Program-made: the position numbers and the translations under genes
In this document: positions 1 to 39,138 of the stretch, in pieces
Layout of the letters: every line of letters begins with the position of its first letter
Numbering within the stretch: the first letter of the stretch is position 1
The notes under the pieces: model-generated
Seen by the model: the letters and a program-made list of their open reading frames with translations, nothing else
Database searches by the model: none
What the model was told of the DNA's origin: nothing
DNA from: a virus
Virus genome (UHGV): UHGV-0198113
Length of the DNA: 39,138 nt
Direction: 5' to 3' (one strand)

Positions 1-3000
1 TGCCAGAACTGATCAGCAACGTTTTCATACGCGACGCGTGAAACGCTCTTATACCCCGCATAAGTTTCCTGGATTGGGATACCTGGCTTATATGCCAGCG
101 CAGAAAGTGAATTCCACTTCTGTGCATCAACATAACCAGAACCTTTTACCGTAGATGCCGCAGGAGCTTTCAACGGTTGGTTAACCAGCGTCTGTAGTGG
201 TCCTGTTTTTCGATCAAACGCCGCCGCTACGTCGTGTTGATCAACCACAGCGGCATGTTCTTCCAGTTCACGAACACGACCAAGACGTTTCACCTTATCG
301 ATATTGATATCAACGATACGTTTGCTGTCCGTTGTGACTGTTCCAACGAACAGCCGAGTCGCATTATCAGGAAGCTGCTCCAGACCTATCTGATACTGTG
401 CAGTTGAGCCTACAACTTCGCCGTGGACGTAGAAGGTTTGATTGGCGTGGTTAGATGGAAATTGATTACTTAAATCTACCGACCACGTTGGAAGCGTATA
501 ACTACTGCTACCAAAATCCAATTTAACTTCTTCCGTTAAATACAGAATCCAACCTTCCGCCGTTTCCACACCGGAAATAATGACCGCTTGACCGCCTGTT
601 GAGAATGTTGTGTCGTTAACAAACTCTGCGGCAGTGTACGCATTACCCGAGCAGAATACACGGTCAGCCTTGGAATAAATCAATGCCATCTTATCCCAAC
701 TGCCCGCGCCCATGTAACACCCGGATTCTGGGTTATGGGCAGGAGCCATCTGACGCAACTGAGACTTACCAGGAACACGAGTCCAACCCGACCCAGGGTC
801 GTAAGTATATTTCGCGGCGTAGCCTAATGCGTTCAAATCACCGATATTCCGAATCGTCAACGTATACGGTAACCAAATACCGAAGTTAACACCATCCGCA
901 GAAGCAAAGATAGGCTGACCCACACGTCGTGTTTTATTACCCGCTTCTTCATTCAAGGACTGATAACTTAAACCGTAGTCCTTATCTAAGAACCAGTCGA
1001 CCAGCTTAAAGGTTGCGGAGTTAAAACGTAGATAACCATTCTCTTTAGATGGGCTCACCATGAAGTAATAGATATCGAGAATACGACGCCCATTATCTAA
1101 GGTTTTCATGCACGAAACTTGTAATAAGTCAAACTCGCACACGGTGTTAATACCCAACATCCAAAGAGCAAATAACGCATTGCCTGTTTGGTGTGCTGCG
1201 CTAATACGTTCATTCGCATAGCCATTAGCTTCGCCTGACGGCGCACCATCGACAATCATTCGAATCATCTTCTGGCGATCAGCTTCTTCTAACGTCAAGC
1301 GTTCTGAAGACAACGCAAAATTACCGTAGATATTCCGGTATGGGAAAGTCTCTGCTTTTGTTAGATACCAACCGTTAAGTTGGCCGTGGCGCTCCTCTGG
1401 CGTCATACACGCAGCCATACAGCTCAACTGCTCGTAAAGTGTAGGATCAACCTCGCGACGGTTGTTATTTGGACCGTATCCGCTGTAACCAGGTACATTG
1501 TACGGCGTGTTCGGGTCAACCTCAACTTCGATTGTGTAACGGTTACGTGGATTAGACAACCAGACTTTGTTCGAGCCTCCAATACCGACAGGGTGAGAAA
1601 GACCGATGGTATAAATAGAACCGCGTCCTTTATCCCATGTAAAAGTCCCTTCACCTGAAGTATTGTTCGGGTTATCGTAACGCAGATAATCGAAAAGCTC
1701 TTTGCCTTGCGTTCCTTTAATAGAAACGTTCGGCATTTGGTCTGCGTCGTTAACTTGCCAGCAGGAAAGCATCATTCCCGTACCGTTAGGTTTTGCAAAC
1801 GTTGCAAAACAACGATTGTTTGCCTGACCACCACCCCACTTGCGACTAGTTTCTACAGTTGAACCGTCCGCGAACGAGAGTGTAGTAGCATCAGCCTTGA
1901 TGGGGAAGCGTTCGGCACCTTCTAACGTAACTTTGCCCGTCAACGTATCGATCGTAAAACTTGTTGCCCATTGACGAAAGTTAATTTGTGAGCCATCAGC
2001 CGCCGCAAACCATACCGTGGGCATATGGTTCACGCGGATCACGCTGTCACGCACCGCGCAAGCATGGTTGCATTCCGGCCCGTGAACAAAGTTATGTCCG
2101 TTAGTCCATTTAGCGCGTGCTTCTGGTGTAAAATACGTAAAGAACTGCCCAGACTGAGACTCCTCAGTTTTTTGACCGATTCGTAAACAGAGGTTATCTC
2201 CGTATTGACCCATTTCGCCTGTTAATGTTACGCGTTCAAATTCTAACGTGGTGCTGGTATACAAATCAGCTTTACGCAAACGCCAAGCCGCCACTGCATA
2301 AGCAGAGTTATTCACCGTAGAACGGAGAAGATAGACGTAATCATCAACCAGCACAACATCGTCGGCTTCTGGCCACGGATTCCAAGTTTGTTCAACGGTT
2401 CCGCTAGGGTTACCGTTACGATAGACAGGCATCGTCACACGACAAACCACGGTGTGTTTGGCGTGGTCCATCGAACCGTTAAACAGCACCAAATACCGGT
2501 TATTGTCGGAGCCCAGGCAAATGATCGCTTCCTGACCACCAATCAAAATCGCTTTTAAAGTTACACCAGGATACTTACTCAGTCCAACAGGATGGTATTT
2601 CACCGAGGTCTGTTGTGGATTTTCAAACGCATTTGACGAGTTGATATCCGCATAACCGTAATAAATAGCTTCTGTACCCGGCACGCCATTAGAAGCATTA
2701 CGTAGCGAGTAGACCTTCCCTTGCTGATAACCAACAACCCCTTTTTGGTAAGACTGGTTCTTTGTAAAGCCTGAATAGTTACCAAGTGCCGGAATTGGTA
2801 GAAAGTTTTTGTTACCAAACTTCGCACCACCTACGGTCCAAGCCGGTAAAATAGTGTTCAGTTTGTCAGTAACTTTCTTGATCTCTTTCGCAAATAACCA
2901 CCCTTGACGCGAAGTGACCGCTTTATCATTAGTAGTGTCTATAGCATCCCACAACTGTAATAAGCCGTCTACCGTCGCACTACCGATCGGTACATTATCC

Positions 3001-4472
3001 AAATCGCCAAACACGTGGGTGTGGTTAGACAATGCTTTGTTCTTTAAAACATTTGTCAGTGCTTTTGTTACTGGTTTGTTAGCCGGACTGGTATTGTCCA
3101 TTTTATCGATGCCGAAATCCGTTTTCGTTAACGTCAATACCATGTTCTCACCGGTCTTAACAAATCCTTTACCGTTAATGGTGTAATCATCATCGACGTA
3201 CAAGTCTAACCGGTCTTTTAATTCAGTAACGGCTTTTTGGGATATTGCTGTACCCAACGCAGCTGATGTTGCGATATTCGTAATAGAGAACAATCCGTAA
3301 ACCGACTCAGACGCCGTAGGGATATTTGCATTTAACGTCAATGGGTTGGATTGTTTCGATGTACCGTACGCTTTCACTGTGTCTGAAGACGAGAAGTACG
3401 CATTAGCTTCCAGCAACGTCACCGATGTTAAGTACATGTTCACCATGTCTGGTGTAACCAGATACACGGAGTTATACACTGGCGCTAAAACATCTTGCTC
3501 GGAGCCAGAGTGTACCCAAAGGGTGTTCAACCCAGCGCTGAACTCAACGGCTAAGCCTGATTCATTGTTGTCCTGGTCAGCTTTAATCACTAATGGTTGT
3601 GGTGACGTAATCAACCACTTATCATTTCGGATACTGATTACATGACCGCCTGCGGTTTTGAACGCCAGTTCTTTACCGTTTGAAGCACGCCAACGACCAT
3701 AAACCGTGCCGAGTGTACGGCCCATCAACTGGTCTACGTCCGACTGCTCAATTCCCGCAGAACCCATCAACGTTGCGAGTTCATCTAACGTTCTGTTGAA
3801 AGCTTTTGTCGCATCTACGGCACGCCCCAACACAGGCAGTGCACCAATGTCTTCAGTCGTGTAGTTGTGAACATTAGGGTTCAAATGGTGCTGATAAAGC
3901 TCTTCGTCAAAAACCTTCTTACCGTTTTCGTAAATCAGATTCGTAACTTCGCTAAAAGCAGCATCCAGTTCAGTGGAACGTTTGATAATCTTTTTACGAA
4001 TATCATCTAATGCTTTTACTACTTCGTCCCTGAGTAGGGCTTCTTCTAAGTTAGCAGGCGGGTCAATAGGCTGTATGACAGGAGCATACGCCATTAATTC
4101 GGACCAATCCACGTTACGCGGATCTTTTAAATCGGTACGAACTAGATACTTGCCAATTTCCGATTGTGGGATACGGTACTGGCGCGCTACACCCAGAATT
4201 TCGTATTCCACCTCAGTGGCAGTCAGTAACATGAACCCGCCGTAAATTTGGTCTTGTTCTGCCTCAGCGAGCTCTTTAAAGTAATAACCTAAATAGTAGT
4301 CCAGACCTTCTATTAAGGTACGACGGCCACCGGCGGCGGACTCGTCAGCAACAGTGAGCTTTAATCCGATACGATAAAAGGGGCCTTCCGGCGGGATGAC
4401 CACGTTAAATCGGTTAGGGTACGTTGACGTATTTAACGTACCGTTAAACAGCGCCGCGTCTTCTCTCGGCAT
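1..4472 (-). CDS. large tail-fibre/tailspike-like structural protein, partial (N-terminal ~1490 codons; C-terminus lies beyond window start)
   Basis: ATG at 4472-4470 preceded by AGGAG (MPREDAALFNG...). Frame spot-checked stop-free at the window start; the only minus-strand track ORFs in this span (1424-1654, 2600-2830) are in another frame. Absent from the ORF track because it has no stop in the window. N-terminus shares the PF(F/Y)...L.V...G.DY motif with the next two genes. Confidence 0.6.
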   Translation of the reverse strand, partial: MPREDAALFNGTLNTSTYPNRFNVVIPPEGPFYRIGLKLTVADESAAGGRRTLIEGLDYYLGYYFKELAEAEQDQIYGGFMLLTATEVEYEILGVARQYRIPQSEIGKYLVRTDLKDPRNVDWSELMAYAPVIQPIDPPANLEEALLRDEVVKALDDIRKKIIKRSTELDAAFSEVTNLIYENGKKVFDEELYQHHLNPNVHNYTTEDIGALPVLGRAVDATKAFNRTLDELATLMGSAGIEQSDVDQLMGRTLGTVYGRWRASNGKELAFKTAGGHVISIRNDKWLITSPQPLVIKADQDNNESGLAVEFSAGLNTLWVHSGSEQDVLAPVYNSVYLVTPDMVNMYLTSVTLLEANAYFSSSDTVKAYGTSKQSNPLTLNANIPTASESVYGLFSITNIATSAALGTAISQKAVTELKDRLDLYVDDDYTINGKGFVKTGENMVLTLTKTDFGIDKMDNTSPANKPVTKALTNVLKNKALSNHTHVFGDLDNVPIGSATVDGLLQLWDAIDTTNDKAVTSRQGWLFAKEIKKVTDKLNTILPAWTVGGAKFGNKNFLPIPALGNYSGFTKNQSYQKGVVGYQQGKVYSLRNASNGVPGTEAIYYGYADINSSNAFENPQQTSVKYHPVGLSKYPGVTLKAILIGGQEAIICLGSDNNRYLVLFNGSMDHAKHTVVCRVTMPVYRNGNPSGTVEQTWNPWPEADDVVLVDDYVYLLRSTVNNSAYAVAAWRLRKADLYTSTTLEFERVTLTGEMGQYGDNLCLRIGQKTEESQSGQFFTYFTPEARAKWTNGHNFVHGPECNHACAVRDSVIRVNHMPTVWFAAADGSQINFRQWATSFTIDTLTGKVTLEGAERFPIKADATTLSFADGSTVETSRKWGGGQANNRCFATFAKPNGTGMMLSCWQVNDADQMPNVSIKGTQGKELFDYLRYDNPNNTSGEGTFTWDKGRGSIYTIGLSHPVGIGGSNKVWLSNPRNRYTIEVEVDPNTPYNVPGYSGYGPNNNRREVDPTLYEQLSCMAACMTPEERHGQLNGWYLTKAETFPYRNIYGNFALSSERLTLEEADRQKMIRMIVDGAPSGEANGYANERISAAHQTGNALFALWMLGINTVCEFDLLQVSCMKTLDNGRRILDIYYFMVSPSKENGYLRFNSATFKLVDWFLDKDYGLSYQSLNEEAGNKTRRVGQPIFASADGVNFGIWLPYTLTIRNIGDLNALGYAAKYTYDPGSGWTRVPGKSQLRQMAPAHNPESGCYMGAGSWDKMALIYSKADRVFCSGNAYTAAEFVNDTTFSTGGQAVIISGVETAEGWILYLTEEVKLDFGSSSYTLPTWSVDLSNQFPSNHANQTFYVHGEVVGSTAQYQIGLEQLPDNATRLFVGTVTTDSKRIVDINIDKVKRLGRVRELEEHAAVVDQHDVAAAFDRKTGPLQTLVNQPLKAPAASTVKGSGYVDAQKWNSLSALAYKPGIPIQETYAGYKSVSRVAYENVADQFW

Positions 4473-4504
4473 CGTAAAGACTCCTACTTTTAAATAAAAT
4501 GGAT

Positions 4505-4530
4505 ACCCCTCCCTTTTTACAGGGAGGGGT
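4505..4530 (-). terminator. stem-loop (10-bp stem ACCCCTCCCT/AGGGAGGGGT) between two minus-strand giant genes; terminator or attenuator
   Basis: Perfect inverted repeat with 6-nt loop; T-rich tract follows on the minus strand (complement of 4480-4504). Confidence 0.4.
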
Positions 4531-4567
4531 TACCTACGGACACATTACTGCCCGCAGGCAGTCTGTC

Positions 4568-7500
4568 CTAAGTGCGATCCCCTAACTGTTTACCGTTAAG
4601 TTCACGTTTCAGTACAGCTAAAATCCATTTCCACGCTTTGCTCGTGATATGGTACGGATTACGCTTTGTTATCATCACTTGTTCATCGCCGGAACGAACT
4701 TCAAAACTTTGCACGTTCAGTTGATCTTGACGAGTATTGGTTTCATCAAAGATTTCTAAATTGCAGCTGAAGTTCAACTCATACCCCTCTGGGTTGTCGC
4801 CCGGCAACTCAAGGACGATATAAAGGTCTTGGCCTGCCCGTAGATCCACGGGAGTTAAGCTTATTGCTTTACCCACATCAGAAGATGTCGACAAAGCAAA
4901 TTCGACGATGTCAGTTGCAGATAAGAAAGCATCTTTCTGTGCATCACCGATAATCACTTTCCCTGGCCAGTTGCTTTTAATCGTTCCCGACACACGCGCG
5001 ATGCGATAATGTGCTTTACTAACGCCCTGTGCGAATCGCAAGATCAAATTTCCACGATGTTTATCTGATGCAGGCGACGTGGTACTCCACGCGTTATTCC
5101 ACGTAGAGTTCTGAGAAACCAAAGCACCGCGAGCTAACTTACGATCGTAGAACTGCGCAGGTAGTTGACCTTCATGCGACAAAGAAGCAACACCTTGTCC
5201 CAGAGGTAAACCTATTGCTTCGGTAAAACGGAACTCAGATTTAATCTCGTACGATGCGGGGTCTATTGCGGTCTGGGCATAATCGGCATCACGAGCATCC
5301 GAAAGCTGACCGATAGAACTATCTACGTACGATTCAAACAAGCCACGCAAGTAATGATACTTATCAATGTCAATATTAGATGTAACCGGGTCTATTAAAC
5401 CATGGCTAATCGTCAAACGACACTTCTCGCTGAGTTCACTAAACGCCAGCCCAACGCCATCGCCAGCAAAATAATCTACCAAATCAAACGGAAGTTGGAA
5501 CTCTACTTGGCGTTGTTTAACCGCTGTTGTGTTAAACTGCGAGAAAGAAAGTGCTAATCGTAAGACACGAGTTTGAACATTATAACGGTAACGTATCATT
5601 CCCCTTGGGGCGTGAACAGGAGAAATCTTATCCTTGCTTACACCCCAACCTAAAAGGTCAAGAATTGCTGGATTAGTTTCATCGCCATTAAATAACACGT
5701 CTTTGGTAGTTGCAGAAACAGCGGTCTCATTTGCTGTTTCCATCAACATCACCCCATCGTTTGTTTCAAACGTTTTGTACCACGTCTCATTAGTACGCAC
5801 CGTACCAACACCCACTTTGCAGGTCTTATCCGTAAGATTAAAACGAACGTATCGACGTCCTACAGAACTACCTTGTGAACTAGCACAGAGTATAAGATCT
5901 GGAGCTGCTGTGAGTGCTTTTGTCCCGCCAACATCATCAACATCAAAAACAAACGACCCTTCGAATGTGGGGGCACTATTTTCTTTAGGGTTGAATGGTG
6001 TAAACCAACAATACGGCGTTGCACCTTCGGTCGAGAAAATTAGCTGTAAAGCAGTTTTAACATTTAGCCCATGCGAATAAGTAAGCAAACCGCGACTCAA
6101 GCTTACAGCAGTCCCGCCACTTCCCGCCGTTAGCATCTTACGATAAACCAACGCACGTGGTTCGGGAATAGCGCGGTTCAATAACGGTAATCTGGGGTTA
6201 TCTGTCAGCGACCAGTCGACCACTTTTAACCCGTGGGCGTTTCGCGTGGTCACATGGTTGCCAATTTCTGCACTTGTACCAAAGTCGAAAGTGGTGTCGA
6301 AAGTTACCGTCTTATTCGCGTAATTTTCGCCTGCGTAAACATCTACGTATCCGATAAAACCGCGCTCAGGATCAACCTGGTTTGATTCGATCGGCTCAGC
6401 ACGAGAATACAGAGAACCTGTGAGCATGTTAACGTAAAGATAATGACGAATCCCAACATGTGTTGTGACGAAATCGGCTAACAACTCTACGTGTGTTTCG
6501 GGACCACTGAAATATACAGGGTAATCACCGTCATATATCTCAAACTGCACCGCAGCTGATTTTGCCGTGTCGCTACATTCCGCTTTTATTGCAACAACAT
6601 AGTTCTCGACGTTTGGTGAAGTTTCGTAAACAGTTAATAATGGCGATTCACCGGAGGCAACTTGCACACCGTTAATGTACACGGTTACGGGGCCACCACC
6701 GGCAGCATAAACCCATAGCTTAGACTGGTACGCTTTGACCCGAGCTTTAGCAAGAACAGTAATTACAGACTGATCACCCATTTGTGTTGCTGTCTTTCCA
6801 ACAGGCACAGAGTGATAGCCCATTAACGGTGGTTCATCAATACCGTCCCAAGTAATTCCTGTTCCTTTGCTAACTTTTGCTTCCGGCCAGGTAGTTTCAA
6901 GCTGGTTATTTGGCGAAAACCAGTTGAACATTGGCGTTGTCTGAAGATCAATTGCACCGGTCAGGGTAGCTTCGTCTTTGTTACCATCAAACAAATAAAA
7001 GACTTTCAGATCCTGTACGGTTAAAGCAGTACCTTGACTATTAAACCGCCACTGCGCACCTTGTACCGCAGCAAAATCTGTTACCGTACCTTCTTTCGCA
7101 TTTGCAATCGCTGCGGCAACAACTTCAAGCCTTGCAGAAAGTTCTTTGAGAATATTAGGCACTACAGCCCGTCCCTCGACTAAGCCATTTTGGTTAGTCG
7201 CATAACGACCTATACCGTAAATGGATTGAGAAGCCTTATAAATGCCTAATTCTGACCACTCGTGATGGTGGTTCTTTTCCGCAAGTCCTTCAACTGCCGT
7301 ACTTAGAGCCGAGGACAGCGGTTTATCAACATCGGCGGTATTGTCAGCATGTTCCAATCCTAACTCTGCTTTGGTAATCTGGCGAGAACCGTCGTTCATC
7401 GCCTTACCGTTTAGCAGCGTCGTTTTCGGCACATACCCGGACAAGTCCGTTGAGTACGGTGTCAGTGACCCCGGTGTTGCTGCAACGCCCGTTGTTTCCG

Positions 7501-8758
7501 TTCCTTTACCGGTTTTCAGTTTAGCGACGCCTTTTTCAGTCAGAGTCGCTTTTTGAGGGTCGATAACCCCTACGATAGGGTCAGCGCGTGAACCTTTACC
7601 CGTAAAGCTAATTCCGTTGCGACCCTCGATATACACTTTAGTGTCATCAGGGTCATTACCACCTGTCCCTTCGTCAGGGTCTTGTTGGTATTCCATTAGT
7701 GCAGTCGTTGTAAGCAACGGGTTGCCGTTTAAGGTGAGTTTATTCATCCCTAAGGCATCGCCTGTTGATTCAATACGCAACGTGTTCTTACCTGCACGCC
7801 ACTGTATGTAACGACCCGCACCTGTTCCTTCCAAGTGCCCGACCGCCAACACAACTGAACCGTTTGACTTCAACGTAAAACCATCGTTCGCAAAAATGAT
7901 TTCAGATTCACCATTTTTAGAACTGAATTGTGCACGGTTTCCTGACACCGTACAGTTGAAATTCCCATAGACCTCATCAGAAATCCAATGAGAAATATAG
8001 GTGTCAACTACCGATTGTGGTAAACGGAATGCTTTTAGTTCTTCCGTTAACGCTTTCAGACGTAAACCGTAAGCCATAAAGGTATCCGGCGTTTTGAGAT
8101 TCACCGGATGAGCTTCGATTTGTGCTACGGTTGTTTCATGAGGATTCTTTGCCGCGATATGTGCTGGGTAATTAAATGCTTGAATTTCTTTACCCAGAGC
8201 AACAACGAGTGCTTTAACCTCGGCCAGTTTATCTTTAATCAGTTGGTTTGCATCATCGGTTTTTAATTCGATATCATGAACCGCAGACGCAAGATATTTT
8301 TTATTCAGCAAATCTGCCCAAGACGTTGCAGCAGGTGTTGCTGGATAAAGCGACGGACGACCTTCTAATAACAACCAATCCGCACTAGTCGGGTTATTGA
8401 GATGTTTTACAAGCTCATCCAGAATTTCTACAAACGGATCGTAAAACGTTCCACCGAGCATTTGTCCTTCAAAAGTAACTAAACCTTTGATGGATGGGTT
8501 GATAAGGTGTACCCCACAATACACGTTGGCTGCTACCGAGTCATCCAGTTCCGTCAGCTGATATTGCAGTTCGTAATCTACCCCACGGCTCAGTGGGGTA
8601 GTTGAACCCGGCTGCTTAACGACCAGATTTTCAAAGAACGGGCGATGATCCAAAATCACCACCCGATCGTTGTTGTTTTCTGACCCGATGATACGCTCCT
8701 CTAAGAAGTGATTCTCGGCTTTCGTCCCCCGAGGATCGTAAGGATACGCTTTCATCAA
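4568..8758 (-). CDS. giant structural protein (1396 aa), tail-fibre/tailspike-like
   Basis: Track ORF; AAGGAGA RBS 8 nt upstream inside the end of the preceding gene; N-terminal 'HRPFFENLVVKQPG...GVDYELQY' motif shared with neighbours; Gly/Thr/Asn-rich composition typical of fibres. Confidence 0.8.
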   Translation of the reverse strand: MMKAYPYDPRGTKAENHFLEERIIGSENNNDRVVILDHRPFFENLVVKQPGSTTPLSRGVDYELQYQLTELDDSVAANVYCGVHLINPSIKGLVTFEGQMLGGTFYDPFVEILDELVKHLNNPTSADWLLLEGRPSLYPATPAATSWADLLNKKYLASAVHDIELKTDDANQLIKDKLAEVKALVVALGKEIQAFNYPAHIAAKNPHETTVAQIEAHPVNLKTPDTFMAYGLRLKALTEELKAFRLPQSVVDTYISHWISDEVYGNFNCTVSGNRAQFSSKNGESEIIFANDGFTLKSNGSVVLAVGHLEGTGAGRYIQWRAGKNTLRIESTGDALGMNKLTLNGNPLLTTTALMEYQQDPDEGTGGNDPDDTKVYIEGRNGISFTGKGSRADPIVGVIDPQKATLTEKGVAKLKTGKGTETTGVAATPGSLTPYSTDLSGYVPKTTLLNGKAMNDGSRQITKAELGLEHADNTADVDKPLSSALSTAVEGLAEKNHHHEWSELGIYKASQSIYGIGRYATNQNGLVEGRAVVPNILKELSARLEVVAAAIANAKEGTVTDFAAVQGAQWRFNSQGTALTVQDLKVFYLFDGNKDEATLTGAIDLQTTPMFNWFSPNNQLETTWPEAKVSKGTGITWDGIDEPPLMGYHSVPVGKTATQMGDQSVITVLAKARVKAYQSKLWVYAAGGGPVTVYINGVQVASGESPLLTVYETSPNVENYVVAIKAECSDTAKSAAVQFEIYDGDYPVYFSGPETHVELLADFVTTHVGIRHYLYVNMLTGSLYSRAEPIESNQVDPERGFIGYVDVYAGENYANKTVTFDTTFDFGTSAEIGNHVTTRNAHGLKVVDWSLTDNPRLPLLNRAIPEPRALVYRKMLTAGSGGTAVSLSRGLLTYSHGLNVKTALQLIFSTEGATPYCWFTPFNPKENSAPTFEGSFVFDVDDVGGTKALTAAPDLILCASSQGSSVGRRYVRFNLTDKTCKVGVGTVRTNETWYKTFETNDGVMLMETANETAVSATTKDVLFNGDETNPAILDLLGWGVSKDKISPVHAPRGMIRYRYNVQTRVLRLALSFSQFNTTAVKQRQVEFQLPFDLVDYFAGDGVGLAFSELSEKCRLTISHGLIDPVTSNIDIDKYHYLRGLFESYVDSSIGQLSDARDADYAQTAIDPASYEIKSEFRFTEAIGLPLGQGVASLSHEGQLPAQFYDRKLARGALVSQNSTWNNAWSTTSPASDKHRGNLILRFAQGVSKAHYRIARVSGTIKSNWPGKVIIGDAQKDAFLSATDIVEFALSTSSDVGKAISLTPVDLRAGQDLYIVLELPGDNPEGYELNFSCNLEIFDETNTRQDQLNVQSFEVRSGDEQVMITKRNPYHITSKAWKWILAVLKRELNGKQLGDRT

Positions 8759-8768
8759 AAAATTCTCC

Positions 8769-11700
8769 TTAATCGCGAATAATCACCGCGTTGAGTTTAT
8801 TGTTTTCACCCAAGAACGACATGACACGCTCCTTGTTCAGATAAGGAGGGATCGGTAACGCGTTATAATCGGCTAAATTATCATCAAACTCTTTTGCTAC
8901 CAGCGCGTTTAGCGTCTCAGGATCTGAGCTTGGGCCAGCTGTCTCAATGAGGCGTGCGCGGTTTAATGCAGAATAGTTAGCGATATAATCCAATAGCGTT
9001 CCGTACGATTTATTTGCTGTTATGCTATCAGCAGTGGTACGGAGGTTGGCGCGTACCTCGTCGTCATAAAGTCCCCCTAAACCGTAATAGATAGGGGTAT
9101 AAGGATCGTTAACAATGGGTGAAATATCTAACTCACCTAGACGATCAGTTAACGAAATTTTCTGAGTTGTTCCGCCCGCTGCGGTGCAGCTTACGTATTT
9201 ATCTACATCTGACAAATACACAACGATGGTATAAACCGTTCCTGCTAGTGTTAACGTCGCATTAAACGTCACATCGTTGTTCGCGCCGCGTCTGTGGGTA
9301 AATGTGATATCGGGTTGTAATGTACTCCAAGGGGCAGGTGTAACACGCTTCGTTGGTGTAAAACCAAGAACAACCGATTTCCCATTAGCGAAGTTTAACC
9401 CGAAACCTGCGTAACAATATTCGCCCTTACTGTCAGTTAAGCGGTAGCCCCTTGTCACTAAAAGAGACAAGCGAACAAACTCATTGGCATTATTCCGCCA
9501 ACAACCTAAAATCGTTTCAAGCACTGTGCCCGTTTTTGCGTTACTCTCCGTTTCCCAAGTTACACGAACACCTGCGTTCGAGAACAGCGGGAAAAGATTG
9601 TGAATAAATCCATGAACATTATCACTAACTCCCTTTGGATCAAATATCCACTTCGAAGCTAAGGAATCGTATTTTACGCCGTCGAGTGCTTTATACGTAT
9701 TCCCCATCGCAAATCGCCAATCAGCCTCACCACGTGTTACTGCTTGTAAGCCTGAAGCCCAGCAGGGCGCACCCACTGTTAAATTGCGCAAACCTAGAGC
9801 TGCACGTGGCGCACTTCTCTGAATATGCGCATTGTCGTTAGCAATATGTTCTGACAATTCCCGGAAATCACCTAAACGGGTCACGTTACGCAACTCGGTT
9901 AAGTACACTTCTGAGATATCGTTGACGCCAATCATCCCCACACGGGTCATGGTATCCGTTTCGGCTTGACTGTAACTATCGTGAATAACATAAGTCGCCC
10001 GGTTATCGACAATATCAACAAACACCCCAGCAACAATTTCCGTATTCAGTTTTGGAAAGCGCTCAGCAGTGTTTACTGTCATTAACGGCACTTGATACGT
10101 TTCCCCACCAATGAAATACGTTGTGGCGGGTAACGTAACCAGTATCTTGTCTTTTACCGTAACTTCGATTAAGTCGTTCCCAGTTTCACCGTAACGGATG
10201 ATGTCAATTCGGGCACCCGAATCTACGTTACCTACTGTTGCTTCCAGCTTCTCAATTCGAGCTGTCTGATCCATCACCACACTAGCGTCTAAAGCCAGCG
10301 TTGCATCATCGACGGCTAATCCGAATTTAATTAACCCGCGTTTATCCGTTGTTGCGTTTTCCACTCCAAACGCTGTTGACGGGTGGCGGTGAACCTTCGG
10401 TGAATATTTATCCAACTCTGTTTGTTGTGCAACAGAAATAGGTAAATCGACGTCAGGTGTGTTTGCAACGTTACCTAGGTTAAAGGTGATTTTGTCGATG
10501 GTAATAGAGCTGGTTAACGGCATGTCGTTAATGTACGATTTTACCGCGACCAATTTACCCGTAAACTCAGCATCGAGTTTTGTAATCAACGCAGGCGTCG
10601 CTGCCAGATTTTCCGCAGTACCGAACTCATCGGTTAACTGCCATCCGGCTAAGGACGTCGTATCCGTTGCGGTAGGGAGGACAAACGTTGCCACAAACGG
10701 TGACGCTTTTATTCCGTTACCTGTAATGGTTACCGTTGCTGTCGAGTTTGCGTAGAATAATCCTGTTCCACCCGCGGTATTACCTGGTAGGTAAGGCCCT
10801 ACTGTGGTGGGGTCTAAAAGTTTCTTACCACGCCACTGCAAGCCACGATCGTCAGCGTACAATACCAGCTGATTAGTCCCTGCCTGGAAAGTTACGGGGT
10901 TATTCCCTGCATTAACTTCGGTTGAACCTTGGCCAATAAACTTAATGGATTTCGGGTCAACGGCAAACTGAGCACCTAAACGGGTCTCGTCAACAACATC
11001 CGGCGCTTTCTTAATGGTAACCGTGTTACCTTTGTTTTGCGAGATAATGCTGACACTATCAGCAACGTTGTTAATCAACGTTTTAAAGTGATGTTGGTTC
11101 TCTAACGCTTCTAGCGCAGCATCCATGTTAACGAAGTTGACACGAGCGCTGTACGTCTTACCATTCACGGTAACAACGATATCAAATACGTTCCCCGTAC
11201 GTTTTAATTGGAAACGTAACGTAAAATCATCGTCAGGTATTGCAGGATCGGCGATTTGAGAAACATATTGGACTTCCGGCTGCGGATTAGCATAACCGTT
11301 CAGTTGTAAACCGATACTGACTCGACCTGACAGAACTTCACCGGTAAGTTGAATGAATTTGCCAGAGTTACTACCAGGATTTTCATAGAAGCGTAAACCA
11401 ACCATACCGACTGCTTCATTACCTGACGCTGTTTTACGTCCGGTGACAATGAAGTCAATATCTTGCAGGTTGGCAGGTACTCCATTAAAATAAGTACCAA
11501 ATCCATTCTTCGTTCCCGTATAACGAAGTGCGCCATGATACGTGTAACCATTGCTAACATAGCTTTCGCTAAAATAAGGGTTCACGTACTTAGACATCGA
11601 CACCGGATCAACTTCCGTCGTAAAGGACGTAAAGCCTGGCAGTGTTCTGATAGTTCCGTCAACCGTTTTGTTAGCTGCGGTGCGTAGCAGTTTATTCTGC

Positions 11701-13091
11701 GCTGTCAGTGTTGCCTGCGTCGGGTATTTACTGTTAACGTAATCCGTTAACTGTTGTTTCGTTTTCCCGTAAGCCAAAGCAGCATCTGACGCGATACCGT
11801 TTAACTCTAACGCACGAATCGGTCCCCACGTATCGACGTGTGGGTTATCTTTACGGGTAACGTGCTCGTGAGCTGGTGCGTTGCGGTAAAGCTGTTCCAC
11901 CAACTGATGGTATTTGACAATCAGCTGATAAACGTCATTGCTTACGTCGGCGTCTGGCGCACCAGGTAACGCAAGGAATTGTGCATAATCGTTTTCAGCC
12001 GCCCACCAGTTTAGATTAACGTTGGTTTTATATTTCAACCATTTCGCAACATCTGTTTTGCTATAACCTGCTGAGAATTCGGATGGTGGGTTATCAACGT
12101 TGAACGTGTAGTCCATCGTCTGTTTGTTAGTCGTCACCTCGATAACATACACACCGTTACCAGGCTGACGAACAACACTAAACGTTAACTCACCTTTCAA
12201 TTCGCTGTCGGTCAGTCCGTTGATTAGCGTATAGTCGTAATCGGTTGAGCCGCTTCCTAACGCTACGGTCAGGCGCAAAGAGATTTTACGCTGCTTTAAT
12301 TGAAGACGAAGGATACTTGCACCGCCATTCGCGTAGCACAACATCCAATCGATTTGTTCATTTGGGTTAATGCTTCCCATGTTCGGGAAAATACCAGGAA
12401 TACGGTATTTCATCGACAGGGAGTAGTCATTTAACGTCGTGGTTTTGTACGTAACGGCAAAACGGCGTTTTGTAGTGTTGTACGTATAACCGCCTTTGTT
12501 ATCGTACGTTGCATACTGTTCTGACGTGATAACCGTGCCGTTAGCACGATGCTCAATATCTAACGTGTTACGTGCAATCGGGTCTAACCGATTTACAACG
12601 TTACCTAAGGAGTCGCCTAAGCCTGCGATGGCTTGCATTAACTCCAGTTCACCTTTCCAGTTTTCCCAATCGAACTGAATGTCAACGGGTGGAAAGTAAA
12701 CGTCCCCGATAACGGTGTCCCATTGACACGTAGACGGGTATTTATCTTTATTTAACTCACGCTCTGCGCTAATCTGCTGCTGTGTGGCTTCACCACAACC
12801 AACGGCATGATAATCCACAGTAAAATTCGACTTGTATTTGTCGTTAACAATCCAAATCATCCCGTGAATGAGATAGGCTGTGCGCAACATACCTGTCTCG
12901 TACGGGTGTGTAATTACGTAATCGTCGCCTAAGGTCAGTGTTTTGCCGCCGCTCTTGACCACCAGGGACGTGGTGAAAAAAGGGGCGTGGGCAGGTACCA
13001 ACATTCGGTACTTCGTACCAATGACGGCGACCGCTTCACCGGTTATTTTATTCCCCGGTTCTTTGAAGTGTGGGTCTAGGACGACAGCCAT
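8769..13091 (-). CDS. giant structural protein (1440 aa), tail-fibre/tailspike-like
   Basis: Track ORF; AGGAG RBS; N-terminal 'HAPFFTTSLVVKSGG...GDDYVITH' motif; stops 10 nt before the next gene starts (operon). Confidence 0.8.
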   Translation of the reverse strand: MAVVLDPHFKEPGNKITGEAVAVIGTKYRMLVPAHAPFFTTSLVVKSGGKTLTLGDDYVITHPYETGMLRTAYLIHGMIWIVNDKYKSNFTVDYHAVGCGEATQQQISAERELNKDKYPSTCQWDTVIGDVYFPPVDIQFDWENWKGELELMQAIAGLGDSLGNVVNRLDPIARNTLDIEHRANGTVITSEQYATYDNKGGYTYNTTKRRFAVTYKTTTLNDYSLSMKYRIPGIFPNMGSINPNEQIDWMLCYANGGASILRLQLKQRKISLRLTVALGSGSTDYDYTLINGLTDSELKGELTFSVVRQPGNGVYVIEVTTNKQTMDYTFNVDNPPSEFSAGYSKTDVAKWLKYKTNVNLNWWAAENDYAQFLALPGAPDADVSNDVYQLIVKYHQLVEQLYRNAPAHEHVTRKDNPHVDTWGPIRALELNGIASDAALAYGKTKQQLTDYVNSKYPTQATLTAQNKLLRTAANKTVDGTIRTLPGFTSFTTEVDPVSMSKYVNPYFSESYVSNGYTYHGALRYTGTKNGFGTYFNGVPANLQDIDFIVTGRKTASGNEAVGMVGLRFYENPGSNSGKFIQLTGEVLSGRVSIGLQLNGYANPQPEVQYVSQIADPAIPDDDFTLRFQLKRTGNVFDIVVTVNGKTYSARVNFVNMDAALEALENQHHFKTLINNVADSVSIISQNKGNTVTIKKAPDVVDETRLGAQFAVDPKSIKFIGQGSTEVNAGNNPVTFQAGTNQLVLYADDRGLQWRGKKLLDPTTVGPYLPGNTAGGTGLFYANSTATVTITGNGIKASPFVATFVLPTATDTTSLAGWQLTDEFGTAENLAATPALITKLDAEFTGKLVAVKSYINDMPLTSSITIDKITFNLGNVANTPDVDLPISVAQQTELDKYSPKVHRHPSTAFGVENATTDKRGLIKFGLAVDDATLALDASVVMDQTARIEKLEATVGNVDSGARIDIIRYGETGNDLIEVTVKDKILVTLPATTYFIGGETYQVPLMTVNTAERFPKLNTEIVAGVFVDIVDNRATYVIHDSYSQAETDTMTRVGMIGVNDISEVYLTELRNVTRLGDFRELSEHIANDNAHIQRSAPRAALGLRNLTVGAPCWASGLQAVTRGEADWRFAMGNTYKALDGVKYDSLASKWIFDPKGVSDNVHGFIHNLFPLFSNAGVRVTWETESNAKTGTVLETILGCWRNNANEFVRLSLLVTRGYRLTDSKGEYCYAGFGLNFANGKSVVLGFTPTKRVTPAPWSTLQPDITFTHRRGANNDVTFNATLTLAGTVYTIVVYLSDVDKYVSCTAAGGTTQKISLTDRLGELDISPIVNDPYTPIYYGLGGLYDDEVRANLRTTADSITANKSYGTLLDYIANYSALNRARLIETAGPSSDPETLNALVAKEFDDNLADYNALPIPPYLNKERVMSFLGENNKLNAVIIRD

Positions 13092-13158
13092 TATCTACTC
13101 CTATAATCCGTGGGCGTCGAGTTCATACTATGACTTGAATCTATAGAGGAAAAGAGCT

Positions 13159-14421
13159 GTGACTACTGCTTATCAAGTGCGGCCCGACAGCGCTTTTGGC
13201 TTCTCTCGAGAGTCCCGTACCTGGGGAGCCATCGATGTCACGCAACCTTTAGCTACACTGTGTTCGGATTACCACACCTTTGAGGTCGGCCTGAGTGCGC
13301 TTGGTAAAGACTATACGTTAGTCAGCCAGTATCACCTTGCTGAATTACAAAACCGAACCGATACTTTACAAGACTGGTTGAATGAAAAAGCCGGTGTGGT
13401 TATTCCTACCTTAAAAGCAGGATTACCGAAACTGGAATTCAGCTGGGCGCATTACCAATCGATTAACGCAGACGTACCCGTTGAGTCTTACCTGTGCCCT
13501 GCGGGTTATCATTACAGTCAGGATTTCAGTCTGGATGATGCGACAGATGTGGTGATAGTCTGTGAAGACAAATGGAAAGACAAATACCGTAACGGGGTGC
13601 TATACAACATCAACGGGCAATGGGTGCCGCATCAATCTGATTCTGTTGGTGTACGATTACCTGGTGCTGGGAATATCGTTAGACGTGCAGGTACACCAGA
13701 TATCGGTTGCATGGTTTTTGATGCGCTCGGTGCGGTGAAAACATACCCGATTGCTAATCTTACCTTAAACAAACTCGACACCACGCGCGATTACTATTCA
13801 ACGTTAATGATTTCGTTGCCCGAATCCATAACCGGTAAAACCGTAGGGTTCGTTATTGGTGGGATGTTACGTTGGCTGCCTGCGAACGGTTATTTCTCCG
13901 ATCGTGCGATTATGATTTCTTTACCGAATTTCGATCTTGCGCGCACGGTGTTAGAAACACGGCGTTACTACGATTGGGATGCTATCGGTGTAGGGGATTT
14001 ATCTTCACCTGCTAACGTTCAACGAATTCGCAACCCAGAAACATTAAAAGCGCTCTTACTTCACGAATCTTCGTTTATTTTTACGGTGGATAATCCGTAT
14101 TTAGAAGAAGAGATTGTGGGCGTATCGCATAACGCGATTTGGGGACGTTGTTATCTCAAAGACCCTAACGATCCTGATTCTGAAAAACCGTTAGGCTATT
14201 TAAATAACCGATTCGGAAAGACGGTAGGTTATTGGCCTACGTGGGAAGAAGGTGAGTGGGTATTTAACACCACCGAGTTCGACAGTCAAAACTACGTATT
14301 TCGTGAAGCTCGCTGGTATAACCAGAAGAAGATTAACGATGCGCAAGCGATAGTCGGGCCCTTCGGCCCCTGGGAAAAAGTGTATTTAGAAATGCATCGT
14401 TTTCGTGCACGAAAAAAATAA
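13159..14421 (+). CDS. hypothetical protein (420 aa), GTG start
   Basis: Track ORF; GAGGA RBS upstream of GTG; followed by a strong terminator. No motif recognised. Confidence 0.6.
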   Translation: MTTAYQVRPDSAFGFSRESRTWGAIDVTQPLATLCSDYHTFEVGLSALGKDYTLVSQYHLAELQNRTDTLQDWLNEKAGVVIPTLKAGLPKLEFSWAHYQSINADVPVESYLCPAGYHYSQDFSLDDATDVVIVCEDKWKDKYRNGVLYNINGQWVPHQSDSVGVRLPGAGNIVRRAGTPDIGCMVFDALGAVKTYPIANLTLNKLDTTRDYYSTLMISLPESITGKTVGFVIGGMLRWLPANGYFSDRAIMISLPNFDLARTVLETRRYYDWDAIGVGDLSSPANVQRIRNPETLKALLLHESSFIFTVDNPYLEEEIVGVSHNAIWGRCYLKDPNDPDSEKPLGYLNNRFGKTVGYWPTWEEGEWVFNTTEFDSQNYVFREARWYNQKKINDAQAIVGPFGPWEKVYLEMHRFRARKK

Positions 14422-14427
14422 AGTAAC

Positions 14428-14470
14428 CTCCTACCCTCTTAGAGGGTAGGAGTAGCACGTTTTTTTTTTC
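14428..14470. terminator. bidirectional rho-independent terminator
   Basis: 11-bp perfect stem CTCCTACCCTC/GAGGGTAGGAG with TTA loop (14428-14452), T11 run on plus (14460-14470) and T-rich tract on minus; sits between convergent genes. Confidence 0.75.
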
Positions 14471-14472
14471 GC

Positions 14473-14682
14473 TTAGTCTTTTTTGTAGACGATCGCGTTG
14501 CCGTGCAGTTTGTTGTTACCAGAGATACCGATAACTTTAAATGCGTCACCACCGATTTTCTCGGCTTCAGCAGCCAGTTTACCGGTTACGTGGTCAACGG
14601 TATCACCAAAGGCACTAACGTTACCAATTTTCTTAAACTCTTCTGGGATATGCTCAGCAGAAGAGAACTCTTTAATAGACAT
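14473..14682 (-). CDS. DUF1471 (BhsA/YdgH/McbA-like) small protein, no signal peptide
   Basis: Track ORF; GGAGAG RBS; 'KIGNVSA...AEKIGGDAFKVIGISGNNKLHGNAIVYKK' matches the BhsA-family core as I recall it; in-frame stop 11 codons upstream rules out an N-terminal extension. Confidence 0.65.
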   Translation of the reverse strand: MSIKEFSSAEHIPEEFKKIGNVSAFGDTVDHVTGKLAAEAEKIGGDAFKVIGISGNNKLHGNAIVYKKD

Positions 14683-14753
14683 AACAGCTCTCCATTTCAG
14701 AAAAGGAATACGGGTCTAAGACCGTAGTGTGTTACAACCAAAGCATAAGATAA

Positions 14754-14773
14754 CTCCTCCCCGAAGGGAGGAG
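14754..14773 (-). terminator. C(UUCG)G tetraloop hairpin terminator for the 321-aa minus-strand gene
   Basis: 8-bp stem CTCCTCCC/GGGAGGAG; loop reads UUCG on the minus strand; T-rich tract follows in the minus direction. Confidence 0.55.
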
Positions 14774-14891
14774 AAGAGTGCGCGAAAAGAAGTGGCCTGC
14801 TTAACTAAACGATGGGTTTAAGAAAAGTGTTGATAAGAAGCTTACCAACGTCAGGTCACAATATATAAACGCAACGTAAGAAAAAGGGGAA

Positions 14892-15857
14892 TTACCGTGG
14901 ACCCGAAGTAGGACCGTGTACACCGTCGTGGATGTGTACGCTGAAAGTAATGCCCGCAATAACCGCATCTTTAACCGTAAAGATACCCACACCTTCCCCA
15001 GTACCGCCGTACTTGAAGTTTTTAGCCACTTCAAGATTACCGGTGAATTGTGCTTCATTCCCTTCTTGTTTAAAGTTCGGCGTTTTAAAGGTGGTCGAAC
15101 TCCCCGCTTCCGTTAACCAGGTTTGTGTTTTAAAGGTAACGGATTTCGATGCTTCTGTATTGCGAACTTCGCATTTCTCATTAATCGTTTTTGTTTCCAG
15201 GTTAATAGAACGCTTTGAATAAATGAACGCATCTTCTTTGTTGATGTTCACTTTTGATAGCATCGCATTCTCAAACCCGAGATCATCTTCGACCGAGTTA
15301 ATGTAATACTTGTTCCCTTTATGGTCAACGCATTGCCACGATCCGTTTGCGTTGTCAAACTGGAATAACCACGCCGCTTTCTCGCCATTCACCATACATG
15401 TTCTTAGCGTGATATGTTTGTCAATCGTCGAGACATTCAACACATACGCATTGGACAGGTCATCCGCCATTTGGTTTTCGGGGTCAGCCGACCACGCATA
15501 AACCGCATCTTCTAATCGCTTAACGTTAGCGAAATTCAAATCAATCCAAAAATAAATATCGGTTTTCCCCAAACGTAACAAGATAACGTAGTCTTCTCGT
15601 TTAACGTCAGGGGAATTAATTCGGTTGGAGTTAAACTTCCACCACTTTGCTGTTATCGTGTTACCCGTCTTAATGGTTAGGTTATCTGTTGCACCAGACG
15701 TTTCATGCGTCTTTTCAGTTGCTGAAGAAACAGATTGCACCACAGTAGGGTTAGCAAAGTTGGTTTCAATTGGTATCACTTTTACCCGATCTGTACCACG
15801 GGGTTTGTCTTCCGCGACGATACCAATTGAGAAAAAATCAACACTGGATTTCTCCAT
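14892..15857 (-). CDS. hypothetical protein (321 aa)
   Basis: Track ORF; AAGGAA RBS 7 nt upstream on minus strand. No motif recognised. Confidence 0.7.
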   Translation of the reverse strand: MEKSSVDFFSIGIVAEDKPRGTDRVKVIPIETNFANPTVVQSVSSATEKTHETSGATDNLTIKTGNTITAKWWKFNSNRINSPDVKREDYVILLRLGKTDIYFWIDLNFANVKRLEDAVYAWSADPENQMADDLSNAYVLNVSTIDKHITLRTCMVNGEKAAWLFQFDNANGSWQCVDHKGNKYYINSVEDDLGFENAMLSKVNINKEDAFIYSKRSINLETKTINEKCEVRNTEASKSVTFKTQTWLTEAGSSTTFKTPNFKQEGNEAQFTGNLEVAKNFKYGGTGEGVGIFTVKDAVIAGITFSVHIHDGVHGPTSGPR

Positions 15858-15883
15858 CGGGACGTTCCTTAGATCGGAATTGG

Positions 15884-15908
15884 TTTCAGATATATTTTAC
15901 TTAGGTGA
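15884..15908 (+). promoter_or_regulatory. conserved 25-nt motif TTTCAGATATATTTTACTTAGGTGA (copy 1), candidate phage promoter or regulatory site
   Basis: Near-identical second copy at 20208-20232 (one mismatch); both intergenic and upstream of plus-strand gene blocks. Confidence 0.4.
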
Positions 15909-16243
15909 ATAGGGACTGAAGTGCGAGTTCAGTCCCTACGGACACGTTTCTTTCGAAACGGAGTTACCACGTTATTAGGAAACAGACCAATGTCTACTGA
16001 GAAGAAAGGCGGATTGGACGAAGTCATCGAACAGTTCAAACGCTACAACCCAGCTATTCCTCGGTAATCATAGTATTACTTAAAATTTACAGATTGTCCC
16101 TTTATTCTGCTACTCGGGATACCGGTAGGGGGTAGGGGGCATTATGTATACGGATATAAATAGCGGAGGTATACGTAGTATACCGACATACTCTTCCCAG
16201 AGGAACGTAGTGACTTCCTTATTCCTTTTTAGGAGAATAATCC

Positions 16244-16996
16244 ATGCTGACAGCAGAAGTTTTTGTTAACCAATACTTAGATGAACTCTTTGCTAAGACC
16301 TATTTAGAGATCGCCTCTCCTATCGTTGAAGATTTAGTAGGTTCAAAATACCCTGCTAAATTAGTCGAAATCAAAACGGTTAAGCCTGAAAACGTTCCTA
16401 CTGACGAACCAGAGGATAAATATCGGATTACCGCTTATGCTAATAGCGTATTCAGTATTCTTAACAGCGAAACTGGTGTGATGCTTATTTACAGTATCAT
16501 TACCGAAAGCGATTTTAATTCAGTACGCTACGCTATCGAAAATCTGGCTAACATTGGACCGCTTAGCCATGACCCGACCATTATAACAGAACAGTGGGCA
16601 TTAATGTCTGTATTTGCCCACTTCCCTTTATTCCGCCACGGAATTGCATTAATTCATCGTGAATTTGAAGTACCTTACAATGCGGAACTAACGTTACTGG
16701 GTCCTGGTTTTAATCTCTACCCGTTAAGGGACGATAACGATAAGTTATACGGCGTCCATATCTACTTTAAATGCTTCGAGGAGCTGTACGTTCTTGAGTT
16801 AATTGCTTCGGATATAGTAAAAGAAATCCCAGAAGTAGAAACGATTTCCAGAAATACTCACGTGATCGAAATCAATCCCAACGATCCGATGTTGAAATAC
16901 CGTGATGAAGTCGATATACTTAGCATCGCTACTGTTAGAGGCTGGGGCGCTGCTGAAATTACCAATAACCGCTTGTTATTGTTAAAACACGCGTAA
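16244..16996 (+). CDS. hypothetical protein (250 aa); paralog-family member 1
   Basis: Track ORF; AGGAGA RBS; C-terminus '...VRGWGAAEITNNRLLLLKHA' is a diverged copy of the GW...G(K)QLLF module. Confidence 0.7.
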   Translation: MLTAEVFVNQYLDELFAKTYLEIASPIVEDLVGSKYPAKLVEIKTVKPENVPTDEPEDKYRITAYANSVFSILNSETGVMLIYSIITESDFNSVRYAIENLANIGPLSHDPTIITEQWALMSVFAHFPLFRHGIALIHREFEVPYNAELTLLGPGFNLYPLRDDNDKLYGVHIYFKCFEELYVLELIASDIVKEIPEVETISRNTHVIEINPNDPMLKYRDEVDILSIATVRGWGAAEITNNRLLLLKHA

Positions 16997-17023
16997 GTAA
17001 AAAAACCGAAAAGGAGAATAATC

Positions 17024-17578
17024 ATGTATCACGCTAAATTGAAAAATGAAATCGTTCAATCTCTTGAAAAGGGTGTTGGTGAACACTACTTTACTTGTCC
17101 TTATACCGTACTGACTAATACCATTATCTCACCGGACGTGATGGTAGTGGGTGTAACCGTACAAGCGGTGGGAGAAACACCGATGTTCCGCAGAATTCCA
17201 CGTAACACGGATATCTCTTTCAGAAGTGGGTTTACGTCTTACCTTCGAAGCTTACTGGGAGATACCGCTTGGAAAACAGGCAGTTTCTTCCACGAAGGGA
17301 AAACATCTGTGTTGGTTTATAAGGAAGGTGTTAAGTATTCGGTTGATTTTCTCTTAGCGCGTCTGTATAGCTTCTTTCCAAGCCCTACTGATTGCACGCC
17401 AGACAATCCGGGTAAGCTGTTAAATCAAGACGAAGCTGAAGCGTTGTTTGAACAACTTCGGAAAGAACATTGTAATGCTGACGACTGGGAAACCCTCATC
17501 GCTGTCGCTAAAGCGCATGGCTGGTATACCGTGCGTAAAGTAGGTAAACAATTGTTGTTCTTAGCTTATAATGTTTAA
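17024..17578 (+). CDS. hypothetical protein (184 aa); paralog-family member 2
   Basis: Track ORF; AAGGAGA RBS; C-terminus 'AHGWYTVRKVGKQLLFLAYNV'; internal related copy 'AWKTGSFFHEGKTSVLVYK'. Confidence 0.75.
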   Translation: MYHAKLKNEIVQSLEKGVGEHYFTCPYTVLTNTIISPDVMVVGVTVQAVGETPMFRRIPRNTDISFRSGFTSYLRSLLGDTAWKTGSFFHEGKTSVLVYKEGVKYSVDFLLARLYSFFPSPTDCTPDNPGKLLNQDEAEALFEQLRKEHCNADDWETLIAVAKAHGWYTVRKVGKQLLFLAYNV

Positions 17579-17589
17579 GGGATGATATC

Positions 17590-18717
17590 ATGCATATCTA
17601 CAATAACTCACCGTCGCATAGACTCTATCTTGAATTACTTTTCGAAGATTACAAGAAAGGTGTACCGAAAATACTACTCAATATCCCGTGTGCTACGCAA
17701 AATGATTTGTTCGGGCGCGTTTTTGGTTGCACCGTTAACGCTTTGCCAGAACCAATCTGTGCACCCGTGGATATTTGTGTTTTCGACGAACGCATTGAGG
17801 ATTTTCAATTCACTCTATACGCAAATGAGTCGTTACCCTACGACAAACTTTACGTCCGTGAGTTAAAATCAAATCAACGTTTAATGTATCGTGTTTACCC
17901 ATCGGAGAAATTCTCATTACTGGAGTATAAAATCAGGCGGCTGCCTTACGAGGGTGTGAAATTACTCGACCAGCAGGATATGACTTTTCTGGAAGAACTC
18001 TGTGGATTTGAAATTGAGAAGATTCACGTAATTCAAGAAATATCCCAAAACGTACCTACACGCCGCACCCCTAACGGTGGGTTTCCGTACGAGTTCATCG
18101 ACACAGGACTAAGGCTCGTAACCGAATTTAACGACGTAATGTATTACGCAGTGTGTATTGAACGTAAAGTAGTGGAGAAAGAAATGACAAGTACATTGAA
18201 AGAAGAATTAGCACAATTCATTCGTGACGTCGAAGAGAAAAGCAAGAGCGATCACATTTTCTCACAACGCTATCCTGAACTTATTGACGAAACCACCGAT
18301 AGTGTCGTCGACGGTATACGCATTTTCCCAAGTGGTCTTGCAATTTACCGACTGCCTAGCGTTAACCAGCTTAAAGTCATGGAAATGCTAAAAGACGTTT
18401 TAGCAGAAGCGGGTTGGGAATATCGTTTCGATTGCAATTTCGAAGGGATGGCGTTATTCCTTACAAAGAAAAATTATACGTTGTCAATCGATCTACCCAA
18501 AAGTCAATATTACAGTTTCTTCCCGAAAGCGGATGATCGCACTGAAAAAGAACCTGCGTTGTTACTTGATGCGGCAGAATCCAATACGCTAATGATGCAA
18601 TTGCGGTCGATTGACAAAAAGTTAAATACCGGTCATTTAACGACGATCGGTAAAGATTACGGTTGGAAATCTGTCGAATCGTACGGCAGTCAGCTGTTGT
18701 TTGTTGCTGACCTTTAA
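17590..18717 (+). CDS. hypothetical protein (375 aa); paralog-family member 3
   Basis: Track ORF; C-terminus 'DYGWKSVESYGSQLLFVADL'; internal copy 'AGWEYRFDCNFEGMALFLTK'. Confidence 0.75.
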   Translation: MHIYNNSPSHRLYLELLFEDYKKGVPKILLNIPCATQNDLFGRVFGCTVNALPEPICAPVDICVFDERIEDFQFTLYANESLPYDKLYVRELKSNQRLMYRVYPSEKFSLLEYKIRRLPYEGVKLLDQQDMTFLEELCGFEIEKIHVIQEISQNVPTRRTPNGGFPYEFIDTGLRLVTEFNDVMYYAVCIERKVVEKEMTSTLKEELAQFIRDVEEKSKSDHIFSQRYPELIDETTDSVVDGIRIFPSGLAIYRLPSVNQLKVMEMLKDVLAEAGWEYRFDCNFEGMALFLTKKNYTLSIDLPKSQYYSFFPKADDRTEKEPALLLDAAESNTLMMQLRSIDKKLNTGHLTTIGKDYGWKSVESYGSQLLFVADL

Positions 18718-18784
18718 TAAACGAAAATACACTTTCTCTAACTGCCGCGCTTTAGTCGCGGCTTTTGTTAAGAAGGAAATAGAA

Positions 18785-19558
18785 ATGAAAATCCATTTAG
18801 ATGCACTTTTTGAATCAGAACACTACGTGATTAATGGCTCGCTGGCCTCGTTGTTGCTGGACGATAAATATAATCGAACACTCCAATTGCGGTCCGTCGA
18901 ATCCGCACCAACAGAAGACGTAGGTCTTTACCAACGTGTCAATCATACCCGTGGGGAATATCGCCGATATAAACCCGACTCACTCAGCGTTAAGCTCTGG
19001 CAACTAAGTACAGGCAAAGTATTAAGTTACCACACGGTTGGCCTGTATTACGTTGAACGTGCACATCTGTGGTTAGAAGAAGTTAAAGAGATGGATTATG
19101 ATCTCTTAAGCAAAAGACTGCGCGATAACAATAACAGCTTACCGATACGTAATTATTTCTCCACAGTCGAAAATAGTCGTTGTTTCGTTTCCCGTAAATC
19201 CATGATATTGCCTGGGGTCGAAGTTCAGACGACATTAAAAGACGCGGTCGTGAAGAAAATCTTTCATGAGTCTAAACATGTCGGTTTTCGTATTTATCTA
19301 ACGCACAAAAGGCCATTTACCGTGATTAGTGTTGTTAACGTACCTGAAGGATCATCAATCATTCAAGAACTCCCTGACGCCCGTGACCGTTGCCCTAATG
19401 AGCCGCTCTACTTAATGTCAGGAACAAAATCAGCCTCGTTGATCTCTCGTTACAGCATGATAGATGTTGTTGACGCTGCTATGAAGCTAGGTTGGAAAGA
19501 AGTGCAGCAACATGGTAAACAGTTGCTGTTTATTGCAGATGTAAAACTTAATCAATAG
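18785..19558 (+). CDS. hypothetical protein (~257 aa); paralog-family member 4
   Basis: Track ORF 18701-19558 trimmed to the first ATG with an AAGGA RBS (track start is a TTG inside the previous gene); C-terminus 'KLGWKEVQQHGKQLLFIADVKLNQ'; internal copy 'LWQLSTGKVLSYH'. Confidence 0.7.
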   Translation: MKIHLDALFESEHYVINGSLASLLLDDKYNRTLQLRSVESAPTEDVGLYQRVNHTRGEYRRYKPDSLSVKLWQLSTGKVLSYHTVGLYYVERAHLWLEEVKEMDYDLLSKRLRDNNNSLPIRNYFSTVENSRCFVSRKSMILPGVEVQTTLKDAVVKKIFHESKHVGFRIYLTHKRPFTVISVVNVPEGSSIIQELPDARDRCPNEPLYLMSGTKSASLISRYSMIDVVDAAMKLGWKEVQQHGKQLLFIADVKLNQ

Positions 19559-19570
19559 TGAGGTGGTACC

Positions 19571-20152
19571 GTGTACCGATTAATAGAAATGCGAAAAGAC
19601 GTATGGTTGGAAAACCTCGTCAATGGGGAGCTAGAAGGAATTGAGCTTTCCTTACCCGAAAAGGCGGACACGGTACTGGCCTTTCTGGTAAAACAGAAAA
19701 GTAGTCTGGACCCGATAGGTATCTTTGCTGTAGAACACACCGATCCTCGTGGCCCTACGCTACGTTGTATCTGCTGCGCTATGGATAAGATTCCTGCATC
19801 GCCGTTTGTGCAATACGCACGACGTAAAGCACCAGCGGGTGGACTTTTGTGGGTATCGTTACTGCCTGACGTAAGGATCATTCGGGACGACTACTCGGCG
19901 TTTGTACAAGCCAGTAAAATCAACCTGTATAATCCGAGTGCTGAACGTACGGATATGCCCTTCAGTATTACGTTAGACGACGACGGAACGCAGGAGGGTA
20001 TCGAGTCCATTACGGAATTGGTTAACTCCTATCCAGTTGCCACTATCGAGTTAGAAAACCCGAAGCGTTTACCGCTCGGAGACTTACTCGAGTGGATAGA
20101 ACTGAACACCGAGTTTCTGGTAGGTTCTCGTTTGTATCGGTTCGATGTTTGA
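19571..20152 (+). CDS. hypothetical protein (193 aa), GTG start; possible diverged paralog
   Basis: Track ORF; GAGGTGG RBS 7 nt before GTG; C-terminus 'LEWIELNTEFLVGSRLYRFDV' loosely resembles the module. Confidence 0.6.
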   Translation: MYRLIEMRKDVWLENLVNGELEGIELSLPEKADTVLAFLVKQKSSLDPIGIFAVEHTDPRGPTLRCICCAMDKIPASPFVQYARRKAPAGGLLWVSLLPDVRIIRDDYSAFVQASKINLYNPSAERTDMPFSITLDDDGTQEGIESITELVNSYPVATIELENPKRLPLGDLLEWIELNTEFLVGSRLYRFDV

Positions 20153-20157
20153 ACGCA

Positions 20158-20188
20158 GTGGGAGCATTGCTCCCACTTTCTTTTTTGT
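20158..20188 (+). terminator. rho-independent terminator closing the paralog operon
   Basis: 8-bp stem GTGGGAGC/GCTCCCAC with 3-nt loop, followed by TTTCTTTTTT. Confidence 0.7.
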
Positions 20189-20207
20189 TCAGTACGATTA
20201 GAAATAA

Positions 20208-20232
20208 TTTCAGATATATATTACTTAGGTGA
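20208..20232 (+). promoter_or_regulatory. conserved 25-nt motif TTTCAGATATATATTACTTAGGTGA (copy 2)
   Basis: Identical to copy 1 except for one A/T; lies between a terminator and the secreted-protein cassette, about 48 nt upstream of the ATG at 20281. Confidence 0.4.
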
Positions 20233-20280
20233 GAGTTACGATTAACTCTTTTAACCTGTTAACCTTTAAGGAGTATTTCA

Positions 20281-20736
20281 ATGAAAACTTTTATCGCATT
20301 CTTAGTAACCCTTTTAACTTTCGGTCTCAATAACGCTTACGCCGCAATCGGAAGCTGGGAAGGACTTCAAAGTCCGGGAAATGCTGTTTACGAAATCGAA
20401 GACGAAAATGGGAACAGCTTGTCTATCAACTGCGATACCGCAACGGCTAATCGTAAGTTTTACGGTCGCATGGTTTGGTATTACGGTGAACCGGTCGGTT
20501 CAACTAATGCCGAAGACAACGAAATGAGTATTGTCGTAAACGGCAAAAACTATATCATTCCCACTATTGACGGCAGCGACAAAGCAGAAAAAGCTTGGGT
20601 TGCCTTCGCTAATGCTATCGCTAATGCAAAAAGCTTCGGTGTGGCTATCAACGGTAACGAAGCCGCTAACTTTATTGTAGATGGTGAGCGTCTGCCCGAA
20701 ACTTTCTTTAAGAACTGTGGACATAGCCGTCCTTGA
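20281..20736 (+). CDS. small exported protein with signal peptide (151 aa)
   Basis: Track ORF; AAGGAG RBS; N-terminal hydrophobic signal 'MKTFIAFLVTLLTFGLNNAYAA'; two Cys; paralog of the next gene. Confidence 0.8.
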   Translation: MKTFIAFLVTLLTFGLNNAYAAIGSWEGLQSPGNAVYEIEDENGNSLSINCDTATANRKFYGRMVWYYGEPVGSTNAEDNEMSIVVNGKNYIIPTIDGSDKAEKAWVAFANAIANAKSFGVAINGNEAANFIVDGERLPETFFKNCGHSRP

Positions 20737-20773
20737 TAAATAACTTAATTTTTAAACTAAAAGGAATATAACC

Positions 20774-21244
20774 ATGAAACTGTCTAACATCTTCTTAGCT
20801 ATCGTTTTAACTGTAAGCGCCACTGCTGCACAGGCCATTCCGAACATGTGGGGTAGTGGCTTTGCAATGGGTGAAACCGAGTATGGTATCGATAACGGTG
20901 GATGGGGTATTACCATTAGCTGTACCGGTAATCCAGATGAAAACAACATTTTACCACACAAGATCTTTATCTCTAAAGATGGTAATGTGGTGGCCAACTC
21001 GGAAGATAACGACATTAGTTTCGTTATCGATGGTGAAGAGTTCTGGGGTGTAGTTCCTGACGGCACACGTAATACCGACAATACTTGGGTTAGTTTTGTA
21101 AAAGCAATCTCTACAGCAACTGAGTTTGACTTATACCTCGACCAGAAAAAGGTTGCTACCTTTAACCCATCAGCCAAAAACGTTAAGAAAGTGATGGACG
21201 GTAACTTCCTCGAATCTTGCTGGAACACCGAATACGAACAATAA
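20774..21244 (+). CDS. small exported protein with signal peptide (156 aa), paralog of 20281-20736
   Basis: Track ORF; signal 'MKLSNIFLAIVLTVSATAAQA'; shared segments (I-x-C, SEDN/AEDN, VVNG/VIDG, WV[AS]F, C near the C-terminus). Confidence 0.8.
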   Translation: MKLSNIFLAIVLTVSATAAQAIPNMWGSGFAMGETEYGIDNGGWGITISCTGNPDENNILPHKIFISKDGNVVANSEDNDISFVIDGEEFWGVVPDGTRNTDNTWVSFVKAISTATEFDLYLDQKKVATFNPSAKNVKKVMDGNFLESCWNTEYEQ

Positions 21245-21251
21245 TTACAGG

Positions 21252-21267
21252 AAAAAAAGGGGGGGGG
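21252..21267. repeat. homopolymer tract A7G9 in an intergenic region
   Basis: Direct reading: A run 21252-21258, G run 21259-21267, overlapping a weak hairpin (GGGGAC/GTCCCC) and about 25 nt upstream of the RBS of the next gene. Confidence 0.8.
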
Positions 21268-21304
21268 ACTTCGTGGTCCCCGTTCTATTTAAGGAGTGCG
21301 TGAA

Positions 21305-21691
21305 ATGAATATTAAAACTATACTTTATACTATCATTATTTTCTGCGCTATCGGTATTACCGGTACGTACGCTTTCGGTGAATCGGATATCCGCTACTAC
21401 GACCCAGCACCAGATTCCCCAATTATTAATCCTGATGAAACACCAACACTAATGCGGAGCTTCGGTAAACTAGAGGTGTACCGCCTGATGCGTGACAGTA
21501 CATGCACCGGACTAATCATTGCCGATAACGGCGCACGTGTCTATCAACGTCTAACTGATATTGCTTGCGAACAACCAAAAGTCATGTCGGTTAGTATTCA
21601 CCCGTTATCAGTTGGTAATTATACCGCTGTAGATTTCTTTCATAATGCCGAATTAATCGGTCGTGTTACTTTAAATCGCCCTGCTGAATAA
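21305..21691 (+). CDS. small exported protein with signal peptide (~128 aa)
   Basis: Track ORF 21296-21691 trimmed to the ATG 8 nt after AAGGAG; hydrophobic N-terminus 'MNIKTILYTIIIFCAIGITGTYAFG'; Cys-containing. Confidence 0.7.
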   Translation: MNIKTILYTIIIFCAIGITGTYAFGESDIRYYDPAPDSPIINPDETPTLMRSFGKLEVYRLMRDSTCTGLIIADNGARVYQRLTDIACEQPKVMSVSIHPLSVGNYTAVDFFHNAELIGRVTLNRPAE

Positions 21692-21709
21692 TCTAAAGGA
21701 GTAGTTACG

Positions 21710-22195
21710 ATGAAACGTTTACACACACTGATGTTCTTTCTGGCTTTCATGTTTATCGGTGTTACACCAACTGTTGATGCAGCATCAGTGAAAGATGCGC
21801 TTACATGCGACACCAACGCATGGGACGGACAACCTAACGCGTGTCCAAACATCAACGACGTGTACGATACCGATAAGTCATTTAAAGCGGTTGTTGATAA
21901 AACACTGGACCCGGTAGGATTGAATGGTATGTTCGGTGCTAAAGGTTACATGGATGGCCCCGGCGGTGCGATGTACCCGGTAAACATTAATAACAAAATC
22001 TGGATTGAAAGTGGTGGCTGTAAAGCTAACGCTTGTGGCTGGGAATATATCGTAACGTTATACAACCCACAAACCAACGAACTCGTCGGTTATTACTACA
22101 ACATCGACCCCGGTTACCTGATTTGGTTCGGTGATATCGGTGTTGCTGAATTCGCTTATCTGGTTAAGAAATACGCGGAACAATCTAAATACTAA
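21710..22195 (+). CDS. exported Cys-containing protein (161 aa); possible Ivy-like periplasmic inhibitor
   Basis: Track ORF; AAGGAG RBS; signal 'MKRLHTLMFFLAFMFIGVTPTVDAA'; 'GGCKANACGWEY' is a CKxxxCG loop like the Ivy CKPHDCG motif (from memory). Confidence 0.75.
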   Translation: MKRLHTLMFFLAFMFIGVTPTVDAASVKDALTCDTNAWDGQPNACPNINDVYDTDKSFKAVVDKTLDPVGLNGMFGAKGYMDGPGGAMYPVNINNKIWIESGGCKANACGWEYIVTLYNPQTNELVGYYYNIDPGYLIWFGDIGVAEFAYLVKKYAEQSKY

Positions 22196-22206
22196 GGACG
22201 TTTATC

Positions 22207-22617
22207 ATGAAAAATATCATCAACACGCTTCTCGTTGCGATCGCTGTTCTCTTCACTGCTAACGTGACAGCAAAAACAATAAAATTACCGGATGGTATCA
22301 AATACGTCAACAGTACCGATGATTTCTACTGTACAGAAATCGATGGTTTGTACTGCCAGACGAAGAATCTGTTTAAATACAAAGGTAACAGATACGTATT
22401 CGTTGTTGAGCAAGGCGGTGCCTGGTGCTACGACAGCCCTATGTCGGTACTTAACCTCGAAACGTGGAAAGCCCAACGTCTCGAATACAACGACAAGCGT
22501 CTGTGCTCTGGAAATAACAAACCGTTCTTCCAAGTCGTAGATGGTGTGCCGTGGGTAGGGATATTAGACACCTCTGAAAAATCTATCGTTGTGGCTATGG
22601 ATAAACTTAAAATTTAA
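22207..22617 (+). CDS. small exported protein with signal peptide (136 aa), 4 Cys
   Basis: Track ORF; signal 'MKNIINTLLVAIAVLFTANVTA'; Cys spacing similar to the next gene product. Confidence 0.75.
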   Translation: MKNIINTLLVAIAVLFTANVTAKTIKLPDGIKYVNSTDDFYCTEIDGLYCQTKNLFKYKGNRYVFVVEQGGAWCYDSPMSVLNLETWKAQRLEYNDKRLCSGNNKPFFQVVDGVPWVGILDTSEKSIVVAMDKLKI

Positions 22618-22627
22618 GGAGTAACTC

Positions 22628-23017
22628 ATGCGTTTCATTTGCGCTTTAGCATTCTTCTTCTCTCTGAGCGTAACTGCTTCTACCCAGGTTAACGATTTAC
22701 TGCTGACAGCAAACAACAACGACGATTATCAGTACAATCCACCCAGTTTTGAAGTCTGTGAGAATGGAGAAACAACCTGTCAAGAAGTCGGCGCAGATGG
22801 GCGCTACATTCTGGTGAAAGCCGACGGGGGCGCGATGTGCCCAGCCGGTTACTATTTCCTACTTGATTCTGTCGCAAAAGAGGTTCTTCCTATCACTACG
22901 AAAACGTGCGACCCTACTGTTGTCTTATCGCTTGCTAAAAGCAAATCTCGCGACCGTTACTTAATCGTTATCGAAGAACGCGGTGAGATGGCAGGCGCTA
23001 TCGAATTAGATTACTGA
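22628..23017 (+). CDS. small exported protein with signal peptide (129 aa), 4 Cys
   Basis: Track ORF; AAGGAG RBS; signal 'MRFICALAFFFSLSVTAS'; Cys pattern C-x6-C...C...C. Confidence 0.75.
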   Translation: MRFICALAFFFSLSVTASTQVNDLLLTANNNDDYQYNPPSFEVCENGETTCQEVGADGRYILVKADGGAMCPAGYYFLLDSVAKEVLPITTKTCDPTVVLSLAKSKSRDRYLIVIEERGEMAGAIELDY

Positions 23018-23029
23018 GTGTAGTCTTGG

Positions 23030-23065
23030 CCCCGGTACGTTCCGATTCGTCCGGGGTCCTTTTTA
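23030..23065 (+). terminator. rho-independent terminator (bulged GC-rich stem + T tract)
   Basis: CCCCGG...CCGGGG stem followed by TCCTTTTTA, directly after the stop at 23017. Confidence 0.5.
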
Positions 23066-23094
23066 CGACTTGTTATACCTAAAGGAGAATTATC

Positions 23095-23571
23095 ATGCAA
23101 CTGTCTAACGTCTACCAAGCAGCACAATTTCATCATGACCTGTCCGCCAAACCTGAACAGATTCGCCACAACCTGACAGTGGCTTGGAAACTATTACGTA
23201 TTGCAGAAGCTGCTCGTATAGGCGACCAGTCAACAATCATCGACACAGTACGTACATTACATCCTGTCGACCTGGAAACAATTTGGACGTTCGATTTAAC
23301 CCGAATTTATCACCGCCGATTTAATGCAGCCGTTGACGCAATTCGTCCTTATTTCCATTACTTACGGACAACGCGAGAAAGCGATACTGCACTCGAATGG
23401 GTATTGGTACAAAGTGTATGGAGCGACTACATTTATCTCCTTTCTTTAGAGACGGGTGAATGTATCGTTGCTAACGAAGTCTTTTCAAGTAACGCGGAAA
23501 TGTACCGCTCCTACGCAACGATTAAAGGTGAATCCCAGCCTATTTTATCACTCACGCACTTAGGGCTCTAA
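23095..23571 (+). CDS. hypothetical protein (158 aa)
   Basis: Track ORF; AAGGAGA RBS; single-gene unit flanked by terminators. Confidence 0.7.
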   Translation: MQLSNVYQAAQFHHDLSAKPEQIRHNLTVAWKLLRIAEAARIGDQSTIIDTVRTLHPVDLETIWTFDLTRIYHRRFNAAVDAIRPYFHYLRTTRESDTALEWVLVQSVWSDYIYLLSLETGECIVANEVFSSNAEMYRSYATIKGESQPILSLTHLGL

Positions 23572-23580
23572 TTAGCCCGG

Positions 23581-23608
23581 CCCCGACCACGTTCGGGGTT
23601 TCTTTTTT
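23581..23608 (+). terminator. rho-independent terminator
   Basis: CCCCGA/TCGGGG stem followed by TTTCTTTTTT. Confidence 0.55.
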
Positions 23609-23628
23609 GATTTAAAAGGAAATGCCAG

Positions 23629-24237
23629 ATGAACGAAATCACACTAGTTCGTTTTCTTGAAGCCATGTTGAACGCAGAGCAGCATCCACACACCCCGTTA
23701 TTCATCGATCTGATGGAAGAAGAAGTTGAAGGGTTCTTAGCTTACCCGCGTTTACGGGAATACTTTAAGCGTAAAACACCGGTGGCGTATGACAAACTGG
23801 TTTACGCGCTCGAGAACAGTACGACTTTACTGACAACGCCGTTCAAAGCAATGGAAGCTCTCGACCCAGCGGGTACTGTCAGTATTCCGCAACGTGTTGT
23901 GTTCTATTACGTGGACAACGGTCGTATTAAAGCAGACGTTGTTAACTGGATCTCTGAAGGCGAAGTTCCTGAAACCCGTACCTTTAACTTGTGTCCGGTA
24001 GAAGAAGGTTGGATGGTCGGTAGCCATTATTCTTATCCGTACCAAAGCATTAAATCCCCGTATCTCTATCCGGTTTATCTGGATGGCGTAACGCCAGGGA
24101 AATGTGCGGCAGTAACCAATCTGATTTGCACACTAACAATGGAGATGATGGCTTCTGAAGCAGGTCGGGTTTGGGTAGAAAACTCAAAGAACATTGATGA
24201 CTGGATTTCAATGGGATATCAACCGTATACCAAATAA
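23629..24237 (+). CDS. hypothetical protein (202 aa)
   Basis: Track ORF; AAAGGAAA RBS; no metallophosphatase (Mre11-type) motifs seen. Confidence 0.7.
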   Translation: MNEITLVRFLEAMLNAEQHPHTPLFIDLMEEEVEGFLAYPRLREYFKRKTPVAYDKLVYALENSTTLLTTPFKAMEALDPAGTVSIPQRVVFYYVDNGRIKADVVNWISEGEVPETRTFNLCPVEEGWMVGSHYSYPYQSIKSPYLYPVYLDGVTPGKCAAVTNLICTLTMEMMASEAGRVWVENSKNIDDWISMGYQPYTK

Positions 24238-24241
24238 CACT

Positions 24242-24290
24242 TGGGAGAACCTTCGGGTTCTCCCATTCGTTTTTATTTTTTTTTCTTTTT
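24242..24290 (+). terminator. rho-independent terminator with C(UUCG)G tetraloop
   Basis: Stem GGGAGAACC/GGTTCTCCC with TTCG loop, followed by a long T-rich tract (TTTTTATTTTTTTTTTCTTTTT). Confidence 0.8.
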
Positions 24291-24320
24291 ACACCACACT
24301 CCGTGATTATGGAGGTGGGT

Positions 24321-26825
24321 ATGCTAAAAGTTGAACGTATTGTACTCAAAGGTTTTACGGGGATGGGATTGCACGAAATTGAAACGTTCGATTTCACTAT
24401 CCAGTCACCGACAACGATTATCCTGGGTGGGAACGGTTGTGGGAAGACCAGTTTACTGTCCGTATTTTTGCCCTTAGCTCCGGCTAAAACAGAATTCAGG
24501 GATGGGGGTTCTTACACGAATTATTGTTTAGTCGGCGATCAACGTTACCGTTTCAAAGTTGCCCGTAAAGGCAACTCGTTGGTTTGCGATATTGAGAATC
24601 TCACTACGGGAACGAAGATTGTCGAGCAAGGTAACGCAAAGGTTTACAATTCACGCGTTGAAGAAATCACTGGTATTACGAAAGAAATTAAAGAATTGTT
24701 AAACGGTGAGGTGTTGTTAACGGACGCGGGAACGGAATTACGTCGTAAATGGTTTTACCGTTTAAGTACCTCTGACCTTACTTACGCGCTAGGGTTCTAT
24801 CAGAGATTGCGGAAAAACCTCACCGTCTTAAACGGTGGCATTGAAATTACCAGTCGTAAGATCGCAGAGTTACGAACACGTGTTATTGAAAATGAAGAAG
24901 AACGTCAACAGTTAGCGGTAAGATTAAAAGGCTTGGAATCGGATTTACGCGAACTGAACCGACAAATCGAACAGCTACCGGGTTTAAATCGTGGCGTTAC
25001 TATCGAATCAATCCAGGCGTTATTAAACGGCTTAGGTCCAACTATCGACGCAATATTACAACATCGTGGTGGTTTGCCTACCGACGAACAGATACTGAAC
25101 GCACGACACAATGAAGCCACAGCACGCGAAGCTGTCGTTTCAGCAGAAACGGAAGTATCAATGTTGAATAAAGATCTGTCGTTATTGATGGACGAGTCAA
25201 CGCGACAGGATTACCTGATGCGCAATCACGAGGGTCTCAAGAACACTCTCGCACGTTTACGTGAAGTGCTTACCAAATGGGACACCGAGCATCTCTTTCC
25301 TGGACTGTTTAGTGAGAGTGCGAATTTAGACCAGCTACGTGCTGCAACCGATGCACGCGTTTGGGGCCAACGACTGGGAACAACACTGGACGCCATTCAT
25401 TCAACCGAAAAGCTCAACGTTTTGGAAGAACGTCTACTGGTGATGGATCAGAAGACCGCAGGATTGCGAGATAGACTCCAGCGCGTAGAGAATGTTTTAC
25501 AAAACTTGAACCACGAACGAAATCACTATCTGGAAACAGCAGAAGTAGATTGCCCGCAATGTCGGTTTAAATTTCGACCTGGGGTTACGCGTTCTTTGTC
25601 TGAACTTGAAACCTCGATTAGAGGCCAACAGCAACAACGTACGGAGCTTCAAACACAGTTAGACAGTATATTACGCGATCGTGTCGAACTGGAATCTGAT
25701 GTAACGTATATGCGTCAGGTTCGTGAAATCGTGTTGACGTACTCAAAGGACCCGGTTTTAAGCATGTTCTTTAAGTGTCTACAAGAACGTAATGTCTTTA
25801 CAGAATCACGCGAACAGTTCGGAAGTCTCTGCGCGGCTTTTGACAGTGAGCTGTATTCTGCTATTGAATATCATGAAACCCGTCAACGGTTAGTGAAGGC
25901 AGAAAAAGAATGGCAAGATGCGGTAGCTGCTGTGGGTAACGTCGATGGTGCTTTACAACAGAAAATTGCTTTCCAACAATCGCGTTTAGGTAAAGCCACA
26001 GAAACGCTCTCAGTGCGTCGTAGAGAGCACGAGTTAGCTAATACGACACTTACCTATCTAGAGAGCGTTAAACGTGCTATAGACGATTTTAGCGCGTTAT
26101 TCGAACGGTTAGAGAATGACGTTAAGGTTACTTTGACAAACACAGTTGTCGAAGAACTCTTACGGGCACGAGAAGGGAAACTGGATGCGTTTACGACAGC
26201 ACGTGAGCGTTATCGTCAAATGGAAAGTGAACTGAATCAGCTCAATACGTTGGAACGCGAACTTGCGGATTTACAAGCCCAGCAGTTTAATAACAAATTG
26301 ATGATTCAGGCGTTCTCGCCAGAAAAAGGTGTACTCAGAAAGTATTTTTACAATGCTATCGTCAGAATCACAGAGTTAATGACGCGCTATATCGAACAAG
26401 TCTGGACGTACCCCATGCGAGTTATGCCTTGTGATCTCACCGACGGTGATTTGGATTATACTTTTCCTGTCCAACTAAAAACACATCCTGAACCCGTTCC
26501 TGATGTGCGTAAAGGGTCTAAGGCACAACGTGCTATATTCAATCTGATGTTCAGACTGACTGCGTATAAAGCGTTGAAATTACATCAGTTTCCTTTGCTA
26601 TTGGATGAACCCTCAGAGGGTATGGACGAAGAACACCGTAATAACCTGGTTGGTTTTATTAAAACGTTAGCAAACTCAGGGGAGTTCTCGCAGTTACTGG
26701 TGGTCTCCCACGAAGCTGAAGTCCATTCTAAACTTAACGAAGCATCGTACTGTGTCATTGAACCGGAAGGGGTGACATTACCTGCGGTGTATAACGAGGG
26801 AGTAAAAATTGTTTATGCAAACTGA
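24321..26825 (+). CDS. Rad50/SbcC-like SMC-family ATPase with coiled coil and CxxC zinc hook (~834 aa)
   Basis: Track ORF 24303-26825 trimmed to the ATG 5 nt after GGAGG. Walker A 'GGNGCGKTSLL'; mid-protein 'CPQC' hook within predicted coiled coil; C-terminal Walker B/D-loop 'LLLDEPSEGMDEE' and 'LLVVSHE'. Confidence 0.8.
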   Translation: MLKVERIVLKGFTGMGLHEIETFDFTIQSPTTIILGGNGCGKTSLLSVFLPLAPAKTEFRDGGSYTNYCLVGDQRYRFKVARKGNSLVCDIENLTTGTKIVEQGNAKVYNSRVEEITGITKEIKELLNGEVLLTDAGTELRRKWFYRLSTSDLTYALGFYQRLRKNLTVLNGGIEITSRKIAELRTRVIENEEERQQLAVRLKGLESDLRELNRQIEQLPGLNRGVTIESIQALLNGLGPTIDAILQHRGGLPTDEQILNARHNEATAREAVVSAETEVSMLNKDLSLLMDESTRQDYLMRNHEGLKNTLARLREVLTKWDTEHLFPGLFSESANLDQLRAATDARVWGQRLGTTLDAIHSTEKLNVLEERLLVMDQKTAGLRDRLQRVENVLQNLNHERNHYLETAEVDCPQCRFKFRPGVTRSLSELETSIRGQQQQRTELQTQLDSILRDRVELESDVTYMRQVREIVLTYSKDPVLSMFFKCLQERNVFTESREQFGSLCAAFDSELYSAIEYHETRQRLVKAEKEWQDAVAAVGNVDGALQQKIAFQQSRLGKATETLSVRRREHELANTTLTYLESVKRAIDDFSALFERLENDVKVTLTNTVVEELLRAREGKLDAFTTARERYRQMESELNQLNTLERELADLQAQQFNNKLMIQAFSPEKGVLRKYFYNAIVRITELMTRYIEQVWTYPMRVMPCDLTDGDLDYTFPVQLKTHPEPVPDVRKGSKAQRAIFNLMFRLTAYKALKLHQFPLLLDEPSEGMDEEHRNNLVGFIKTLANSGEFSQLLVVSHEAEVHSKLNEASYCVIEPEGVTLPAVYNEGVKIVYAN

Positions 26826-26994
26826 TTGGTTCCGTCGTTCGATGAGCGCGGCGGGATTTGGCTTTATGGTCATTTTGGCAATACTTTACGTCATGTTTTG
26901 CGTGGTAATGATTTTATGGGTAGTTTCATCGTATTCGATTAAACTATTCTGGGGTTCGATTTGGCGTCAACGCGAATGCGAGTGGCGGAATTAG
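26815..26994 (+). CDS. small hydrophobic membrane peptide (~59 aa)
   Basis: Track ORF 26809-26994 trimmed to first ATG; TM segment 'FGFMVILAILYVMFCVVMILWVV'; overlaps the end of the ATPase gene (possible coupling); weak RBS. Confidence 0.4.
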   Translation: MQTDWFRRSMSAAGFGFMVILAILYVMFCVVMILWVVSSYSIKLFWGSIWRQRECEWRN

Positions 26995-27005
26995 GAGAGG
27001 GAATT

Positions 27006-27116
27006 ATGATTGAAGGGGTTCTGCTAACGCTAGGTGCGTTGTGGTTGATCGGTAAAGGTTTAAACTGGTTAATTAAACGACACGGCTGGGCGTTCGAAGG
27101 TTCGACATTCAAATAA
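27006..27116 (+). CDS. small membrane peptide (36 aa)
   Basis: Not in track (under 60 aa). AGGAGAGGG RBS 6 nt upstream; 'MIEGVLLTLGALWLIGKGLNWLIKRHGWAFEGSTFK'; followed by hairpin GTACCCTC/GAGGGTAC. Confidence 0.4.
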   Translation: MIEGVLLTLGALWLIGKGLNWLIKRHGWAFEGSTFK

Positions 27117-27163
27117 TCCAGAACGTACCCTCTGTAAGGAGGGTACTAACAGGAACAGAAAAG

Positions 27164-27292
27164 ATGACCTCGATAAATACTACGAATGCGGCGATCTCTG
27201 CATTATACGATGCGGAGCTTACATGGGGCGGGATGCTAATTACCGCCGCCATATTAGCCGCCGCAGCATTCGTCATTGCGCGTTGGTTTTAA
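27164..27292 (+). CDS. small membrane peptide (42 aa)
   Basis: Not in track. 'MTSINTTNAAISALYDAELTWGGMLITAAILAAAAFVIARWF' has a C-terminal TM helix; weak RBS; followed by a T-rich tract. Confidence 0.35.
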   Translation: MTSINTTNAAISALYDAELTWGGMLITAAILAAAAFVIARWF

Positions 27293-27325
27293 CTTTTTAC
27301 TTTTTTGCGTCTCTAAGGTTTGCAA

Positions 27326-27769
27326 ATGGAAATTTATTTATTGAACGCATCCTCTAAAGTCGGTGAGCAACAAGCAAGTGACTTACTTAAATTACACTAC
27401 CGTTACTTAGACCACCAAGCTACGTTACTAAAAATCAAAATGGCCGTGCCGAAGTTAAATGCACGGCAGCTGATCGAGGGTAACTGCGTAGTTCTGGTGT
27501 ATCTGGACGGTGTGGCAGTAGGTTATTGCAGTTACCGGAATCGTAATGGTTCCCTCAAGATACGTTCACTGTATGTGTTGCCGGATTATCGACAGCGTGG
27601 CGTAATGAAAGAGATTTTTAAAGCAATCGCAGCCGATGAAGCTTTCAGCGAGATCGTTGTTGGCATGTATGCGAAGTGCAAAGAAGCAAAAGAATATTTC
27701 ATCCGACGCGGTTATCAAGCGGTTTACTCACGCGATCGTGAGTGGGTCGATTTTAGCAAATCATTCTAA
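27326..27769 (+). CDS. GNAT-family N-acetyltransferase (~147 aa)
   Basis: Track ORF 27320-27769 trimmed to ATG; motif A-like 'VLPDYRQRGVMKEIF' (Q/R-x-x-G-x-G/A). Confidence 0.7.
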   Translation: MEIYLLNASSKVGEQQASDLLKLHYRYLDHQATLLKIKMAVPKLNARQLIEGNCVVLVYLDGVAVGYCSYRNRNGSLKIRSLYVLPDYRQRGVMKEIFKAIAADEAFSEIVVGMYAKCKEAKEYFIRRGYQAVYSRDREWVDFSKSF

Positions 27770-27835
27770 AATAATAAAAGCTCTCTTGGCGTTCCTCACT
27801 ATGAGTGTGAGAAATTTACGTCAGGAGAGCTATTT

Positions 27836-28081
27836 ATGTTAAAATCGTACGGAGTGGGTGGTTTGGATACGAGTATTTGTTGGAAAGAATACGAACGCGC
27901 CAAAGCGTTCTTACAACATCCCAACGTAGGAACAATCGGTAAGGTTTGTTTTGGTAAACCTTCACTGACAGCTTCTATCCAAGGGGCTTTAGGAACGTTG
28001 CCACCCGAAACACATTTCGAGCCTGAGGAGAATATGAATGTTCACAGAGAATCCGTCAGTTTACGGTCTACCACTGGATGA
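27836..28081 (+). CDS. hypothetical protein (81 aa)
   Basis: Track ORF; AGGAGAG RBS 6 nt upstream. Confidence 0.55.
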   Translation: MLKSYGVGGLDTSICWKEYERAKAFLQHPNVGTIGKVCFGKPSLTASIQGALGTLPPETHFEPEENMNVHRESVSLRSTTG

Positions 28082-28406
28082 GTTTGACATTCTACAAATT
28101 TGTTATCAATGCGGCGATTTTGGTAACACACAAGTCACACGTTTAGTTAAGATGTTGGGCTACTTACCTGAAATCGAACTACCTTTTGTTAAACCCAGCT
28201 TAGTTCGTCGTGCATCATGTCGTGAAGCTTATCTGCTTTGGAAGCACAATATTGCTGTAGAGAAAGTCTGGGACCGCATGAACGATCATCAGTTCCGTGA
28301 ACAGGTTGTTCATACACTCAACTTAGCGTTGGCTATGCAACGCCTGGGTCTACAGCACGAAGGTTTAGAAACGGCAGTCAAACAGTGGATTAAGAAAAAT
28401 CAATGA
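28038..28406 (+). CDS. hypothetical protein (122 aa)
   Basis: Track ORF; GAGGAG RBS 8 nt upstream; start lies within the 3' end of the previous ORF in another frame. Confidence 0.6.
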   Translation: MFTENPSVYGLPLDEFDILQICYQCGDFGNTQVTRLVKMLGYLPEIELPFVKPSLVRRASCREAYLLWKHNIAVEKVWDRMNDHQFREQVVHTLNLALAMQRLGLQHEGLETAVKQWIKKNQ

Positions 28407-28493
28407 TGGGTAAAACATATATCGCCATACTCGTTGAGTTGTCGATCGGTGGTACACGTTTTAACACCGTCCATCAACTTCGAGTGAATCGTT

Positions 28494-28991
28494 ATGCTAA
28501 CGATACGTAAAGAATCTGAGATCGGCGGCGACCTTTTTAATGCACCTGAAGCTTATAAGGTCGTTACCATTAACTGCGTGGGCGCAATGGGTCGCGGTAT
28601 TGCTTTAGCCTGTCGAGAACGCTACCCTACGCTTTATCAGGATTATCGTAAACGTTGTCGCGAAAACGAAATCAGGATTGGAAATGTCTACGTTTATCCT
28701 GACGAAAAGTGTATCCTGCTCCCCACAAAAACACACTGGCGTCTAAAGTCCCAAGTTTCTTATGTTACTGCGGGTATTACCGCATTAGCAGATTGTGTTG
28801 AAAACCTGGACACCTCTGTTGCTATCCCTCCACTGGGAATGGCCAATGGTTGGTTACGTCCTTGGGAAAGACAAGAAATCTTTTTGTGGCTTTACGACAA
28901 ACTTGAAACAAGGAGACAACATCACACGTTATATCTACCCGATGCATTGTACCAAGAAGCTCGGTCTTTAATTCCAAACTCTTTTAAATAG
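28494..28991 (+). CDS. macrodomain protein, TARG1/OARD1/DarG-like (165 aa)
   Basis: Track ORF; 'GDLFNAPEAYKVVTINCVGAMGRGIALACRERYP' matches the TARG1-type macrodomain N-terminal signature (GDLF...H/NC...MGAGIA) as I recall it; downstream 'PTKTHW' and 'PPLGMANGWL' align with the Lys and G-x-G-x-D regions. Confidence 0.7.
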   Translation: MLTIRKESEIGGDLFNAPEAYKVVTINCVGAMGRGIALACRERYPTLYQDYRKRCRENEIRIGNVYVYPDEKCILLPTKTHWRLKSQVSYVTAGITALADCVENLDTSVAIPPLGMANGWLRPWERQEIFLWLYDKLETRRQHHTLYLPDALYQEARSLIPNSFK

Positions 28992-29091
28992 ATATTATCA
29001 TTAGGGCACACAACAAAGGAGTATTAGCTGTCCGCGCCGTCATTTCGTCTTACGGAATACGGAAATGTATAAATCCAACTGGAGAAGCAAA

Positions 29092-29790
29092 ATGTTTCGT
29101 ATCTTCTTTCTTTTACTGGTAACACTTTTCGCGTTTAACGCACAGGCGTCAACGTCAACGCCACAATCTAAGCATCATCGTGAGTTTGCACAAATCCAAC
29201 ATCGATTCGAAAAGGTCAGTCCTTTAATTGTGGAAATCTCCCGAAAGCAAGGCGTTGATCCTAAATTGATGGTTACGCTGATTTACCGTGAATCGCGTTT
29301 TGATCCTAAAGCTTACAATAAAAGCTCAAGAGCACACAGCCTGGTACAGATGGTTCCGAGTACCAAACGTAATTTGCTAAAGCTTTACGGAAAAGAATTA
29401 GGTCTTAGTCAGAACGCCGATTTGTACAATCCGCGTAATGCTGTTTTGCTGGCTGCCGCGTATATTAAGCATCTTGAAAAGGGGTTAACTAAACGACTCA
29501 AACGCAAGCCCACCATGGCTGAAGTTGCGTTAGCTTACCACTGGGGTGAAAGTGGTGCACACGCACGAATCAAAAGCAAATCTCGAGCAGCACAACGAGA
29601 AATGGCAGGGTTTATGAAAGACGCAGCATTTTACAGTGCGAAAATCGATGTACCTGCTGCTGTGGGCTCGGCTCCACGTCAGCTTGCGTTTGCGAAGAAG
29701 TCACCACGTCAGATTCAATTGGCGGAAGTCAGTAGAATTTGGGATACGATAAACACGAGTTTTCCAATCAATAGAGGAGTTGCCCTTTGA
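29092..29790 (+). CDS. exported lytic transglycosylase (SLT domain) with Sec signal peptide
   Basis: Track ORF 29065-29790; start moved to the ATG with GGAG RBS at -7 (29065 is an alternative). Signal 'MFRIFFLLLVTLFAFNAQA'; SLT signature 'RESRFDPKAYNKSSRAHSLVQMVPST' (catalytic E-S, Q-M/LMQ-type motif). Confidence 0.75.
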   Translation: MFRIFFLLLVTLFAFNAQASTSTPQSKHHREFAQIQHRFEKVSPLIVEISRKQGVDPKLMVTLIYRESRFDPKAYNKSSRAHSLVQMVPSTKRNLLKLYGKELGLSQNADLYNPRNAVLLAAAYIKHLEKGLTKRLKRKPTMAEVALAYHWGESGAHARIKSKSRAAQREMAGFMKDAAFYSAKIDVPAAVGSAPRQLAFAKKSPRQIQLAEVSRIWDTINTSFPINRGVAL

Positions 29791-30296
29791 GCATCGTTGT
29801 AACCGATTGGTATAAAGGCATTACAAAAGCCGCACAACTAACCGCGAAAGACGTTTACGCTATCGTCCGAAGCAGTATCGAAGACGAGATTAAATCGGAT
29901 GAAGATTTCGCTGAGAAGCACGAATTTTACGATGCTTTGCCTACTGCCTTCGGCGATGATCCCGAGAATGAGCAAGAGTTTGATTGGAACGTAAACTTAG
30001 CACTGCTCTGGATTTGTGGTCTACGGCCAACGGTAAAAGAAACCGAAGAAGGTAAAGTGTTGCTCTGGAACTATACGGGTCAGTATAACCGTGGGTTGGT
30101 CTTTAAGCAAGCGTATATGGATGCTACTGTAGAACTTCAGAATCTGTTACTTGGCGAAAACACCTACTGCCAACGTAGCTTCTTAACGATTCTGGAAAAA
30201 CTCGTAGCAACACACAAAGTCTGGCGTAAAACTGACGCCCCTGAACACATGTTCATTCTGGAATACGCGGTTATTCCAAACCAACCGTTCTTCTAA
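29787..30296 (+). CDS. hypothetical protein (169 aa), TTG start
   Basis: Track ORF; AGAGGAG RBS 9 nt upstream of TTG; overlaps the previous stop by 4 nt; start codon uncertain. Confidence 0.55.
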   Translation: MSIVVTDWYKGITKAAQLTAKDVYAIVRSSIEDEIKSDEDFAEKHEFYDALPTAFGDDPENEQEFDWNVNLALLWICGLRPTVKETEEGKVLLWNYTGQYNRGLVFKQAYMDATVELQNLLLGENTYCQRSFLTILEKLVATHKVWRKTDAPEHMFILEYAVIPNQPFF

Positions 30297-30300
30297 TCCC

Positions 30301-30340
30301 TACCCCTACTCTTAACGGAGTAGGGGTACTTTTATTTTCA
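30301..30340 (+). terminator. rho-independent terminator
   Basis: 11-bp perfect stem TACCCCTACTC/GAGTAGGGGTA, 6-nt loop, followed by CTTTTATTTTCATTT. Confidence 0.8.
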
Positions 30341-30360
30341 TTTCCTAAAGGAGCAAAAGC

Positions 30361-30840
30361 ATGATAAAATTTATTTGGCGTTATCCAACACGTTTTTGGT
30401 TTGTGGTACTTGAGTTGTTTATGATTCTTGCGGCGGTTACTTTCGTTAATGCGCCTGCTTCGCAGTTAACTATATTCTGTTTATTCGTAGCAATCCCTGT
30501 ATGGGTTATCGCAAAGATTATTAAGTTCTTCATGATTAGTTGGGCGAATTATACGTGCCCGTATAAACCTAAAGAAATCATGAACTGGTTAATGTACATT
30601 GAAGATCGCTTACCAGCGCAGCATAAAAGCCTGGGCTGGGAGTCGATGTTAGATATTGCGTTAGAAACTAATGCGAAATTCCCCGGTTCGAAGAATCCGT
30701 ATTTGTTACTGGCGGTTATTGTTGCGCAACAGAAACGTGCAGGCGATCGATGGTTGCCGGAAGAAGCAAAAGAGTATATCCGTAAACACCCAAAAGCTTT
30801 CTATTCAATAGGACAATGGCGTAATCTGCCACTATTTTAA
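30361..30840 (+). CDS. membrane protein with two N-terminal TM helices (159 aa); holin-like candidate
   Basis: Track ORF; AAGGAG RBS; TM segments 'FWFVVLELFMILAAVTFV' and 'LTIFCLFVAIPVWVIAKIIKFF'. Confidence 0.7.
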   Translation: MIKFIWRYPTRFWFVVLELFMILAAVTFVNAPASQLTIFCLFVAIPVWVIAKIIKFFMISWANYTCPYKPKEIMNWLMYIEDRLPAQHKSLGWESMLDIALETNAKFPGSKNPYLLLAVIVAQQKRAGDRWLPEEAKEYIRKHPKAFYSIGQWRNLPLF

Positions 30841-30893
30841 CTTTTTACAGAACCCTTAGTTGATTTGAATAAACCTAAAAGAGGACTATTAAA

Positions 30894-31829
30894 ATGACTT
30901 TTCCATCTGAAGTAATCTACGAACTGGCTAACACTCTGCGTCGTCACTATAATGGACATATGCTGCAATCCTGCATAGGTGAAACTGCTGACTTCCTGCG
31001 TGGCCATCTCCTGGGTAACAACCCGTCTTCGATTACACAGGAGACGGTTTTCCATATTGATCGTGCCACCAAAATTCTTCCAATTAGCGACGCCGTCGCA
31101 GTTCAAGAGGGCTATACATTCAACTTCTCTATGGGGATGCGTCATTCCTCTATTGCTATTAATCCCGTCTCGGGAAATGAACCGTCCTTCATGCTCAATC
31201 CGTTTCCTGCGAAGCACGGTAACTGGTTCGTTGTGGTAGAACAAGGCGTGAATCAGTACGAGGTTGTTGCGGCTCGCGACGAGTCGTTCTTTGACTTAGG
31301 GCAGATTTCTCGCCGCCAAGAAATTGCTCTTGACCTTCGTCAGGGCAATATCGGATTAAGTGGAAGCGTGGTCTATTTCATTCTGAGCAGTTGGGCACAT
31401 GTAAGTTATATCCTGAGTAAAGCTGATGTAACGTTCCACCCAATAGAGGTAGATTACCGCGCCGCGAAGAATGACGATCATGACGAAGAAGAACCGGTAC
31501 CTGGTGCAGAAGTTGCGGTTTGTGAAGACTACGACGATCTAAAATCCGTGTTTGTTAAACGTGACATCTTCGAATCTCTTAACCTGGATTTCCCTGGTGA
31601 CGAGAAAGAAATATCTGTCGCAGACCTGGTAGAAGCCCTGTGCCAGAAAGACCAGTCTAATGAAATCAGTGATGAAGAAGCTGAACTCTTCCAGGTTCAA
31701 CAACTTATCAGTAAAGTTATAGGTGGTCAAGAAATCGCCGACACCCTTATGGCTCTACCGCCGAAGAAACGTACGCAGAAATATATCCGCGAACTGGTTC
31801 TTAAAGCGCTAGGTCAAAAAGCAAAATAA
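30894..31829 (+). CDS. hypothetical protein (311 aa), acidic C-terminal half
   Basis: Track ORF; AGAGGA RBS. No motif recognised. Confidence 0.7.
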   Translation: MTFPSEVIYELANTLRRHYNGHMLQSCIGETADFLRGHLLGNNPSSITQETVFHIDRATKILPISDAVAVQEGYTFNFSMGMRHSSIAINPVSGNEPSFMLNPFPAKHGNWFVVVEQGVNQYEVVAARDESFFDLGQISRRQEIALDLRQGNIGLSGSVVYFILSSWAHVSYILSKADVTFHPIEVDYRAAKNDDHDEEEPVPGAEVAVCEDYDDLKSVFVKRDIFESLNLDFPGDEKEISVADLVEALCQKDQSNEISDEEAELFQVQQLISKVIGGQEIADTLMALPPKKRTQKYIRELVLKALGQKAK

Positions 31830-31832
31830 AAG

Positions 31833-31870
31833 TTACCCTACTCCTTCGGGAGTAGGGTAATTCTTTTTTT
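31833..31870. terminator. bidirectional rho-independent terminator with C(UUCG)G tetraloop
   Basis: 12-bp stem TTACCCTACTCC/GGAGTAGGGTAA, TTCG loop, T8 on plus and T-rich on minus; between convergent genes. Confidence 0.85.
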
Positions 31871-32492
31871 AGTTAACTAACCCGTTAGCTTTAAGAATCT
31901 CTAACATTTGGTTGTTTAACTCTTTTAATTTTTTGTTTTCTTCCGTTAATGCAGTCACCTGTTCACCTAATGGAATCGATTCACGAATTTTATTCTTTCG
32001 TGCCGCTTCCATCTGTAGGTGTTGTTCTTCCGTCACTTTCCCTTCATACTCGAGCGTCGTGACCTCAACTTTCGGATCAATCCCCAGTGTGTGGGTAAGT
32101 ATATCCGAAACGTCTTTGGTCATCGCCGACACATTCACGTAGTCTGGTACAAGCGCCAGATCAATCACCATCACGTTCCGCTGATACGTAATCCCAGACA
32201 GACCAGGATATGACTCCAGGTAAGTGTCGGGTATATACGCAACCTGTCCGTCGCGAGACTTAAACGTCAGAATGGATGCACTGACATTCGCATCTGCTAA
32301 ATATTCTTCACGACTCAGGCCGACTGGCTGGTAATACTCGTTATAAACGTCAATATTCTGACGTACTAAATCTGGGAAGGTACGTGACGCTTCTACTGTA
32401 TAAATGACCGTTTCGGATAAAGTAAAAGGTGTCTTTACTTTAAAAAGCCCTGTAGTGTTAACAGGGACCTGTAGTGGTAAGCGCGTGGCCAT
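31869..32492 (-). CDS. hypothetical protein (207 aa), C-terminal coiled-coil-like segment
   Basis: Track ORF; immediately downstream (3-nt gap) of the 457-aa gene on the minus strand. Confidence 0.7.
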   Translation of the reverse strand: MATRLPLQVPVNTTGLFKVKTPFTLSETVIYTVEASRTFPDLVRQNIDVYNEYYQPVGLSREEYLADANVSASILTFKSRDGQVAYIPDTYLESYPGLSGITYQRNVMVIDLALVPDYVNVSAMTKDVSDILTHTLGIDPKVEVTTLEYEGKVTEEQHLQMEAARKNKIRESIPLGEQVTALTEENKKLKELNNQMLEILKANGLVN

Positions 32493-32495
32493 TTA

Positions 32496-33869
32496 TTACT
32501 CCTCGTCTAACTCGGTGTACCATTTCGCTTTCCGAGACAGGATACGGTATTCTACGTTGTCGTATTCAAACACCCAGAAGTAGTTATCAGGGTCAGCTTC
32601 ATCGACCAATTTTACCACATCCAAACTAGTCTGATACGGATGGTACTCTTCTGCGGCAATTAACGCTTGGAAGAATAATGCCAACCATTCAGTCGTGGTT
32701 TTCGACATACGGGCAATATCCGGGTTAGTCGTCGCAATTAACGCATAATCCGGGATAGTTTCATGCAACGTTGCTTTACGCGTGTCATTCTCAGGACCAC
32801 TAATGACGACACAGTTTAGTGATTTATAAACCGTCGGTAGATCGGTTACATCCGTTGTAGGTTTACTAATTGTATTAGTATTTCTTTCTGTCACCGTCTG
32901 ATCTGACCATTCCCCAAACCGTGTAATGGCTTTGACCCAGAAATCATATGGAAGGATGGGGGAATAAAGTGCCGCCACATCTTCCTCATTGGGTATTCCA
33001 CGAATTTTCCACCCAGGAACAATTGTAAATTTCGTCGTGGTGAAAATTTCAGGAAATACTTTTACCCCAATCGGAACGGTAAAACTGGAGTTAGCGAGAA
33101 TGTGTTCTCGCAATGCCTGTTTTATTTTCGTTGGGTTTTTTCCTGCGCGTCCGTAGATAATAACCGACATTGGAACTACCAGCGTGGACTCGTAGTTTTC
33201 TTGATCGTGCCAAGTATAGTAGTTAGTTTGAATGGCGGTATATGGAAAACCCGCCATTAACTCGTTGATTTTCTTATGGTGTTCGGTAAGGTTAAACCCT
33301 TCCATTGCCTTTTCAACGACGGACTTGGTCGATAAGAATGTGTCGATTGGTGAAATCGGCATTTGTACCTCGATTTCAAAACCTGTGTAGTCTTGGTCGA
33401 AGTCTTCATCCGAGAACCAAACGATGATTTGGTTATTTACATCAGTTGCATCTTGTACTTGTTCTGCTGTTGCTTCAAACTTCCAGCTAACCCAACGTGG
33501 GAACCAGTTTCCGTTAGTCTGGATCATTGCACCAGATTGAACACCGGAAATGGTTGATTGGAATTGGCCTAATAACAGGCGCTGGAATTCAAGCTCGTCA
33601 TTTCTCAGATTCCCCAAGATCGCTTGCTGGTAAATCCATTGAGAAACGGTTAGAATATGATCAGAAAACTCGGCTGGTACAACAACCGTCTGTTTTTCTC
33701 GTTTAGACGTAAATGTCACCAATTGCACTTGCAAGTTGGCTTTAGTAAACGTCTGTTTACTCTTCGCGTACGAGAGGGTCAAATCAGACAGCTCGCCCAC
33801 CGGAGCGGTGACGCCGTCCTGATTGTCAAACAGAGCCGGTATCTGAATAAAACCTTGTAAGTCTAACAT
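32496..33869 (-). CDS. hypothetical protein (457 aa)
   Basis: Track ORF; start is 25 bp from the divergent plus-strand gene at 33895. Confidence 0.7.
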   Translation of the reverse strand: MLDLQGFIQIPALFDNQDGVTAPVGELSDLTLSYAKSKQTFTKANLQVQLVTFTSKREKQTVVVPAEFSDHILTVSQWIYQQAILGNLRNDELEFQRLLLGQFQSTISGVQSGAMIQTNGNWFPRWVSWKFEATAEQVQDATDVNNQIIVWFSDEDFDQDYTGFEIEVQMPISPIDTFLSTKSVVEKAMEGFNLTEHHKKINELMAGFPYTAIQTNYYTWHDQENYESTLVVPMSVIIYGRAGKNPTKIKQALREHILANSSFTVPIGVKVFPEIFTTTKFTIVPGWKIRGIPNEEDVAALYSPILPYDFWVKAITRFGEWSDQTVTERNTNTISKPTTDVTDLPTVYKSLNCVVISGPENDTRKATLHETIPDYALIATTNPDIARMSKTTTEWLALFFQALIAAEEYHPYQTSLDVVKLVDEADPDNYFWVFEYDNVEYRILSRKAKWYTELDEE

Positions 33870-33894
33870 AATTAAAAATACTCCGAGGTGAGCA

Positions 33895-34398
33895 ATGGGT
33901 TCATTTCTTAAAGTGCTTCCGTTCTTCCTTCAGATGTTAATGGAAGCATTTAAACCAGGAGAAGGAGAAAACGTATCAAGAGCAAGCAAGATAATGACTT
34001 TAATCATCACGATCTTGTTATCATATTCGGGCTTCGTCTCCTACGCGTATGTGCAACAATTTCACGCACTCGTTTCGGTGCAGTCTCATGACGCATATAT
34101 GACGCAGTCTTATCAAGAGATGAAACAAGATCGTGATAAGCTGAAAGAAGATAATGGCAAGTTATACGACAGACTCTTCGTTTGTCTCGGCCAGAAACCG
34201 CCATATGAAAGCACGTTCAACCCATCGAAAGAGAGCGGTTCGACGAAGGATCTGACGCCAACAAAACCAGAAACTCCTGTTAGTCCGGCTTCAACACCAG
34301 AACAACGCAAAGAAGCATCGGCGAGACCTGTGGGTAGTTTAGATGCAAACAGTTTTCGACAGGAGATTATAAAGACGCTAACGTCTGCTAAGGAGTGA
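33895..34398 (+). CDS. membrane-anchored protein with periplasmic coiled-coil-like and Pro/Thr-rich region (167 aa); i-spanin-like architecture
   Basis: Track ORF; GAGGTG RBS; single TM 'IMTLIITILLSYSGFVSYAYV' (res ~33-53) then 'SYQEMKQDRDKLKEDNGKLYDRL'. Confidence 0.65.
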   Translation: MGSFLKVLPFFLQMLMEAFKPGEGENVSRASKIMTLIITILLSYSGFVSYAYVQQFHALVSVQSHDAYMTQSYQEMKQDRDKLKEDNGKLYDRLFVCLGQKPPYESTFNPSKESGSTKDLTPTKPETPVSPASTPEQRKEASARPVGSLDANSFRQEIIKTLTSAKE

Positions 34399-34401
34399 TT
34401 G

Positions 34402-34857
34402 ATGAAAACGCTGTTATTCATCATGGTTGTATTCATGGGTTTGGTGAGTAATAGCTACGGCGAAGAGGTCAGACGGGCAGCTTATCGTCCATTGGAACCT
34501 CCTCCGACACCACCCATCATGGTGAATTGGAAAATTGACAAAGATGCAATGCGTGAGTATGTTGCAGACGTCAACACCTATGCTTATTACGTTTATGTCT
34601 ACACACGAAATTTAAATCAGCAAGCCGCTAAACGTGGCTGGAGCCCTCCGATGTTGGCTCCACTCTGCGAACGTTATGAGTTACCGAAATTACATGTTGT
34701 GCCTGAACGTTTATCACTCGATGAAAGTTCCTTAACGCCGCAAGAAATTAGTCGGGACTTATCACGAAAACTTAACAGTTTGTTGTGGAATTACCGTTCT
34801 GACCGTCAGACCTTACTCGATTCGTACAATCAATACTTGACGACGTGTTTGTACTGA
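34402..34857 (+). CDS. exported Pro-rich protein (~151 aa)
   Basis: Track ORF 34399-34857 trimmed to ATG 6 nt after AAGGAG; signal-like 'MKTLLFIMVVFMGLVSNSYG'; 'PLEPPPTPP'; no lipobox Cys. Confidence 0.65.
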   Translation: MKTLLFIMVVFMGLVSNSYGEEVRRAAYRPLEPPPTPPIMVNWKIDKDAMREYVADVNTYAYYVYVYTRNLNQQAAKRGWSPPMLAPLCERYELPKLHVVPERLSLDESSLTPQEISRDLSRKLNSLLWNYRSDRQTLLDSYNQYLTTCLY

Positions 34858-34861
34858 CACT

Positions 34862-34902
34862 CCCTCCTGTATCCTTCGGGATACAGGAGGGTCTTTCTTT
34901 TT
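34862..34902 (+). terminator. rho-independent terminator with C(UUCG)G tetraloop
   Basis: 13-bp stem CCCTCCTGTATCC/GGATACAGGAGGG, TTCG loop, followed by TCTTTCTTTTT. Confidence 0.85.
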
Positions 34903-34946
34903 AACGTTTACCGCTATTTTAATGTATACTGACAGGAGACTTTAAC

Positions 34947-35681
34947 ATGACTTATCCAAAAATCGTTCAGCCGTATACCCCAACTCTGGTTATTGGTGCT
35001 GATGCAGAAACCAAATCATTACGTCCTGATGCTTATTTGTTAAGCGCGGGATTAGTGGCTTTTGACGTCCCTACGTTGAAAATGGTGGGGTCCTCGTATA
35101 TTCGTATCGACCCTAACGATCCTAAAGCAAAAGCAATTTTCCACGAAGACCCGCAAACTGTTGGATGGTGGGAAGGTAAAGGTGAACCAGAATACGCACC
35201 GTCTCGTGAAGCGTATGAAGAAGCCTGGGGTGGGACGACAGCGTTGCCTGATGCGTTGTGGGCAATGCAGAAGTGGCTCGGAGAAATCACCGCAAAACAC
35301 GAATTTGTTATTACCATGCGCGGCCCTGATTTCGATGCGCCGATTTTCATGAACGCGTTTGCACAATGCGATATTCCACCAGGGAAATTCCGTAAGTTCA
35401 GTGCACTGGATAGCGATCGTACCGCAGAACGTTTAGCATTTGCGTTTGGTTTCGAGCCTGATTTAACCGTAGAGCAAGTTTACTGGACACGCGGTAAACC
35501 GGCTTTTGAACACCACGCTATGTGGGATGCGGCAAAAGAAGCCTACACCACGGCACGTATTTATCACCTCGCTTTGGTCACCCGTGAATACGGGTTTGAA
35601 CGTGCCAAAGCCTGTCACGAAGAACTGAAAACCGGCGAGTATATTGCGCCACAGATTCGTGATCAATTAACCAGGGATTAA
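34947..35681 (+). CDS. DEDDh-type (DnaQ-like) 3'-5' exonuclease (244 aa)
   Basis: Track ORF; GGAG RBS; Exo I 'LVIGADAET', Exo II 'RGPDFDAPIF', Exo III 'EHHAMWDAAKEAY' (H-x4-D). Confidence 0.7.
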   Translation: MTYPKIVQPYTPTLVIGADAETKSLRPDAYLLSAGLVAFDVPTLKMVGSSYIRIDPNDPKAKAIFHEDPQTVGWWEGKGEPEYAPSREAYEEAWGGTTALPDALWAMQKWLGEITAKHEFVITMRGPDFDAPIFMNAFAQCDIPPGKFRKFSALDSDRTAERLAFAFGFEPDLTVEQVYWTRGKPAFEHHAMWDAAKEAYTTARIYHLALVTREYGFERAKACHEELKTGEYIAPQIRDQLTRD

Positions 35682-35683
35682 GA

Positions 35684-37204
35684 ATGAAGAATGTTGATGT
35701 TGCTGTAATTTACACGGACGGTAGCCATTTGACTTCCCCGCTCGGTACAGGAGCGGGGATTCATGGGTACTTATTTAATCGTGAAGTGATTGAGGATGGT
35801 CGGGTTTACCGCCATCCCTCTATTCCCGAGGGGATTACGACGTCGGGATACCGCCAGATAAACAAGGATGAAAAACTCCCTCCTTTGCCAGAAACCGTGG
35901 AGTTTATTGACGGCGTTGTTCCTGTACCAAAAATGTCACATTCTGACGTTGCAGAACTCGTGGCTTTTCTAACTGTTTTCGAACACGCGCCCTTCGTTGC
36001 GAAAAACTATGTTATCTATATCGACGCTTCTTACGTTGTTAACACGTATAACGATTGGATTGATGGTTGGGCAGCACGAGGATGGCGTCGTGCAGACGGT
36101 ACACCCATTGCGAACTTGGAACTAATCCAACGGATGTGGGAAGTCAAACAGCGGTTAAAGAAAGAAGGGAAGGGTATCCGTGTCCTTAAAATTAAAGGTC
36201 ACTCAGGTCGTTATGGAAATGAACGTGCAGACGAACTAGCACGGAAAGGTTCAAGTATCTCTGCGCGTGGCGAAGGGTTAGACTATACACCGTATTGGTC
36301 AAAAGACGAGATGCCTGAAGAAGATCAGCAACCGGAAGTTGTTGGTGAAGGCGTCAATTTATCTGCATTCCCTGAAATCTGCGTCACGAAGTTTTGTTAC
36401 CCGATGGTAAATGAACCACACCCCACGGTTACTGTAAACGGTGAGAAACTGTATTACATGTTTGGCGGGAACCACGCAAAACAGAAAGACGATATTGTCT
36501 TCGTCGGGAAATACATCCCTGATGCGCAGTTCTGCGTGATGTTTACCAAAGAACCGTGGACTAACGTATACGAGTTAGTAAACACCCACTCTGCAAAAGC
36601 ATGGGAAGGTGTACCACGTTTACGTCAGTTTGATCCCATCGCAGTGGTTTTTAACTTATTCGTAAAACGTAAGAAGTTTGCAGAAGCCGCAGGTAACGGT
36701 ATCCCTATCGACAGAATGCACTTTAGCGAAGACAAAAACTTGTGGATGTTTGAAGATCTTTCGATTACACGAATTCTTCGTCCTGCGTTATTGTCTTATC
36801 GCTGCATTGCAATTCGTGATGAACTTGCAGGTTGGTTACGTGATGCAATGGAGCAGAAAAACTCGGTAGTGTTAAACGATATTACCGACATGCTTTACGA
36901 TGAGAAAGGTAAACCGAAGAAAGACTTTTATCGTAACGTAGATAAAGGTTTTGATGTAACTATCCATATCCCTGGAAGCAAAAACAAGGTTAAAGCCATC
37001 CTTACTCGTGGTATCGATGTTCCAACACGTACGGAAATTAACCGCTTAAAAGAACCCGAAGGTCGTTTTTACGTGGCTGTCCGTCGTCCAGAACGTCAGT
37101 ATATCGAGTATGCATTGGTTTATATCGGGGAAAAATATCATGGATTGTGGTGCGGTTATTATTCAAACAAACGAATATTGACAGATAAGGAGCTTGAATG
37201 CTAG
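35684..37204 (+). CDS. RNase HI-like domain (N-terminal ~195 aa) fused to a ~310-aa C-terminal domain of unknown function
   Basis: Track ORF; motifs in order matching E. coli RNase HI catalytic residues: 'VIYTDGS' (D), 'VAELVAF' (E), 'YIDASYV' (D), 'KGHSGRYGNERADELAR' (H, D). Confidence 0.8.
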   Translation: MKNVDVAVIYTDGSHLTSPLGTGAGIHGYLFNREVIEDGRVYRHPSIPEGITTSGYRQINKDEKLPPLPETVEFIDGVVPVPKMSHSDVAELVAFLTVFEHAPFVAKNYVIYIDASYVVNTYNDWIDGWAARGWRRADGTPIANLELIQRMWEVKQRLKKEGKGIRVLKIKGHSGRYGNERADELARKGSSISARGEGLDYTPYWSKDEMPEEDQQPEVVGEGVNLSAFPEICVTKFCYPMVNEPHPTVTVNGEKLYYMFGGNHAKQKDDIVFVGKYIPDAQFCVMFTKEPWTNVYELVNTHSAKAWEGVPRLRQFDPIAVVFNLFVKRKKFAEAAGNGIPIDRMHFSEDKNLWMFEDLSITRILRPALLSYRCIAIRDELAGWLRDAMEQKNSVVLNDITDMLYDEKGKPKKDFYRNVDKGFDVTIHIPGSKNKVKAILTRGIDVPTRTEINRLKEPEGRFYVAVRRPERQYIEYALVYIGEKYHGLWCGYYSNKRILTDKELEC

Positions 37205-37854
37205 TTGTTTATAGCGAAGTCATGACAAAAGCCCCTCGGTACCTTCAACAACGTTTCTTAGAAACGGCTAATCGTAAATGGGGCTTTCGCGCCCCTTATT
37301 CCGACGAAACTCTAGAGTTGGAGCAGCTTGCTTTAGGCTTCTCCTTACAAGCGCTATGGGGTGTGATAGGTTTACGTAATGCGGGGTGCGATCCACTGGA
37401 TGATTATTTCTCAGTAGCACGGATACGTAGTGTTAATCCTGAACGTCTCCACGCCCCGCTTACTGAAGAATGTATCGGATATGTAGAAGGAACACCAGAG
37501 CTACGAAAGGACTTTAATACCGCTTGCTGCAAGCTGTGGTCGGAACTCGACCGTTATCCCGGCGAAATCGTTTGGTTAGATCGTCGTACGTGCTTAACGG
37601 AAATAGGGATAAATTATCCTGTGCGTTTGGTTTCATTAAACGTAAATGACCTGACCGCAGTAAGAACCTCCGCGCCAGAAGAAATCACCCCTTCCCCTTT
37701 GCGCTATTCGTTATTTAAACAAGGTGATGCGTGGATACTTCCACCTGACCTAAACCAATACCTTCTAATGTCCGACCAGATTCATTCTGGGTACGACGCA
37801 ACAGTTACGGAGTATGCCCTCGATTTCGACTTCGCTAAAAAGTTTCTTAGATAG
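37198..37854 (+). CDS. hypothetical protein (218 aa)
   Basis: Track ORF; start overlaps the stop of the previous gene (ATGCTAG), suggesting translational coupling. Confidence 0.65.
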   Translation: MLVVYSEVMTKAPRYLQQRFLETANRKWGFRAPYSDETLELEQLALGFSLQALWGVIGLRNAGCDPLDDYFSVARIRSVNPERLHAPLTEECIGYVEGTPELRKDFNTACCKLWSELDRYPGEIVWLDRRTCLTEIGINYPVRLVSLNVNDLTAVRTSAPEEITPSPLRYSLFKQGDAWILPPDLNQYLLMSDQIHSGYDATVTEYALDFDFAKKFLR

Positions 37855-37890
37855 ATATTATCCAGGTGTAACACCATTGGAGTTATTAAA

Positions 37891-38631
37891 ATGCTAAAAG
37901 TTTATGTCCCTCAGTTACAACGCATCAATCCCTCGTTGTTCGAGGGAATCTTTTATAAAATTTGGCCGCGATACTTCAATGAGCGTTTGAAGGACCCAAG
38001 ATGGTCAACTGTTCAAGGAGAGTTCTTTTATACCGCACAATCCGCCTGCACAAGTATCTTTACTCAGTTTATCGCTGAAATTATCAACGCCATTAACACT
38101 AACCGAACTGTCGACCTACGTGACGTTACAGTAGACCTCTCTGCAATCTACGATAACTACGATTGTGATGATGCTGTGTTCGAACACTTCGCTTCCGAAG
38201 ACGTCTGGGAAGCTATTTGTCACTGGTTAGAATATTACGTGAGTTACCTACTCTCCCCAGAGATGCTAGAAACCTTCAACAAAGCACTCTCTCCGATTTA
38301 TAACGACTTACTCAACGTTAAACAAACAAAGAACCTGGTTGGATTCTGGTACTCGACCTACGACGCCGAATGTAAGTTATGGGAAAAAGAAATGGTTGCT
38401 TACGGGATAGAACGGGGAGACTATGTTGAGCTTCACTGCGGTTACTGGCCATTCAGTCACTACGAGAATGCACGACTTGGTGACTCACGATTGTGGTCGT
38501 TTTATCTCTGCGAAGCTACAGGTGTTATTTACCTTGAAGACACCGGCGTACAAATCCCTAACGGTACTGTTGTAACTTACTGCCAGATTCGAGAAGATCG
38601 GGGCCGGGCAATTTATCAGGAATACGTATAA
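37891..38631 (+). CDS. hypothetical protein (246 aa)
   Basis: Track ORF; GGAG RBS upstream. No motif recognised. Confidence 0.7.
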   Translation: MLKVYVPQLQRINPSLFEGIFYKIWPRYFNERLKDPRWSTVQGEFFYTAQSACTSIFTQFIAEIINAINTNRTVDLRDVTVDLSAIYDNYDCDDAVFEHFASEDVWEAICHWLEYYVSYLLSPEMLETFNKALSPIYNDLLNVKQTKNLVGFWYSTYDAECKLWEKEMVAYGIERGDYVELHCGYWPFSHYENARLGDSRLWSFYLCEATGVIYLEDTGVQIPNGTVVTYCQIREDRGRAIYQEYV

Positions 38632-39138
38632 TGAAAATACTTATCGATTTCTCACTCAGCGAGTCACGGGGTAAATTAAACAAACTGTTAAGTGAGATGC
38701 GTAGTCGAATTGCGCTTGAGTTGCACGACGCGATTGCTGTGCATGAGAATAAGATTTCTGAAGAACACGGTGGGGCTGAAATCGCTATCCTGGATTCAGA
38801 AGCGATGGTGAACAACCTTGTTGAGCAGTTGGAACGAAAAATCCATGCGGTCATGGAACACCCACATTTAGTCCAGGTAACTGATCCCGATACGGATATA
38901 CAACTGATTCTTGAGAAAGCCTTTCTACATGCCGCGCATTACTTACAGAACAATGCCCCGGATACGCTCGACGAAGTGTATGTCGCCATATTGCAGCGCC
39001 AACCTTCATTAACGGATATAATAGACACAACGTGTTGGAGTGATATTCTTACCAACGAAACGATGTCCCGTATCCGAGATATTTTCCTCGAGACACTCGG
39101 GTTAGTTGAGAAAGTTTGTCGTGCTGAACTCATCTACC
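38631..39138 (+). CDS. hypothetical protein, partial (3' end beyond window)
   Basis: ATG overlaps the previous stop (TAATG); frame appears open to the window end (MKILIDFSLSESRGKLNKLL...); not in track because no stop is present. Confidence 0.5.
   Translation, partial: MKILIDFSLSESRGKLNKLLSEMRSRIALELHDAIAVHENKISEEHGGAEIAILDSEAMVNNLVEQLERKIHAVMEHPHLVQVTDPDTDIQLILEKAFLHAAHYLQNNAPDTLDEVYVAILQRQPSLTDIIDTTCWSDILTNETMSRIRDIFLETLGLVEKVCRAELIY

Follow-up and report, generated by a model that had tools for sequence, protein, structure and literature searches.

Gene content of the locus

The window analysed here, a 39,138-nt stretch of viral DNA, begins with three giant genes on the minus strand, which we call A, B and C, followed by gene D on the opposite strand. 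The coordinates and lengths that the sequence-only reading had given for the three minus-strand genes were correct.

3..4472, minus strand: gene A, gp168-like giant baseplate-fibre paralog (1490 aa, C-terminus cut by the window start)
4505..4530, minus strand: 10-bp hairpin with 7 G-C pairs, located in the 95 nt that separate B from A; from a consensus scan only
4568..8758, minus strand: gene B, gp169-like giant baseplate-fibre paralog (1396 aa from TTG)
8769..13091, minus strand: gene C, gp170-like giant baseplate-fibre paralog (1440 aa)
13159..14421, plus strand: gene D, homologue of phiKZ gp130 and SPN3US gp171, divergent from C

About 237 C-terminal residues of A lie outside the window, its orthologues (including that of L010) being 1727 aa long. 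The true start of B is likely the ATG at 8755, one codon later, which its orthologues use. The hairpin between B and A could be a terminator, an attenuator or an RNA-stability element. Gene D is similar to phiKZ gp130 over its full length (BLASTP E = 4e-13) and matched phrog_3337 at 8e-144.

Relationship to SPN3US-like jumbo phages

All three giant proteins matched a protein family at E = 0: A matched phrog_7449 over residues 1-1490, B phrog_8078 and C phrog_7557. In tblastn searches, A was 53% identical to SPN3US gp168 and 60% identical to the Asesino orthologue over its full length, B was 40-46% identical to SPN3US gp169 and 40-50% identical across SPN3US-like and Erwinia phage orthologues, and C was 53% identical to SPN3US gp170 in two pieces. 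With tblastn coverage of 90-100%, identities of 40-53% and syntenic positions, A, B and C are one-to-one orthologues of SPN3US gp168, gp169 and gp170. Closer relatives were also found: B is 98% identical to P0003 and 81% identical to proteins on contigs of ~224 kb, and the exact C protein occurs on the ENA metagenome scaffold ERZ28629076.

SPN3US, Asesino, phiEaH2, pEa_SNUABM_29 and L009/L010 all share this gene order, and that of phiKZ is analogous. A fourth, short paralog (400 aa) is encoded just beyond the window, which gives four N-domain genes here and in phiKZ, and the number and order of this set were strictly constant in all relatives examined. The locus shares with SPN3US the order, the strand, the divergent gp171-like neighbour, a small DUF1471 gene and a baseplate-assembly gene. 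It differs from SPN3US in that the proteins are only ~50% identical, with almost no similarity at the DNA level, and in that an insertion (residues ~497-702) makes C ~200 residues longer than gp170. The DNA belongs to a phiKZ-related jumbo myophage (Chimalliviridae) near the SPN3US/Erskinevirus group, most likely of the "Bapsvirus" lineage known from Salmonella assemblies; the source lineage is absent among cultured GenBank phages. A, B and C are new but ordinary members of the already described SPN3US/phiKZ family of jumbo-phage baseplate fibres.

A homologous domain opens all three proteins

The sequence-only reading held that the three proteins begin with a related segment. The motifs it quoted occur at A29/A56, B38/B59 and C35/C55, but pairwise BLAST of the N-termini was too weak to establish homology (B versus C, E = 0.054; A versus C, E = 0.59), the three being only 16-24% identical. 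Profile searches were significant and revealed a homologous domain of ~150 residues at the start of each protein.

3978..4472, minus strand: docking domain of A, gp131-like, N-terminal, residues 1-165 (phrog_2163; HMMs from alignment A2 and from gp133 N-termini; alignments A1/A2)
8309..8758, minus strand: docking domain of B, gp131-like, N-terminal, residues 1-150 (gp133-derived HMM; phrog_2163; AF2 model)
8177..8320, minus strand: predicted helices after the N-domain of B, residues ~147-194 (AF2)
12642..13091, minus strand: docking domain of C, gp131-like, N-terminal, residues 1-150 (gp133-derived HMM; phrog_2163)

All three N-termini matched the same profile positions of phrog_2163 (A 3e-43, B 9e-28, C 1e-14), over residues 4-215 in B and 4-129 in C. 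An HMM built solely from the N-terminal 170 aa of 44 phiKZ gp133 orthologues also hit each protein at its N-terminus (B 1.4e-14, C 8e-11, A 1.1e-3); none of the window's remaining 138 stop-to-stop segments scored better than E = 0.74. The F, DY and W columns are conserved in alignments A1 and A2, which include phiKZ gp131, gp133, gp134 and gp135.

In the AF2 model of the B N-domain, residues 17-101 form a predicted beta-sandwich (pLDDT 60-89), followed by helices at residues 147-166 and 172-194 (pLDDT just 54-70). By analogy, these helices are candidates for the helical bundle of the phiKZ fibre bases (PMC13250141). Our fold statements are weak because the pLDDT of the two AF2 models is only 62 and 51, which is low to moderate confidence.

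Shaft modules and fast-evolving distal regions

The sequence-only reading proposed that the three proteins diverge after the anchor. This is true of most of the distal parts, which are otherwise unrelated, but not of a shaft module common to all three, of ~500 aa over which A and B are homologous (BLASTP E = 1e-20), or of a distal domain that A shares with C.

201..623, minus strand: distal domain of A in common with C, residues ~1284-1424 (C ~961-1099; BLASTP, phrog_7557)
2793..3575, minus strand: shaft module of A, residues ~300-560 (BLASTP versus B and C; HxH at residue 483)
4571..7078, minus strand: divergent, beta-rich distal region of B, residues 561-1396
10197..10985, minus strand: shaft module of C, residues ~703-965 (BLASTP; alignment without inserts; HxH at residue 900)
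10986..11603, minus strand: lineage-specific inserted domain of C, residues ~497-702 (100% gap in four relatives)

The shaft module spans about 200-250 aa in BLASTP comparisons (B383-562 versus C787-964, E = 5e-10; A308-512 versus C723-928, E = 0.005). Residues 399-516 of A matched phrog_35419 and phrog_2126, annotated as "tail fiber protein", and residues 733-960 of C matched phrog_7449 and phrog_8078, the families of A and B. The shared distal domain of ~100 aa (A1320-1413 versus C994-1089, BLASTP E = 7.7e-5) was also detected as a match of A to C's family, phrog_7557, at profile positions 741-879, and it is a local conservation peak (69%).

Identity to orthologues otherwise falls from the N- to the C-terminus, from 70-84% in the anchor (A 70-83% with four orthologues, C 71-84%) to 60-70% in the shaft and 13-50% in the distal parts. 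Residues 561-1396 of B are presumed to be its host-binding part, and B ~950-1050 and ~1200-1350 and C 150-400 and 497-702 are the variable, probably host-contacting stretches that this gradient marks out. The low-confidence AF2 model of the B distal part predicts beta-sandwiches and no beta-helix. Neither the depolymerase beta-helix (pectate-lyase-type) nor the Peptidase_S74 chaperone domain raised by the sequence-only reading was found: whole proteins and distal fragments had no Pfam or NCBIfam match even at E ≤ 10, with A's C-terminus lying outside the window.

The C insertion (~205 residues) is missing from SPN3US, Asesino, phiEaH2 and pEa_SNUABM_29, but the 1441-aa orthologue of L009/L010 has it. 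It had no tblastn match in 50,697 phage records, and in a search of 1.84 billion representatives three weak matches (1.4e-6 to 1.9e-4) were all that appeared beyond its own cluster. In one of these, P0170, the aligned stretch overlaps a ConA-like GH43_C2 domain; P0169 carries the same domain families as P0170, and the third, P0171, is without a ConA-like match. The insertion is thus possibly a ConA-like jelly roll.

Comparison with phiKZ and a proposed fibre assembly

The phiKZ proteins gp131, gp133, gp134 and gp135 were reportedly described, with gp130, as baseplate-fibre paralogs by Sycheva et al. in 2012. Like them, our proteins have a homologous N-domain of ~150 aa, then a predicted helix and an NPH motif, and in both phages four N-domain genes in tandem diverge from a gp130 homologue. 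The N-domains, however, are only 13-26% identical to those of phiKZ, which has one paralog of medium length (771 aa) and three short paralogs of ~460 aa, whereas here three are giant (1237-1727 aa) and one is short (400 aa). Also in contrast to phiKZ gp131, with its solved C-terminal seven-bladed beta-propeller, no propeller is detectable in A. BLASTP of its distal part against gp131 residues 351-771 gave E = 0.023 over 66 residues only, hhalign of the orthologue profile gave 0.08% probability, and a profile search of PDB sequences returned no gp131 chain; a propeller of low similarity in A is still conceivable.

In the phiKZ cryo-EM atlas, 12 fibre sites lie under gp130, and each holds a six-helix bundle together with six gp131-like N-domains, attributed to three copies of gp131 plus gp133, gp134 and gp135 (PMC13250141). 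This hetero-hexamer is a provisional assignment, as it comes from AlphaFold models docked into a 4.4-4.6 Å map (PMC13250141). Immunogold labelling and cryo-EM place the phiKZ paralogs at the baseplate periphery and fibres (PMC13250141). No transposon insertions were recovered in gp131-135, all of which are essential by TnSeq (PMC12676376). The homologue of D (phiKZ gp130 / SPN3US gp171) is an essential tail protein, the phiKZ role being described in PMC13250141. In SPN3US, gp167-171 are virion proteins (PMC5694885), and gp168-170 form "paralog family C"; mass spectrometry detected gp168-170 in virions, and a tailless mutant lacks them (PMC5694885, PMC5105663).

Homology with these phages supports A, B and C as virion proteins of the tail or baseplate fibre type that share an N-terminal domain for attachment. 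The common anchor proposed by the sequence-only reading is right because phiKZ gp131-like N-domains dock beneath gp130, a homologue of which is encoded next door; orthology to SPN3US gp168-170 agrees with it. D is presumed, by analogy, to be the docking platform.

We consider it likely that A, B and C, as the long representatives of the phiKZ gp131-like family, are co-assembling partners in a composite, N-docked fibre apparatus. Each protein would comprise an N-terminal beta domain of ~150 residues, a helical segment, a shared shaft of ~250 residues with HxH and tail-fibre-type motifs, and a large, beta-rich, fast-evolving distal part that would contact the cell surface, to which C adds globular insertions. 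As judged from phiKZ and SPN3US, the N-domains would attach to the outer baseplate beneath the gp130-like protein. N-domains of different paralogs, the fourth short one included, would form one hetero-oligomeric fibre base together with their helices. If they co-assemble in one base, the three genes would act as obligate partners within a composite fibre apparatus rather than as interchangeable alternatives. For A, B and C, the place in the virion, the stoichiometry and the binding of receptors are all assigned by homology.

Alternative readings

The composite apparatus could take a more specific form, which we put forward tentatively and as something of a long shot. A, B and C would run in register through N-domain, helix and shaft as one heterotrimeric giant fibre per site, accompanied by a trimer of the short fourth paralog, and the C insertions, including the apparently orphan, possibly ConA-like one of ~205 residues that is specific to this Salmonella-associated lineage, would be side-mounted glycan-binding modules that tune host recognition. 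If true, the phiKZ arrangement would be mirrored here. For co-assembly in general, alignment of the chains in register is not self-evident, because the long paralogs differ by up to ~330 residues and the C insertions are large; the short phiKZ paralogs, conversely, are alike in length. Spectral counts from SPN3US (SC/M of 1.90, 1.08, 1.41, 1.00 and 0.74 for gp167-171, against 0.93-1.29 for the 12-copy portal; PMC5694885, Suppl. Table 1) do not separate stoichiometries, the values of 1.0-1.9 being compatible with several.

Alternatively, each protein could form its own homotrimeric fibre or spike on equivalent sites, binding different receptors and broadening the host range. The unrelated, fast-evolving distal parts, the HxH and fibre-type motifs of each protein, the about equal abundance of SPN3US gp168-170, the 12 phiKZ docking sites, which allow more than one fibre type (PMC13250141), and the gp131 homotrimer within the phiKZ model are all consistent with this. 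However, N-domains of four different paralogs are assigned to each phiKZ docking site, on a single host every phiKZ paralog is essential and SPN3US gp168 is "expected essential" (PMC5105663), which would be unexpected of redundant fibres, and a gene set of constant number and order is not what swappable cassettes should produce. We consider this reading unlikely. The sequence-only reading's step from several separate fibres to a broad or switchable host range is likewise not supported, since the phiKZ paralogs share one docking site as a hetero-hexamer and gp131-135 are all essential. No inverted repeats or template/variable repeats were found in 1..14500.

It is improbable that the proteins are mainly architectural, serving as struts or "star lobe" periphery in an enlarged outer baseplate without binding the host. 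The SPN3US authors went no further than "baseplate/tail fiber candidate" for gp168-170 (PMC5694885), phiKZ gp131 was placed at the baseplate periphery (PMC5105663), and we found no recognised receptor-binding or depolymerase domain. Against this, the steep N-to-C fall in conservation and the C insertion are what host-contacting proteins typically show, matches to tail-fibre PHROGs lie in the shaft, the distal regions carry lectin or ConA-like hints, and the phiKZ density has fibres running downwards from the N-domain sites (PMC13250141).

The sequence-only reading had likened the N-terminus to that of T7 gp17, which would make these proteins distant members of the podovirus tail-fibre adaptors, and this we regard as very improbable: PF03906 matched none of seven N-termini at E ≤ 10 (200 aa each, from A, B, C and phiKZ gp131, gp133, gp134 and gp135), with T7 gp17 as the positive control at 2.6e-74. 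In hhalign, profile A3 aligned to T7 gp17 residues 1-160 with a probability of 0.13% (E = 0.45), and a 29-sequence family profile aligned to an 8-sequence T7-like profile with 0.58% (E = 0.1, 23 columns), although this best alignment sits on the motif that prompted the comparison (family positions 43-65 versus T7 30-53). Foldseek with the N-domain model (pLDDT only 62) returned nothing under E = 0.64 from the PDB. T7 gp17 shares the logic of a conserved N-terminal adaptor with variable distal receptor-binding parts, but the likeness in the strand-turn-"DY" motif is superficial and the docking partners differ, being the outer baseplate under gp130 here and the gp11/gp12 adaptor-nozzle in podoviruses. 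Nor was sequence similarity detected to the N-terminus of CBA120 TSP4, from the branched multi-tailspike adaptors of myophages; CBA120 tailspikes hang on one another, unlike the phiKZ-type base of six N-domains and six helices.

Implications for jumbo-phage host recognition

These results turn three "hypothetical" giant genes into gp131-family baseplate-fibre proteins and their neighbour into a gp130-like docking protein. They leave current understanding in place and overturn nothing; the new details are the fourth short paralog outside the window, the C insertion and the probable "Bapsvirus" placement. How chimalliviruses recognise their hosts is still little understood. In the Goslar map, fibres are said not to be resolvable. 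Those of phiKZ have only been docked, at ~4.5 Å (PMC13250141). The domain map, the previously unlisted fourth paralog and the C insertion offer concrete hypotheses for SPN3US genetics and for host-range engineering of Salmonella jumbo phages.

Baseplate-fibre genes and their relatives

Positions 1-13091 hold three consecutive minus-strand genes (A, B and C) that encode giant proteins with a common N-terminal domain, and a further gene (D) diverges from C:

3-4472, minus strand: gene A, 1,490 aa, start at 4472, C-terminus cut by the window edge
4568-8758, minus strand: gene B, 1,396 aa if counted from the TTG at 8758, a mechanical ORF call
8769-13091, minus strand: gene C, 1,440 aa
13159-14421, plus strand: gene D, divergent from C, homologue of phiKZ gp130

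All B orthologues start with MKAYPYD at an ATG one codon after this TTG. Therefore, the true start of B is probably the ATG at 8755, and the protein probably has 1,395 aa. B is separated from C by 10 nt and from A, which follows it, by 95 nt. The latter gap contains a strong hairpin (4505-4530, minus strand; 10 bp, including seven G-C pairs) that may form a transcriptional or RNA-stability boundary within the fibre operon.

In DNA searches, only short stretches (72-86%) matched jumbo phages of Erwinia and Salmonella. Protein comparison identifies A, B and C as orthologues, along their whole length, of SPN3US gp168 (53% identity), gp169 (40-46%) and gp170 (53%). Their counterparts in Asesino, phiEaH2 and pEa_SNUABM_29 were also matched and stand in identical order. 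SPN3US gp168-170, which make up the published 'Paralog family C', occur in the virion at low abundance, have masses of 188, 149 and 135 kDa and resemble phiKZ gp131. They are missing from a tailless mutant and have been named 'baseplate/tail fiber candidates' (PMC5694885, PMC5105663). D shows full-length homology to phiKZ gp130 (E = 4e-13). Its SPN3US orthologue, gp171, is a tail protein and essential (PMC5105663). The sequence-only reading had described three fibres with a common N-terminal anchor, and homology to the phiKZ gp131 family and to SPN3US gp168-170 bears out both the anchor and the baseplate-fibre nature of the proteins.

The closest relatives come from isolate assemblies of E. 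coli and of many Salmonella enterica serovars, not from cultured phage records. In these assemblies, the proteins nearest to B (98%, then ~80%) are encoded on contigs of 222-227 kb and annotated as 'hypothetical proteins'. The exact C protein was found on an ENA metagenome scaffold. The recently described bacterial-assembly-associated jumbo phages include the proposed genus 'Bapsvirus', with genomes of ~220-249 kb that are syntenic with Seoulvirus but of low nucleotide identity (PMC12768965). The source lineage fits these phages, and 'Bapsvirus' in particular.

A shared N-terminal domain and shaft

The motifs on which the common anchor had been based are located at A29/A56, B38/B59 and C35/C55. 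Identity among the three N-terminal domains is only 16-24%, and pairwise BLAST of the N-termini was unconvincing for C (B versus C, E = 0.054; A versus C, E = 0.59). Profiles gave a different result. All three N-termini matched phrog_2163, each at the same profile positions (A, 3e-43; B, 9e-28; C, 1e-14). An independent HMM, built only from the first 170 residues of 44 phiKZ gp133 orthologues and containing no window sequence, matched the N-termini of B (1.4e-14), C (8e-11) and A (1.1e-3), while the next best among the other 138 stop-to-stop segments of the window reached only E = 0.74. Since these profile matches are significant, the N-terminal resemblance is above chance, which confirms the original observation by a route other than pairwise BLAST. 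The alignment further showed that the domain, a helix and an NPH motif are common to A, B, C and phiKZ gp131, gp133, gp134 and gp135. A homologue search with the 150-aa domain alignment returned only two short phiKZ gp134 fragments.

The proteins had also been said to diverge after this segment, which holds only in part. Homology between A and B runs on for ~500 residues (E = 1e-20), and two further modules are shared:

A ~300-560, B ~310-560 and C ~703-965 (residues), minus strand: shaft module of ~200-250 residues, common to all three
A 1284-1424 (nucleotides 201-623) and C ~961-1099 (nucleotides ~9795-10211), minus strand: distal domain of ~100-140 aa, common to A and C

The shaft module contains an HxH motif (A483, B496, C900), and stretches of it match 'tail fiber protein' PHROGs. 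The domain shared by A and C stands out as a local conservation peak (69%) in distal regions that otherwise vary, and it may serve trimerisation or interaction.

A fourth paralog outside the window

An HMM scan of related loci with the N-terminal domain revealed that a ~400-aa 'virion structural protein' encoded directly downstream of A in the relatives also carries the domain (E = 1e-13 to 8e-21):

SPN3US, 9287-10489 of locus L001: gp167
Asesino: gp187
phiEaH2: gp089
L010, a ~224-kb contig with the orthologous locus, 19501-20700: the equivalent gene

The corresponding gene lies just outside the window, beyond position 1. L010 also encodes the 237 C-terminal residues by which A is cut short here. 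The fourth paralog resembles phiKZ gp135 most (E = 6e-13) and has a long coiled coil after the N-terminal domain. SPN3US gp167 is a virion protein with an SC/M of 1.90, compared with 1.08, 1.41 and 1.00 for gp168-170, although spectral counts cannot fix stoichiometry, and it is not among the listed members of the published 'paralog family C' (PMC5694885). With the fourth paralog, both this lineage and that of phiKZ have four genes with the N-terminal domain beside a gp130-like gene.

Relationship to T7 gp17

The sequence-only reading had likened the N-terminal motif to T7 gp17-type fibres. None of seven N-terminal domains matched Pfam PF03906 at E <= 10; T7 gp17 itself scored 2.6e-74. Using hhalign, the family alignment matched T7 gp17 1-160 with a probability of 0.13%, and a 29-sequence family profile matched a profile of eight diverse T7-like N-termini with a probability of 0.58% (E = 0.1). 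The single profile-profile alignment covered 23 columns (family 43-65, T7 30-53) and falls on the very motif to which the sequence-only reading had pointed, yet the likeness lacks significant support. An AF2 model of B 1-235 (22-sequence alignment, pLDDT 62) consists of a small beta-sandwich followed by helices, and Foldseek found no significant match for this model. Based on the PF03906, hhalign and profile-profile results, we rejected membership of A, B and C in the T7 family. The resemblance is a motif-level likeness, and any fold relationship is weak at most and unproven.

Variable distal regions and an insertion in C

Identity to four orthologues, calculated in 50-residue windows, was 70-84% in the N-terminal domains, 60-70% in the shaft and 13-50% in the distal regions. 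The most variable stretches, which probably contact the host, were B ~950-1050, B ~1200-1350 and C 150-400. Pfam and NCBIfam scans of the whole proteins and of distal fragments gave no match, nor did the distal regions match PDB sequences. Searches with single proteins and two profiles against a PDB set that does not contain the phiKZ fibre N-terminal domains found nothing relevant; the sole match was a generic 'W..i..kP..fpP..H' fibre repeat in the 9d93 collar fibres. The seven-bladed propeller of gp131 was not detectable in A, and this candidate was rejected.

C contains a clean, lineage-specific insertion of ~205 residues (~497-702; nucleotides 10986-11603, minus strand) that is missing from SPN3US, Asesino, phiEaH2 and pEa_SNUABM_29. 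It occurs in the 1,441-aa orthologues, which lie on contigs of ~224 kb in Salmonella assemblies. The insertion is almost an orphan: tblastn against 50,697 phage records found nothing, and a search of 1.84 billion representative proteins returned only its own cluster and three hits that are weak and partial (1.4e-6 to 1.9e-4). Two of these hits are bacterial multi-domain proteins. In one (P0170) a ConA-like GH43_C2 domain overlaps the stretch that was matched; the other (P0169) has the same domain families (DUF1349, GH43_C2). The third has no ConA-like match. BLAST detected no origin of the insertion by internal duplication.

Other elements in the window

Between D and a baseplate-assembly gene sits a 69-aa ORF (14473-14682, minus strand) whose DUF1471 / BhsA-YdgH-like domain matches NCBIfam BhsA at 3.4e-12, short of the curated cut-off. 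Its SPN3US orthologue, gp172 (7 kDa), is a virion protein. It is curious to find an enterobacterial periplasmic stress-protein fold within a phage baseplate module.

An intergenic stretch (20158-20250, plus strand) retains 88-89% DNA identity in SPN3US-like phages between unconserved flanks. It comprises a G+C hairpin with a T-run, which is terminator-like, followed by an AT-rich TATATATTAC element resembling the phiKZ early-promoter consensus. The phiKZ early-promoter-like octamer TATATTAC is not enriched in the window (two found, 1.5 expected). The stretch has no Rfam or tRNA match, and no tRNA or Rfam family was found anywhere in the window.

Proposed docking and co-assembly, and host range

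The multi-fibre locus had been taken to imply a broad or switchable host range. A search of positions 1-14500 for long repeats (direct or inverted), invertase sites and pairs of template and variable repeats found only short chance repeats. A, B and C have no DNA-level similarity to one another, and every relative examined shows the same paralog number and order. Nothing in the sequence supports switching. [quoted passage not shown] AlphaFold models docked in a ~4.5 Å map assign these to gp131 (three copies), gp133, gp134 and gp135, with the fibres extending downwards (PMC13250141). TnSeq recovered zero insertions in any of phiKZ gp131-135 (PMC12676376). The lack of switching repeats, the fixed number and order and the analogy with phiKZ co-assembly speak against independent or switchable fibres and leave a broad host range unsupported.

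By this analogy, the N-terminal domains of A, B and C would dock beneath the gp130-like D, and the paralogs probably assemble together at common sites instead of serving as independent alternative fibres. A, B and C are further members of an already published baseplate-fibre family; the fourth paralog, C's insertion and the map of domains add useful details to it rather than surprises.

Follow-up and report, generated by a model that had tools for sequence, protein, structure and literature searches.

A DUF1471 domain protein without a signal peptide encoded in the tail module of a jumbo phage related to SPN3US

Analysis of a 39,138-nucleotide stretch of the virus genome UHGV-0198113 (here termed the window) revealed a gene for a 69-amino-acid protein of the DUF1471 family that lacks a signal peptide and is located in the tail/baseplate module of a jumbo phage. 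The coordinates of the gene and its surroundings are given in Table 1. While the DUF1471 identity is firm, the function can be proposed only with a probability of about 0.5: we favor a small accessory protein of the baseplate/tail-fibre apparatus. The protein is not the first of its family, which has been catalogued both as phrog_8068 and as SPN3US gp172. A literature search returned no papers on BhsA in jumbo phages or on a multiple stress resistance protein in Erwinia phage. That this jumbo-phage clade has kept a periplasmic domain specific to Enterobacterales without the export signal was not found to be discussed in the literature searched.

Table 1. Location of the DUF1471 gene, its expression signals and neighboring genes in the window.
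Feature	Position	Strand	Description
DUF1471 coding sequence (69 aa)	14473..14682	-	Ortholog of SPN3US gp172; member of phrog_8068; without signal peptide
Shine-Dalgarno sequence GGAGAG	14688..14693	-	From the sequence and aligned upstream regions
TATG motif, putative late (non-virion RNA polymerase) promoter/start	14744..14747	-	Directly after the upstream terminator
Intrinsic-terminator-like hairpin CUCCUCCC-UUCG-GGGAGGAG	14753..14779	-	8-bp GC stem, UUCG loop
Bidirectional terminator hairpin	14428..14452	both	11-bp perfect stem, 3-nt loop, T-runs on either side
Baseplate assembly protein (upstream neighbor)	14892..15857	-	phrog_3216; ortholog of SPN3US gp173 (tail)
Virion structural protein (convergent neighbor)	13159..14421	+	phrog_3337; ortholog of SPN3US gp171 (essential, tail-associated)
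Giant virion proteins of 1396 and 1440 aa, paralogs of each other	4568..8758, 8769..13091	-	SPN3US gp169/gp170-like; candidate baseplate/tail-fibre proteins

The coding sequence of 210 nt yields a protein with the N-terminal sequence MSIKEFSSAEHIPEE (ORF translation). Comparison with the Pfam profile PF07338 (YdgH/BhsA/McbA-like domain, formerly DUF1471) gave a score of 38.2 bits (E = 1.4e-9), above the gathering cutoff of 27 bits, with residues 17 to 67 aligned to positions 2 to 55 of the 55-position profile. Four orthologs or paralogs also passed this cutoff, the orthologs with 43.5 to 68.1 bits and gp189 of Erwinia phage Wellington with 29.7 bits. Furthermore, a profile of the phage family matched the YahO structures 2ma4 and 2noc in the PDB (E of about 1.6e-6 to 2e-6). 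An AlphaFold2 model of the protein (pLDDT 89, pTM 0.75) shows a strand, a long strand, a helix and two strands (beta-beta-alpha-beta-beta), and the top PDB matches to this model in Foldseek were DUF1471 structures with TM values of 0.7 to 0.78, i.e., the C-terminal domain of YdgH (4evu), STM1478 (2m2j), SrfN (2ma8), STM0082 (2jna) and YahO (2noc), with RcsF and dodecins ranking below them. At the level of a predicted structure, this indicates that the compact alpha/beta DUF1471 fold is present. DUF1471 membership had been proposed in a preceding sequence-only reading, which named an HMM search against this family as the check; both the search and the predicted fold bear the proposal out. A spurious ORF at this position is ruled out by the profile match, synteny and dN/dS.

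The start of the gene is well delimited. An in-frame stop codon lies 11 codons 5' of the ATG, and the codons between them include no start codon, so that an N-terminal extension is impossible, as the sequence-only reading had also concluded. The GGAG core of the Shine-Dalgarno sequence ends 7 nt 5' of the ATG and, in the alignment of upstream regions, is kept at most orthologous loci, the Derbicusvirus group having GAGG. At the locus of Erwinia phage Derbicus (2941-3183), the annotated ortholog comprises 80 amino acids and has a GTG start. The conserved MQQFAK start of the CR5 and Phobos orthologs was found at 2977 in the same locus, and the Derbicus ortholog has probably been called 12 codons too long.

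The best NCBIfam match of the 69-aa protein was BhsA (NF047859), with a score of 46.8 bits where the equivalog cutoff is 90 bits, and the scores for the other named paralogs (YbiJ, YahO, McbA and YhcN) were below cutoff as well. By these profile comparisons, the protein is a member of the DUF1471 family and an ortholog of no named paralog, including BhsA. The RefSeq label of SPN3US gp172 (SPN3US_0172; YP_009153466) is "DUF1471 domain-containing protein." Several GenBank records label phage orthologs "multiple stress resistance protein BhsA," which is, judged by the score below the equivalog cutoff, an over-annotation. These labels and the best NCBIfam match are what would favor a BhsA-like stress or biofilm "moron," i.e., a protein reaching the envelope by a non-classical route and protecting the infected host. 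We consider this very improbable, given the low BhsA score and since inspection of the sequence revealed no signal peptide, hydrophobic segment, cysteine or lipobox. Moreover, the cultured relatives recovered were all SPN3US-related jumbo phages and none was a lysogen-converting prophage; SPN3US is strictly lytic.

The missing export signal was evident from several comparisons. In the first 35 residues of the protein, the maximum 9-residue Kyte-Doolittle hydropathy is only 0.52 and an h-region is absent, and the net charge over residues 1 to 15 is -3. A profile search against 1.84 billion representative proteins yielded 91 matches at E <= 1e-3. The four best of these (68 to 78 aa) were phage-type proteins aligning from residue 1, whereas the remaining matches were mostly bacterial proteins of 80 to 90 aa, in which the domain is preceded by a basic n-region, hydrophobic core and AxA cleavage site. 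The maximum 9-residue hydropathy was at most 1.96 in the phage copies, in which the peak usually corresponds to the first long strand of the domain, and above 2.0 in full-length bacterial members; the N-terminal net charge was negative in the former and positive in the latter. The matches also contained a few short bacterial entries without a leader, which look like fragments or miscalled starts. No signal peptide was present in any of the eight phage orthologs inspected. Since full-length bacterial members have a leader and the phage copies do not, the phage protein represents one mature domain with MSIKEF replacing the leader, and it would not be periplasmic by the normal (Sec) route. The acidic N terminus and the lack of a signal peptide, which set the protein apart from bacterial members, had already been noted in the sequence-only reading.

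With a baseplate gene upstream and a gp171-like gene opposite (Table 1), the gene is situated in the tail/baseplate module, in agreement with the structural region named in the sequence-only reading. That reading had further described the gene as convergent between strong terminators. The terminators and the convergent arrangement with the gp171-like gene were confirmed; the upstream baseplate gene, however, runs in the same direction, so that the gene is convergent with the gp171-like gene only. The bidirectional hairpin, common to the two convergent genes, has a folding energy of -20 to -22 kcal/mol with z values of -3.3 and -4.6 for the two strands. An equivalent GC-rich hairpin was found 3' of the ortholog in seven of eight other phage genomes, the exception being Wellington, where the gene of a paralog takes this place. 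The second hairpin (-17.8 kcal/mol, z = -3.7), located between the baseplate gene and the 69-aa gene, is intrinsic-terminator-like and would end the transcript of the baseplate gene before the 69-aa gene is reached.

Directly behind this hairpin, a TATG motif (14747..14744 on the minus strand) occurs 62 nt 5' of the ATG. TATG, mostly as TATGC, was present about 50 to 70 nt 5' of the start codon at all nine orthologous loci compared, and the spacers around it otherwise align poorly among these loci. In phage phiKZ, late promoters of the non-virion RNA polymerase consist of TATG with the G as +1, a motif that is necessary but not sufficient (PMC4666361). Since the gene is bounded by terminators and the conserved TATG matches this late consensus, we infer a separate late transcription unit by analogy with phiKZ. 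A 5' untranslated region hairpin that appeared conserved in the alignment was rejected, its folding energy being no better than that of shuffled sequences (z = +0.9). An Rfam search of the window gave no RNA-element match, and ARAGORN detected no tRNA in it.

TATG was also observed 5' of neighboring structural genes in the window. Between the divergently oriented 1440-aa and gp171-like genes (13092-13158), there is one TATG on each strand, and another is found at about 16140-16243, 5' of the ORF 16244..16996; these may be further phiKZ-type late promoters. Another conserved sequence was seen at 20178-20284, an intergenic stretch 5' of the ORF 20281..20736, of which about 75 to 107 nt are 82 to 89% identical to many SPN3US-like phages. 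The counterparts in these phages are mostly unannotated, and most of the remaining query had no megablast match to them. The stretch is preceded by a terminator hairpin and includes TATATTAC, taken here as the phiKZ early-promoter core; the 8-mer TATATTAC alone is not enriched in the window. At 24303-26825, the window contains an ORF of 840 aa with a match to phrog_77 (E = 4e-91), the SbcC-like subunit of a palindrome-specific endonuclease, and this places the right half of the window outside the structural module.

The window phage belongs to the jumbo phages and is related to SPN3US, phiEaH2 and Asesino, with about 74% nucleotide identity over its best-conserved gene. In the phage collection, no relative exceeded 80% nucleotide identity, and cultured phages reached at most about 77% over long stretches. 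The exact 69-aa protein was present in 876 blocks of a metagenome collection, on contigs of 221 to 228 kb, and the window phage is thus probably an uncultured jumbo phage of wide occurrence.

We analyzed in which other phages the gene exists. The protein matches phrog_8068, annotated in PHROG as "unknown function," over its full length (E = 4.5e-32; residues 1 to 69 against positions 1 to 70 of 70). In a tblastn search, the gene was found in 60 phage records, all from jumbo phages, at 40 to 80% identity, with SPAsTU (79.7%) and Erwinia phages (71 to 78%) as the closest among cultured phages. The recorded hosts of the cultured phages that carry it are Salmonella, Erwinia, Escherichia, Cronobacter and Proteus, all of them Enterobacterales. 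Only seven close relatives were returned by a word-indexed protein search, only eight loci, all on jumbo contigs, by a scan of IMG/VR, and only two significant viral structures, both of the same phage family, by BFVD; these searches yielded no evidence of a DUF1471 domain in other phage groups. The order of baseplate gene, DUF1471 gene and gp171-like gene is constant across Seoulvirus (SPN3US, SPAsTU and pEa_SNUABM_29), Erskinevirus (Asesino), Wellingtonvirus and Derbicusvirus (Phobos, CR5 and Derbicus), the DUF1471 gene lying between the other two in all eight phage genomes inspected. Metagenomic contigs show the same gene order, as does a supposed Salmonella enterica entry, in fact a phage contig that stems from a sequencing run on Salmonella.

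Selection on the gene is strongly purifying. Its dN/dS is 0.07 to 0.10 in comparison with SPAsTU and Asesino, and 0.07 between these two. In related metagenomic genomes of 221 to 228 kb, 19 to 23 of the 210 nt differ, all of them synonymously and none nonsynonymously, and identity of the neighboring proteins is 96% for the baseplate protein and 94% for the gp171-like protein; these contigs were picked by exact protein identity, so that the 100% amino acid identity is partly given by construction and hence biased, yet synonymous changes are in clear excess nonetheless.

The sequence-only reading had regarded the gene as a captured host domain put to a different use. This remains the most economical explanation, as DUF1471 is restricted to Enterobacterales (PMC11705850) and the cultured carriers infect Enterobacterales. 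The GC content of the gene (0.43, compared with 0.447 for the window) matches the phage composition, which suggests that the acquisition is old. A neighbor-joining tree built from 56 alignment columns of the domain in 20 phage and 72 bacterial sequences recovered a phage clade in only 6 of 200 bootstraps, and identities overlap, with 43 to 52% among phages and 44 to 58% between phages and bacteria. The domain is too short for the tree to resolve number, source or direction of transfers; a single acquisition by the phage lineage is therefore argued on the grounds of fixed synteny and shared loss of the leader.

Published proteomes of SPN3US bear on the question of whether the protein is part of the virion. 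In 2017, gp172 was reported as the smallest of 86 proteins of CsCl-purified virions, detected by mass spectrometry with 4 unique peptides, 6 spectra and 81% coverage (PMC5694885). Its spectral count per mass (SC/M) was 0.86, next to 0.93 for the portal, 1.00 for gp170 and 0.74 for gp171 (PMC5694885). It was listed without the "Head" flag that labels proteins found in a tailless mutant, and of the wild-type virion proteins it alone was lacking in 47(am1) particles, for which the authors cautioned that the low-mass region of the gel, and with it a 7-kDa protein, had possibly been lost (PMC5694885). A 2023 study assigned gp167 to gp171 and gp173 to the tail; its tables, covering triplicate wild-type virions, 37-slice tailless heads and a chymotrypsin digest, contain no row for gp172 (PMC10052503). 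The neighboring gp171 is an essential tail-associated protein (PMC5105663). Virion association of gp172 therefore amounts to one detection that was not reproduced, and the published record is equivocal. The absence of gp172 alone from 47(am1) particles could be taken as a sign that the protein is head-internal or ejected and requires gp47 for its incorporation. This is highly doubtful for the 69-aa protein, and a head location of gp172 is unlikely, considering the lack of a head flag in 2017, its absence from the 37-slice tailless heads in 2023, the position of the gene in the tail module and the gel loss proposed by the authors as the cause.

The same record also speaks against an accessory of the tail, since virion association goes back to a single experiment with 6 spectra and gp172 is missing from the 2023 tables as well as from 47(am1) particles. 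A possible, though clearly less probable, alternative is a non-structural cytoplasmic effector that acts on a host component, for example as a decoy for binders of host DUF1471 proteins or of their precursors, or by interfering with envelope-stress pathways, the 2017 detection of gp172 being carry-over. It would fit with the absence of gp172 from the later, more stringently purified virion replicates of SPN3US, with a gene that seems to be an independent transcription unit outside any structural operon, and with the second paralog of Wellington, whose long acidic disordered tail is unusual for a structural subunit. On the other hand, the position of the gene is fixed inside the tail module across four genera, the 2017 detection had high coverage and a mass-normalized abundance like that of neighboring tail proteins, and DUF1471 proteins have no known cytoplasmic partner, with signal-less YdgH being inactive in its native role (PMC11705850).

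The nature of the neighbors, which are baseplate/tail-fibre candidates, and the single detection of gp172 in virions are also compatible with an effector or adhesion module that is carried on the baseplate or fibres and reaches the outer membrane or periplasm from outside, where the domain would bind an envelope component or disturb envelope homeostasis and thereby aid adsorption or penetration. The source family is periplasmic or outer-membrane-associated and restricted to the host order of these phages; however, no DUF1471 domain has a known ligand (PMC11705850), and the virion association was not reproducible, which makes this reading unlikely. If this is true, the phage would use its tail to deliver a mimic of stress proteins of its host.

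Our preference for the baseplate/tail-fibre accessory is based on the constant place of the gene in the tail module, the upstream signal resembling a late promoter, the strong constraint and the one virion detection at tail-like abundance. Phage tails assemble in the cytoplasm, and an exported protein cannot be built into them; loss of the leader is thus expected if a host envelope domain was recruited to the virion or its assembly. In the proposed scenario, an ancestor of the SPN3US/phiEaH2/CR5-like jumbo phages would have acquired an enterobacterial periplasmic DUF1471 domain, from which the Sec signal peptide was removed, so that the protein would stay in the cytoplasm, the site of tail assembly. 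Its gene would form a short unit of its own inside the tail/baseplate block, composed of a terminator, the TATG late-promoter-like motif, the Shine-Dalgarno sequence, the 210-nt coding sequence and the bidirectional terminator. We infer that the protein is made late and in the cytoplasm and that it is associated with the tail in an accessory or structural role, either as a low-copy, loosely held virion subunit or as an assembly helper that partly copurifies with the particles. It would not act as a BhsA-type stress protein.

For jumbo-phage biology, the gene represents a small clade-specific addition beside an essential tail gene. This phage lineage has kept a DUF1471 domain under very strong purifying selection, with the export signal removed and the gene fixed in the tail module. 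Whether the protein is a true virion subunit is of interest since the answer would settle a point left by the SPN3US proteomes. In Enterobacterales, DUF1471 proteins are envelope proteins that are abundant and induced by stress, and the phage copy gives independent access to the question of what the fold binds.

DUF1471 is confined to Enterobacterales, where it forms about 12 paralogous families with periplasmic signal sequences; isolated domains are monomeric, and YdgH without its signal sequence fails to complement (PMC11705850). The bacterial proteins are tied to stress, biofilm and virulence phenotypes, and their molecular activity is not known (PMC11705850), so that homology yields no mechanism for the phage protein. 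With bacterial members such as BhsA/YcfR, YbiJ, YahO, McbA, YhcN, SrfN and YdgH, the phage protein has in common the Pfam match, the fold (predicted here), the size of one mature domain and, judged by the hosts of the cultured phages that carry the gene, the association with Enterobacterales. Unlike these proteins, it has no Sec signal peptide, begins with the acidic MSIKEF, is encoded in a tail module and has a short C-terminal extension beyond the terminal YK of the bacterial family. Erwinia phage Wellington differs in harboring a second signal-less DUF1471 domain: the gene for its 73-aa ortholog (3001-3222) is directly followed by the gene for gp189 (3287-3847; 186 aa), in which the DUF1471 domain is N-terminal and an acidic, low-complexity C-terminal tail of about 120 residues follows, whereas the window contains the single short form only. 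The closest parallel is SPN3US gp172, which likewise comprises 69 amino acids with a DUF1471 domain and no signal peptide and is encoded in the same gene order with the same terminator 3' of the gene, although the two proteins share only about 45% identity.

Follow-up and report, generated by a model that had tools for sequence, protein, structure and literature searches.

The 39,138-nucleotide stretch of DNA analysed here (the window) belongs, judged by its sequence, to the genome of an uncultured jumbo phage, a relative of SPN3US and phiEaH2. Two divergent genes of this phage are separated by a gap of 386 bp (15858-16243), the largest in a rough gene map of the window save for 26826-27319. 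The latter gap is full of small membrane-protein ORFs. The leftward gene (14892-15857, minus strand) matches phrog_3216, a baseplate assembly protein, with an E value of 1.9e-113. By homology it is a baseplate or spike protein and the counterpart of phiKZ gp164, and it has 62-76% identity with the phiEaH2 and SPN3US homologs. The genes left of the gap are ordered as in SPN3US and are syntenic with gp093-gp099; the rightward small genes lie outside this comparison. The first rightward gene has no match in Pfam or PHROG.

Close relatives (95-100% identity in the baseplate gene) come from metagenomes. When the region was compared by megablast with 50,697 phage records, no near-identical match appeared, and alignment at the DNA level was possible for the baseplate gene only. 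There is no RNA polymerase gene within the 39-kb window; the syntenic relative SPN3US has several annotated RNA polymerase beta-subunit genes. A scan for sigma-70-like sites found none in 15600-16500, and a terminator scan found none in 15858-16243. The whole window has zero Rfam matches at the gathering score, and at E values up to 10 the stretch 15850-16300 gave a chance miRNA match alone. A tRNA scan found nothing.

The initial annotation suggested that the gap is a regulatory hub at the switch between structural and accessory modules. It listed a 25-nt motif, two hairpins, a 25-codon ORF with a ribosome binding site (RBS), tandem G-runs, three GTATAC palindromes and an octamer equal to the T4-type late-promoter consensus. 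All of these are present in the sequence where they had been placed, though they carry unequal weight. The regulatory character of the region was borne out, as was its place between leftward virion genes and rightward genes without assigned function. The gap is a regulatory region of a known kind together with one undescribed conserved element. The features are collected in Table 1.

Table 1. Features of the divergent gap and of the second copy of the promoter cassette
Feature	Position	Strand	Remarks
Baseplate-gene RBS AAGGAACG	15863-15870	-	sequence reading
phiKZ-family early (virion RNA polymerase) promoter motif TTTCAGATATATTTTACTTAGGTGA	15884-15908	+	start predicted at or just past 3' end
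Hairpin 1	15911-15937	+	10-bp stem, 7-nt loop; directly 3' of the predicted promoter
Hairpin 2, CGTTTC-TTTC-GAAACG	15945-15960	+	conserved where the micro-ORF is kept
Micro-gene (predicted) of 25 codons, MSTEKKGGLDEVIEQFKRYNPAIPR	15990-16067	+	RBS at ~15977-15981; AGGA 9 nt upstream of start
Start of ancestral spacer; candidate late baseplate promoter	16069-16090	-	TATG at 16072 to 16069; GTAAAAAA equivalent
G5-TA-G5 (TAGGGGGTAGGGGG), first block of element	16126-16139	+	
Weak hairpin P2, TTATGT-ATACGG-ATATAA	16142-16159	+	-1.2 kcal/mol; overlaps TATAAATA and first GTATAC
CGGAG, hairpin P3 (GGTATAC-GTA-GTATACC, 16168-16184), CGAC	16164-16187	+	flanks invariant
Pyrimidine tract TTCCTTATTCCTTTTT	16215-16230	+	consensus N-TCCTT(T)ATTC-TTTT; conserved in relatives
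RBS AGGAG and start codon of first rightward gene (16244-16996)	16231-16246	+	sequence reading
Second cassette	20160-20250	+	terminator hairpin and T-run 20160-20190; motif 20208-20232; hairpin GAGTTACGATTAACTC 20233-20248; RBS; gene at 20281

The predicted early promoter and its cassette

The 25-nt motif proved to be a true multi-copy motif of promoter type. It has two matches in the window where 0.00 are expected, and none of 100 shuffled sequences reached two. The second copy (20208-20232) has one mismatch. Its core is ATATATTAC (20216-20224) and that of the first copy is ATATTTTAC (15892-15900); close relatives carry ATATATTAC at the locus of the first copy. Both window copies (2/2) are intergenic and co-oriented with the operon downstream.

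A 22-mer of the motif found 28 matching stretches among IMG/VR contigs, including contigs of SPN3US and EaH2. Relatives carry the motif in 37 unique contexts, each just upstream of a reading frame on the same strand. SPN3US has nine matches (at most five mismatches); every one is on the plus strand, immediately ahead of a gene of that strand. Away from the baseplate locus the usual layout, on a single strand, is a terminator, an AT-rich stretch, the motif, a GAG-hairpin, an RBS and an ATG. Among 41 distinct contexts, the motif is directly followed by a hairpin in 33 (usually from its last GA; mean z -3.0), has an RBS and a start codon within 100 nt in 36 (mostly ~46-62 nt downstream) and is preceded by a T-run in 24.

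The published early consensus is TTTCARRYAKATATTATYWAAGTGWA / TATATTAC (Table 2 of PMC7058600, for N1M2, OBP, 201phi2-1 and phiKZ). Direct comparison with that table shows that our motif agrees with the extended consensus TTTCARR..ATATTAY..GTG. It is TATATTAC in phiKZ, TTTRARR-BTATATTACDWHDGTG in 201phi2-1, TTTCARRYAKATATTATYWAAGTGWA in OBP and N1M2, and TTTCAGATAT(A/T)TTACTTAGGTGA here. Consensus motifs of this kind were validated as early promoters in phiKZ and 201phi2-1 (PMC8244752, PMC11512511, PMC7058600), and such a motif is described, as a general statement, upstream of the early operons of every jumbo phage that encodes its own RNA polymerases (PMC7598289). The sequence at 15884-15908 is very probably an early promoter of the phiKZ family, predicted to be read by the virion RNA polymerase.

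Like the early promoters of phiKZ-related phages, the motif occurs in about ten copies in SPN3US (the one complete genome examined), is intergenic and co-oriented, and has an upstream terminator in most contexts. The 15884 copy departs from this pattern. It carries ATATTTTAC in place of ATATATTAC and lacks the upstream terminator typical of the cassette. It stands back-to-back with a late structural gene, 26 nt from the start codon, and in antisense covers the stretch immediately ahead of the baseplate RBS. From its predicted start it would drive the 25-codon ORF first. The early-promoter model (motif, 5' stem-loop, fixed leader to RBS) is usable for the clade of SPN3US, Erwinia and metagenomic jumbo phages and for annotating early operons in uncultured relatives.

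The two hairpins downstream of the motif are both in the sequence, and compensatory changes were found for one of them. Hairpin 1, noted at 15912-15936, extends to a 10-bp stem (dG -17.0 kcal/mol; z -5.8 against shuffles). It pairs at 98% over 11 variants, with changes on both sides at three of ten pairs, and it is presumed to be the 5'-terminal stem-loop of the early transcript. Two single mismatches among the variants give A.C on the plus strand and G.U on the minus strand, so that hairpin 1 may possibly serve a leftward transcript. As a means of assigning its strand, wobble pairs were set aside: these two mismatches are the only informative ones, both favour minus, and the result is not significant. 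The loop occurs in both orientations among relatives. Hairpin 1 would also fold in any antisense baseplate leader. Hairpin 2 has no compensatory changes among the relatives compared; in the relative L018 it is held via a U.G wobble on the plus strand.

The 25-codon ORF, which had been listed with its RBS, is likely to be a real gene, judged by the comparison of its alleles. There are three diverged alleles, each of 25 codons. Between alleles A and B, 32 of 78 nt are different and 44% of the residues are shared, with seven synonymous codon changes. In two metagenome contigs allele C has a +1 or -1 frameshift in an A-run, and four relatives have the micro-gene deleted. It is known from the baseplate-upstream locus only.

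The conserved spacer and its single-copy element

The right half of the gap contains a conserved element (16126-16230) with the order G5-N2-4-G5, variable hairpin P2, CGGAG, hairpin P3, CGAC and pyrimidine tract. Homologs are found in SPN3US, STsAS, phiEaH2/Asesino, Machina, ChrisDB/Caitlin, Kwan/Wellington, Phobos/Derbicus/CR5 and pEa_SNUABM_29. The element is single-copy. BLAST placed it at one position per record in 34 of 35 records, and its covariance model matches once in the window and once in 240 kb of SPN3US sequence (the record without its last 413 bases). The homologous junction in phiKZ and 201phi2-1 is only ~60 bp long and the element is absent from it.

The tandem G-runs of the initial annotation form the first block. 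In the window G5-N1-4-G5 is unique (one occurrence against 0.09 expected), and at least one occurs in 7 of 100 shuffles, so the G-runs are not significant alone. They are conserved, however, and all 25 distinct relatives that carry the element have G4-6-N2-4-G5-6 at the same place. The block is followed by P2, which is weak in the window. The equivalent segment forms a strong hairpin (z -2 to -4.4) that includes one to four G.U pairs in the ChrisDB, pEa_SNUABM_4, Caitlin, L023 (Machina-type), SPN3US and pEa_SNUABM_11 lineages. There the plus-strand form is more stable than its minus-strand counterpart, with a margin of 7-10 kcal/mol for L009 and L023 and of 1-5 kcal/mol for the others. P2 is absent from the EaH2 and Phobos lineages.

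Hairpin P3 covaries. Its stem differs in each lineage (TATAC, TATCC, TACTC, TACCC, TAGC, TGAC and others), its length varies from 2 to 7 bp and the loop from 3 to ~11 nt. Pairing is kept in 53/53 cells, both sides have changed at five of seven pairs, and there are zero wobbles; P3 thus gives no strand. The result divides the earlier claim about the three GTATAC palindromes (16146, 16169 and 16178). The inverted repeat at 16168-16184 is real, but the hexamer itself occurs 11 times against 9.7 expected. Nor does GTATAC appear to be a repeated binding site: the 16146 copy is not conserved, and the other two change their sequence and keep their complementarity. Free sequence change with kept complementarity points to a nucleic-acid hairpin rather than a sequence-specific palindromic operator. 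A degenerate first copy of the pyrimidine tract lies at 16188-16198.

Folding of the whole element is better on the plus than on the minus strand by 4 to 17 kcal/mol in the 13 lineages tested. In the window the fold is not significant (z -1.49), and 15 of 200 shuffles fold equally well. Several further structures were considered and rejected. RNAalifold proposed a long helix, P1, that joins the G-runs to the pyrimidine tract with 93% of cells pairing; it was discarded because shuffled tracts pair as well and the apparent covariation is an effect of the alignment. The upstream pyrimidine tract as the alternative partner of an attenuator was no better than shuffles. Sequestration of the Shine-Dalgarno sequence by the pyrimidine tract would involve helices of 4 bp at most. 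A conserved small ORF was sought on either strand, and neither the ATG of CGACAT nor the ORF from 16144 is conserved.

Our best guess, held at a little short of even odds, is that the element is expressed as a rightward RNA, as a plus-strand leader or a small RNA. Such an RNA would end in the TCCTTTTT tract. More tentatively, it may be an undescribed single-copy structured RNA of SPN3US-like jumbo phages, a leader or sRNA of ~100-130 nt made rightward from a non-early promoter near the conserved TTTTTTAC, that is read by a phage protein at the CGGAG and CGAC flanks of P3 and controls expression at the boundary between virion genes and variable rightward genes. The 5'-UTR-derived and intergenic small RNAs of 201phi2-1 and phiKZ offer a comparison, in particular sRNA005 upstream of the tail gene gp277/gp182. 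These are likewise short structured segments beside a virion gene, with a position conserved across genera and a U-rich end (PMC11512511). Here the RNA is putative, sequence similarity is lacking, and the neighbour is the homolog of gp164, not gp182. The element was rejected as the sRNA upstream of phiKZ gp182 / 201phi2-1 gp277 on account of this different gene. A conserved single-copy non-coding element with a covarying hairpin is a directly testable target, and SPN3US is genetically tractable. If the element is an RNA operator or a small RNA, it would be among the very few conserved regulatory RNAs known in the family.

The spacer must also contain the promoter of the baseplate gene. The 180-bp spacer of SPN3US must supply both divergent genes with promoters, and no early motif precedes gp092. 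The segment 16069-16090 aligns with TCATA(C/T)TA..TTTTTTAC, a sequence positioned 15-25 nt in front of the baseplate start in SPN3US, EaH2, ChrisDB, Kwan and Phobos, and the GTAAAAAA equivalent is TTTAC (16086-16090, plus strand). The phiKZ late promoter consensus is T-3ATG+1 (PMC7598289). One TATG is present on the minus strand of the spacer (16069-16072) and aligns with TAGTATGA of the relatives; it is only a 4-mer. Its absence from close relatives of types C and D (such as L014 and L004) weakens the case. This TATG is the best candidate for a baseplate promoter, and a doubtful one. The possibility that TTTTTTAC is a repeated promoter motif was dismissed, with one occurrence in the window against 4.9 expected.

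Alternative readings

The element could act as DNA instead of RNA, as the core of a divergent pair of promoters for the non-virion RNA polymerase, or as an operator or extruded hairpin that a phage protein reads. We consider this unlikely, though far from negligible. Hairpin-form promoters are known for the virion RNA polymerase of phage N4. The blocks G5-N-G5, CGGAG, CGAC and TCCTT are invariant in sequence, P3 is fully Watson-Crick in all lineages, as expected if both DNA strands must pair, and two promoters are needed in the spacer. In the promoter variant, rightward transcription would start at the T(N)TG immediately behind the G-runs, which would themselves serve as an upstream element. 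In most lineages the G-run is followed within 1-3 nt by T(A/C/T)TG, a sequence similar to the phiKZ late T-3ATG+1, and the non-virion RNA polymerase of AR9 is a reader of the template strand that also accepts single-stranded DNA (PMC7598289). However, A, C and T all occur at position -2 of the would-be TATG, where phiKZ requires all four bases, and neither the window nor SPN3US has a further G-run with T(N)TG. The T(N)TG falls within P2, whose G.U pairs make it a good hairpin on the plus strand only; this argues for a transcription start upstream of P2. The inner positions of P3 are free yet complementary and its stem and loop lengths vary, which fits base pairing over protein contacts. It is highly improbable that the element is a replication origin or R-loop primer, where a G-rich RNA from a nearby promoter would form a persistent hybrid with a C-rich template at the point at which transcription diverges. 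R-loop origins downstream of promoters are known from T4 and ColE1. The element is single-copy and conserved across genera, its G-runs are on the non-template strand, and the local strand switch coincides with a local minimum of cumulative GC skew. But skew in SPN3US follows gene orientation, with global extremes at 1 kb and 201 kb, the element has neither an AT-rich unwinding element nor detectable iterons, and phiKZ and 201phi2-1 lack it at their short homologous junction.

The other two alternatives concern the gap as a set of motifs. The octamer TATAAATA (16155-16162), which equals the T4 late promoter consensus, was proposed as a late promoter. Together with three GTATAC copies within 40 bp that would bind a dimeric regulator, it would form a designed hub at the module boundary. 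This is the least probable of the readings. TATAAATA is identical to the T4 octamer but occurs at chance frequency (two against 2.02 expected in the window), and its second copy falls within a giant coding ORF. Unrelated sequence takes the place of the octamer in SPN3US, EaH2, ChrisDB and others, and beyond the immediate clade it is not conserved. GTATAC is likewise at its chance count and the stem sequence differs in each lineage. The transcription machinery would also be of the wrong kind: the family uses its own multisubunit RNA polymerases, described for phiKZ and AR9 as independent of the host polymerase, and not a host polymerase with a gp55-type factor (PMC7598289). Also highly improbable is a reading in which the 25-nt motif acts as a mobile repeat or a site of recombination and is followed by a terminator hairpin. 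The motif does take different positions relative to the conserved element in different lineages and marks insertion and deletion boundaries, and the hairpin loop is flipped between relatives. Against this stand its strict orientation with the downstream genes, the fixed RBS distance, the upstream terminator in most copies and its identity with consensus motifs validated as early promoters (PMC8244752, PMC11512511, PMC7058600). The hairpin has no adjoining T-run (nor does 16168-16184), and the terminator scan found nothing here.

Probable mosaic history of the gap

The density of motifs, which had suggested a designed hub, is better explained by the mosaic make-up of the gap. Sequence comparison indicates that the 386 bp are, with high probability, a mosaic of a clade-specific insertion, bringing promoter and micro-gene, and an older conserved spacer. 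The stretch 15870-16068 is an insertion limited to the source phage's own clade. Distant relatives of at least nine lineages have a homolog of the remainder (16069-16243), which corresponds to their entire baseplate-upstream spacer. The early motif precedes the conserved element in the window clade; in SPN3US, EaH2, L012, Phobos, Derbicus and CR5 it follows the element. Insertion, deletion and replacement at the locus are seen as allele swaps, frameshifts and deletions of the micro-ORF and as the varying motif position between lineages.

We favour the explanation, with a probability of about 0.6, that an early cassette was inserted beside an ancestral divergent spacer with a conserved element. 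The cassette (15870-16068) would provide a rightward promoter for the virion RNA polymerase, with the transcript start predicted at the 3' end of the motif. The early transcript would open with the stem-loop 15911-15937, then encode the 25-residue peptide, and probably continue into the rightward operon (16244-20152) to end at the terminator 20160-20190. The ancestral spacer (16069-16243), common to SPN3US and the Erwinia jumbo phages, would have to hold the baseplate promoter. Its element would yield a rightward transcript, a structured leader or small RNA, whose P3 stem and invariant CGGAG and CGAC flanks would be recognized by a phage factor.

The cassettes recall the promoter-early stem-loop (PeSL) units of T4-type phages. 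Both are short repeated terminator/early-promoter units that flank small variable genes and coincide with insertions, deletions and replacements between close relatives (PMC2839356, PMC4122927). Unlike PeSLs, which carry host sigma-70 promoters, the units here have predicted promoters for the virion RNA polymerase, and stem-loops flank the promoter on both sides. The comparison of genomes suggests recombination at the units. The 15884 copy is not a composite of terminator and early promoter of the PeSL type; the copy at 20160-20232 is, as are the 24 of 41 contexts with a T-run upstream. The promoter units shift around a fixed landmark and carry tiny genes, a PeSL-like genome plasticity in nucleus-forming phages.

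Probable early promoter and phage relationships

A comparison with 50,697 phage records gave no near match for the DNA of the divergent gap. The leftward baseplate gene beside it shares 68-76% of its nucleotides with the baseplate genes of phiEaH2 (Erwinia) and SPN3US (Salmonella), matches PHROG 3216 (baseplate assembly protein, E 1.9e-113) and is a homolog of phiKZ gp164. SPN3US gene order is followed around and left of this gene, and the whole window appears to correspond to SPN3US ~145-185 kb. Because of these gene matches and the synteny with SPN3US, in which several multisubunit RNA polymerase genes are annotated, the window phage is classified from sequence as phiKZ-related. This group is described as relying for transcription on virion and non-virion RNA polymerases of its own (PMC7598289). 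Related baseplate genes were found at 12 IMG/VR and 15 metagenome loci. At 13 of these the protein is 94-100% identical, and together they form the window's own uncultured clade.

Features of the gap and of the surrounding window
Coordinates	Strand	Feature
1-4560	minus	giant ORF, at least 1509 codons, off left edge
13092-13158		67-bp spacer between divergent virion genes
13120-13135		pair ACTATGA/TAGTATGA
14473-14682	minus	69-residue protein gene, adjoining baseplate gene
14892-15857	leftward	baseplate gene
15858-16243		divergent gap, 386 bp
15884-15908	rightward	25-nt motif, first copy
15911-15937		10-bp stem
15921-15927		7-nt loop of this stem
15945-15960		second hairpin
15990-16067		25-codon micro-gene
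16069-16072	minus	TATG
16069-16243		ancestral spacer
16120-16219		covariance model match
16126-16230		conserved element
16188-16230		3' part of element, partly duplicated
16244-16996	rightward	ORF
20208-20232		25-nt motif, second copy
20256-20306, 20749-20799, 23070-23120		shared RBS and N-terminal coding stretch
26816-27290		larger gap with small ORFs
30304-30343, 31818-31870		terminator motif

All features listed in the initial annotation were located at the coordinates it gives, and the regulatory nature it proposed for the gap is borne out, the most conspicuous motif being very likely an early promoter of a known family. This 25-nt motif, when looked for elsewhere in the window, has a second copy that differs at one position (2 copies, 0.00 expected). 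An exact search of viral contigs with CAGATATATWTTACTTARGTGA gave 28 matching stretches, several per long window-clade contig and others in phiEaH2 and SPN3US contigs. A same-strand reading frame lies just downstream in 37/37 unique contexts inspected. A scan of the SPN3US genome combined with its gene tables gave nine matches (<=5 mismatches), all on the plus strand and each just 5' of a plus-strand gene. Contexts away from the baseplate locus typically have, in this order and on one strand, a GC hairpin with a T-run, ~25 AT-rich bases, the motif, a short hairpin starting at its last GA(G), an RBS and a start codon. A significantly stable hairpin follows the motif in 33 of 41 distinct contexts (mean z -3.0), an RBS and start codon lie within 100 nt in 36/41 (most commonly ~46-62 nt downstream), and a T-run precedes the motif in 24/41.

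The motif agrees with the published predicted early promoters of N1M2 (TBYAWWWWWTTTCARRYAKATATTATYWAAGTGWA), OBP, 201phi2-1 (TTTRARR-BTATATTACDWHDGTG) and phiKZ (TATATTAC) (PMC7058600, Table 2). In phiKZ and 201phi2-1 early 5' ends map ~10 nt downstream of such motifs (PMC8244752, PMC11512511), and a review states that motifs of this type precede early operons in all jumbo phages that have RNA polymerases of their own (PMC7598289). From its recurrence, its gene-linked contexts and this agreement, the first copy is very likely a rightward early promoter of this well-known family; its timing and start site are predictions.

The probable insertion and its micro-gene

From the ancestral spacer rightward, the window aligns with the complete baseplate-upstream spacer of distant relatives. 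The common order is TCATA(C/T)TA, TTTTTTAC, 31-43 nt (mostly 35-37), G-runs, a variable segment, CGGAG-hairpin-CGAC and N-TCCTT(T)ATTC-TTTT. Distant relatives have 15-25 nt between TCATA and the baseplate start codon. In the window clade another ~200 bp lie there, a stretch that comprises the early promoter, hairpins and micro-gene. Judged from the alignment, this block is quite probably an insertion in the window clade. In other lineages the early motif lies on the opposite side of the conserved element, after a 105-codon gene in SPN3US and EaH2 and directly after the element in L012, Phobos, Derbicus and CR5. Promoter units that shift position and bring small variable genes along resemble the PeSL cassettes of T4-type phages (PMC2839356, PMC4122927); the promoter type is different. 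The baseplate homolog of phiKZ and 201phi2-1 stands back-to-back with an SbcC-like gene across a gap of ~60 bp. In the SPN3US clade the two genes are ~7.5 kb apart, with small genes in between; the rightward block of the window is thus interpreted as a clade-specific expansion.

The 10-bp stem after the motif is paired in 98% of cells over 11 window-clade variants. Both-sided changes occur at three positions (5' arms GGGAC, GGAGC, GGGGT and GGGGC, the 3' arm matching each). Its loop is found in both orientations among the window and close relatives L005, L006 and L017 (GTGCGAG or CTCGCAC, GTACCAG or CTGGTAC), which we read as small inversions at a perfect palindrome. Because its two single mismatches are both A.C when read as plus strand, the stem might also matter in a leftward transcript. 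The second hairpin is conserved without compensatory change.

The micro-gene is known from the baseplate-upstream locus only and has three alleles, A (MSTEKKGGLDEVIEQFKRYNPAIPR), B (MFAEQKDGIEEVVRLFRHYSPYLPR) and C (MSTKKESLNELLKRLKDYTPFSTFR). Alleles A and B differ at 32/78 nucleotides, with seven synonymous codon changes, and keep length, start, stop and hydrophobic pattern, with an RBS in each. In two metagenome contigs, L014 and L016, the frame of allele C is off by +1 (A7) in one and -1 (A5) in the other; with A6 the 25-codon ORF would be intact. These frameshifts may be homopolymer sequencing error, or else real phase variation. The micro-gene is deleted in four relatives, three of which (L004, L017, L020) retain a C-terminal remnant. 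Given the allele conservation and these deletions, it seems likely to be a real yet dispensable small gene.

The conserved element and its hairpins

The region's most interesting part is an element that is conserved, present in single copy and marked by a cleanly covarying hairpin. Twenty-five distinct sequences carry it according to a regular-expression scan, and a covariance model made from 13 of these has a single match in the window (73 bits) and a single match in SPN3US (240 kb, the record minus its last 413 bases). By BLAST the element occurs at one place per record in 34/35 records. No Rfam family matches it and no description was found in the literature searched. The spaced G-runs (G5-N1-4-G5) occur once in the window against 0.09 expected, with at least one in 7/100 shuffles. 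The 3' part is partly duplicated in the window and EaH2 lineages (phiEaH2/Asesino), where GAC-N-TCCTTATTC occurs twice. The two copies are separated by AGGAACG(Y)AGTGAC, a segment similar to the ChrisDB/Caitlin-type hairpin region.

Arms of the P3 stem
Source	Stem (5' arm/3' arm)
Window	GGTATAC/GTATACC
SPN3US	GGTATCC/GGATACC
STsAS	GGTACTC/GAGTACC
pEa_SNUABM_29	GGTACCC/GGGTACC
Machina	GGTAGC/GCTACC
EaH2	GGTGAC/GTCACC
ChrisDB	GGAG/CTCC
Kwan	GTCT/AGAC
pEa_SNUABM_11	GTC/GAC; one pair lost from both arms

The model taken from the initial annotation, a T4-type late promoter (TATAAATA) with palindromic operators, fails on frequency, conservation and polymerase type and is highly improbable. TATAAATA has two copies where 2.02 are expected, the other lying inside the giant minus-strand ORF. 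GTATAC palindromes are not enriched (11 against 9.7 expected), but two of them do form the inverted repeat that annotation described, which is hairpin P3. In a hand alignment made from the outside inward and fitted to the stem, 53/53 cells of P3 are paired and five of seven pairs show both-sided changes (slid controls 21-58%); MAFFT with RNAalifold agrees. The stem varies freely yet stays perfectly complementary, stem and loop differ in length between lineages, and the flanking CGGAG and CGAC are invariant. Together these features point to a hairpin of nucleic acid that is read with its flanks, and not to a palindromic operator.

We favor, at a probability of about 0.45, the reading of the element as a rightward RNA, and think that transcription would start 5' of the T(N)TG situated after the G-runs. 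Both proposals derive mainly from P2, a second hairpin between the G-runs and CGGAG in several lineages, which has one to four G.U pairs and folds more stably as plus strand (by 7-10 kcal/mol in relatives L009 and L023, by 1-5 in the others). In the window P2 is weak, and the EaH2 and Phobos lineages lack it. The G-runs pair with the pyrimidine tract no better than expected by chance, and the whole-element fold in the window reaches a z of only -1.5. The lack of wobble pairs in P3 and the invariant sequence of its flanks would suit an element acting as DNA, as a divergent promoter core or extruded hairpin, which we consider unlikely. A replication origin or R-loop site is very improbable, as GC skew offers no support and in SPN3US tracks gene orientation.

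Candidate older promoters and other features of the window

The 180-bp spacer of SPN3US has no early motif and must supply promoters for the baseplate gene and gp092. For the baseplate gene, the conserved TAGTATGA of the spacer fits the phiKZ late consensus, T-3ATG+1 (PMC7598289). On the minus strand the window's spacer has a single TATG; since some close relatives lack it, its assignment as baseplate-gene promoter is doubtful. TTTTTTAC, whose spacing to the G-runs varies little, does not behave as a repeated motif and is the best candidate promoter core for the rightward transcript. The rightward operon of the window clade would then have an early promoter with the older promoter after it. 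AR9 and phiKZ gene 54 are known examples of such dual control (PMC7598289, PMC8244752). A similar pair, ACTATGA/TAGTATGA, occurs between divergent virion genes, where TATG motifs overlap on both strands (TTCATACTATGAC), possibly a back-to-back phiKZ-type late promoter pair.

At two places in the window and at many related loci there is a terminator motif conserved in sequence (CCCTACTCC-loop-GGAGTAGGG, then a T-run), which in several relatives lies 5' of early promoters. It is reminiscent of the conserved terminators described in phiKZ and 201phi2-1. The RBS and the N-terminal coding sequence of three genes are nearly identical (AAAGGAG..ATGAAA(C/A)T..). This points to paralogous small proteins, with N termini like signal peptides, encoded 3' of the second early promoter. 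The rough gene map has only one larger gap, which holds three small ORFs for hydrophobic, membrane-like peptides of ~35-60 residues, syntenic with SPN3US gp076-gp079. The giant ORF and genes of 1396 and 1440 codons make up a block whose virion proteins are very large. The 69-residue protein matches phrog_8068, and its homologs are annotated as DUF1471 in SPN3US and as a BhsA-like stress protein in Kwan, a bacterial-type small protein unexpected within a virion gene block.

Follow-up and report, generated by a model that had tools for sequence, protein, structure and literature searches.

The nearest described counterparts of the element reported here are the early promoters of phiKZ-type jumbo phages. 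According to a review of jumbo-phage RNA polymerases (RNAPs), an AT-rich motif of ∼10 nt, centred at about −10, can be detected bioinformatically upstream of the early operons of every RNAP-encoding jumbo phage, and wherever transcripts have been mapped it has proved to be the early promoter that the virion polymerase uses. The same picture is given for 201phi2-1, with conservation at −10, −20, and −30, and PHIKZ054 is reported to have both an early motif and a primary transcription start site. The early (virion-RNAP) promoters of phiKZ, 201phi2-1, OBP, and N1M2 are described in Ceyssens 2014 (as cited in PMC7598289), PMC8244752, PMC11512511, and PMC7058600. The predicted consensus sequences, as tabulated in the N1M2 paper, are TATATTAC for phiKZ, TTAWTAVAA_HYWTTTRARR_BTATATTACDWHDGTG for 201phi2-1, BSHAWWWWWTTTYARRYAKATATTATYWWADTG for OBP, and TBYAWWWWWTTTCARRYAKATATTATYWAAGTGWA for N1M2 (31 sites), the last also given in the shorter form ...WWWWWTTTCARRYAKATATTATYWAAGTGWA. 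Salmonella phage SPN3US has a head-associated virion RNAP (vRNAP; gp42, gp218, gp240, gp241, and gp244) and a separate nvRNAP (gp34/35 and gp77). Stem-loops accompany promoters in other phages: composite early-promoter/stem-loop cassettes of T4-type phages are termed PeSL (PMC2839356, PMC4122927), and in N4, where the enzyme is a single subunit, the recognition element is a DNA hairpin, upstream of the start site, whose stem and loop are conserved (PMC4496689).

The DNA analyzed here (UHGV-0198113; 39,138 nucleotides, hereafter the window) is not a T7-like genome but 39 kb from the genome of an uncultivated jumbo phage, in synteny with SPN3US and with the Erwinia phages phiEaH2 and Asesino. 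Its gene order is that of SPN3US at ∼150–185 kb. Two ORFs of 1,400 residues (4568–13091) correspond to virion structural proteins, and the minus-strand ORF 14892–15857, which starts at 15857, encodes a baseplate protein that is 62–74% identical to its counterparts in the Erwinia phages phiEaH2, Stratton, and Asesino and in SPN3US-like Salmonella phages. At the nucleotide level, known phages show almost no match to the window except for ∼75–105 nt around the second motif copy described below, a stretch whose hits, in 33 jumbo-phage records, fall in intergenic DNA without annotation. One scaffold from a metagenome (ENA ERZ28629076, sample MEHT18-1_SAMN06164670, scaffold_105; L058) is 100% identical to the window over 27891–39138 (11,248 nt) and adds 9.5 kb on the right. 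No RNAP gene was found in the resulting 48.6 kb of this genome, and possession of a vRNAP by this phage would follow from its relatives, by synteny with SPN3US. Positions 1–4567 contain no complete ORF of convincing length on either strand and probably represent the 3′ portion of a very large gene on the minus strand that runs past the left end, a homologue of the SPN3US gene at 145536–150719. Assignment to a T7/SP6-like podovirus, suggested by the window length and by the sequence TTAGGTGA, was ruled out, as megablast, tblastn, and PHROG comparisons all place the window among SPN3US-/Erskinevirus-like jumbo phages.

The preliminary description of this DNA drew attention to a 25-nt intergenic motif present twice in plus orientation with one mismatch, and both positions were confirmed exactly (Table 1). 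The motif reads TTTCAGATATAT[T/A]TTACTTAGGTGA; copy 1 carries T at the variable position, a variant that is common among related instances. A search of both strands of the window with up to three mismatches found no third copy, and no match arose in any of 100 dinucleotide-preserving shuffles. The weak likeness of the two copies continues 5′ of the motif, where GATCGGAATTGG at copy 1 matches GATTAGAAATAA at copy 2 in 7 of 12 positions. Given this upstream likeness, the functional unit is somewhat longer than 25 nt.

Table 1. Features at and around the two motif copies and the weaker related sites. Positions are those of the window unless prefixed with L058.
Feature	Position	Strand	Details
Copy 1, strong ("class A") early-promoter motif	15884–15908	+	TTTCAGATATATTTTACTTAGGTGA; core TATTTTAC at 15893–15900
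Predicted transcription start region, copy 1	15905–15908	+	GTGA; inferred
Hairpin directly after copy 1	15910–15938	+	Stem TAGGGACTGAA/TTCAGTCCCTA, loop GTGCGAG; predicted 5′-terminal stem-loop
Small ORF, 25 codons	15990–16067	+	MSTEKKGGLDEVIEQFKRYNPAIPR; first start after copy 1, 81 nt past the motif; Shine-Dalgarno AGGAAA
Conserved leader	16066–16243	+	...GGGGG..GGGGG..GCGGAGGT-hairpin-ACCGACAT...
Five-gene block	16244–20152	+	Presumably transcribed from copy 1
Intrinsic-terminator-like hairpin and T-run	20157–20186	+	Hairpin 20157–20177, then TTCTTTTTTG; closes the 16244–20152 block
Copy 2 with upstream element	20191–20237	+	25-nt motif TTTCAGATATATATTACTTAGGTGA at 20208–20232; core TATATTAC at 20217–20224
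A/T-rich upstream element of copy 2	20196–20211	+	GATTAGAAATAATTTC
Predicted transcription start region, copy 2	20229–20232	+	GTGA; inferred
Hairpin directly after copy 2	20233–20248	+	GAGTTA-CGAT-TAACTC
Shine-Dalgarno and first copy-2 gene	20267–20736	+	AAGGAG at 20267–20272; gene 20281–20736, 151 aa, phrog_3429
"Class B" site	28985–29006	+	TAAATAGATATTATCATTAGGG; before transglycosylase-like ORF 29065; orthologue of SPN3US 174933
"Class B" site	37848–37869	+	TAGATAGATATTATCCAGGTGT; 22 nt before ORF 37891; orthologue of SPN3US 184023
Looser site	L058:18141–18162	+	In the right-hand extension of this genome

The sequence of copy 2, AATAATTTCAGATATATATTACTTAGGTGAG, fits the N1M2, OBP, 201phi2-1, and phiKZ consensus sequences almost base for base. 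Both window copies combine the core of phiKZ-type early promoters (TATATTAC or KATATTAY) with the characteristic flanks, TTTCARRYA on the 5′ side and W.AGTG on the 3′ side, and like those promoters have an A/T-rich block upstream; at copy 1 this upstream element is poor (GATCGGAATTGG). In the first 50 kb of phiKZ (positions 1–50 kb), the core TATATTAC occurs seven times on the plus strand and never on the minus strand, each time 35–73 nt before an annotated start, and one of the seven sites precedes PHIKZ054. An independent matrix was built from these seven phiKZ sites alone and compared with 50 shuffles. Copy 2 ranked first in the window with a score of 17.2, against a maximum of 14.9 among the shuffles. 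Copy 1 ranked second with a score of 8.0, which lies inside the shuffle range (mean 3.8, maximum 14.9), and third came the weaker related site at 37848–37869. When the same matrix was applied to SPN3US, the top six hits were exactly its six strong sites. The proposal that the motif is a promoter for a phage-specific polymerase thus gains support from the published consensus, from the phiKZ-only matrix, and from the co-oriented recurrence of the motif 5′ of genes in relatives.

This recurrence is extensive. The exact pattern AGATATATWTTACYTAGGTGA gave 49 matches in 14 jumbo-phage contigs of IMG/VR, with 1–6 matches per contig and all on the same strand within each contig, and every complete relative has 2–6 exact copies. 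Of bacterial and archaeal genomes totalling 596 Gb, only a single exact match was returned, on a 2.3-kb MAG contig. BLAST with the 85 nt around copy 2 detected 315 places in 66 phage records (4–6 per genome), the records carrying the motif belonging to Seoulvirus, Erskinevirus, other Erwinia jumbo phages, and Cronobacter phage CR5. In the 9.5 kb added to this genome no further strong copy was found, and window and extension together hold two strong and three weak sites.

Alignment of 51 unique related instances revealed a fixed module that often opens with a strong hairpin and T-run and then comprises an A/T-rich element (GATTAAAAATAATTTC), the invariant core, a directly adjoining short hairpin, a CGACTAT box that is only loosely conserved, AAGGAG, and a start codon. 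The motif is oriented toward the downstream gene in all 51, a Shine-Dalgarno sequence and start codon lie 35–62 nt 3′ of it in 47, and in about half a hairpin with T-run precedes it, giving a terminator-then-promoter order. Comparison of orthologous intergenic regions from the window, SEGD1, and pEa_SNUABM_29 showed diverged flanks around 25 invariant nucleotides. In SPN3US, an iterated matrix found 23 plus-strand sites, seven of them strong or near-strong, against 0–1 in shuffles, and all seven lie in annotated intergenic gaps before small hypothetical genes; copy 2 is orthologous to the SPN3US site at 165666–165712, before RefSeq gp086. Multiple co-oriented copies placed shortly 5′ of the first gene of an operon are typical of phiKZ-type early promoters, and this arrangement was found here. 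The likeness extends to the operons themselves, which consist of small genes without assigned function, to a similar distance from the start codon, and to phage specificity. The strong subclass described here differs in being far more uniform, with ∼22 nt invariant across several genera.

The local context of both copies conforms to the initial observation that each is preceded by a terminator or divergent junction and followed by a plus-strand gene block. Copy 2 lies 31 nt after the terminator-like hairpin and 48 nt before the ATG at 20281, and the small genes after 20736 continue to another terminator-like hairpin at 23579–23600. The first two genes after copy 2 (20281–21244, plus strand) are tandem paralogues, both assigned to phrog_3429, and the first of them opens with the signal-peptide-like sequence MKTFIAFLVTLLTFGLNNAYA. 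None of the ten proteins encoded between 16244 and 22617 has a Pfam domain. The 5′ untranslated regions of strong sites share the box AATCGACTATTAAYCTAAAGGAG, which at copy 2 reads TTAACCTGTTAACCTTTAAGGAG (20251–20272, plus strand). This sequence resembles the translational enhancer of T7 gene 10.

Copy 1 is located in the divergent gap between the start of the minus-strand baseplate gene and the plus-strand block, and it had initially been ambiguous which strand it serves. Given that all 51 related instances face a downstream gene, copy 1 can by analogy be assigned to the plus strand. The coding status of the small ORF at 15990–16067 is uncertain: it differs from the corresponding sequence of the relative L014 by two non-synonymous changes and one synonymous change, and tblastn found no homologue in the phage collection. 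The leader that follows is probably structured. It is 98–99% identical between the window and L014 even though the next ORF is unrelated, and it can be recognized in Asesino, phiEaH2, and SPN3US, where its GGT-stem-ACC hairpin shows compensatory changes; a second hairpin (AGGAACGTAGTGACTTCCT) is also present, and counterparts of the element lie at L027:1902–2080, L028:1827–2006, and L025:11413–11595. At the nucleotide level, 15909–16243 matched the phage collection only over 50 nt of Asesino. Rfam gave no match at gathering score in the whole window and none at E ≤ 1 in 15800–16300, and no tRNA was found in the window. The window (from 16244) and L014 (from 6480), its closest relative, cease to be related precisely where the next ORF has its start codon, indicative of gene replacement. 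In the 16244–20152 block no Pfam domain was found, and the only PHROG matches were to families without assigned function.

In Asesino, phiEaH2, and SPN3US, the same element (TCATACTAT...GGGGG..GGGGG..GCGGAGGT-hairpin-ACCGACAT) abuts the start codon of the baseplate gene, and the strong motif is absent from this junction, a looser site following the next gene instead. Because the conserved junction element is displaced, starting at 16066 in the window and likewise in L014, a stretch of ∼195 nt (within 15858–16065) with copy 1, the hairpin after it, and the small ORF looks like an insertion relative to these three phages. The junction element could be a leader or a noncoding RNA, or could contain the region in which the baseplate gene has its late promoter; a TATG lies within it on the minus strand at ∼16071–16074.

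A short hairpin directly follows each copy, with an MFE of −17.3 (z = −4.2) after copy 1 and of −6.9 (z = −2.1) after copy 2. Among strong instances, the hairpin begins 0–5 nt after the G of GTGA in 24 of 26, with at least 10 different stems and a mean z of −2.5 versus shuffles. In L014 the copy 1 hairpin shows a compensatory change from A:T to G:C. The loop of this hairpin (15921–15927, GTGCGAG) is present in L014 as its reverse complement, CTCGCAC, a loop inversion. In SPN3US, a hairpin is found at seven of seven strong sites (mean z = −2.3), compared with a mean z of −0.4 at the looser sites, and at the phiKZ sites an adjacent hairpin is mostly absent, so that the directly adjacent hairpin sets the strong subclass apart from both phiKZ sites and weaker sites. 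Here, N4 offers a partial parallel, with early transcription by a polymerase that arrives with the virion and a hairpin linked to the promoter. A hairpin promoter of the N4 type was nevertheless ruled out, the hairpin in the present case being 3′ of the conserved motif with a stem that varies freely between copies. Given that the stem is variable and lies 3′ of the core, the hairpin is more likely a 5′-terminal stem-loop that stabilizes the early mRNA than a DNA recognition element. At the SPN3US orthologue of copy 2 (165666–165790; L025:15666–15790), the 5′ hairpin is followed by a terminator-like hairpin and T-run before the gene, an arrangement that suggests a short RNA or attenuator, like the 5′ untranslated region terminators reported for phiKZ.

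Looser sites of the form AGATAGATATTATC..G.G, which is partly palindromic, precede other genes. In SPN3US the sites form a continuum from the strong form CAGATATATATTAC[C/T]TAGGTGAG to the looser AGATAGATATTATCT..GTGA, both within the published degenerate consensus. The iterated matrix drifted from the strong motif to palindrome-like AGATAGATATTATCT sites, and the two classes were thereafter treated separately. The looser sites may represent a tier of the same family of promoters that is weaker or differs in its timing. It is conceivable, and offered here tentatively, that the strong motif is the top tier, a near-invariant cassette (A/T-rich element, 22-nt core, 5′ hairpin, CGACTAT box, and AAGGAG) present in several genera of enterobacterial jumbo phages and separate from the AGATAGATATTATC sites before nvRNAP operons. 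Such a cassette might define an immediate-early class whose mRNAs are specially stabilized or handled (for example in the early-infection vesicle) and might move between loci in the manner of PeSL.

Other explanations for the strong motif were weighed against a promoter read by a phage polymerase. The A/T-rich character of the site recalls the early promoters of many phages, which are sigma-70 promoters, and the family consensus can be read as TTGATT, a 17-nt spacer, and TATATT, as would suit a strong host promoter used by the host polymerase right after DNA entry. The −35 positions of the two copies, however, read ACGATT and GATCGG, neither of which is acceptable, and a scan of 13000–24000 (each hexamer matching in at least 4 of 6 positions, spacer of 16–18 nt) called no sigma-70 promoter at either copy. 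Furthermore, the invariant CAGATA, TTAC, and TTAGGTGA occupy positions at which sigma-70 has no requirement, bacterial genomes essentially lack the motif, and its homologue in phiKZ and 201phi2-1 serves as the early promoter in a transcription programme independent of the host. A host sigma-70 promoter is accordingly regarded as very improbable. The other possibility raised at the outset, a binding site for a phage repressor or activator, may be considered together with an RNA-level signal such as a processing site in a longer transcript. Twenty-five invariant nucleotides exceed the needs of most promoters, an AU-rich stretch with a hairpin resembles RNase E sites, and one SPN3US copy precedes a gene for an HTH protein. 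Against this, the strong motif shows no dyad symmetry, its orientation and its spacing from the start codon are promoter-like, and its sequence is that of the start-site-linked promoters of phiKZ and 201phi2-1. Moreover, because many copies directly follow an intrinsic terminator, transcription must restart at the motif. Given the evidence for a promoter, a regulator-binding site is not needed, and this kind of explanation seems, if anything, slightly more remote than that of a sigma-70 promoter.

Spread of the motif as a mobile promoter cassette that mediates gene shuffling by recombination is compatible with promoter function and would explain the extra conservation. As with PeSL of T4, a terminator-like stem-loop and an early promoter flank small variable ORFs: the ∼195-nt apparent insertion, at a junction that Asesino, phiEaH2, and SPN3US also have, comprises copy 1 with its hairpin and the small ORF, the ORF that follows the conserved leader is wholly different between the window and L014 in an apparent replacement of the adjacent gene, and strong sites share the whole module from upstream element to AAGGAG. 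The T4 PeSL promoters differ in being sigma-70 early promoters read by the host polymerase, and the shuffling role is putative here. Mobility is not established by a single case of insertion, copy 2 stands at a conserved orthologous position, and hairpins and terminators differ between copies in one genome, such that the shared part is mostly promoter. A mobile cassette is on balance possible but doubtful. The motif also invites comparison with T7 and SP6 promoters, which are likewise long (∼23 nt), near-invariant, phage-specific, and overlapping with the start site. The transcripts of T7 class III leaders begin with a 5′ stem-loop, as is predicted here. No sequence relation exists, however, between these promoters and the motif: the T7 and SP6 promoter consensus sequences are TAATACGACTCACTATAG and ATTTAGGTGACACTATAG, and only TTAGGTGA is shared with the SP6 promoter. 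In relatives of this jumbo myovirus, the encoded RNAPs are multisubunit enzymes of the split beta/beta′ type, not T7-like ones. A promoter of the T7/SP6 type was ruled out, the window being syntenic with a 240-kb jumbo myovirus in which only beta/beta′-like RNAP genes are annotated.

The reading we prefer, and consider highly probable from the sequence comparisons, is that each copy is an early promoter of a jumbo phage related to phiKZ (SPN3US/Erskinevirus-like) and is most likely read by a virion-packaged multisubunit RNAP. With respect to the initial alternatives of a phage-specific polymerase or sigma factor, the reader of the motif would be an enzyme of the phiKZ/SPN3US type and not a sigma factor or a T7-like enzyme. 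Looser sites in SPN3US directly precede both nvRNAP operons, at 28948 before gp34/35 and at 72663 before gp76/77. Given that the nvRNAP cannot be the first to transcribe its own operons, these looser sites, taken with the precedent of phiKZ, favor the virion enzyme. This argument is suggestive only; not all nvRNAP genes of 201phi2-1 have early promoters.

According to this model of a virion-read promoter, the vRNAP would be packaged in the virion, ejected with the DNA, and recognize both copies. The enzyme would read the core TAT(A/T)TTAC at about −10, the flanking CAGATA and TTAGGTGA, and the upstream A/T-rich element. Because the core is centred at about −10 and the 201phi2-1 consensus ends in TATATTAC-DWHD-GTG, transcription is predicted to start at or next to the GTGA of each copy, a placement that rests on the published wording "centred at about −10" for phiKZ-type phages. 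Early in infection, copy 1 would drive a long leader, comprising the hairpin, the possible small ORF, and the conserved leader, and then the five-gene block, with the transcript ending at the terminator at 20157–20177; copy 2 would re-initiate transcription for the next block of small genes without assigned function. Transcripts of the strong subclass would open with a short stem-loop that may protect the 5′ end of the early mRNA.

Both this family of promoters and its connection to virion RNAPs have been described before, and as a discovery the present finding is modest; only the strong subclass, uniform and provided with a 5′ hairpin, and the possible behavior as a cassette go beyond the descriptions found. 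The motif provides an annotation rule for early transcription units in SPN3US-/Erskinevirus-like jumbo phages and in metagenomic fragments, and it predicts start sites (Table 1) that are directly testable. The strong subclass with its 5′ hairpin could serve as a compact part for vRNAP-dependent expression, and could mark the genes that are expressed first of all after ejection, the majority of them without known function.

Follow-up and report, generated by a model that had tools for sequence, protein, structure and literature searches.

A tandem family of jumbo-phage proteins with a shared C-terminal domain at an early-promoter-like locus

Most genes of the jumbo phages, both nucleus-forming and related, lack an assigned function, and little is known about the proteins of the first minutes of infection. 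The closest described relatives of the genes considered here are gp175 of Salmonella phage SPN3US (SPN3US_0175, 412 aa), gp176 of the Erwinia phage Phobos, CR5_165 of a Cronobacter phage and gp097 of phiEaH2, all of which carry the same C-terminal domain as the genes g2, g3 and g4 described below. Proteins of the gp175 type are housed in PHROGs 26772, 33648, 24489 and 18480, which are unannotated and uncharacterised. Their genes occupy the same genomic position as the locus in our window, divergent from a baseplate assembly gene, and in several cases the window's promoter motif lies upstream. These phages have one copy each, with unrelated N-terminal regions, in contrast to the four copies in tandem found in the clade of the window. 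A second set of relatives comprises stand-alone proteins of 72-130 aa, among them CENTIMANUS_00108 of Klebsiella phage vB_KpM_Centimanus and proteins of Erwinia phage PhiEaH1 and Shewanella phage SXP01. Each amounts to the bare core domain, sharing the motifs PDxxDR(T/S)xNDP and GW...GKQLLF with the window family; an N-terminal extension is missing, the inserts between the helices are longer, and their genes are found at other genomic loci, amid nucleotide-metabolism and accessory genes.

Organization and conservation of the locus

The window, that is, the whole 39,138-nt stretch of viral DNA analysed, derives from a jumbo phage with a genome of ~225 kb that belongs to the SPN3US/phiKZ lineage. 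The five successive plus-strand genes of the original prediction (g1-g5) are present (Table 1), and their description as a terminator-bounded unit is borne out by a promoter-like motif before them and a hairpin with a T-run after them (20157-20177). The genes g1-g5 form a single transcription unit, running from a phiKZ-type early-promoter motif to the terminator. Within it, as predicted, the N-terminal parts of the members are unrelated. A TTG codon at 18701 was considered as the start of g4 and rejected, the ATG at 18785 being the one used by g4 orthologues.

Table 1. Features of the locus, with positions in the window
Feature	Position	Strand	Description	Basis
Early-promoter-like motif, copy 1	15884-15908	+	TTTCAGATATATTTTACTTAGGTGA; heads the unit	motif TTTCAGATAT(A/T)TTTACTTAGGTGA
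Hairpin	15910-15938	+	GGGACTGAAGTGCGAGTTCAGTCCC; directly 3' of the promoter motif	sequence reading
Possible leader ORF	15991-16068	+	25 codons, MSTEKKGGLDEVIEQFKRYNPAIPR; putative	present in 4/4 related loci
Near-invariant leader element	16088-16225	+	contains GGGGGTAGGGGG and hairpin GGTATACGTAGTATACC	comparison of four phages
g1	16244-16996	+	250 aa; divergent member, degenerate module (IPEVETISRNTH...VRGWGAAEITNNRLLLLK)	hhalign profile-profile
g2	17024-17578	+	184 aa; shortest member, core ~aa 117-182	core HMM E = 3e-20
g3	17590-18717	+	375 aa; core ~aa 308-375, N-terminal 200 aa hypervariable	core HMM E = 7e-18
Terminator-like hairpin inside the unit	18744-18762	+	GCCGCGCTTTAGTCGCGGC then TTTTGTT, in the g3/g4 gap; putative	pattern scan and sequence reading
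g4	18785-19558	+	257 aa; of all members the closest to SPN3US gp175, which other genera have in single copy	core HMM E = 3e-20
g5	19571-20152	+	193 aa; final gene of the unit, outside the family	phrog_20879, E = 1.3e-29
Hairpin with T-run, intrinsic-terminator-like	20157-20186	+	9-pair stem (6 G-C), then TTCTTTTTTG; closes the unit	pattern scan
Early-promoter motif, copy 2	20208-20232	+	opens the next unit	exact motif match

The locus lies at a position that is conserved for the family. The same synteny, with a baseplate gene and the module gene next to it, is found in SPN3US, Phobos, CR5, phiEaH2 and pEa_SNUABM_29, the module gene running divergently from the baseplate assembly gene, and Machina-type phages have a module match at the equal genome position, ~160 kb. 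In tblastn, g4 gives matches at the C-termini of syntenic genes in 49 jumbo-phage records. Both g4 and SPN3US gp175 are located immediately 5' of a g5-type gene, g5 itself being homologous to SPN3US gp176 and gp177. Related genera have one module copy per locus (exactly one in the whole SPN3US genome) versus four in tandem in the window's clade. The gene g4 is the counterpart of SPN3US gp175, the sole gene that related genera keep at the locus, and g1-g3 are extra copies, older and strongly diverged. Together, g1-g4 represent a tandem expansion of a phage-specific protein family. Two further observations concern the surroundings of the locus: adjoining genes are accessory genes of the moron type, encoding secreted YfjT-like and BhsA-like proteins, and in every relative the locus adjoins the baseplate assembly gene and the gene of an essential tail-associated protein (SPN3US gp171).

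The proximity to these baseplate and tail genes is an argument for regarding g1-g4 as accessory or assembly proteins of the tail or baseplate, whose C-terminal domain would sit on the particle while the variable N-termini adapt it to different hosts; receptor-binding proteins, too, typically fuse a conserved to a variable domain. Nevertheless, g1-g4 are divergent from the structural genes, with an early-type promoter in front, and the stand-alone homologues lie amid nucleotide-metabolism and accessory genes. Moreover, neither Pfam nor the AlphaFold2 model reveals fibre-like repeats or folds. The virion mass-spectrometry table of SPN3US lists gp167-171 and gp173, followed by gp193 (PMC5105663 supplement), and the absence of gp175 from a list that includes these neighbours also speaks against a place on the particle. 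A virion role is therefore already disfavoured, and we regard it as very improbable.

In a comparison of the window with the related contig L004, all flanking proteins are 95-100% identical, whereas g2 shows 42% and the N-terminal part of g3 only 31% identity, and nucleotide similarity breaks at ~17027 and ~18196. Homologues of g3 range from 43% to 96% identity; between relatives, its N-terminal part is 31-34% and its C-terminal part 53-94% identical. A cassette made up of g2 and of g3's N-terminal half has been replaced between the otherwise near-identical phages, and the description of the family as a diversifying one is supported by this replacement.

A C-terminal domain of about 65-70 residues

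Four of the genes had been predicted to end in related sequences. For g2, g3 and g4 the relationship lies far above chance: Smith-Waterman comparison of their last 25 aa yields z = 9.3-14.7, scores that were matched in 0 of 1000 shuffles, that of their last 70 aa yields z = 9.0-20.5, and hhalign connects g2 with g3 (E = 3e-12) and g3 with g4 (E = 8e-10), reaching E = 1.7e-13 on the core alone. The pairwise scores of g1 are weaker (z = 2.2-4.9), plain HMMER finds no match between g1 and the family, and it is only through a broad family profile that g1 can be recognised as a divergent member. Its last 71 aa align to a 71-sequence family core profile in hhalign with a probability of 79.7% and E = 1.5e-5, the score of 27.2 comparing with 9.4 +/- 1.9 in 200 column shuffles (maximum 18.3; z = 9.3) and with 8-13 for the remaining g1 segments. 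The g1 sequence retains IP...N...GW...LLLL and has lost the D, the R, the second P and G-x-Q. On the other hand, g5, originally considered a looser match, does not belong to the family (z <= 0.2 against g1-g4; hhalign probability 0.1%) and falls into phrog_20879 instead. Likewise, the internal degenerate copies proposed for three genes are not supported, as g2 and g4 give no signal and the candidate in g3 is borderline at best (score ~18.5, E ~0.002, probability 14-18%).

The shared unit is an autonomous domain of ~65-70 aa with a beta-alpha-alpha-beta-beta arrangement, rather than the 25-residue tag first proposed, which missed the PDxxDR(S/T)xNEP motif. Its consensus, lPDxxDR(S/T)xNEPxYLMS...A..GWxxVxxxGxQLLFIA, opens with an extended PDxxDR(S/T)xNEP loop, followed by strand 1 (YLMS) and helix 1; after an insert of variable length come helix 2, which ends in GW, and a beta-hairpin (xxVxxxGxQLLFIA). 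Conservation follows the pattern P...P-x2-L across the N-terminal loop and strand 1, then G-W-x2-V-x3-G-x-Q-x-L-F across helix 2 and the hairpin, and the columns P, P, L, G, W, V, G, Q, L and F are invariant among g2-g4 and their relatives. The link between the helices varies by roughly 10-40 residues. The beta-alpha-alpha-beta-beta arrangement is that of the AlphaFold2 model of the core (mean pLDDT 85.6); in the model of g2, mean pLDDT is 76, with 81-96 in the core. At the DNA level, the paralogous modules are ~50% identical and their longest common words span 7-9 nt, which indicates that the module is conserved at the protein level only, in agreement with the original prediction.

A profile search with the domain retrieves 69 cluster representatives at E <= 1e-3, including the stand-alone proteins of 72-130 aa, and the N-termini are unrelated across genera, with family protein lengths of 204-534 aa. 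That other phages encode the module by itself, as a small protein, argues for an independent activity of the module rather than for a mere tag. The sole classification of the domain consists of the four unannotated PHROGs listed above, which g2, g3 and g4 match; structure matches in BFVD at E <= 1e-3 are exclusively uncharacterised jumbo-phage proteins. Pfam contains no family, helix-turn-helix (HTH) families included, that matches g1-g5 at E <= 1, and across 65 family members the lone match is TBPIP (E = 0.0087), again with no HTH family. Sequence and profile searches of the PDB with the domain are empty, NCBIfam has no match for the family proteins, and the PADLOC models have none save a chance-level CARF for g1 (E = 0.045). 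Consistent with the original prediction, no enzymatic motif is recognisable in g1-g4. Class I SAM-dependent methyltransferases were considered and rejected: the domain matches a fragment of their fold alone (the C-terminal alpha-helix and the beta6-beta7 hairpin), has neither the Rossmann-like seven-stranded core nor the SAM-binding glycine-rich motif, and the fragment scores are too low for homology to be inferred. We hold the statements made so far on the anatomy of the phage, locus and domain, taken jointly, with high confidence.

Promoter motif and leader

The window contains exactly two copies of the promoter motif, versus zero expected by chance, and the first of them reads TATTTTAC, one mismatch away from TATATTAC of phiKZ. 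It fits the predicted early promoters and consensus sequences of phiKZ-related phages (PMC7058600 Table 2). The motif is also found on the plus strand 5' of the module gene in Phobos, CR5 and pEa29 and 5' of g1 in the related contigs L003-L005, and SPN3US-like phages retain, in intergenic regions, the 75-nt segment around the second window copy. All seven copies in SPN3US lie on the plus strand, ~75 nt upstream of genes lacking a structural annotation. Together with the motif's phiKZ-type character (reviewed in PMC7598289 and PMC7058600), this makes early expression of the unit plausible, although SPN3US itself has only a degenerate motif copy in front of gp175, which counts against the explanation favoured below.

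Downstream of the motif, the stem of the first hairpin carries a compensatory change between phages (GGGAC/GTCCC versus GGGGC/GCCCC). The possible leader ORF shows substitutions in L005, while the near-invariant element that follows is unchanged; this element has one or two variable positions across four phages with flanks that are 87-92% identical. Homologous elements with compensatory stem changes exist in SPN3US, pEa29 and EaH2. The near-invariant element is unique within the window and within the whole SPN3US genome, has no match in Rfam, and is absent at the stand-alone module loci.

A leader with a covarying hairpin that is specific to the locus and kept alongside the gene in several genera invites the proposal that the C-terminal domain is a nucleic-acid binder, winged-helix-like or R3H-like, that would bind its own leader element as DNA operator or 5' UTR RNA and thus autoregulate a strong early operon, in the manner of Aca proteins or of the HTH domain that AcrIIA1 joins to variable cargo domains. 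The modelled beta-alpha-alpha-beta-beta topology would suit such a role, as would, by analogy, the occurrence of the domain both alone and fused, as in the N-terminal domain of AcrIIA1. DNA binders, however, are usually basic, and the core is near neutral (median pI 6.07, net charge -1). The variation of the helix link is unfit for a canonical helix-turn-helix, Pfam gives no HTH match, and the stand-alone loci lack the leader element. On balance, we consider nucleic-acid binding unlikely.

Possible functions and comparison with known systems

The original prediction of a docking or targeting module with a role in host takeover or anti-defence obtains no support from PADLOC, Pfam or structure, and the function of g1-g4 is inferred. 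The explanation we favour, and hold tentatively as a whole, is that they are modular early effector or adaptor proteins acting at the phage-host interface. They would be made right after infection, from transcripts synthesised by the injected virion RNA polymerase, and would remain outside the virion, in keeping with the absence of gp175 from the SPN3US virion proteome. The conserved C-terminal domain would always engage the same partner, be it a macromolecule of the phage or the host or the conserved leader of the locus itself, whereas the unrelated N-terminal domains, exchanged by recombination, would confer different specificities or activities, e.g., in host takeover or counter-defence. 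Unrelated, swap-prone front ends on a shared domain make these proteins candidates for host interaction. Two points temper this explanation: the five-gene array is constant throughout the clade, which indicates that copy number is not in flux and counts against it, and the stand-alone versions imply that the domain is able to act alone, so that an adaptor role is a guess.

A narrower proposal is that g1-g4 are dedicated counter-defence genes forming an early anti-defence island, each N-terminal domain inhibiting a different bacterial immune system. The genes come first after the early-promoter motif, near-identical phages have exchanged their hypervariable N-termini, the homolog in SPN3US does not belong to the virion, and accessory genes of the moron type (YfjT-like and BhsA-like) are neighbours. 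Against this, Pfam and PADLOC detect no likeness to known anti-defence proteins or defence components, and the nucleus-forming relatives (Chimalliviridae) are already shielded from DNA-targeting defences. The proposal is, furthermore, a special case of the effector explanation and not separable from other host-interaction roles; we think it improbable that it describes the locus as such. Somewhat more doubtful still is a broader scheme in which the ~65-aa domain would be a previously undefined fold for nucleic-acid or protein recognition and, with the locus-specific, covarying leader, would constitute a self-contained cassette for early regulation and effector action in SPN3US-like jumbo phages; the domain would tether or autoregulate, and the interchangeable N-termini would form a swappable arsenal for use on host factors in the vulnerable phase that precedes formation of the phage nucleus.

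For a family that is now split into four unannotated PHROGs, the analysis provides a clean domain definition and ties the family to a conserved locus close to the early promoter; this locus is a recombination hot spot, and in one clade the family has grown to four copies. The genes g1-g4 thereby become a short, testable list of candidates for host-takeover or counter-defence functions, and the conserved leader element may have a regulatory role at the locus. Should the C-terminal domain prove to bind one common partner, it could offer a handle for finding further early effectors in large phages.

Among known systems, the anti-CRISPR loci marked by Aca proteins and AcrIIA1 offer a parallel, in that a conserved small regulatory domain adjoins or is fused to variable cargo; the N-terminal domain of AcrIIA1 is found both alone and fused. 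The window family differs from them in that its conserved part is C-terminal and that it shows neither sequence nor confident structural similarity to HTH regulators. The likeness, drawn by analogy alone, would thus lie in the design: variable partners joined to a small conserved domain, an early, promoter-near location, and the coexistence of stand-alone and fused forms.

A C-terminal core shared by g1-g4

The original prediction read four of the genes g1-g5, and more loosely the fifth, as paralogues sharing a C-terminal module. Alignment and profiles place that module in g2, g3 and g4, profiles alone place a degenerate version in g1, and g5 lacks it. The last 25 residues of g2-g4 give Smith-Waterman z-scores of 9.3-14.7, with 0 of 1000 shuffles reaching the observed score, and for the last 70 residues z is 9.0-20.5. 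When orthologue alignments are compared as profiles, g2 is related to g3 (E = 3e-12), g3 to g4 (E = 8e-10) and g2 to g4 (E = 4e-5), and in the cut proteins nearly the entire signal comes from the final ~70 residues (E = 1.7e-13). Whole-protein alignments had suggested homology over ~170 aa, but the ~100 residues ahead of the core, while aligning co-linearly, reach only E = 0.03-0.7 when taken without it, and the wider homology was rejected. In pairwise comparisons g1 is weak (z = 2.2-4.9), and HMMER finds no match between g1 and the family. A profile built from 71 diverse family cores, by contrast, aligns over the full length of the last 71 residues of g1 (probability 79.7%, E = 1.5e-5), scoring 27.2 versus 9.4 +/- 1.9 (maximum 18.3) in 200 column shuffles; the remaining g1 segments and the g5 C-terminus score 7.5-13. 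Given this alignment, we accept g1 as a degenerate member. The looser kinship proposed for g5 did not hold, as this protein is unrelated to g1-g4 and falls in phrog_20879, being a homolog of SPN3US gp176 and gp177. Nor were the internal 'GW' segments supported as second module copies: sliding windows are at background in g2 and g4 and borderline in g3, where the segment near AGWEYRFDCNFEGMALF reaches only E ~0.002 (probability 14-18%). As predicted, the DNA of the four modules is not conserved (~50% identity, longest shared word <=9 nt), so the duplications are old and conservation acts at the protein level only.

Alignment with relatives enlarges the supposed ~25-residue module to a unit of ~65-70 residues, with the consensus lPDxxDR(S/T)xNEPxYLMSxxxVxxL, a variable insert and IxxxAxxxGWxxVxxxGxQLLFIA. 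AlphaFold2 models this core as a compact fold in which an extended N-terminal loop leads into one short strand, a pair of helices and a beta-hairpin (pLDDT 81-96 inside the g2 model; mean 85.6 for the isolated g4 core). The core is near neutral (median pI 6.07), and its inter-helix link differs by tens of residues among members; neither property favours a classical helix-turn-helix, and an assignment to the Xis/MerR type, which is also without a family match, was rejected.

The core defines a real, phage-restricted family. Of 1.84 billion cluster representatives searched exhaustively with the HMM, only 69 reached E <= 1e-3, and many are proteins of 72-130 aa made of the core alone; the domain is thus autonomous. 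The stand-alone members that could be placed lie among accessory and nucleotide-metabolism genes on large phage contigs, among them Klebsiella phage Centimanus (300 kb), one of 223 kb that also has an SMC-like gene and one of 112 kb, and on one 22-kb contig. Tblastn with two stand-alone and two ~230-aa members matched only Erwinia, Salmonella, Shewanella, Proteus and Escherichia jumbo phages, and BFVD at E <= 1e-3 yielded only uncharacterised jumbo-phage proteins. All family members fall within four PHROGs of unknown function. Pfam gave no credible domain in any of them, the PDB, searched by sequence and with five profiles, gave no meaningful match, and tblastn of g3 found no hit in the phage collection.

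Expansion and cassette exchange at a conserved locus

The window belongs to a jumbo phage genome. Its genes are syntenic with gp170-gp181 of Salmonella phage SPN3US, and run from two giant virion proteins through a 420-aa homolog of gp171 (essential and tail-associated in SPN3US), a BhsA/YdgH-like gene, a baseplate assembly gene and g1-g5 to an SbcC/SMC-like gene. No close relative at the DNA level was found among catalogued phages; contigs of ~220-226 kb in E. coli, Shigella and Salmonella assemblies and in metagenomes encode proteins that are identical to g2 or nearly so. The start of g4 is the ATG used by its orthologues, which has a good ribosome-binding site, not the TTG at 18701. The next early unit opens with two paralogous small signal-peptide proteins (phrog_3429; orthologues are Pfam YfjT), which number two in the window and in the related contig L004 and one in the related contig L003. 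These YfjT-like genes and the YdgH/BhsA-like gene represent enterobacterial-type periplasmic or stress-protein families in a phage.

Coordinates of the features (window unless another contig is named)
Feature	Position	Strand	Remark
YdgH/BhsA-like (DUF1471) gene	14473-14682	minus	69 aa; upstream
Baseplate assembly gene	14892-15857	minus	
Promoter motif, first copy	15884-15908		
Candidate leader ORF	15991-16068		25 codons
Leader	16088-16225		
g1	16244-16996	+	250 aa
g2	17024-17578	+	184 aa
g3	17590-18717	+	375 aa
Replaced cassette	17028-18195		L004 5417-6630
Weaker hairpin	18744-18762		between g3 and g4
g4	18785-19558	+	257 aa; start is the ATG used by orthologues
g5	19571-20152	+	193 aa
Strong hairpin and T-run	20157-20186		precedes second motif copy
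Promoter motif, second copy	20208-20232		
Signal-peptide paralogues	20281-20736, 20774-21244		
Leader counterpart, SPN3US	L016 11470-11560		SPN3US 161470-161560
Leader counterpart, pEa_SNUABM_29	L009 ~3468-3545		
Leader counterpart, phiEaH2	L008 ~4000-4085		
Duplicated g5-type genes, SPN3US	L016 13330-14484		gp176, gp177
Duplicated g5-type genes, phiEaH2	L008 5219-6369		
Duplicated g5-type genes, pEa_SNUABM_29	L009 5346-6488		
Promoter motif, SPN3US (L013-L017)	4423, 56290, 65409, 94235, 113982, 165683, 223273	+	
(A/G)GGGGTAGGGGT in L011	356, 9915, 13029, 14634		

SPN3US, Phobos, CR5, phiEaH2 and pEa_SNUABM_29 each carry one core-domain gene at the equivalent position, divergent from the baseplate gene, and Machina-type Erwinia phages have a match at the equivalent genome position, ~160 kb. 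Scanned in six frames with the HMM, the complete SPN3US genome shows exactly one core copy, gp175. The N-termini of these single-copy genes are unrelated to each other, and family proteins among relatives and cluster representatives range from 204 to 534 aa. Since these relatives carry one copy at the locus and g4 is nearest to the single-copy genes (g4 and gp175 both lie directly ahead of a g5-type gene), g1-g3 are additions specific to the window's clade, in which the module has undergone a four-fold tandem expansion. The g5-type protein is tandem-duplicated in SPN3US, phiEaH2 and pEa_SNUABM_29 (second copy E ~1e-11 to 1e-13) and single in the window's clade. As it was not detected in Phobos or CR5 and is missing at stand-alone loci, g5 was rejected as the module's conserved partner.

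The SPN3US homolog is absent from virions: the published mass-spectrometry table lists its neighbours gp167-171 and gp173, and gp175 does not appear (PMC5105663 supplement). That the family, encoded beside baseplate and tail-associated proteins, should consist of tail accessory proteins is highly improbable.

The variable parts of these genes are exchanged as cassettes. Between the window and L004 all flanking proteins are 95-100% identical, with g1 at 96%, g4 at 95% and g5 at 97%; identity falls to 42% in g2 and to 31% over the first 200 aa of g3. DNA similarity of ~95-97% ends at ~17027 and returns at ~18196, the replaced stretch comprising the whole of g2 and the first ~200 g3 codons. The sole DNA patch inside it (132 nt, 79% identity) codes for the g2 core, suggesting that recombination may use the conserved module as an anchor. 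The window's g2 is closest to the L005 version, the C-terminal half of its g3 is closest to the L003 version, and g1 exists as two allele types of ~45% identity. The cassette swap, these mosaic affinities and the two g1 alleles make the locus a recombination hot spot, at which N-terminal domains are exchanged and the core is kept. Despite the exchange, gene number and order are stable in the clade, and L003, L004 and L005 match the window in five-gene content and order.

Promoter, terminator and leader

g1-g5 form one promoter-to-terminator unit. The window has exactly two copies of the 25-nt motif TTTCAGATAT(A/T)TTTACTTAGGTGA (chance expectation zero), one ahead of g1 and one after the strong hairpin and T-run, before the next gene block. 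Phobos, CR5 and pEa_SNUABM_29 also have it ahead of their module gene. At five or fewer mismatches, SPN3US has only 7 copies, all on the plus strand and all ~75 nt ahead of genes that carry no structural annotation. The motif matches the predicted promoters of phiKZ-related phages (phiKZ TATATTAC, 201phi2-1 TTTRARR_BTATATTACDWHDGTG, N1M2 TTTCARRYAKATATTATYWAAGTGWA; PMC7058600), and motifs of this type have been reviewed as early promoters for the virion RNA polymerase (PMC7598289). With such a motif before g1 and a hairpin with T-run after g5, the five genes very probably constitute one early transcription unit. Of the seven SPN3US genes, one has an HTH DNA-binding annotation, and the SPN3US copies are often followed by a short inverted repeat (GAGTTAAGAGATTAACTC).

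The leader between the promoter and g1 (~135 nt) varies at no more than one or two positions across four phages, in contrast to flanks that are 87-92% identical and g1 proteins that share only ~45% identity. Within it are GGGGGTAGGGGG and a 7-bp hairpin, whose stem shows compensatory changes across genera (GGTATAC/GTATACC, GGTATCC/GGATACC, GGTACCC/GGGTACC, GGTGAC/GTCACC) between conserved flanks, AGCGGAGG and GACATCC(TTATTC). The element occurs once in the window and once in the complete SPN3US genome; Rfam returned no match in the region, and a blastn search with the leader found none in catalogued phages. A regulatory RNA is one possible reading, and another is an operator serving the g1-g5 locus or the divergent baseplate gene. 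The core could be a nucleic-acid-binding, autoregulatory domain acting on this conserved leader, a rival to the effector reading given below that we consider unlikely; the charge and variable link of the core speak against this reading if a classical helix-turn-helix is meant.

Two further observations concern this region. A candidate leader ORF (MSTEKKGGLDEVIEQFKRYNPAIPR) follows the promoter hairpin and precedes the invariant element; in L005 it has many substitutions and a retained start codon. In the 112-kb Logan contig L011, from an unrelated large phage with a stand-alone module gene, (A/G)GGGGTAGGGGT occurs in at least 4 intergenic places and resembles the GGGGGTAGGGGG of the window's leader.

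A possible role as modular early effectors

Expression early in infection by the virion RNA polymerase, together with a role as modular early effectors, is the reading that we tentatively put forward: the conserved domain would contact one constant partner, and the N-termini would supply varied activities. A dedicated anti-defence island would be a special case of this modular-effector explanation and seems doubtful; searches of g1-g5 against Pfam, PHROGs, PADLOC and NCBIfam gave nothing beyond unannotated PHROGs.

Databases already list the proteins, as hypothetical ones and in unannotated PHROGs. In the papers open to searching, no description was found of the domain definition, the forms that stand alone, the conserved early locus, the expansion specific to this clade or the cassette replacement. 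Paralog families are common in jumbo phages, and set beside the accessory multigene families of phages, g1-g4 represent a variant of that kind.

Follow-up and report, generated by a model that had tools for sequence, protein, structure and literature searches.

The six-gene cassette and its putative transcription signals

The window analysed here, i.e. the whole stretch of 39,138 nucleotides of the virus genome UHGV-0198113, belongs to an SPN3US-related jumbo phage (Chimalliviridae) that is uncultivated. The plus strand of its region 20281-23017 is occupied by six co-oriented open reading frames, g1 to g6, with the boundaries already given by an earlier reading of the bare sequence (hereafter the sequence-only reading). 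They represent four families: YfjT/YkfB (g1 and g2), g3, Ivy-type (g4) and four-cysteine (g5 and g6). An AAGGAG-type Shine-Dalgarno sequence, i.e. a strong ribosome-binding site, precedes each of the six genes; the ATG at 21305 is most likely the start of g3, rather than the GTG at 21296. The surroundings of the cassette are structural genes (baseplate at 14892-15857, virion proteins at 4568-13091).

Table 1. Coordinates of the cassette genes and of associated features in the window.
Feature	Coordinates	Strand	Length or sequence	Predicted cleavage site	Mature Cys	Remarks
Second copy of the 25-nt motif	15884..15908	+				heads preceding + strand block 16244-20152 (non-exported proteins)
Intrinsic terminator of upstream unit	20157..20187	+	stem AGTGGGAGC/GCTCCCACT, then T-run			9 pairs, 6 G-C
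25-nt motif	20208..20232	+	TTTCAGATATATATTACTTAGGTGA			48 nt 5' of g1; inferred early promoter
Stem-loop right after motif	20226..20258	+				dG -11.4 kcal/mol, z -2.7; probable transcript 5' end
g1	20281..20736	+	151 aa	AYA/A, after residue 21	51/146	divergent YfjT/YkfB-family
g2	20774..21244	+	156 aa	AQA/I	50/149	YfjT/YkfB-family
G-rich hairpin trailing g2	21259..21286	+	GGGG.GGGGACT/GGTCCCC.GTTC			dG -17.9, z -1.9 (weak)
g3	21305..21691	+	128 aa	TYA/F	67/88	phrog_9424; ortholog of SPN3US gp180
g4	21710..22195	+	161 aa	VDA/A	33/45/104/109	divergent Ivy-family; loop C104-KANA-C109
g5	22207..22617	+	136 aa	VTA/K	42/50/74/100	four-cysteine family; ortholog of SPN3US gp182
g6	22628..23017	+	129 aa	VTA/S	44/51/71/94	four-cysteine family; ortholog of SPN3US gp183
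Terminator-like hairpin closing the six-gene unit	23028..23064	+	GGCCCCGG...CCGGGGTC, then CTTTTT			dG -22.3, z -3.5
SLT lytic transglycosylase	29092..29790	+	232 aa			Pfam SLT E=1.4e-15; putative exported endolysin, possible target

The block begins, as the sequence-only reading had remarked, right after a copy of a conserved 25-nt motif. Exactly two copies occur within the window, with 0 expected by chance, and the core TATATTAC lies inside the motif at 20217-20224. The motif-containing stretch retains 85-91% DNA identity in SPN3US-like and Erwinia jumbo phages, the flanking genes being less conserved, and the core is invariant 5' of SPN3US gp180, which it directly precedes, and of phiEaH2 gp102. 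The same TATATTAC is the published predicted promoter of phiKZ, and the 201phi2-1 consensus also fits the motif (PMC7058600, Table 2), which agrees as well with the general early-promoter rule for phiKZ-like phages (PMC7598289). The copy at 20208-20232 has the features of a phiKZ-type early promoter, being a conserved, AT-rich motif with this core, located upstream of an operon and repeated. From this likeness to predicted promoters we infer that the virion RNA polymerase probably uses it as an early promoter, and that the cassette would be expressed early.

A hairpin follows each of the other motif copies examined too, of a different sequence, and a hairpin with a T-run is likewise found at the site equivalent to the upstream terminator in two of the closest relatives (L006 and L008). 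With the terminator, the phiKZ-type motif, the 5' hairpin, the six genes and a closing terminator following each other in this order, the locus looks like one transcription unit.

The N-termini of all six proteins combine K/R residues, a 12-residue hydrophobic core (Kyte-Doolittle 2.4-2.7) and a -3/-1 cleavage site; in g4, for instance, the heuristic recognises K/R, a core of 2.72 and a VDA site in MKRLHTLMFFLAFMFIGVTPTVDA followed by AS, and residues 1-22 are disordered in the structure model. A sequence scan found no second membrane-spanning segment in any of the six, nor does any carry at its cleavage region the L-x-x-C lipobox expected of a spanin or lysis lipoprotein. These signal-peptide calls derive from the heuristic and from feature conservation in orthologs rather than from a trained predictor such as SignalP; orthologs from four genera keep the same signal-peptide and cysteine features. 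The heuristic flags seven of 42 gene calls. The greedy calling had omitted g2 in favour of an antisense ORF two residues longer, but g2 passes on the same features and brings the number of signal-peptide genes to eight, of which six stand in a row; our own combinatorial estimate puts the probability of a run like this at about 3e-4.

The cysteines of the mature proteins (2, 2, 2, 4, 4 and 4 in g1 to g6) are invariant or nearly so in the respective family alignments and conserved in pairs; one disulfide each is expected in g1, g2 and g3, and two each in g4, g5 and g6. The reading frames, the heuristic and the family alignments thus bear out the original description of six adjacent genes for proteins of 128-161 aa with a signal peptide and 2-4 cysteines, and the products are probably exported to the periplasm.

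Four protein families and their relatives

The supposition that g1 and g2 are paralogs is confirmed by BLASTP (E=9e-12, 26% identity) and by their common match to phrog_3429 (E=7e-7 for g1). PF27224 is precomputed on all six homologs of g2, the annotation of an encoding contig names the family YfjT, and the homolog from E. coli EcN bears the PGAP name 'YfjT/YkfB family phage-associated protein'. Membership in the YfjT/YkfB family (PF27224) is assigned to g2 via these homologs, and to g1 via its BLASTP match to g2 together with phrog_3429; the Pfam set scanned directly was without a PF27224 model, hence the lack of a direct match. Residues C50 and C149 (g2 numbering) are invariant in the family alignment. 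Known members are cryptic-prophage or island proteins of E. coli K-12 (CP4-57 and CP4-6). A signal peptide and the two invariant cysteines are present in both g1 and g2, which, unlike these island members, are encoded in a lytic jumbo phage under a putative phage promoter. The literature mentioning yfjT reports no function for the family, and g1 and g2 show neither an informative fold match nor similarity to any known inhibitor.

The two paralogs differ in their distribution. Orthologs of g1 occur in four relatives (L006-L009; 68-79% identity). The gene g2 is absent from the closest phage relatives, a segment of about 540 bp, which includes the G-rich hairpin trailing g2, being missing in L006-L008, and no match to g2 was found for the YfjT/YkfB family in 50,697 phage records. 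Judged by these comparisons, g2 is a recent horizontal insertion of about 540 bp. An origin of g2 by local duplication was rejected on account of its 75% identity to an E. coli protein (P0002) and its absence from the closest relatives.

The core of the cassette is shared with cultivated phages. The protein g3 matches phrog_9424 (E=7e-41) and is 47-48% identical to its syntenic orthologs in SPN3US and phiEaH2; C67 and C88 are invariant in the family, and a frameshifted copy of 54-64% identity is carried by an E. coli island. In hhalign, g3 matches the four-cysteine family over the C-terminal half of the latter, cysteines in register, at a probability of 65-69%, which suggests that g3 is possibly a distant relative of this family. 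The protein g5 matches phrog_8968 (E=2e-32), and its group is related to the g6 group (hhalign 96%) and to the SPN3US gp181 group (98.6%). The similarity of cysteine spacing that the sequence-only reading saw in g5 and g6 is genuine (42/50/74/100 versus 44/51/71/94) and reflects distant paralogy (BLASTP 1e-4).

In SPN3US, and likewise in Erskinevirus, Machinavirus and Wellingtonvirus, orthologs of g3, g5 and g6 (phrog_9424, 8968 and 5248; gp180, gp182 and gp183 in SPN3US) are found in the same order and with the same signal peptides and cysteine pattern. As in the cassette, the same two hypothetical genes and the SbcC/SMC gene lie downstream of these blocks, and the block of SPN3US is headed by the same promoter motif. 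The SPN3US-like phages differ in having no g1, g2 or g4, the place of g4 being taken in SPN3US by a third four-cysteine paralog, gp181. Since these isolates do without g4, the Ivy-like gene does not belong to the conserved core of the cassette. The number and content of the cassette genes vary among relatives, from 3 to 6. SPN3US gp180-gp183 and their orthologs are annotated as hypothetical.

A specific functional lead exists within the cassette for g4 only. The structure comparison called for in the sequence-only reading succeeded for g4, which matches Ivy, but yielded no informative fold or family match for g1/g2, g3 and g5/g6 (g6 had no structural match), and g3, g5 and g6 bear no likeness to known inhibitors. 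The modelled structure of g4 exhibits the antiparallel five-stranded sheet packed by helices that characterises the Ivy fold, with Ivy proteins as the best structural matches. Direct sequence similarity is faint: the NCBIfam Ivy model gives 16.7 bits (E=0.005), below its cut-off of 180 bits, Ivy sequences from the PDB give E=0.8-1, and there is no Pfam match at E<=1. However, a profile of g4 and its close homologs retrieved 54 proteins at E<=1e-3 from 1.84 billion, and of the full-length proteins obtained with it, 23 of 26 match PF08816 (best 7.6e-12) and 20 of 26 match NF007443. Structure prediction and homology through intermediate sequences together show g4 to be a divergent member of the Ivy family, its closest known system being Ivy itself, the inhibitor of vertebrate lysozyme (E. 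coli YkfE, P. aeruginosa Ivyp1; PF08816, NF007443; PDB 1GPQ, 1XS0, 1UUZ).

The CxxxxC loop of g4 occupies the position aligned with the Ivy loop (HMMER), and both its cysteines are invariant in the family. Compared with CKPHDC of Ivy, the g4 loop, CKANAC, keeps the lysine and has asparagine in place of the central histidine. The family consensus is C-E/K-x-H-N/D-C, the most distant relatives have C-E-x-H-N-C, and E. coli homologs have CKAHAC or CKANTC (the latter in P0021, 54% identical to g4, and in P0044). Ivy paralogs that lack CKPHDC in this loop are not known to inhibit hen lysozyme. Further differences from Ivy are an additional conserved N-terminal disulfide (C33-C45, predicted) and the genomic setting of g4, downstream of a putative early phage promoter in a virulent jumbo phage. 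A search of the 50,697 phage records and of the viral structure library BFVD found no g4-type protein.

Members of all four cassette families also recur, in E. coli or Yersinia, at a single variable slot of CP4-57-like islands, and g4-like DNA is present in 2391 of 5426 complete E. coli genomes. By its sequence relationships, the cassette is a modular set of genes that is horizontally exchanged. One island protein has been linked to phage resistance: 'hypo_04657' of E. coli O121 has an Ivy-like domain with a CKANTC loop, and its knock-down by CRISPRi raised the plating efficiency of T7, the authors proposing an inhibitor of phage lysozyme (PHAGEPACK preprint, bioRxiv 10.1101/2024.04.20.590424). 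Its loop, identical to that of P0021 and P0044, and its domain layout, rather than its full sequence, suggest that hypo_04657 belongs to the g4 family. In contrast to g4, hypo_04657 is encoded in a chromosomal island, apparently as a fusion ORF whose C-terminal part is helical, and serves the bacterium against a phage. The source is a preprint, and CRISPRi on this gene can be polar on downstream island genes.

Possible roles of the exported proteins

The best explanation of the whole, which we favour tentatively and with somewhat less than even confidence, is that the cassette provides early-made periplasmic binders or inhibitors protecting the infected envelope in the manner of Spackle of phage T4. 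After DNA injection, the virion RNA polymerase would start at the TATATTAC-type promoter (20208-20232), and the transcript would span g1 to g6 and stop at about 23028-23064. Host ribosomes would make six small pre-proteins, to be exported by Sec and cleaved by signal peptidase I, and the periplasmic Dsb enzymes of the host would form the disulfides, one in each of g1 to g3 and two in each of g4 to g6. The products may then act in the periplasm as stable binding or inhibitor proteins. Like Ivy, g4 would most likely reach with its CKANAC loop, closed by a disulfide, into the cleft that forms the active site of a muramidase or lytic transglycosylase, and would thereby neutralise wall-cutting enzymes such as the tail lysozymes of later-arriving phages, leading to superinfection exclusion and protection from lysis from without. 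The YfjT/YkfB proteins (g1, g2), g3 and the four-cysteine proteins (g5, g6) may be additional binders in the periplasm, directed at other targets of the envelope or of invaders.

The functional model, T4 Spackle (gp61.3), is a small phage protein whose signal peptide is cleaved off and which, in the periplasm, inhibits a phage muralytic enzyme, namely the tail lysozyme gp5 (PMC7650644). It is encoded by a single gene as opposed to a cassette of six genes in four families, and it blocks substrate access outside the cleft (PMC7650644), whereas the Ivy-type loop of g4 would enter it. None of the six proteins has a Pfam or PHROG match to the Spackle family, and none matches any family of the PADLOC defence-system models at E<=1.

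Three matters considered here go beyond the sequence-only reading, namely the insertion of g2, the four families common to CP4-57-type islands, and a rival target in the phage's own SLT endolysin. The exported proteins, g4 above all, might hold this endolysin or the phage's own tail muralytic enzyme inactive in the periplasm until the programmed lysis, or mop it up after injection. The genome indeed encodes a signal-peptide-bearing SLT enzyme (N-terminus MFRIFFLLLVTLFAFNAQA followed by STS), which is conserved at full length including the N-terminus throughout the SPN3US-like group; full-length homologs occur in 145 phage records under the annotation endolysin or transglycosylase. Some restraint is needed for an endolysin that is exported, lytic transglycosylases are among Ivy-type targets, Ivy and MliC being reported to inhibit those of E. 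coli partially in vitro (PMC10139938), and T4 Spackle also acts on T4's own gp5 (PMC7650644). However, the SLT endolysin occurs in SPN3US-like phages without g4, which excludes g4 as an obligate partner; the conserved g3 and the four-cysteine proteins could fill that role, but nothing ties them to SLT, and the cassette and the SLT gene lie 6 kb apart with unrelated genes between. Furthermore, an early promoter would be ill-suited to the control of a late enzyme unless the inhibitor is long-lived, and a stoichiometric inhibitor would have to be overcome at lysis. We thus regard self-control of lysis as unlikely.

Attackers other than phages may also be considered. The proteins would then be immunity-like factors against wall-targeting toxins (type VI effectors, bacteriocins) or animal lysozymes, prolonging the life of the cell through the long jumbo-phage cycle and, in islands, serving the bacterium. 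Arrays of small, diverse, signal-peptide-bearing disulfide proteins in variable island slots resemble orphan immunity-gene arrays; the established activity of Ivy is directed against C-type lysozyme, and the cassette families are very common on E. coli chromosomes. Among transglycosylase inhibitors, the publication on Spackle names Tgi2, an immunity protein of type VI systems, beside Ivy (PMC7650644). Nevertheless, none of the six matches immunity, MliC/PliC or PliG families in Pfam, NCBIfam, PADLOC or the PDB, no effector genes neighbour the arrays in the islands examined, and for a virulent phage the exclusion of rival phages pays more, which makes this explanation quite improbable.

The sequence-only reading had proposed an envelope-level role, with superinfection exclusion, inhibition of wall enzymes or receptor masking as options. 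Export and an envelope-level role gain support from the sequence features and from the relation of g4 to Ivy, which agrees with the option of wall-enzyme inhibition; receptor masking gains none. Other periplasmic roles, such as masking or modifying outer-membrane receptors, blocking the DNA-injection channels of other phages (cf. T4 Imm, lambdoid Sie) or remodelling the envelope or membrane for the early infection vesicle, are left some room by the five of six proteins without an assignable fold or family, and the probable early expression and export would suit entry-blocking systems generally. Still, most known injection blockers are membrane proteins or lipoproteins, and both a membrane anchor and a lipobox are lacking in all six. 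The injected genome of chimalliviruses is reported to be enclosed in a lipid vesicle, but soluble periplasmic proteins have no link to it, and we consider such roles distinctly unlikely.

Virion or lysis components (structural, spanin- or holin-type proteins), which the structural flanking genes and the resemblance of small, cysteine-containing signal-peptide proteins to outer-membrane spanin subunits could suggest, are highly improbable given the lack of a lipobox and of a second membrane-spanning segment, the variable gene number and content of the cassette, the presence of homologs in non-phage islands, the absence of SPN3US gp180-183 from the main text and part of the supplementary tables of the virion-proteome papers, and the fact that cleavable signal peptides are atypical for tailed-phage virion proteins. 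The two observations named by the sequence-only reading as contrary to it, rejected N-termini and homologs in the virion, were accordingly not made within this scope.

A possible common pool with chromosomal islands

The reading of the cassette as an early-made set of envelope-protecting binders or inhibitors can be extended to the islands, although we view this extension as speculative and rather doubtful. The cassette and the CP4-57-like island slot would draw on one unrecognised pool of proteins, comprising the YfjT/YkfB, gp180-type and four-cysteine families and a histidine-variable branch of Ivy, that neutralise phages at the envelope. Invading phages would be stopped there, for example by exported disulfide-bonded proteins blocking their tail muralytic enzymes. 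Jumbo phages, expressing the proteins from an early promoter of the virion polymerase, would use them to keep the infected cell to themselves, and the islands of many E. coli strains would use them as a constitutive periplasmic anti-phage layer. If true, this pool would make up a new class of proteins for exclusion and defence at the level of the envelope, and would give the YfjT/YkfB family a function.

The cassette and its predicted promoter motif

The analysed sequence comes from an uncultivated jumbo phage, which megablast and tblastn place as a distant relative of Salmonella phage SPN3US and Erwinia phage phiEaH2, with conserved structural genes showing around 72% DNA identity and most other genes being alike only at the protein level. 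Seoulvirus is classified in the Chimalliviridae. Its near relatives include four IMG/VR contigs (L006-L009; 107-225 kb), in which the g6 protein is 79-90% identical. The gene order around the small-gene cassette (g1-g6) is conserved in Seoulvirus, Erskinevirus, Machinavirus and Wellingtonvirus: the cassette stands between a block encoding non-exported hypothetical proteins and a pair of hypothetical genes, behind which lies an SbcC/SMC gene.

The sequence-only reading had described the region 20281-23017 as six adjacent small ORFs with signal peptides and cysteines, beginning right after a copy of a conserved 25-nt motif. The position of the motif is confirmed (see the table of features), and the six ORFs are borne out by their extents, cleavage sites and cysteines. 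An AAGGAG-like Shine-Dalgarno sequence precedes each gene, and all six proteins start with M-K/R, followed by a hydrophobic stretch whose best 12 residues average 2.4-2.7 on the Kyte-Doolittle scale and by a cleavage site of the small-x-small type; neither a lipobox nor a further hydrophobic segment was found in any of them. Cysteines of the mature proteins vary hardly or not at all within the family alignments, in contrast to those in the signal peptides. The main technical caveat is that signal peptides were called by a heuristic on sequence features, not by a trained predictor. This heuristic was positive for seven of the 42 greedy gene calls in the window; as greedy calling had put an antisense ORF, two residues longer, in place of g2, this gene was added separately, giving eight genes with signal-peptide features, six of them adjacent. 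We estimate the chance of such a six-gene run at about 3e-4. As judged from these features, a discrete six-gene unit of predicted exported, disulfide-type periplasmic proteins is well supported. Elsewhere in the window, a gene at 34399-34857 (+) encodes a 152-aa signal-peptide protein (MMKTLLFIMVVFMGLVSNSYG↓EE; two cysteines; phrog_8165) of unknown function. SPN3US has a DUF1471-domain gene (160063-160272; 302-511 of locus L001) between a structural and a baseplate gene; since members of DUF1471 are small periplasmic proteins of enterobacteria, it may represent another host-like exported protein in SPN3US-like phages.

Features of the cassette region and related loci (positions in the window unless a locus is named; ↓, predicted cleavage site)
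Feature	Position	Strand	Remarks
Second copy of 25-nt motif	15884-15908	+	heads preceding + strand block
Post-motif stem-loop	15901-15945		dG -18.4 kcal/mol
Terminator of upstream block	20157-20187	+	strong hairpin, then T-run
25-nt motif TTTCAGATATATATTACTTAGGTGA	20208-20232	+	head of cassette
Post-motif stem-loop	20226-20258		dG -11.4 kcal/mol
g1	20281-20736	+	AYA↓A; 2 mature Cys
Insertion region	20737-21304		run of nine G and hairpin at 21258-21286, behind g2
g2	20774-21244	+	AQA↓I; 2 mature Cys
g3	21305-21691	+	ATG start, alternative GTG 21296; TYA↓F; 2 mature Cys
g4	21710-22195	+	VDA↓A; 4 mature Cys
g5	22207-22617	+	VTA↓K; 4 mature Cys
g6	22628-23017	+	VTA↓S; 4 mature Cys
Closing hairpin	~23028-23064	+	GC-rich, then T-run; ends six-gene unit
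SLT lytic transglycosylase	29092-29790	+	232 aa; signal peptide MFRIFFLLLVTLFAFNAQA↓STS; SLT Pfam E=1.4e-15
Post-motif stem-loop	L001 (SPN3US) 5937-5975		dG -7.9 kcal/mol
Post-motif stem-loop	L002 3291-3325		dG -10.2 kcal/mol

The 25-nt motif occurs twice in the window, with zero copies expected by chance; significance is limited to this full motif, as TATATTAC alone was found twice against 1.5 expected. The stretch 20178-20250 is the sole part of a 3.3-kb query that megablast matched in other phages (85-91%, 33 records), and the motif core TCAGATATATNTTACYTAGGTGA recurs without change ahead of the cassette in L006 and L008, immediately before SPN3US gp180 and ahead of phiEaH2 gp102. TATATTAC, contained in the motif, is a predicted phiKZ promoter, and the 25-nt motif agrees with the 201phi2-1 consensus (PMC7058600, Table 2). 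Given also that, according to a review, AT-rich motifs before presumed early operons are early promoters wherever transcripts have been profiled (PMC7598289), we infer that the cassette would be transcribed early from this motif by the virion RNA polymerase. The literature yielded no transcriptome or time-resolved proteome of an SPN3US-like phage mentioning gp180-183. Each examined motif copy is directly followed by a stem-loop, differing in sequence from copy to copy, which may be a conserved 5'-end structure of early transcripts in SPN3US-like phages. ARAGORN found no tRNA in the conserved 70-nt upstream stretch, which we read as a promoter plus hairpin instead, and Rfam gave zero matches in the window; sigma-70 promoters are rarer in the window than in shuffled sequences and hence uninformative.

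The protein families of the cassette

The genes starting at 20281 and 20774 had been taken for paralogs, and those at 22207 and 22628 for kin sharing their cysteine spacing; both relationships are well supported as paralogy. The g1 and g2 proteins are 26% identical over 131 residues (E=9e-12) and share phrog_3429. The database homologs of g2 all have Pfam PF27224 and are named YfjT in the annotation of the encoding contigs; of those with a name, the best is from E. coli, with 75% identity to g2, and the NCBI annotation pipeline (PGAP) labels the E. coli Nissle copy 'YfjT/YkfB family phage-associated protein'. No g2 homologs were found among GenBank phage records. The nearest phage relatives have g1 and lack g2. 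In the DNA alignment g2, a ribosome-binding site of its own and the G-rich hairpin behind it form an insertion of ~540 bp, missing in L006-L008. On this ground, and because g2 is so much closer to the E. coli protein than to g1, a local tandem duplication was rejected: g1 is the resident gene and g2 a recent horizontal acquisition of the same family. The segment resembles a moron that was taken up either from an E. coli island or from a shared pool of mobile DNA. Nothing functional on yfjT was found in the literature, and searches of PDB sequences with YfjT and g3 profiles gave nothing below E=0.15.

The conserved core of the cassette consists of g3, g5 and g6, the orthologs of SPN3US_0180, SPN3US_0182 and SPN3US_0183, respectively, which are collinear in 53 jumbo-phage records (concatenated tblastn); SPN3US_0181, in the position of g4, is a different protein. 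Signal-peptide features and cysteine patterns are retained in every ortholog inspected, across four genera, with three to five cassette-type genes per phage. Conservation of the promoter motif and the core cassette across several jumbo-phage genera is thus well supported. Clustering and profile comparison (hhalign 94-98.6%) unite g5, g6 and the SPN3US gp181 type into one four-cysteine family, and g3 is perhaps distantly related to the C-terminal half of this family, to which it aligns, conserved cysteines included, with 65-69% probability. The core is without a fold assignment. The predicted structure of g6 is all-beta; a match of the four-cysteine profile to the designed beta-trefoil 'ThreeFoil' was rejected, as its E of 9e-6 sums three identical repeats, a single stretch reaching E ~14-18. 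Four further profile matches, from Salmonella phages SPFM1, 6, 8 and 14 (P0039, P0041-P0043), resemble scrambled or reversed gp181-type sequence; errors of assembly or annotation are their probable origin, and they were left out of the alignments.

The g4 protein matches the NCBIfam model 'Ivy family C-type lysozyme inhibitor' at E=0.005, well under the cut-off, and scans of the six proteins with Pfam, NCBIfam and PADLOC gave nothing beyond this weak match. HMMER against PDB sequences aligns residues 91-134 of g4 to Ivy, placing the loop C104-K-A-N-A-C109-G on C-K-P-H-D-C-G of Ivy. A search with the g4-type profile in 1.84 billion representative proteins returned 54 matches, and 23 of the 26 full-length ones match Pfam Ivy (20 of 26 NCBIfam Ivy). 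In the resulting alignment both loop cysteines are invariant (consensus C-E/K-x-H-N/D-C) and a second, N-terminal cysteine pair nearly so. Membership of g4 in the Ivy superfamily is thus well supported by fold and transitive homology through Ivy-matching intermediates, although g4 itself does not reach the curated thresholds and its loop lacks the central histidine. The kinship does not extend to all six proteins: the Ivy-type profile scores 4.7% against the four-cysteine family and 1.5% against YfjT (hhalign), and the g6 model, as mentioned, is all-beta. Since no g4 homologs occur in 50,697 GenBank phage records, and the BFVD viral structure library contains no Ivy-like fold (no significant g4 match), a phage-borne Ivy would be new.

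Occurrence in enterobacterial islands

Homologs of g4 with ~64% identity are common in E. coli, g4-like DNA being present in 2391 of 5426 complete genomes (about 44%), and reside in CP4-57-like islands. In E. coli, these islands start with an integrase, GTPase/dynamin, RdcB/YjcZ and patatin, followed by a variable slot and then by DUF905/DUF932, antirestriction, RadC/JAB and DUF987 genes and the CbeA/CbtA toxin-antitoxin pair. The slot holds strain-dependent sets: in E. coli, either a YfjT-type gene and a frameshifted g3 homolog together with genes for two more signal-peptide proteins, or the g4 homolog preceded by a gene for a 180-aa signal-peptide protein; in Yersinia rohdei, YfjT and, adjoining it, a four-cysteine-family gene, with a WYL-domain gene replacing RdcB and patatin. 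The recurrence of all four cassette families in one variable slot of CP4-57-like islands is therefore well supported. Base composition does not settle the direction of transfer, the E. coli copies (G+C 0.41-0.47, island loci 0.50) being low in G+C like the phage (0.447).

Three uncharacterised signal-peptide proteins of the slot have no counterpart in the phage cassette (E. coli loci L005, 8563-9192, 209 aa, and 9627-10079, 150 aa; and L010, 7098-7640, 180 aa); at its N-terminus, the 150-aa protein matches the signal peptide of g4 (54% identity over 28 aa), the remainder being unrelated. The loop of the E. coli g4 homologs reads CKAHAC or CKANTC. One E. coli protein, P0044 (398 aa), is a chimeric ORF joining a signal-peptide fragment, an Ivy-like CKANTC domain and remnants of DUF932 and JAB/RadC, which shows that the slot is decaying by deletion in some strains.

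Possible roles in the infected cell

Several precedents bear on the function of g4. T4 Spackle (gp61.3), a small protein whose signal peptide is cleaved off, acts in the periplasm as an inhibitor of gp5, the tail lysozyme of T4, and PliG, Ivy, MliC and Tgi2 are inhibitors entering the active-site cleft (PMC7650644); Ivy and MliC are also reported to inhibit E. coli lytic transglycosylases partially in vitro (PMC10139938). In a preprint, CRISPRi knock-down of E. coli O121 'hypo_04657', a protein with an Ivy-like domain and a CKANTC loop, increased the plating efficiency of T7, and its authors proposed a phage-lysozyme inhibitor (bioRxiv 10.1101/2024.04.20.590424). The same loop is found in the E. 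coli g4-family proteins P0021 and P0044, and, judging by loop and layout, hypo_04657 may have been an ORF of the same type as the P0044 fusion. CRISPRi can be polar, which is a caveat on the T7 result.

We tentatively favour, at somewhat less than even odds, the explanation that the cassette supplies a battery of periplasmic binders made early in infection, which would shield the envelope of the infected cell and exclude rival phages, with g4 acting as a putative muramidase or transglycosylase inhibitor. An alternative that we regard as rather unlikely is that the cassette controls the phage's own exported endolysin. The same window does encode a muralytic SLT enzyme with a signal peptide, which an Ivy-type protein could in principle control. 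This gene is the conserved 'putative endolysin' of the group, with full-length homologs named endolysin or transglycosylase in 145 phage records; its predicted signal peptide and SLT domain suggest that SPN3US-like phages use a Sec-exported endolysin. The two genes that come next, at 29787-30296 and 30361-30840 (the second encoding a hydrophobic segment at its N-terminus), could make up the rest of a lysis cassette. Less probable still are immunity against non-phage cell-wall toxins or lysozyme and, at a similarly low level, other periplasmic roles such as entry blocking or envelope remodelling. Structural or spanin roles are highly improbable, as all six proteins lack a lipobox and anchor, gene content differs among relatives, and the available text and supplementary tables of virion-proteome papers do not list SPN3US gp180-183.

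Phage proteins that inhibit muralytic enzymes in the periplasm are already known, as T4 Spackle shows, and so is the Ivy family. What is new is that a lytic jumbo phage encodes an Ivy-superfamily protein, that its gene is set in a multi-family, probably early, exported-protein cassette conserved in SPN3US-like phages, and that all four cassette families recur in islands very common in E. coli, where they occupy a variable slot. Nucleus-forming jumbo phages have been studied mainly for intracellular DNA shielding, and to our knowledge almost nothing is known about their activity in the periplasm; the cassette points to a conserved, probably early exported-protein programme in the group comprising SPN3US, Erskinevirus, Machinavirus and Wellingtonvirus. 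Within it, g4 gains a concrete candidate activity, Ivy-type inhibition of cell-wall-cutting enzymes, which would represent a second mechanistic solution, beside Spackle, for inhibiting muralytic enzymes in the periplasm. It is also linked to an E. coli protein that shares its unusual type of Ivy-like loop and, according to the preprint, restricts T7. The uncharacterised YfjT/YkfB and Ivy-like genes of E. coli are thereby tied to phage biology, and the cassette suggests a plausible function for them. If the exclusion reading is true, jumbo phages would exclude partner phages, making the cassette proteins relevant for the design of phage cocktails, and these proteins would offer specific inhibitors against muralytic enzymes of phages and bacteria.

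Follow-up and report, generated by a model that had tools for sequence, protein, structure and literature searches.

The homopolymer pair A7G9 that lies between two small genes of an SPN3US-like jumbo phage is, in our judgement, most likely a slippage polymorphism of little or no selective consequence, flanking a leaky terminator that was brought in by an acquired gene. The polymorphism in length between related genomes is observed; we infer that it originated by slippage and that it is close to neutral, the latter from a comparison with control homopolymers. In this account, A7G9 would be an expanded homopolymer pair that flanks, on the 5′ side, a weak terminator hairpin of the Rho-independent type, the hairpin itself being part of a horizontally acquired yfjT-family cassette sitting mid-operon among small secreted-looking proteins. 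The selected feature would be the hairpin (7 bp, 4-nt loop, U-rich tail), and replication slippage would have expanded the runs from a short ancestral GGAGAGGGGG / GGAAAGGGGG. Run lengths would keep changing because they are unconstrained, given that the tract is non-coding, that the stem needs four G and that no promoter spacing is involved. Alleles with at least 8 G would add a short G.U-rich helix, with a slight shift of leakiness possible.

The window, i.e., the whole stretch of 39,138 nt that was analysed, carries the A7 run at positions 21252–21258 and the G9 run at 21259–21267 on the plus strand, as read from its letters and with exactly the coordinates and lengths given in the first-pass annotation. 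Positions 21250–21300 read GG AAAAAAA GGGGGGGGG AC TTCG TGGTCCCC GTTCTATTT AAGGAG TGC, and the full interval from stop codon to start codon reads TAA TTACAGG AAAAAAA GGGGGGGGG AC TTCG TGGTCCCC GTTCTATTT AAGGAG TGCGTGAA ATG. The tract starts 8 nt downstream of the stop codon (21242–21244) of the gene at 20774–21244 and ends 23 nt before the AAGGAG at 21291–21296, with the next ATG 38 nt away, at 21305. G9 is the sole run of G or C longer than 5 in the window, where the other G runs reach 5 at most, and G runs of at least 9 are expected 0.04 times per window under an independent-base model. The tract is real and is an outlier among the G and C runs of the window. It is also present in the independent assembly ERZ1026973, which is 99.9% identical to the window, and a one-off assembly error is therefore unlikely as the source of its length. 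Exact-pattern scans for the tract plus the hairpin gave no matches in IMG/VR and GTDB genomes, and in metagenomes they gave the ERZ1026973 contig alone. An Rfam scan of 19500–24500 found nothing at the tract and a lone sub-threshold chance match elsewhere.

Both runs have the length of 6–7 or more at which slippage is expected, and the tract is intercistronic, outside every reading frame. Repeats known to switch expression on and off sit inside reading frames or within promoter spacers. A7G9 lies neither inside an ORF nor between −35 and −10 elements, and no promoter-like hexamers flank it.

Relatives were found by exact-protein look-up of the 156-aa or 128-aa protein in public assemblies. Six alleles, with 5–7 A and 6–10 G, were seen among 15 independent assemblies of SPN3US-like jumbo phages, most of them automated assemblies of unknown sequencing platform in which single counts may be off by one. 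Apart from the two runs, all 15 share the same 90 nt around the tract. A6G6 is the commonest allele (GCA_007654195.1, SRR25756616, ERR10009646, SRR14630333, SRR32904609, and SRR25052219). A7G6 was found in SRR36526197, SRR35641400, and SRR36525901, A6G7 in SRR31988626 and SRR28382238, A7G9 in ERZ28629076 (the window’s own scaffold) and ERZ1026973, A7G10 in ERR12370681, and A5G6 in SRR23925006. The earlier claim that the tract is prone to slippage is borne out by these six alleles with identical flanks, and the comparison of related genomes, proposed as a check on that claim, returned differing rather than invariant lengths.

The compared genomes are mutually 89–99.9% identical over 20 kb, and variation within the cassette amounts to about ten synonymous sites. 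One cassette haplotype (0–1 substitutions in 531 nt) is found in nine genomes and yet carries four tract alleles, which shows that tract length changes faster than nearby substitutions accumulate. Between populations, then, length change outpaces point substitution, as is expected of a contingency locus; the unchanged A7G9 in the 99.9%-identical assembly indicates that the tract is not unstable on very short time scales.

As controls, 20 kb from ten related assemblies were aligned with the window (11 genomes). Intergenic homopolymers vary in this alignment: T10 at 14460 (14460–14469) has lengths of 9–10 (two alleles), A7 at 16999 (16999–17005) lengths of 5, 7, and 8 (three alleles), T9 at 24276 (24276–24284) lengths of 7, 8, 9, and 10 (four alleles), and T6 at 27301 (27301–27306) lengths of 6 and 8; a further T6 at 20181 has lengths of 6–7. 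The G run has four alleles in the same 11 genomes, equal to T9 at 24276. In the closest five genomes (96.6–99.5% identical), the G run measures 7, 10, 6, 6, and 6 and the T9 control 8, 8, 10, 9, and 8. Runs in coding sequence (A6 at 12976, A7 at 14412, A6 at 15832, and G5 at 22826) are constant in the same contigs, which are therefore free of general homopolymer noise. The A/G tract is thus no more variable than comparable unselected repeats. Since the intergenic controls vary as much, the tract is unexceptional among unconstrained runs and its variability alone is uninformative on function. The general caution is that variability of a tract across genomes shows function only if control tracts vary less.

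A different behaviour was noted for GGTAGGGGGTAGGGGG at 16122–16139, where two G5 runs stand 2 nt apart and, unlike G9, are invariant in all aligned relatives. It sits in the divergent intergenic region between the genes at 14892–15857 (minus strand) and 16244–16996 (plus strand).

The core hairpin occupies 21264–21281 on the plus strand (GGGGACU-UCGU-GGUCCCC, about −12 kcal/mol). It has a 7-bp stem with five G-C pairs and a 4-nt loop, begins 20 nt past the stop codon, and is called by the terminator scan on both strands; as a G+C-rich stem-loop that follows the 3′ end of its gene, it has the form of an intrinsic terminator. In the predicted minimum-energy fold of 21235–21310 (plus-strand RNA), all nine G are helical: G21264–21267 pair with C21278–21281, and, beyond a 1×1 internal loop, G21259–21262 pair with UUCU at 21283–21286 (G.U, G.U, G-C, G.U). 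Four of the nine G therefore make up the G-C part of the 5′ arm, and the first five lack C partners and form weak G.U-rich pairs only. That the G run is partly in the hairpin stem, as the first-pass annotation had it, agrees with the scan and the fold, which place those four G in the conserved stem.

Folding of the allelic series predicts an identical 7-bp core in all alleles. With 6–7 G the tail stays free, and with at least 8 G an extra four-pair G.U/G-C helix takes UUCU, giving in the window an extended helix at 21259–21286 that would occupy the start of the U-rich tail. By this prediction, G9/10 differ from G6/7 by about 3 kcal/mol and the core hairpin stays the same. The G alleles found (6/7 and 9/10, no 8) straddle this predicted structural threshold, a pattern that may be a signal but is not significant with three independent long-allele genomes from two lineages. 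The tail itself, GUUCUAUUU at 21282–21290, is interrupted and has U at 6 of 9 positions. It scores 1.7, or 1.5 with the extended helix, against 3.2–4.0 in three nearby clear terminators and 2.9 at the terminator site of SPN3US, by a classical tail-score formula of which only the ranking should be trusted. Given a U-tail score less than half that of neighbouring terminators, the hairpin is probably leaky whatever the tract length, and the effect of tract length on an already weak terminator is predicted to be small.

The arrangement of genes around the hairpin likewise points to incomplete termination. A strong terminator-like hairpin at 20157–20177, followed by TTCTTTTTT, forms the upstream boundary of the transcription unit, and the next clear terminator-like hairpin (23579–23600, then TCTTTTTT) lies downstream of the small-gene block; both hairpins are on the plus strand. 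The conserved genes downstream of the hairpin at 21264–21281 lack a promoter-like element of their own, and for this reason the hairpin is probably only a partial stop, ending part of the transcripts. In relatives without the cassette these genes are contiguous, so that the inserted hairpin must pass a good share of transcripts, or else the conserved downstream genes would be silenced.

Two functional explanations fare about equally, and both seem unlikely to us. The first is that the hairpin is a tunable attenuator, in which slippage in the G and A runs would alter hairpin length and the free U tail and so generate readthrough subpopulations for the downstream secreted-protein genes, making the tract a contingency locus. 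In its favour, several alleles occur even within a single cassette haplotype, the G run is in the stem and at least 8 G are predicted to add the 4-bp helix that takes UUCU, the hairpin lies inside an operon whose downstream genes lack their own promoter-like element, and giant phages use conditional termination in which stem length has been proposed to matter. Against this, the hairpin-free intergenic control homopolymers match the tract in variability, the surplus G find no C to pair with and change the predicted energy little, the terminator is weak in all alleles, and the tract sits outside reading frames and promoter hexamer spacers; together these speak against reading the tract as a switch. 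The short A6G6 is moreover the commonest allele, the long ones being confined to two rare lineages. What weighs against our neutral reading is that the phage lineage has newly gained its A run and that termination can be affected by A tracts lying upstream of a terminator.

The second holds that the hairpin is an RNA 3′-end or processing element, which would guard the upstream mRNA from 3′ exonucleases or mark a processing site, the A and G runs being irrelevant. A stem conserved across E. coli, a distant phage copy, and the window next to a poor and variable U tail would fit such a role, as would the need for transcription past the hairpin to reach the downstream genes; but a standard terminator scan accepts the hairpin and its T-rich tail, and clear terminators with proper T runs stand behind related yfjT genes and at the syntenic sites of SPN3US and phiEaH2, before the gp180 homologue.

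A narrower proposal, to which we give slightly less credence still, is that the G run is a polarity tuning knob, the range of about 6–10 G setting how far the hairpin reaches into the U tail and hence the ratio of short to long early transcripts. If true, it would control how much is made of four conserved, secreted-looking proteins of a jumbo phage of the nucleus-forming type, and it would be a contingency locus acting by transcription termination, not frameshifting.

That the lengths are homopolymer miscalls or poly-G artefacts of two-colour chemistry is very improbable, for although the comparison contigs are mostly automated assemblies of public runs and one short contig (L026) begins just 3′ of the G run, A7G9 occurs in two independent ENA assemblies, several alleles recur in 2–6 samples, coding A6, A7, and G5 keep a constant length in these contigs, and allele differences of up to 4 G exceed typical miscalls.

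Several further candidates were considered and set aside. Phase variation of a promoter spacer was rejected, as A7G9 has no flanking hexamers, and so was transcriptional slippage with a coding consequence, the tract being non-coding. A G-quadruplex was rejected because a single G run is predicted to allow a two-tetrad structure at best, and in long alleles only. In minus-strand RNA, C5 and then U7 come after the core hairpin, with the U run 5 nt from the stem, and there is no minus-strand gene converging on the site; a minus-strand terminator was rejected, since across alleles the T run lies 2–6 nt off the stem and the score falls from 1.6 (G6) to 0.4 (G9). The start of contig L026 just 3′ of the G run was rejected as a sign of heterogeneity, as it is not at the expected branch point of a k-mer graph.

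The 156-aa gene at 20774–21244 (plus strand), with a signal-peptide-like N-terminus, is the coding part of the cassette and the second of two YfjT-family paralogues; the first (20281–20736, plus strand, 151 aa) is present in all relatives. Both paralogues are assigned to Pfam PF27224 (YfjT) in precomputed annotation; our Pfam scan of the small proteins returned no family, the library used probably predating the PF27224 model. The second paralogue shares 77% amino acid and 75% nucleotide identity with a gene of E. coli islands and 26% with the first paralogue. Neither the 156-aa gene nor the tract and hairpin are present in five IMG/VR phage contigs, whose 128-aa protein is 84–90% identical in amino acids to that of the window, and in them the first paralogue is followed directly by the TAAGTATTAATCTTTTTTAGAGTGCGTGAAAATG of the 128-aa gene. 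The absence of the unit from these five relatives marks the window from about 20752 to 21291 (plus strand), comprising the gene, the A/G tract, the hairpin, and the tail, as an insertion.

The homologous unit in an unrelated genome was found in E. coli. Across 94% of its length, the cassette is 75% identical in nucleotides to a gene that 203 of 5,426 complete E. coli genomes carry, located in CP4-57-type islands with dynamin-family, RdcB, and patatin-like genes upstream and DUF905, DUF932, antirestriction, and JAB genes downstream. The homology spans the intergenic region up to the next start codon, including the hairpin and the ribosome-binding site. A GTDB scan with a 20-mer conserved between phage and E. 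coli gave no match. A tblastn search of the 156-aa protein against the phage collection also gave no match, which makes deposited phage genomes unusable for comparing the tract.

The E. coli counterpart of the tract region reads ACAGGA GAGGGGG AC TTCC TGGCCCCC GATTTATTTAAGGAGTGCATGAAATG, with GAG in place of the A run. As it has the hairpin and the tail but GAGGGGG instead of long runs, the hairpin and tail are an old feature of the cassette, which the long runs are not. The more distant phage copy in L042 (protein 94% identical) reads ACAGG AAA GGGGG CTTCGCAGTCCCC GTTTTATTT and is thus A3G5. Its two stem changes, A-U to G.U and U.G to U-A, both keep pairing, and the hairpin has been kept across E. 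coli, L042, and the window through such structure-preserving changes. The series from GAGGGGG through A3G5 and A6G6 to A7G9 or A7G10 looks like a stepwise expansion, a history that the tract would preserve. Another island carries a yfjT homologue, 45% identical, and behind that gene, too, stands a clear terminator with a TTCG loop.

As to how the cassette arrived, an imperfect direct repeat flanks the insertion (AAAGGAATATAAC at 20760–20772 and AAATGAATATTAA at 21303–21315), which suggests insertion by recombination at microhomology. The right junction, GAGTGC(A/G)TGAAA(A)TGAA, is common to the window, the cassette-less relatives, and E. coli; the region concerned is 20752–21309 in the window and 4001–4530 in L039.

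The genome surrounding the cassette has no close relative at the DNA level among deposited phages, as judged by megablast. By gene order and protein similarity, it belongs among the SPN3US- and phiEaH2-like jumbo phages. The gene downstream of the tract, which together with its ribosome-binding site spans 21291–21691 on the plus strand (AAGGAG at 21291–21296, ATG at 21305), encodes a 128-aa protein that is 47–50% identical to SPN3US gp180 and its homologues and has a hydrophobic, signal-like N-terminal segment; the ATG at 21305 is also used in public gene calls for identical contigs, giving 128 aa. Neighbouring genes follow the order gp176, gp180–gp185, and the window further encodes large virion structural proteins, a baseplate protein, and an SbcC-like protein. 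Six consecutive small genes (128–161 aa) at 20281–23017 all have putative signal-peptide-like N-termini; four of the six are homologous to SPN3US gp180–183, and none of the six has a known function.

The only promoter candidate upstream of the block at 20281–23017 is a conserved intergenic element at 20178–20250 on the plus strand, consisting of CAGATATATATTAC at 20211–20224 and a hairpin, AGAGTTA-CGAT-TAACTCT. The sole copy of the candidate phage promoter motif lies at 20216. The element, 55–73 nt long, is 85–92% identical to intergenic sites of SPN3US-like phages, where it occurs 4–6 times per genome in 74 records, mostly at positions without annotation; the records listed are of Enterobacterales jumbo phages, 72 of the 74 by organism count, plus two Vibrio phages. 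Copies include those at 20178–20250 of the window, L039 3925–3975, L046 1520–1580, and L047 1520–1570. It is probably a phage-specific promoter with a leader hairpin. The CAGATATATATTAC motif presumably resembles the core of phiKZ early promoters, in keeping with its repeated intergenic distribution; a literature search for TATATTAC returned nothing relevant. For a phage whose replication is believed to take place in a protein shell, a putative exported block under an early-type promoter comes as a surprise.

In E. coli CP4-type islands, the yfjT-like gene is likewise preceded by this motif, the similarity extending over about 50–60 nt. It is found behind the terminator of the patatin-like gene in 2,301 of 5,426 complete E. 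coli genomes, before varying small genes, the yfjT-like one among them. In the phage, there is no promoter-like element at 20736–20774, directly upstream of the cassette gene; the E. coli copy has the CAGATATATATTAC element upstream.

The cassette resembles phage morons, which are independently acquired genes that bring a terminator along, in that an extra gene with a 3′ terminator-like hairpin has been inserted between two conserved genes and is absent from five relatives at the same site. Unlike morons, the phage cassette lacks its own promoter-like element, and its carrier is a lytic jumbo phage, not a temperate one.

Hypermutable homopolymers are known as contingency loci in phages: Campylobacter Fletchervirus phages have poly-G tracts in their receptor-binding genes, and T2 and T4 have runs of at least 6 bases (Gomez et al., 2025, PMC12633550, citing Sorensen et al., 2021). 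A7G9 is like such phage homopolymers in being a long G run in a lytic phage genome that is polymorphic in length between related genomes. The phage contingency homopolymers of known function lie within reading frames and switch a protein on or off by frameshifting, unlike A7G9, which is intercistronic and no more variable than control runs. We therefore regard A7G9 as a polymorphic simple repeat and not as a contingency locus in the functional sense, unusual in its place but otherwise unremarkable.

A non-coding G-repeat is also known from Helicobacter pylori, where the repeat in the 5′UTR of tlpB is targeted by the small RNA RepG. A7G9 shares with it the property of a variable G run in leader or intercistronic RNA, where post-transcriptional control could be altered, a functional analogy only, as the organism and mechanism differ.

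The tract itself is of minor interest, as a further case of homopolymer length polymorphism in phages, here non-coding and in a little-studied jumbo lineage. Its context is more informative, namely a gene-plus-terminator unit common to SPN3US-like jumbo phages and E. coli CP4-type islands. The sharing of this unit suggests that small genes for secreted proteins pass between these lytic giant phages and the islands of bacteria.

Published long-read maps of transcripts from the jumbo phages phiKZ and 201phi2-1 show intrinsic-type terminators, many of which are read through, as well as alternative transcription units (PMC11512511, PMC10914365). The hairpin at 21264–21281 is like these in being a G+C-rich stem-loop with a short T-rich tail between co-oriented jumbo-phage genes, and it probably yields short transcripts alongside longer ones. 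Its sequence departs from the phiKZ consensus, whose 5′ arm is rich in C, and here we infer termination; its tail reads CTATTT and the phiKZ motif ends in TTAT. A homopolymer flank is not described for the published motifs of either phage. Upstream of gp180 in SPN3US (L001 2395–2500), a promoter-like element is followed within about 35 nt by the hairpin GGCTACC TTCG GGTAGCC and then TATTCTTTTTT. This combination of element and hairpin resembles the conditional 5′UTR terminators and short RNAs described for phiKZ.
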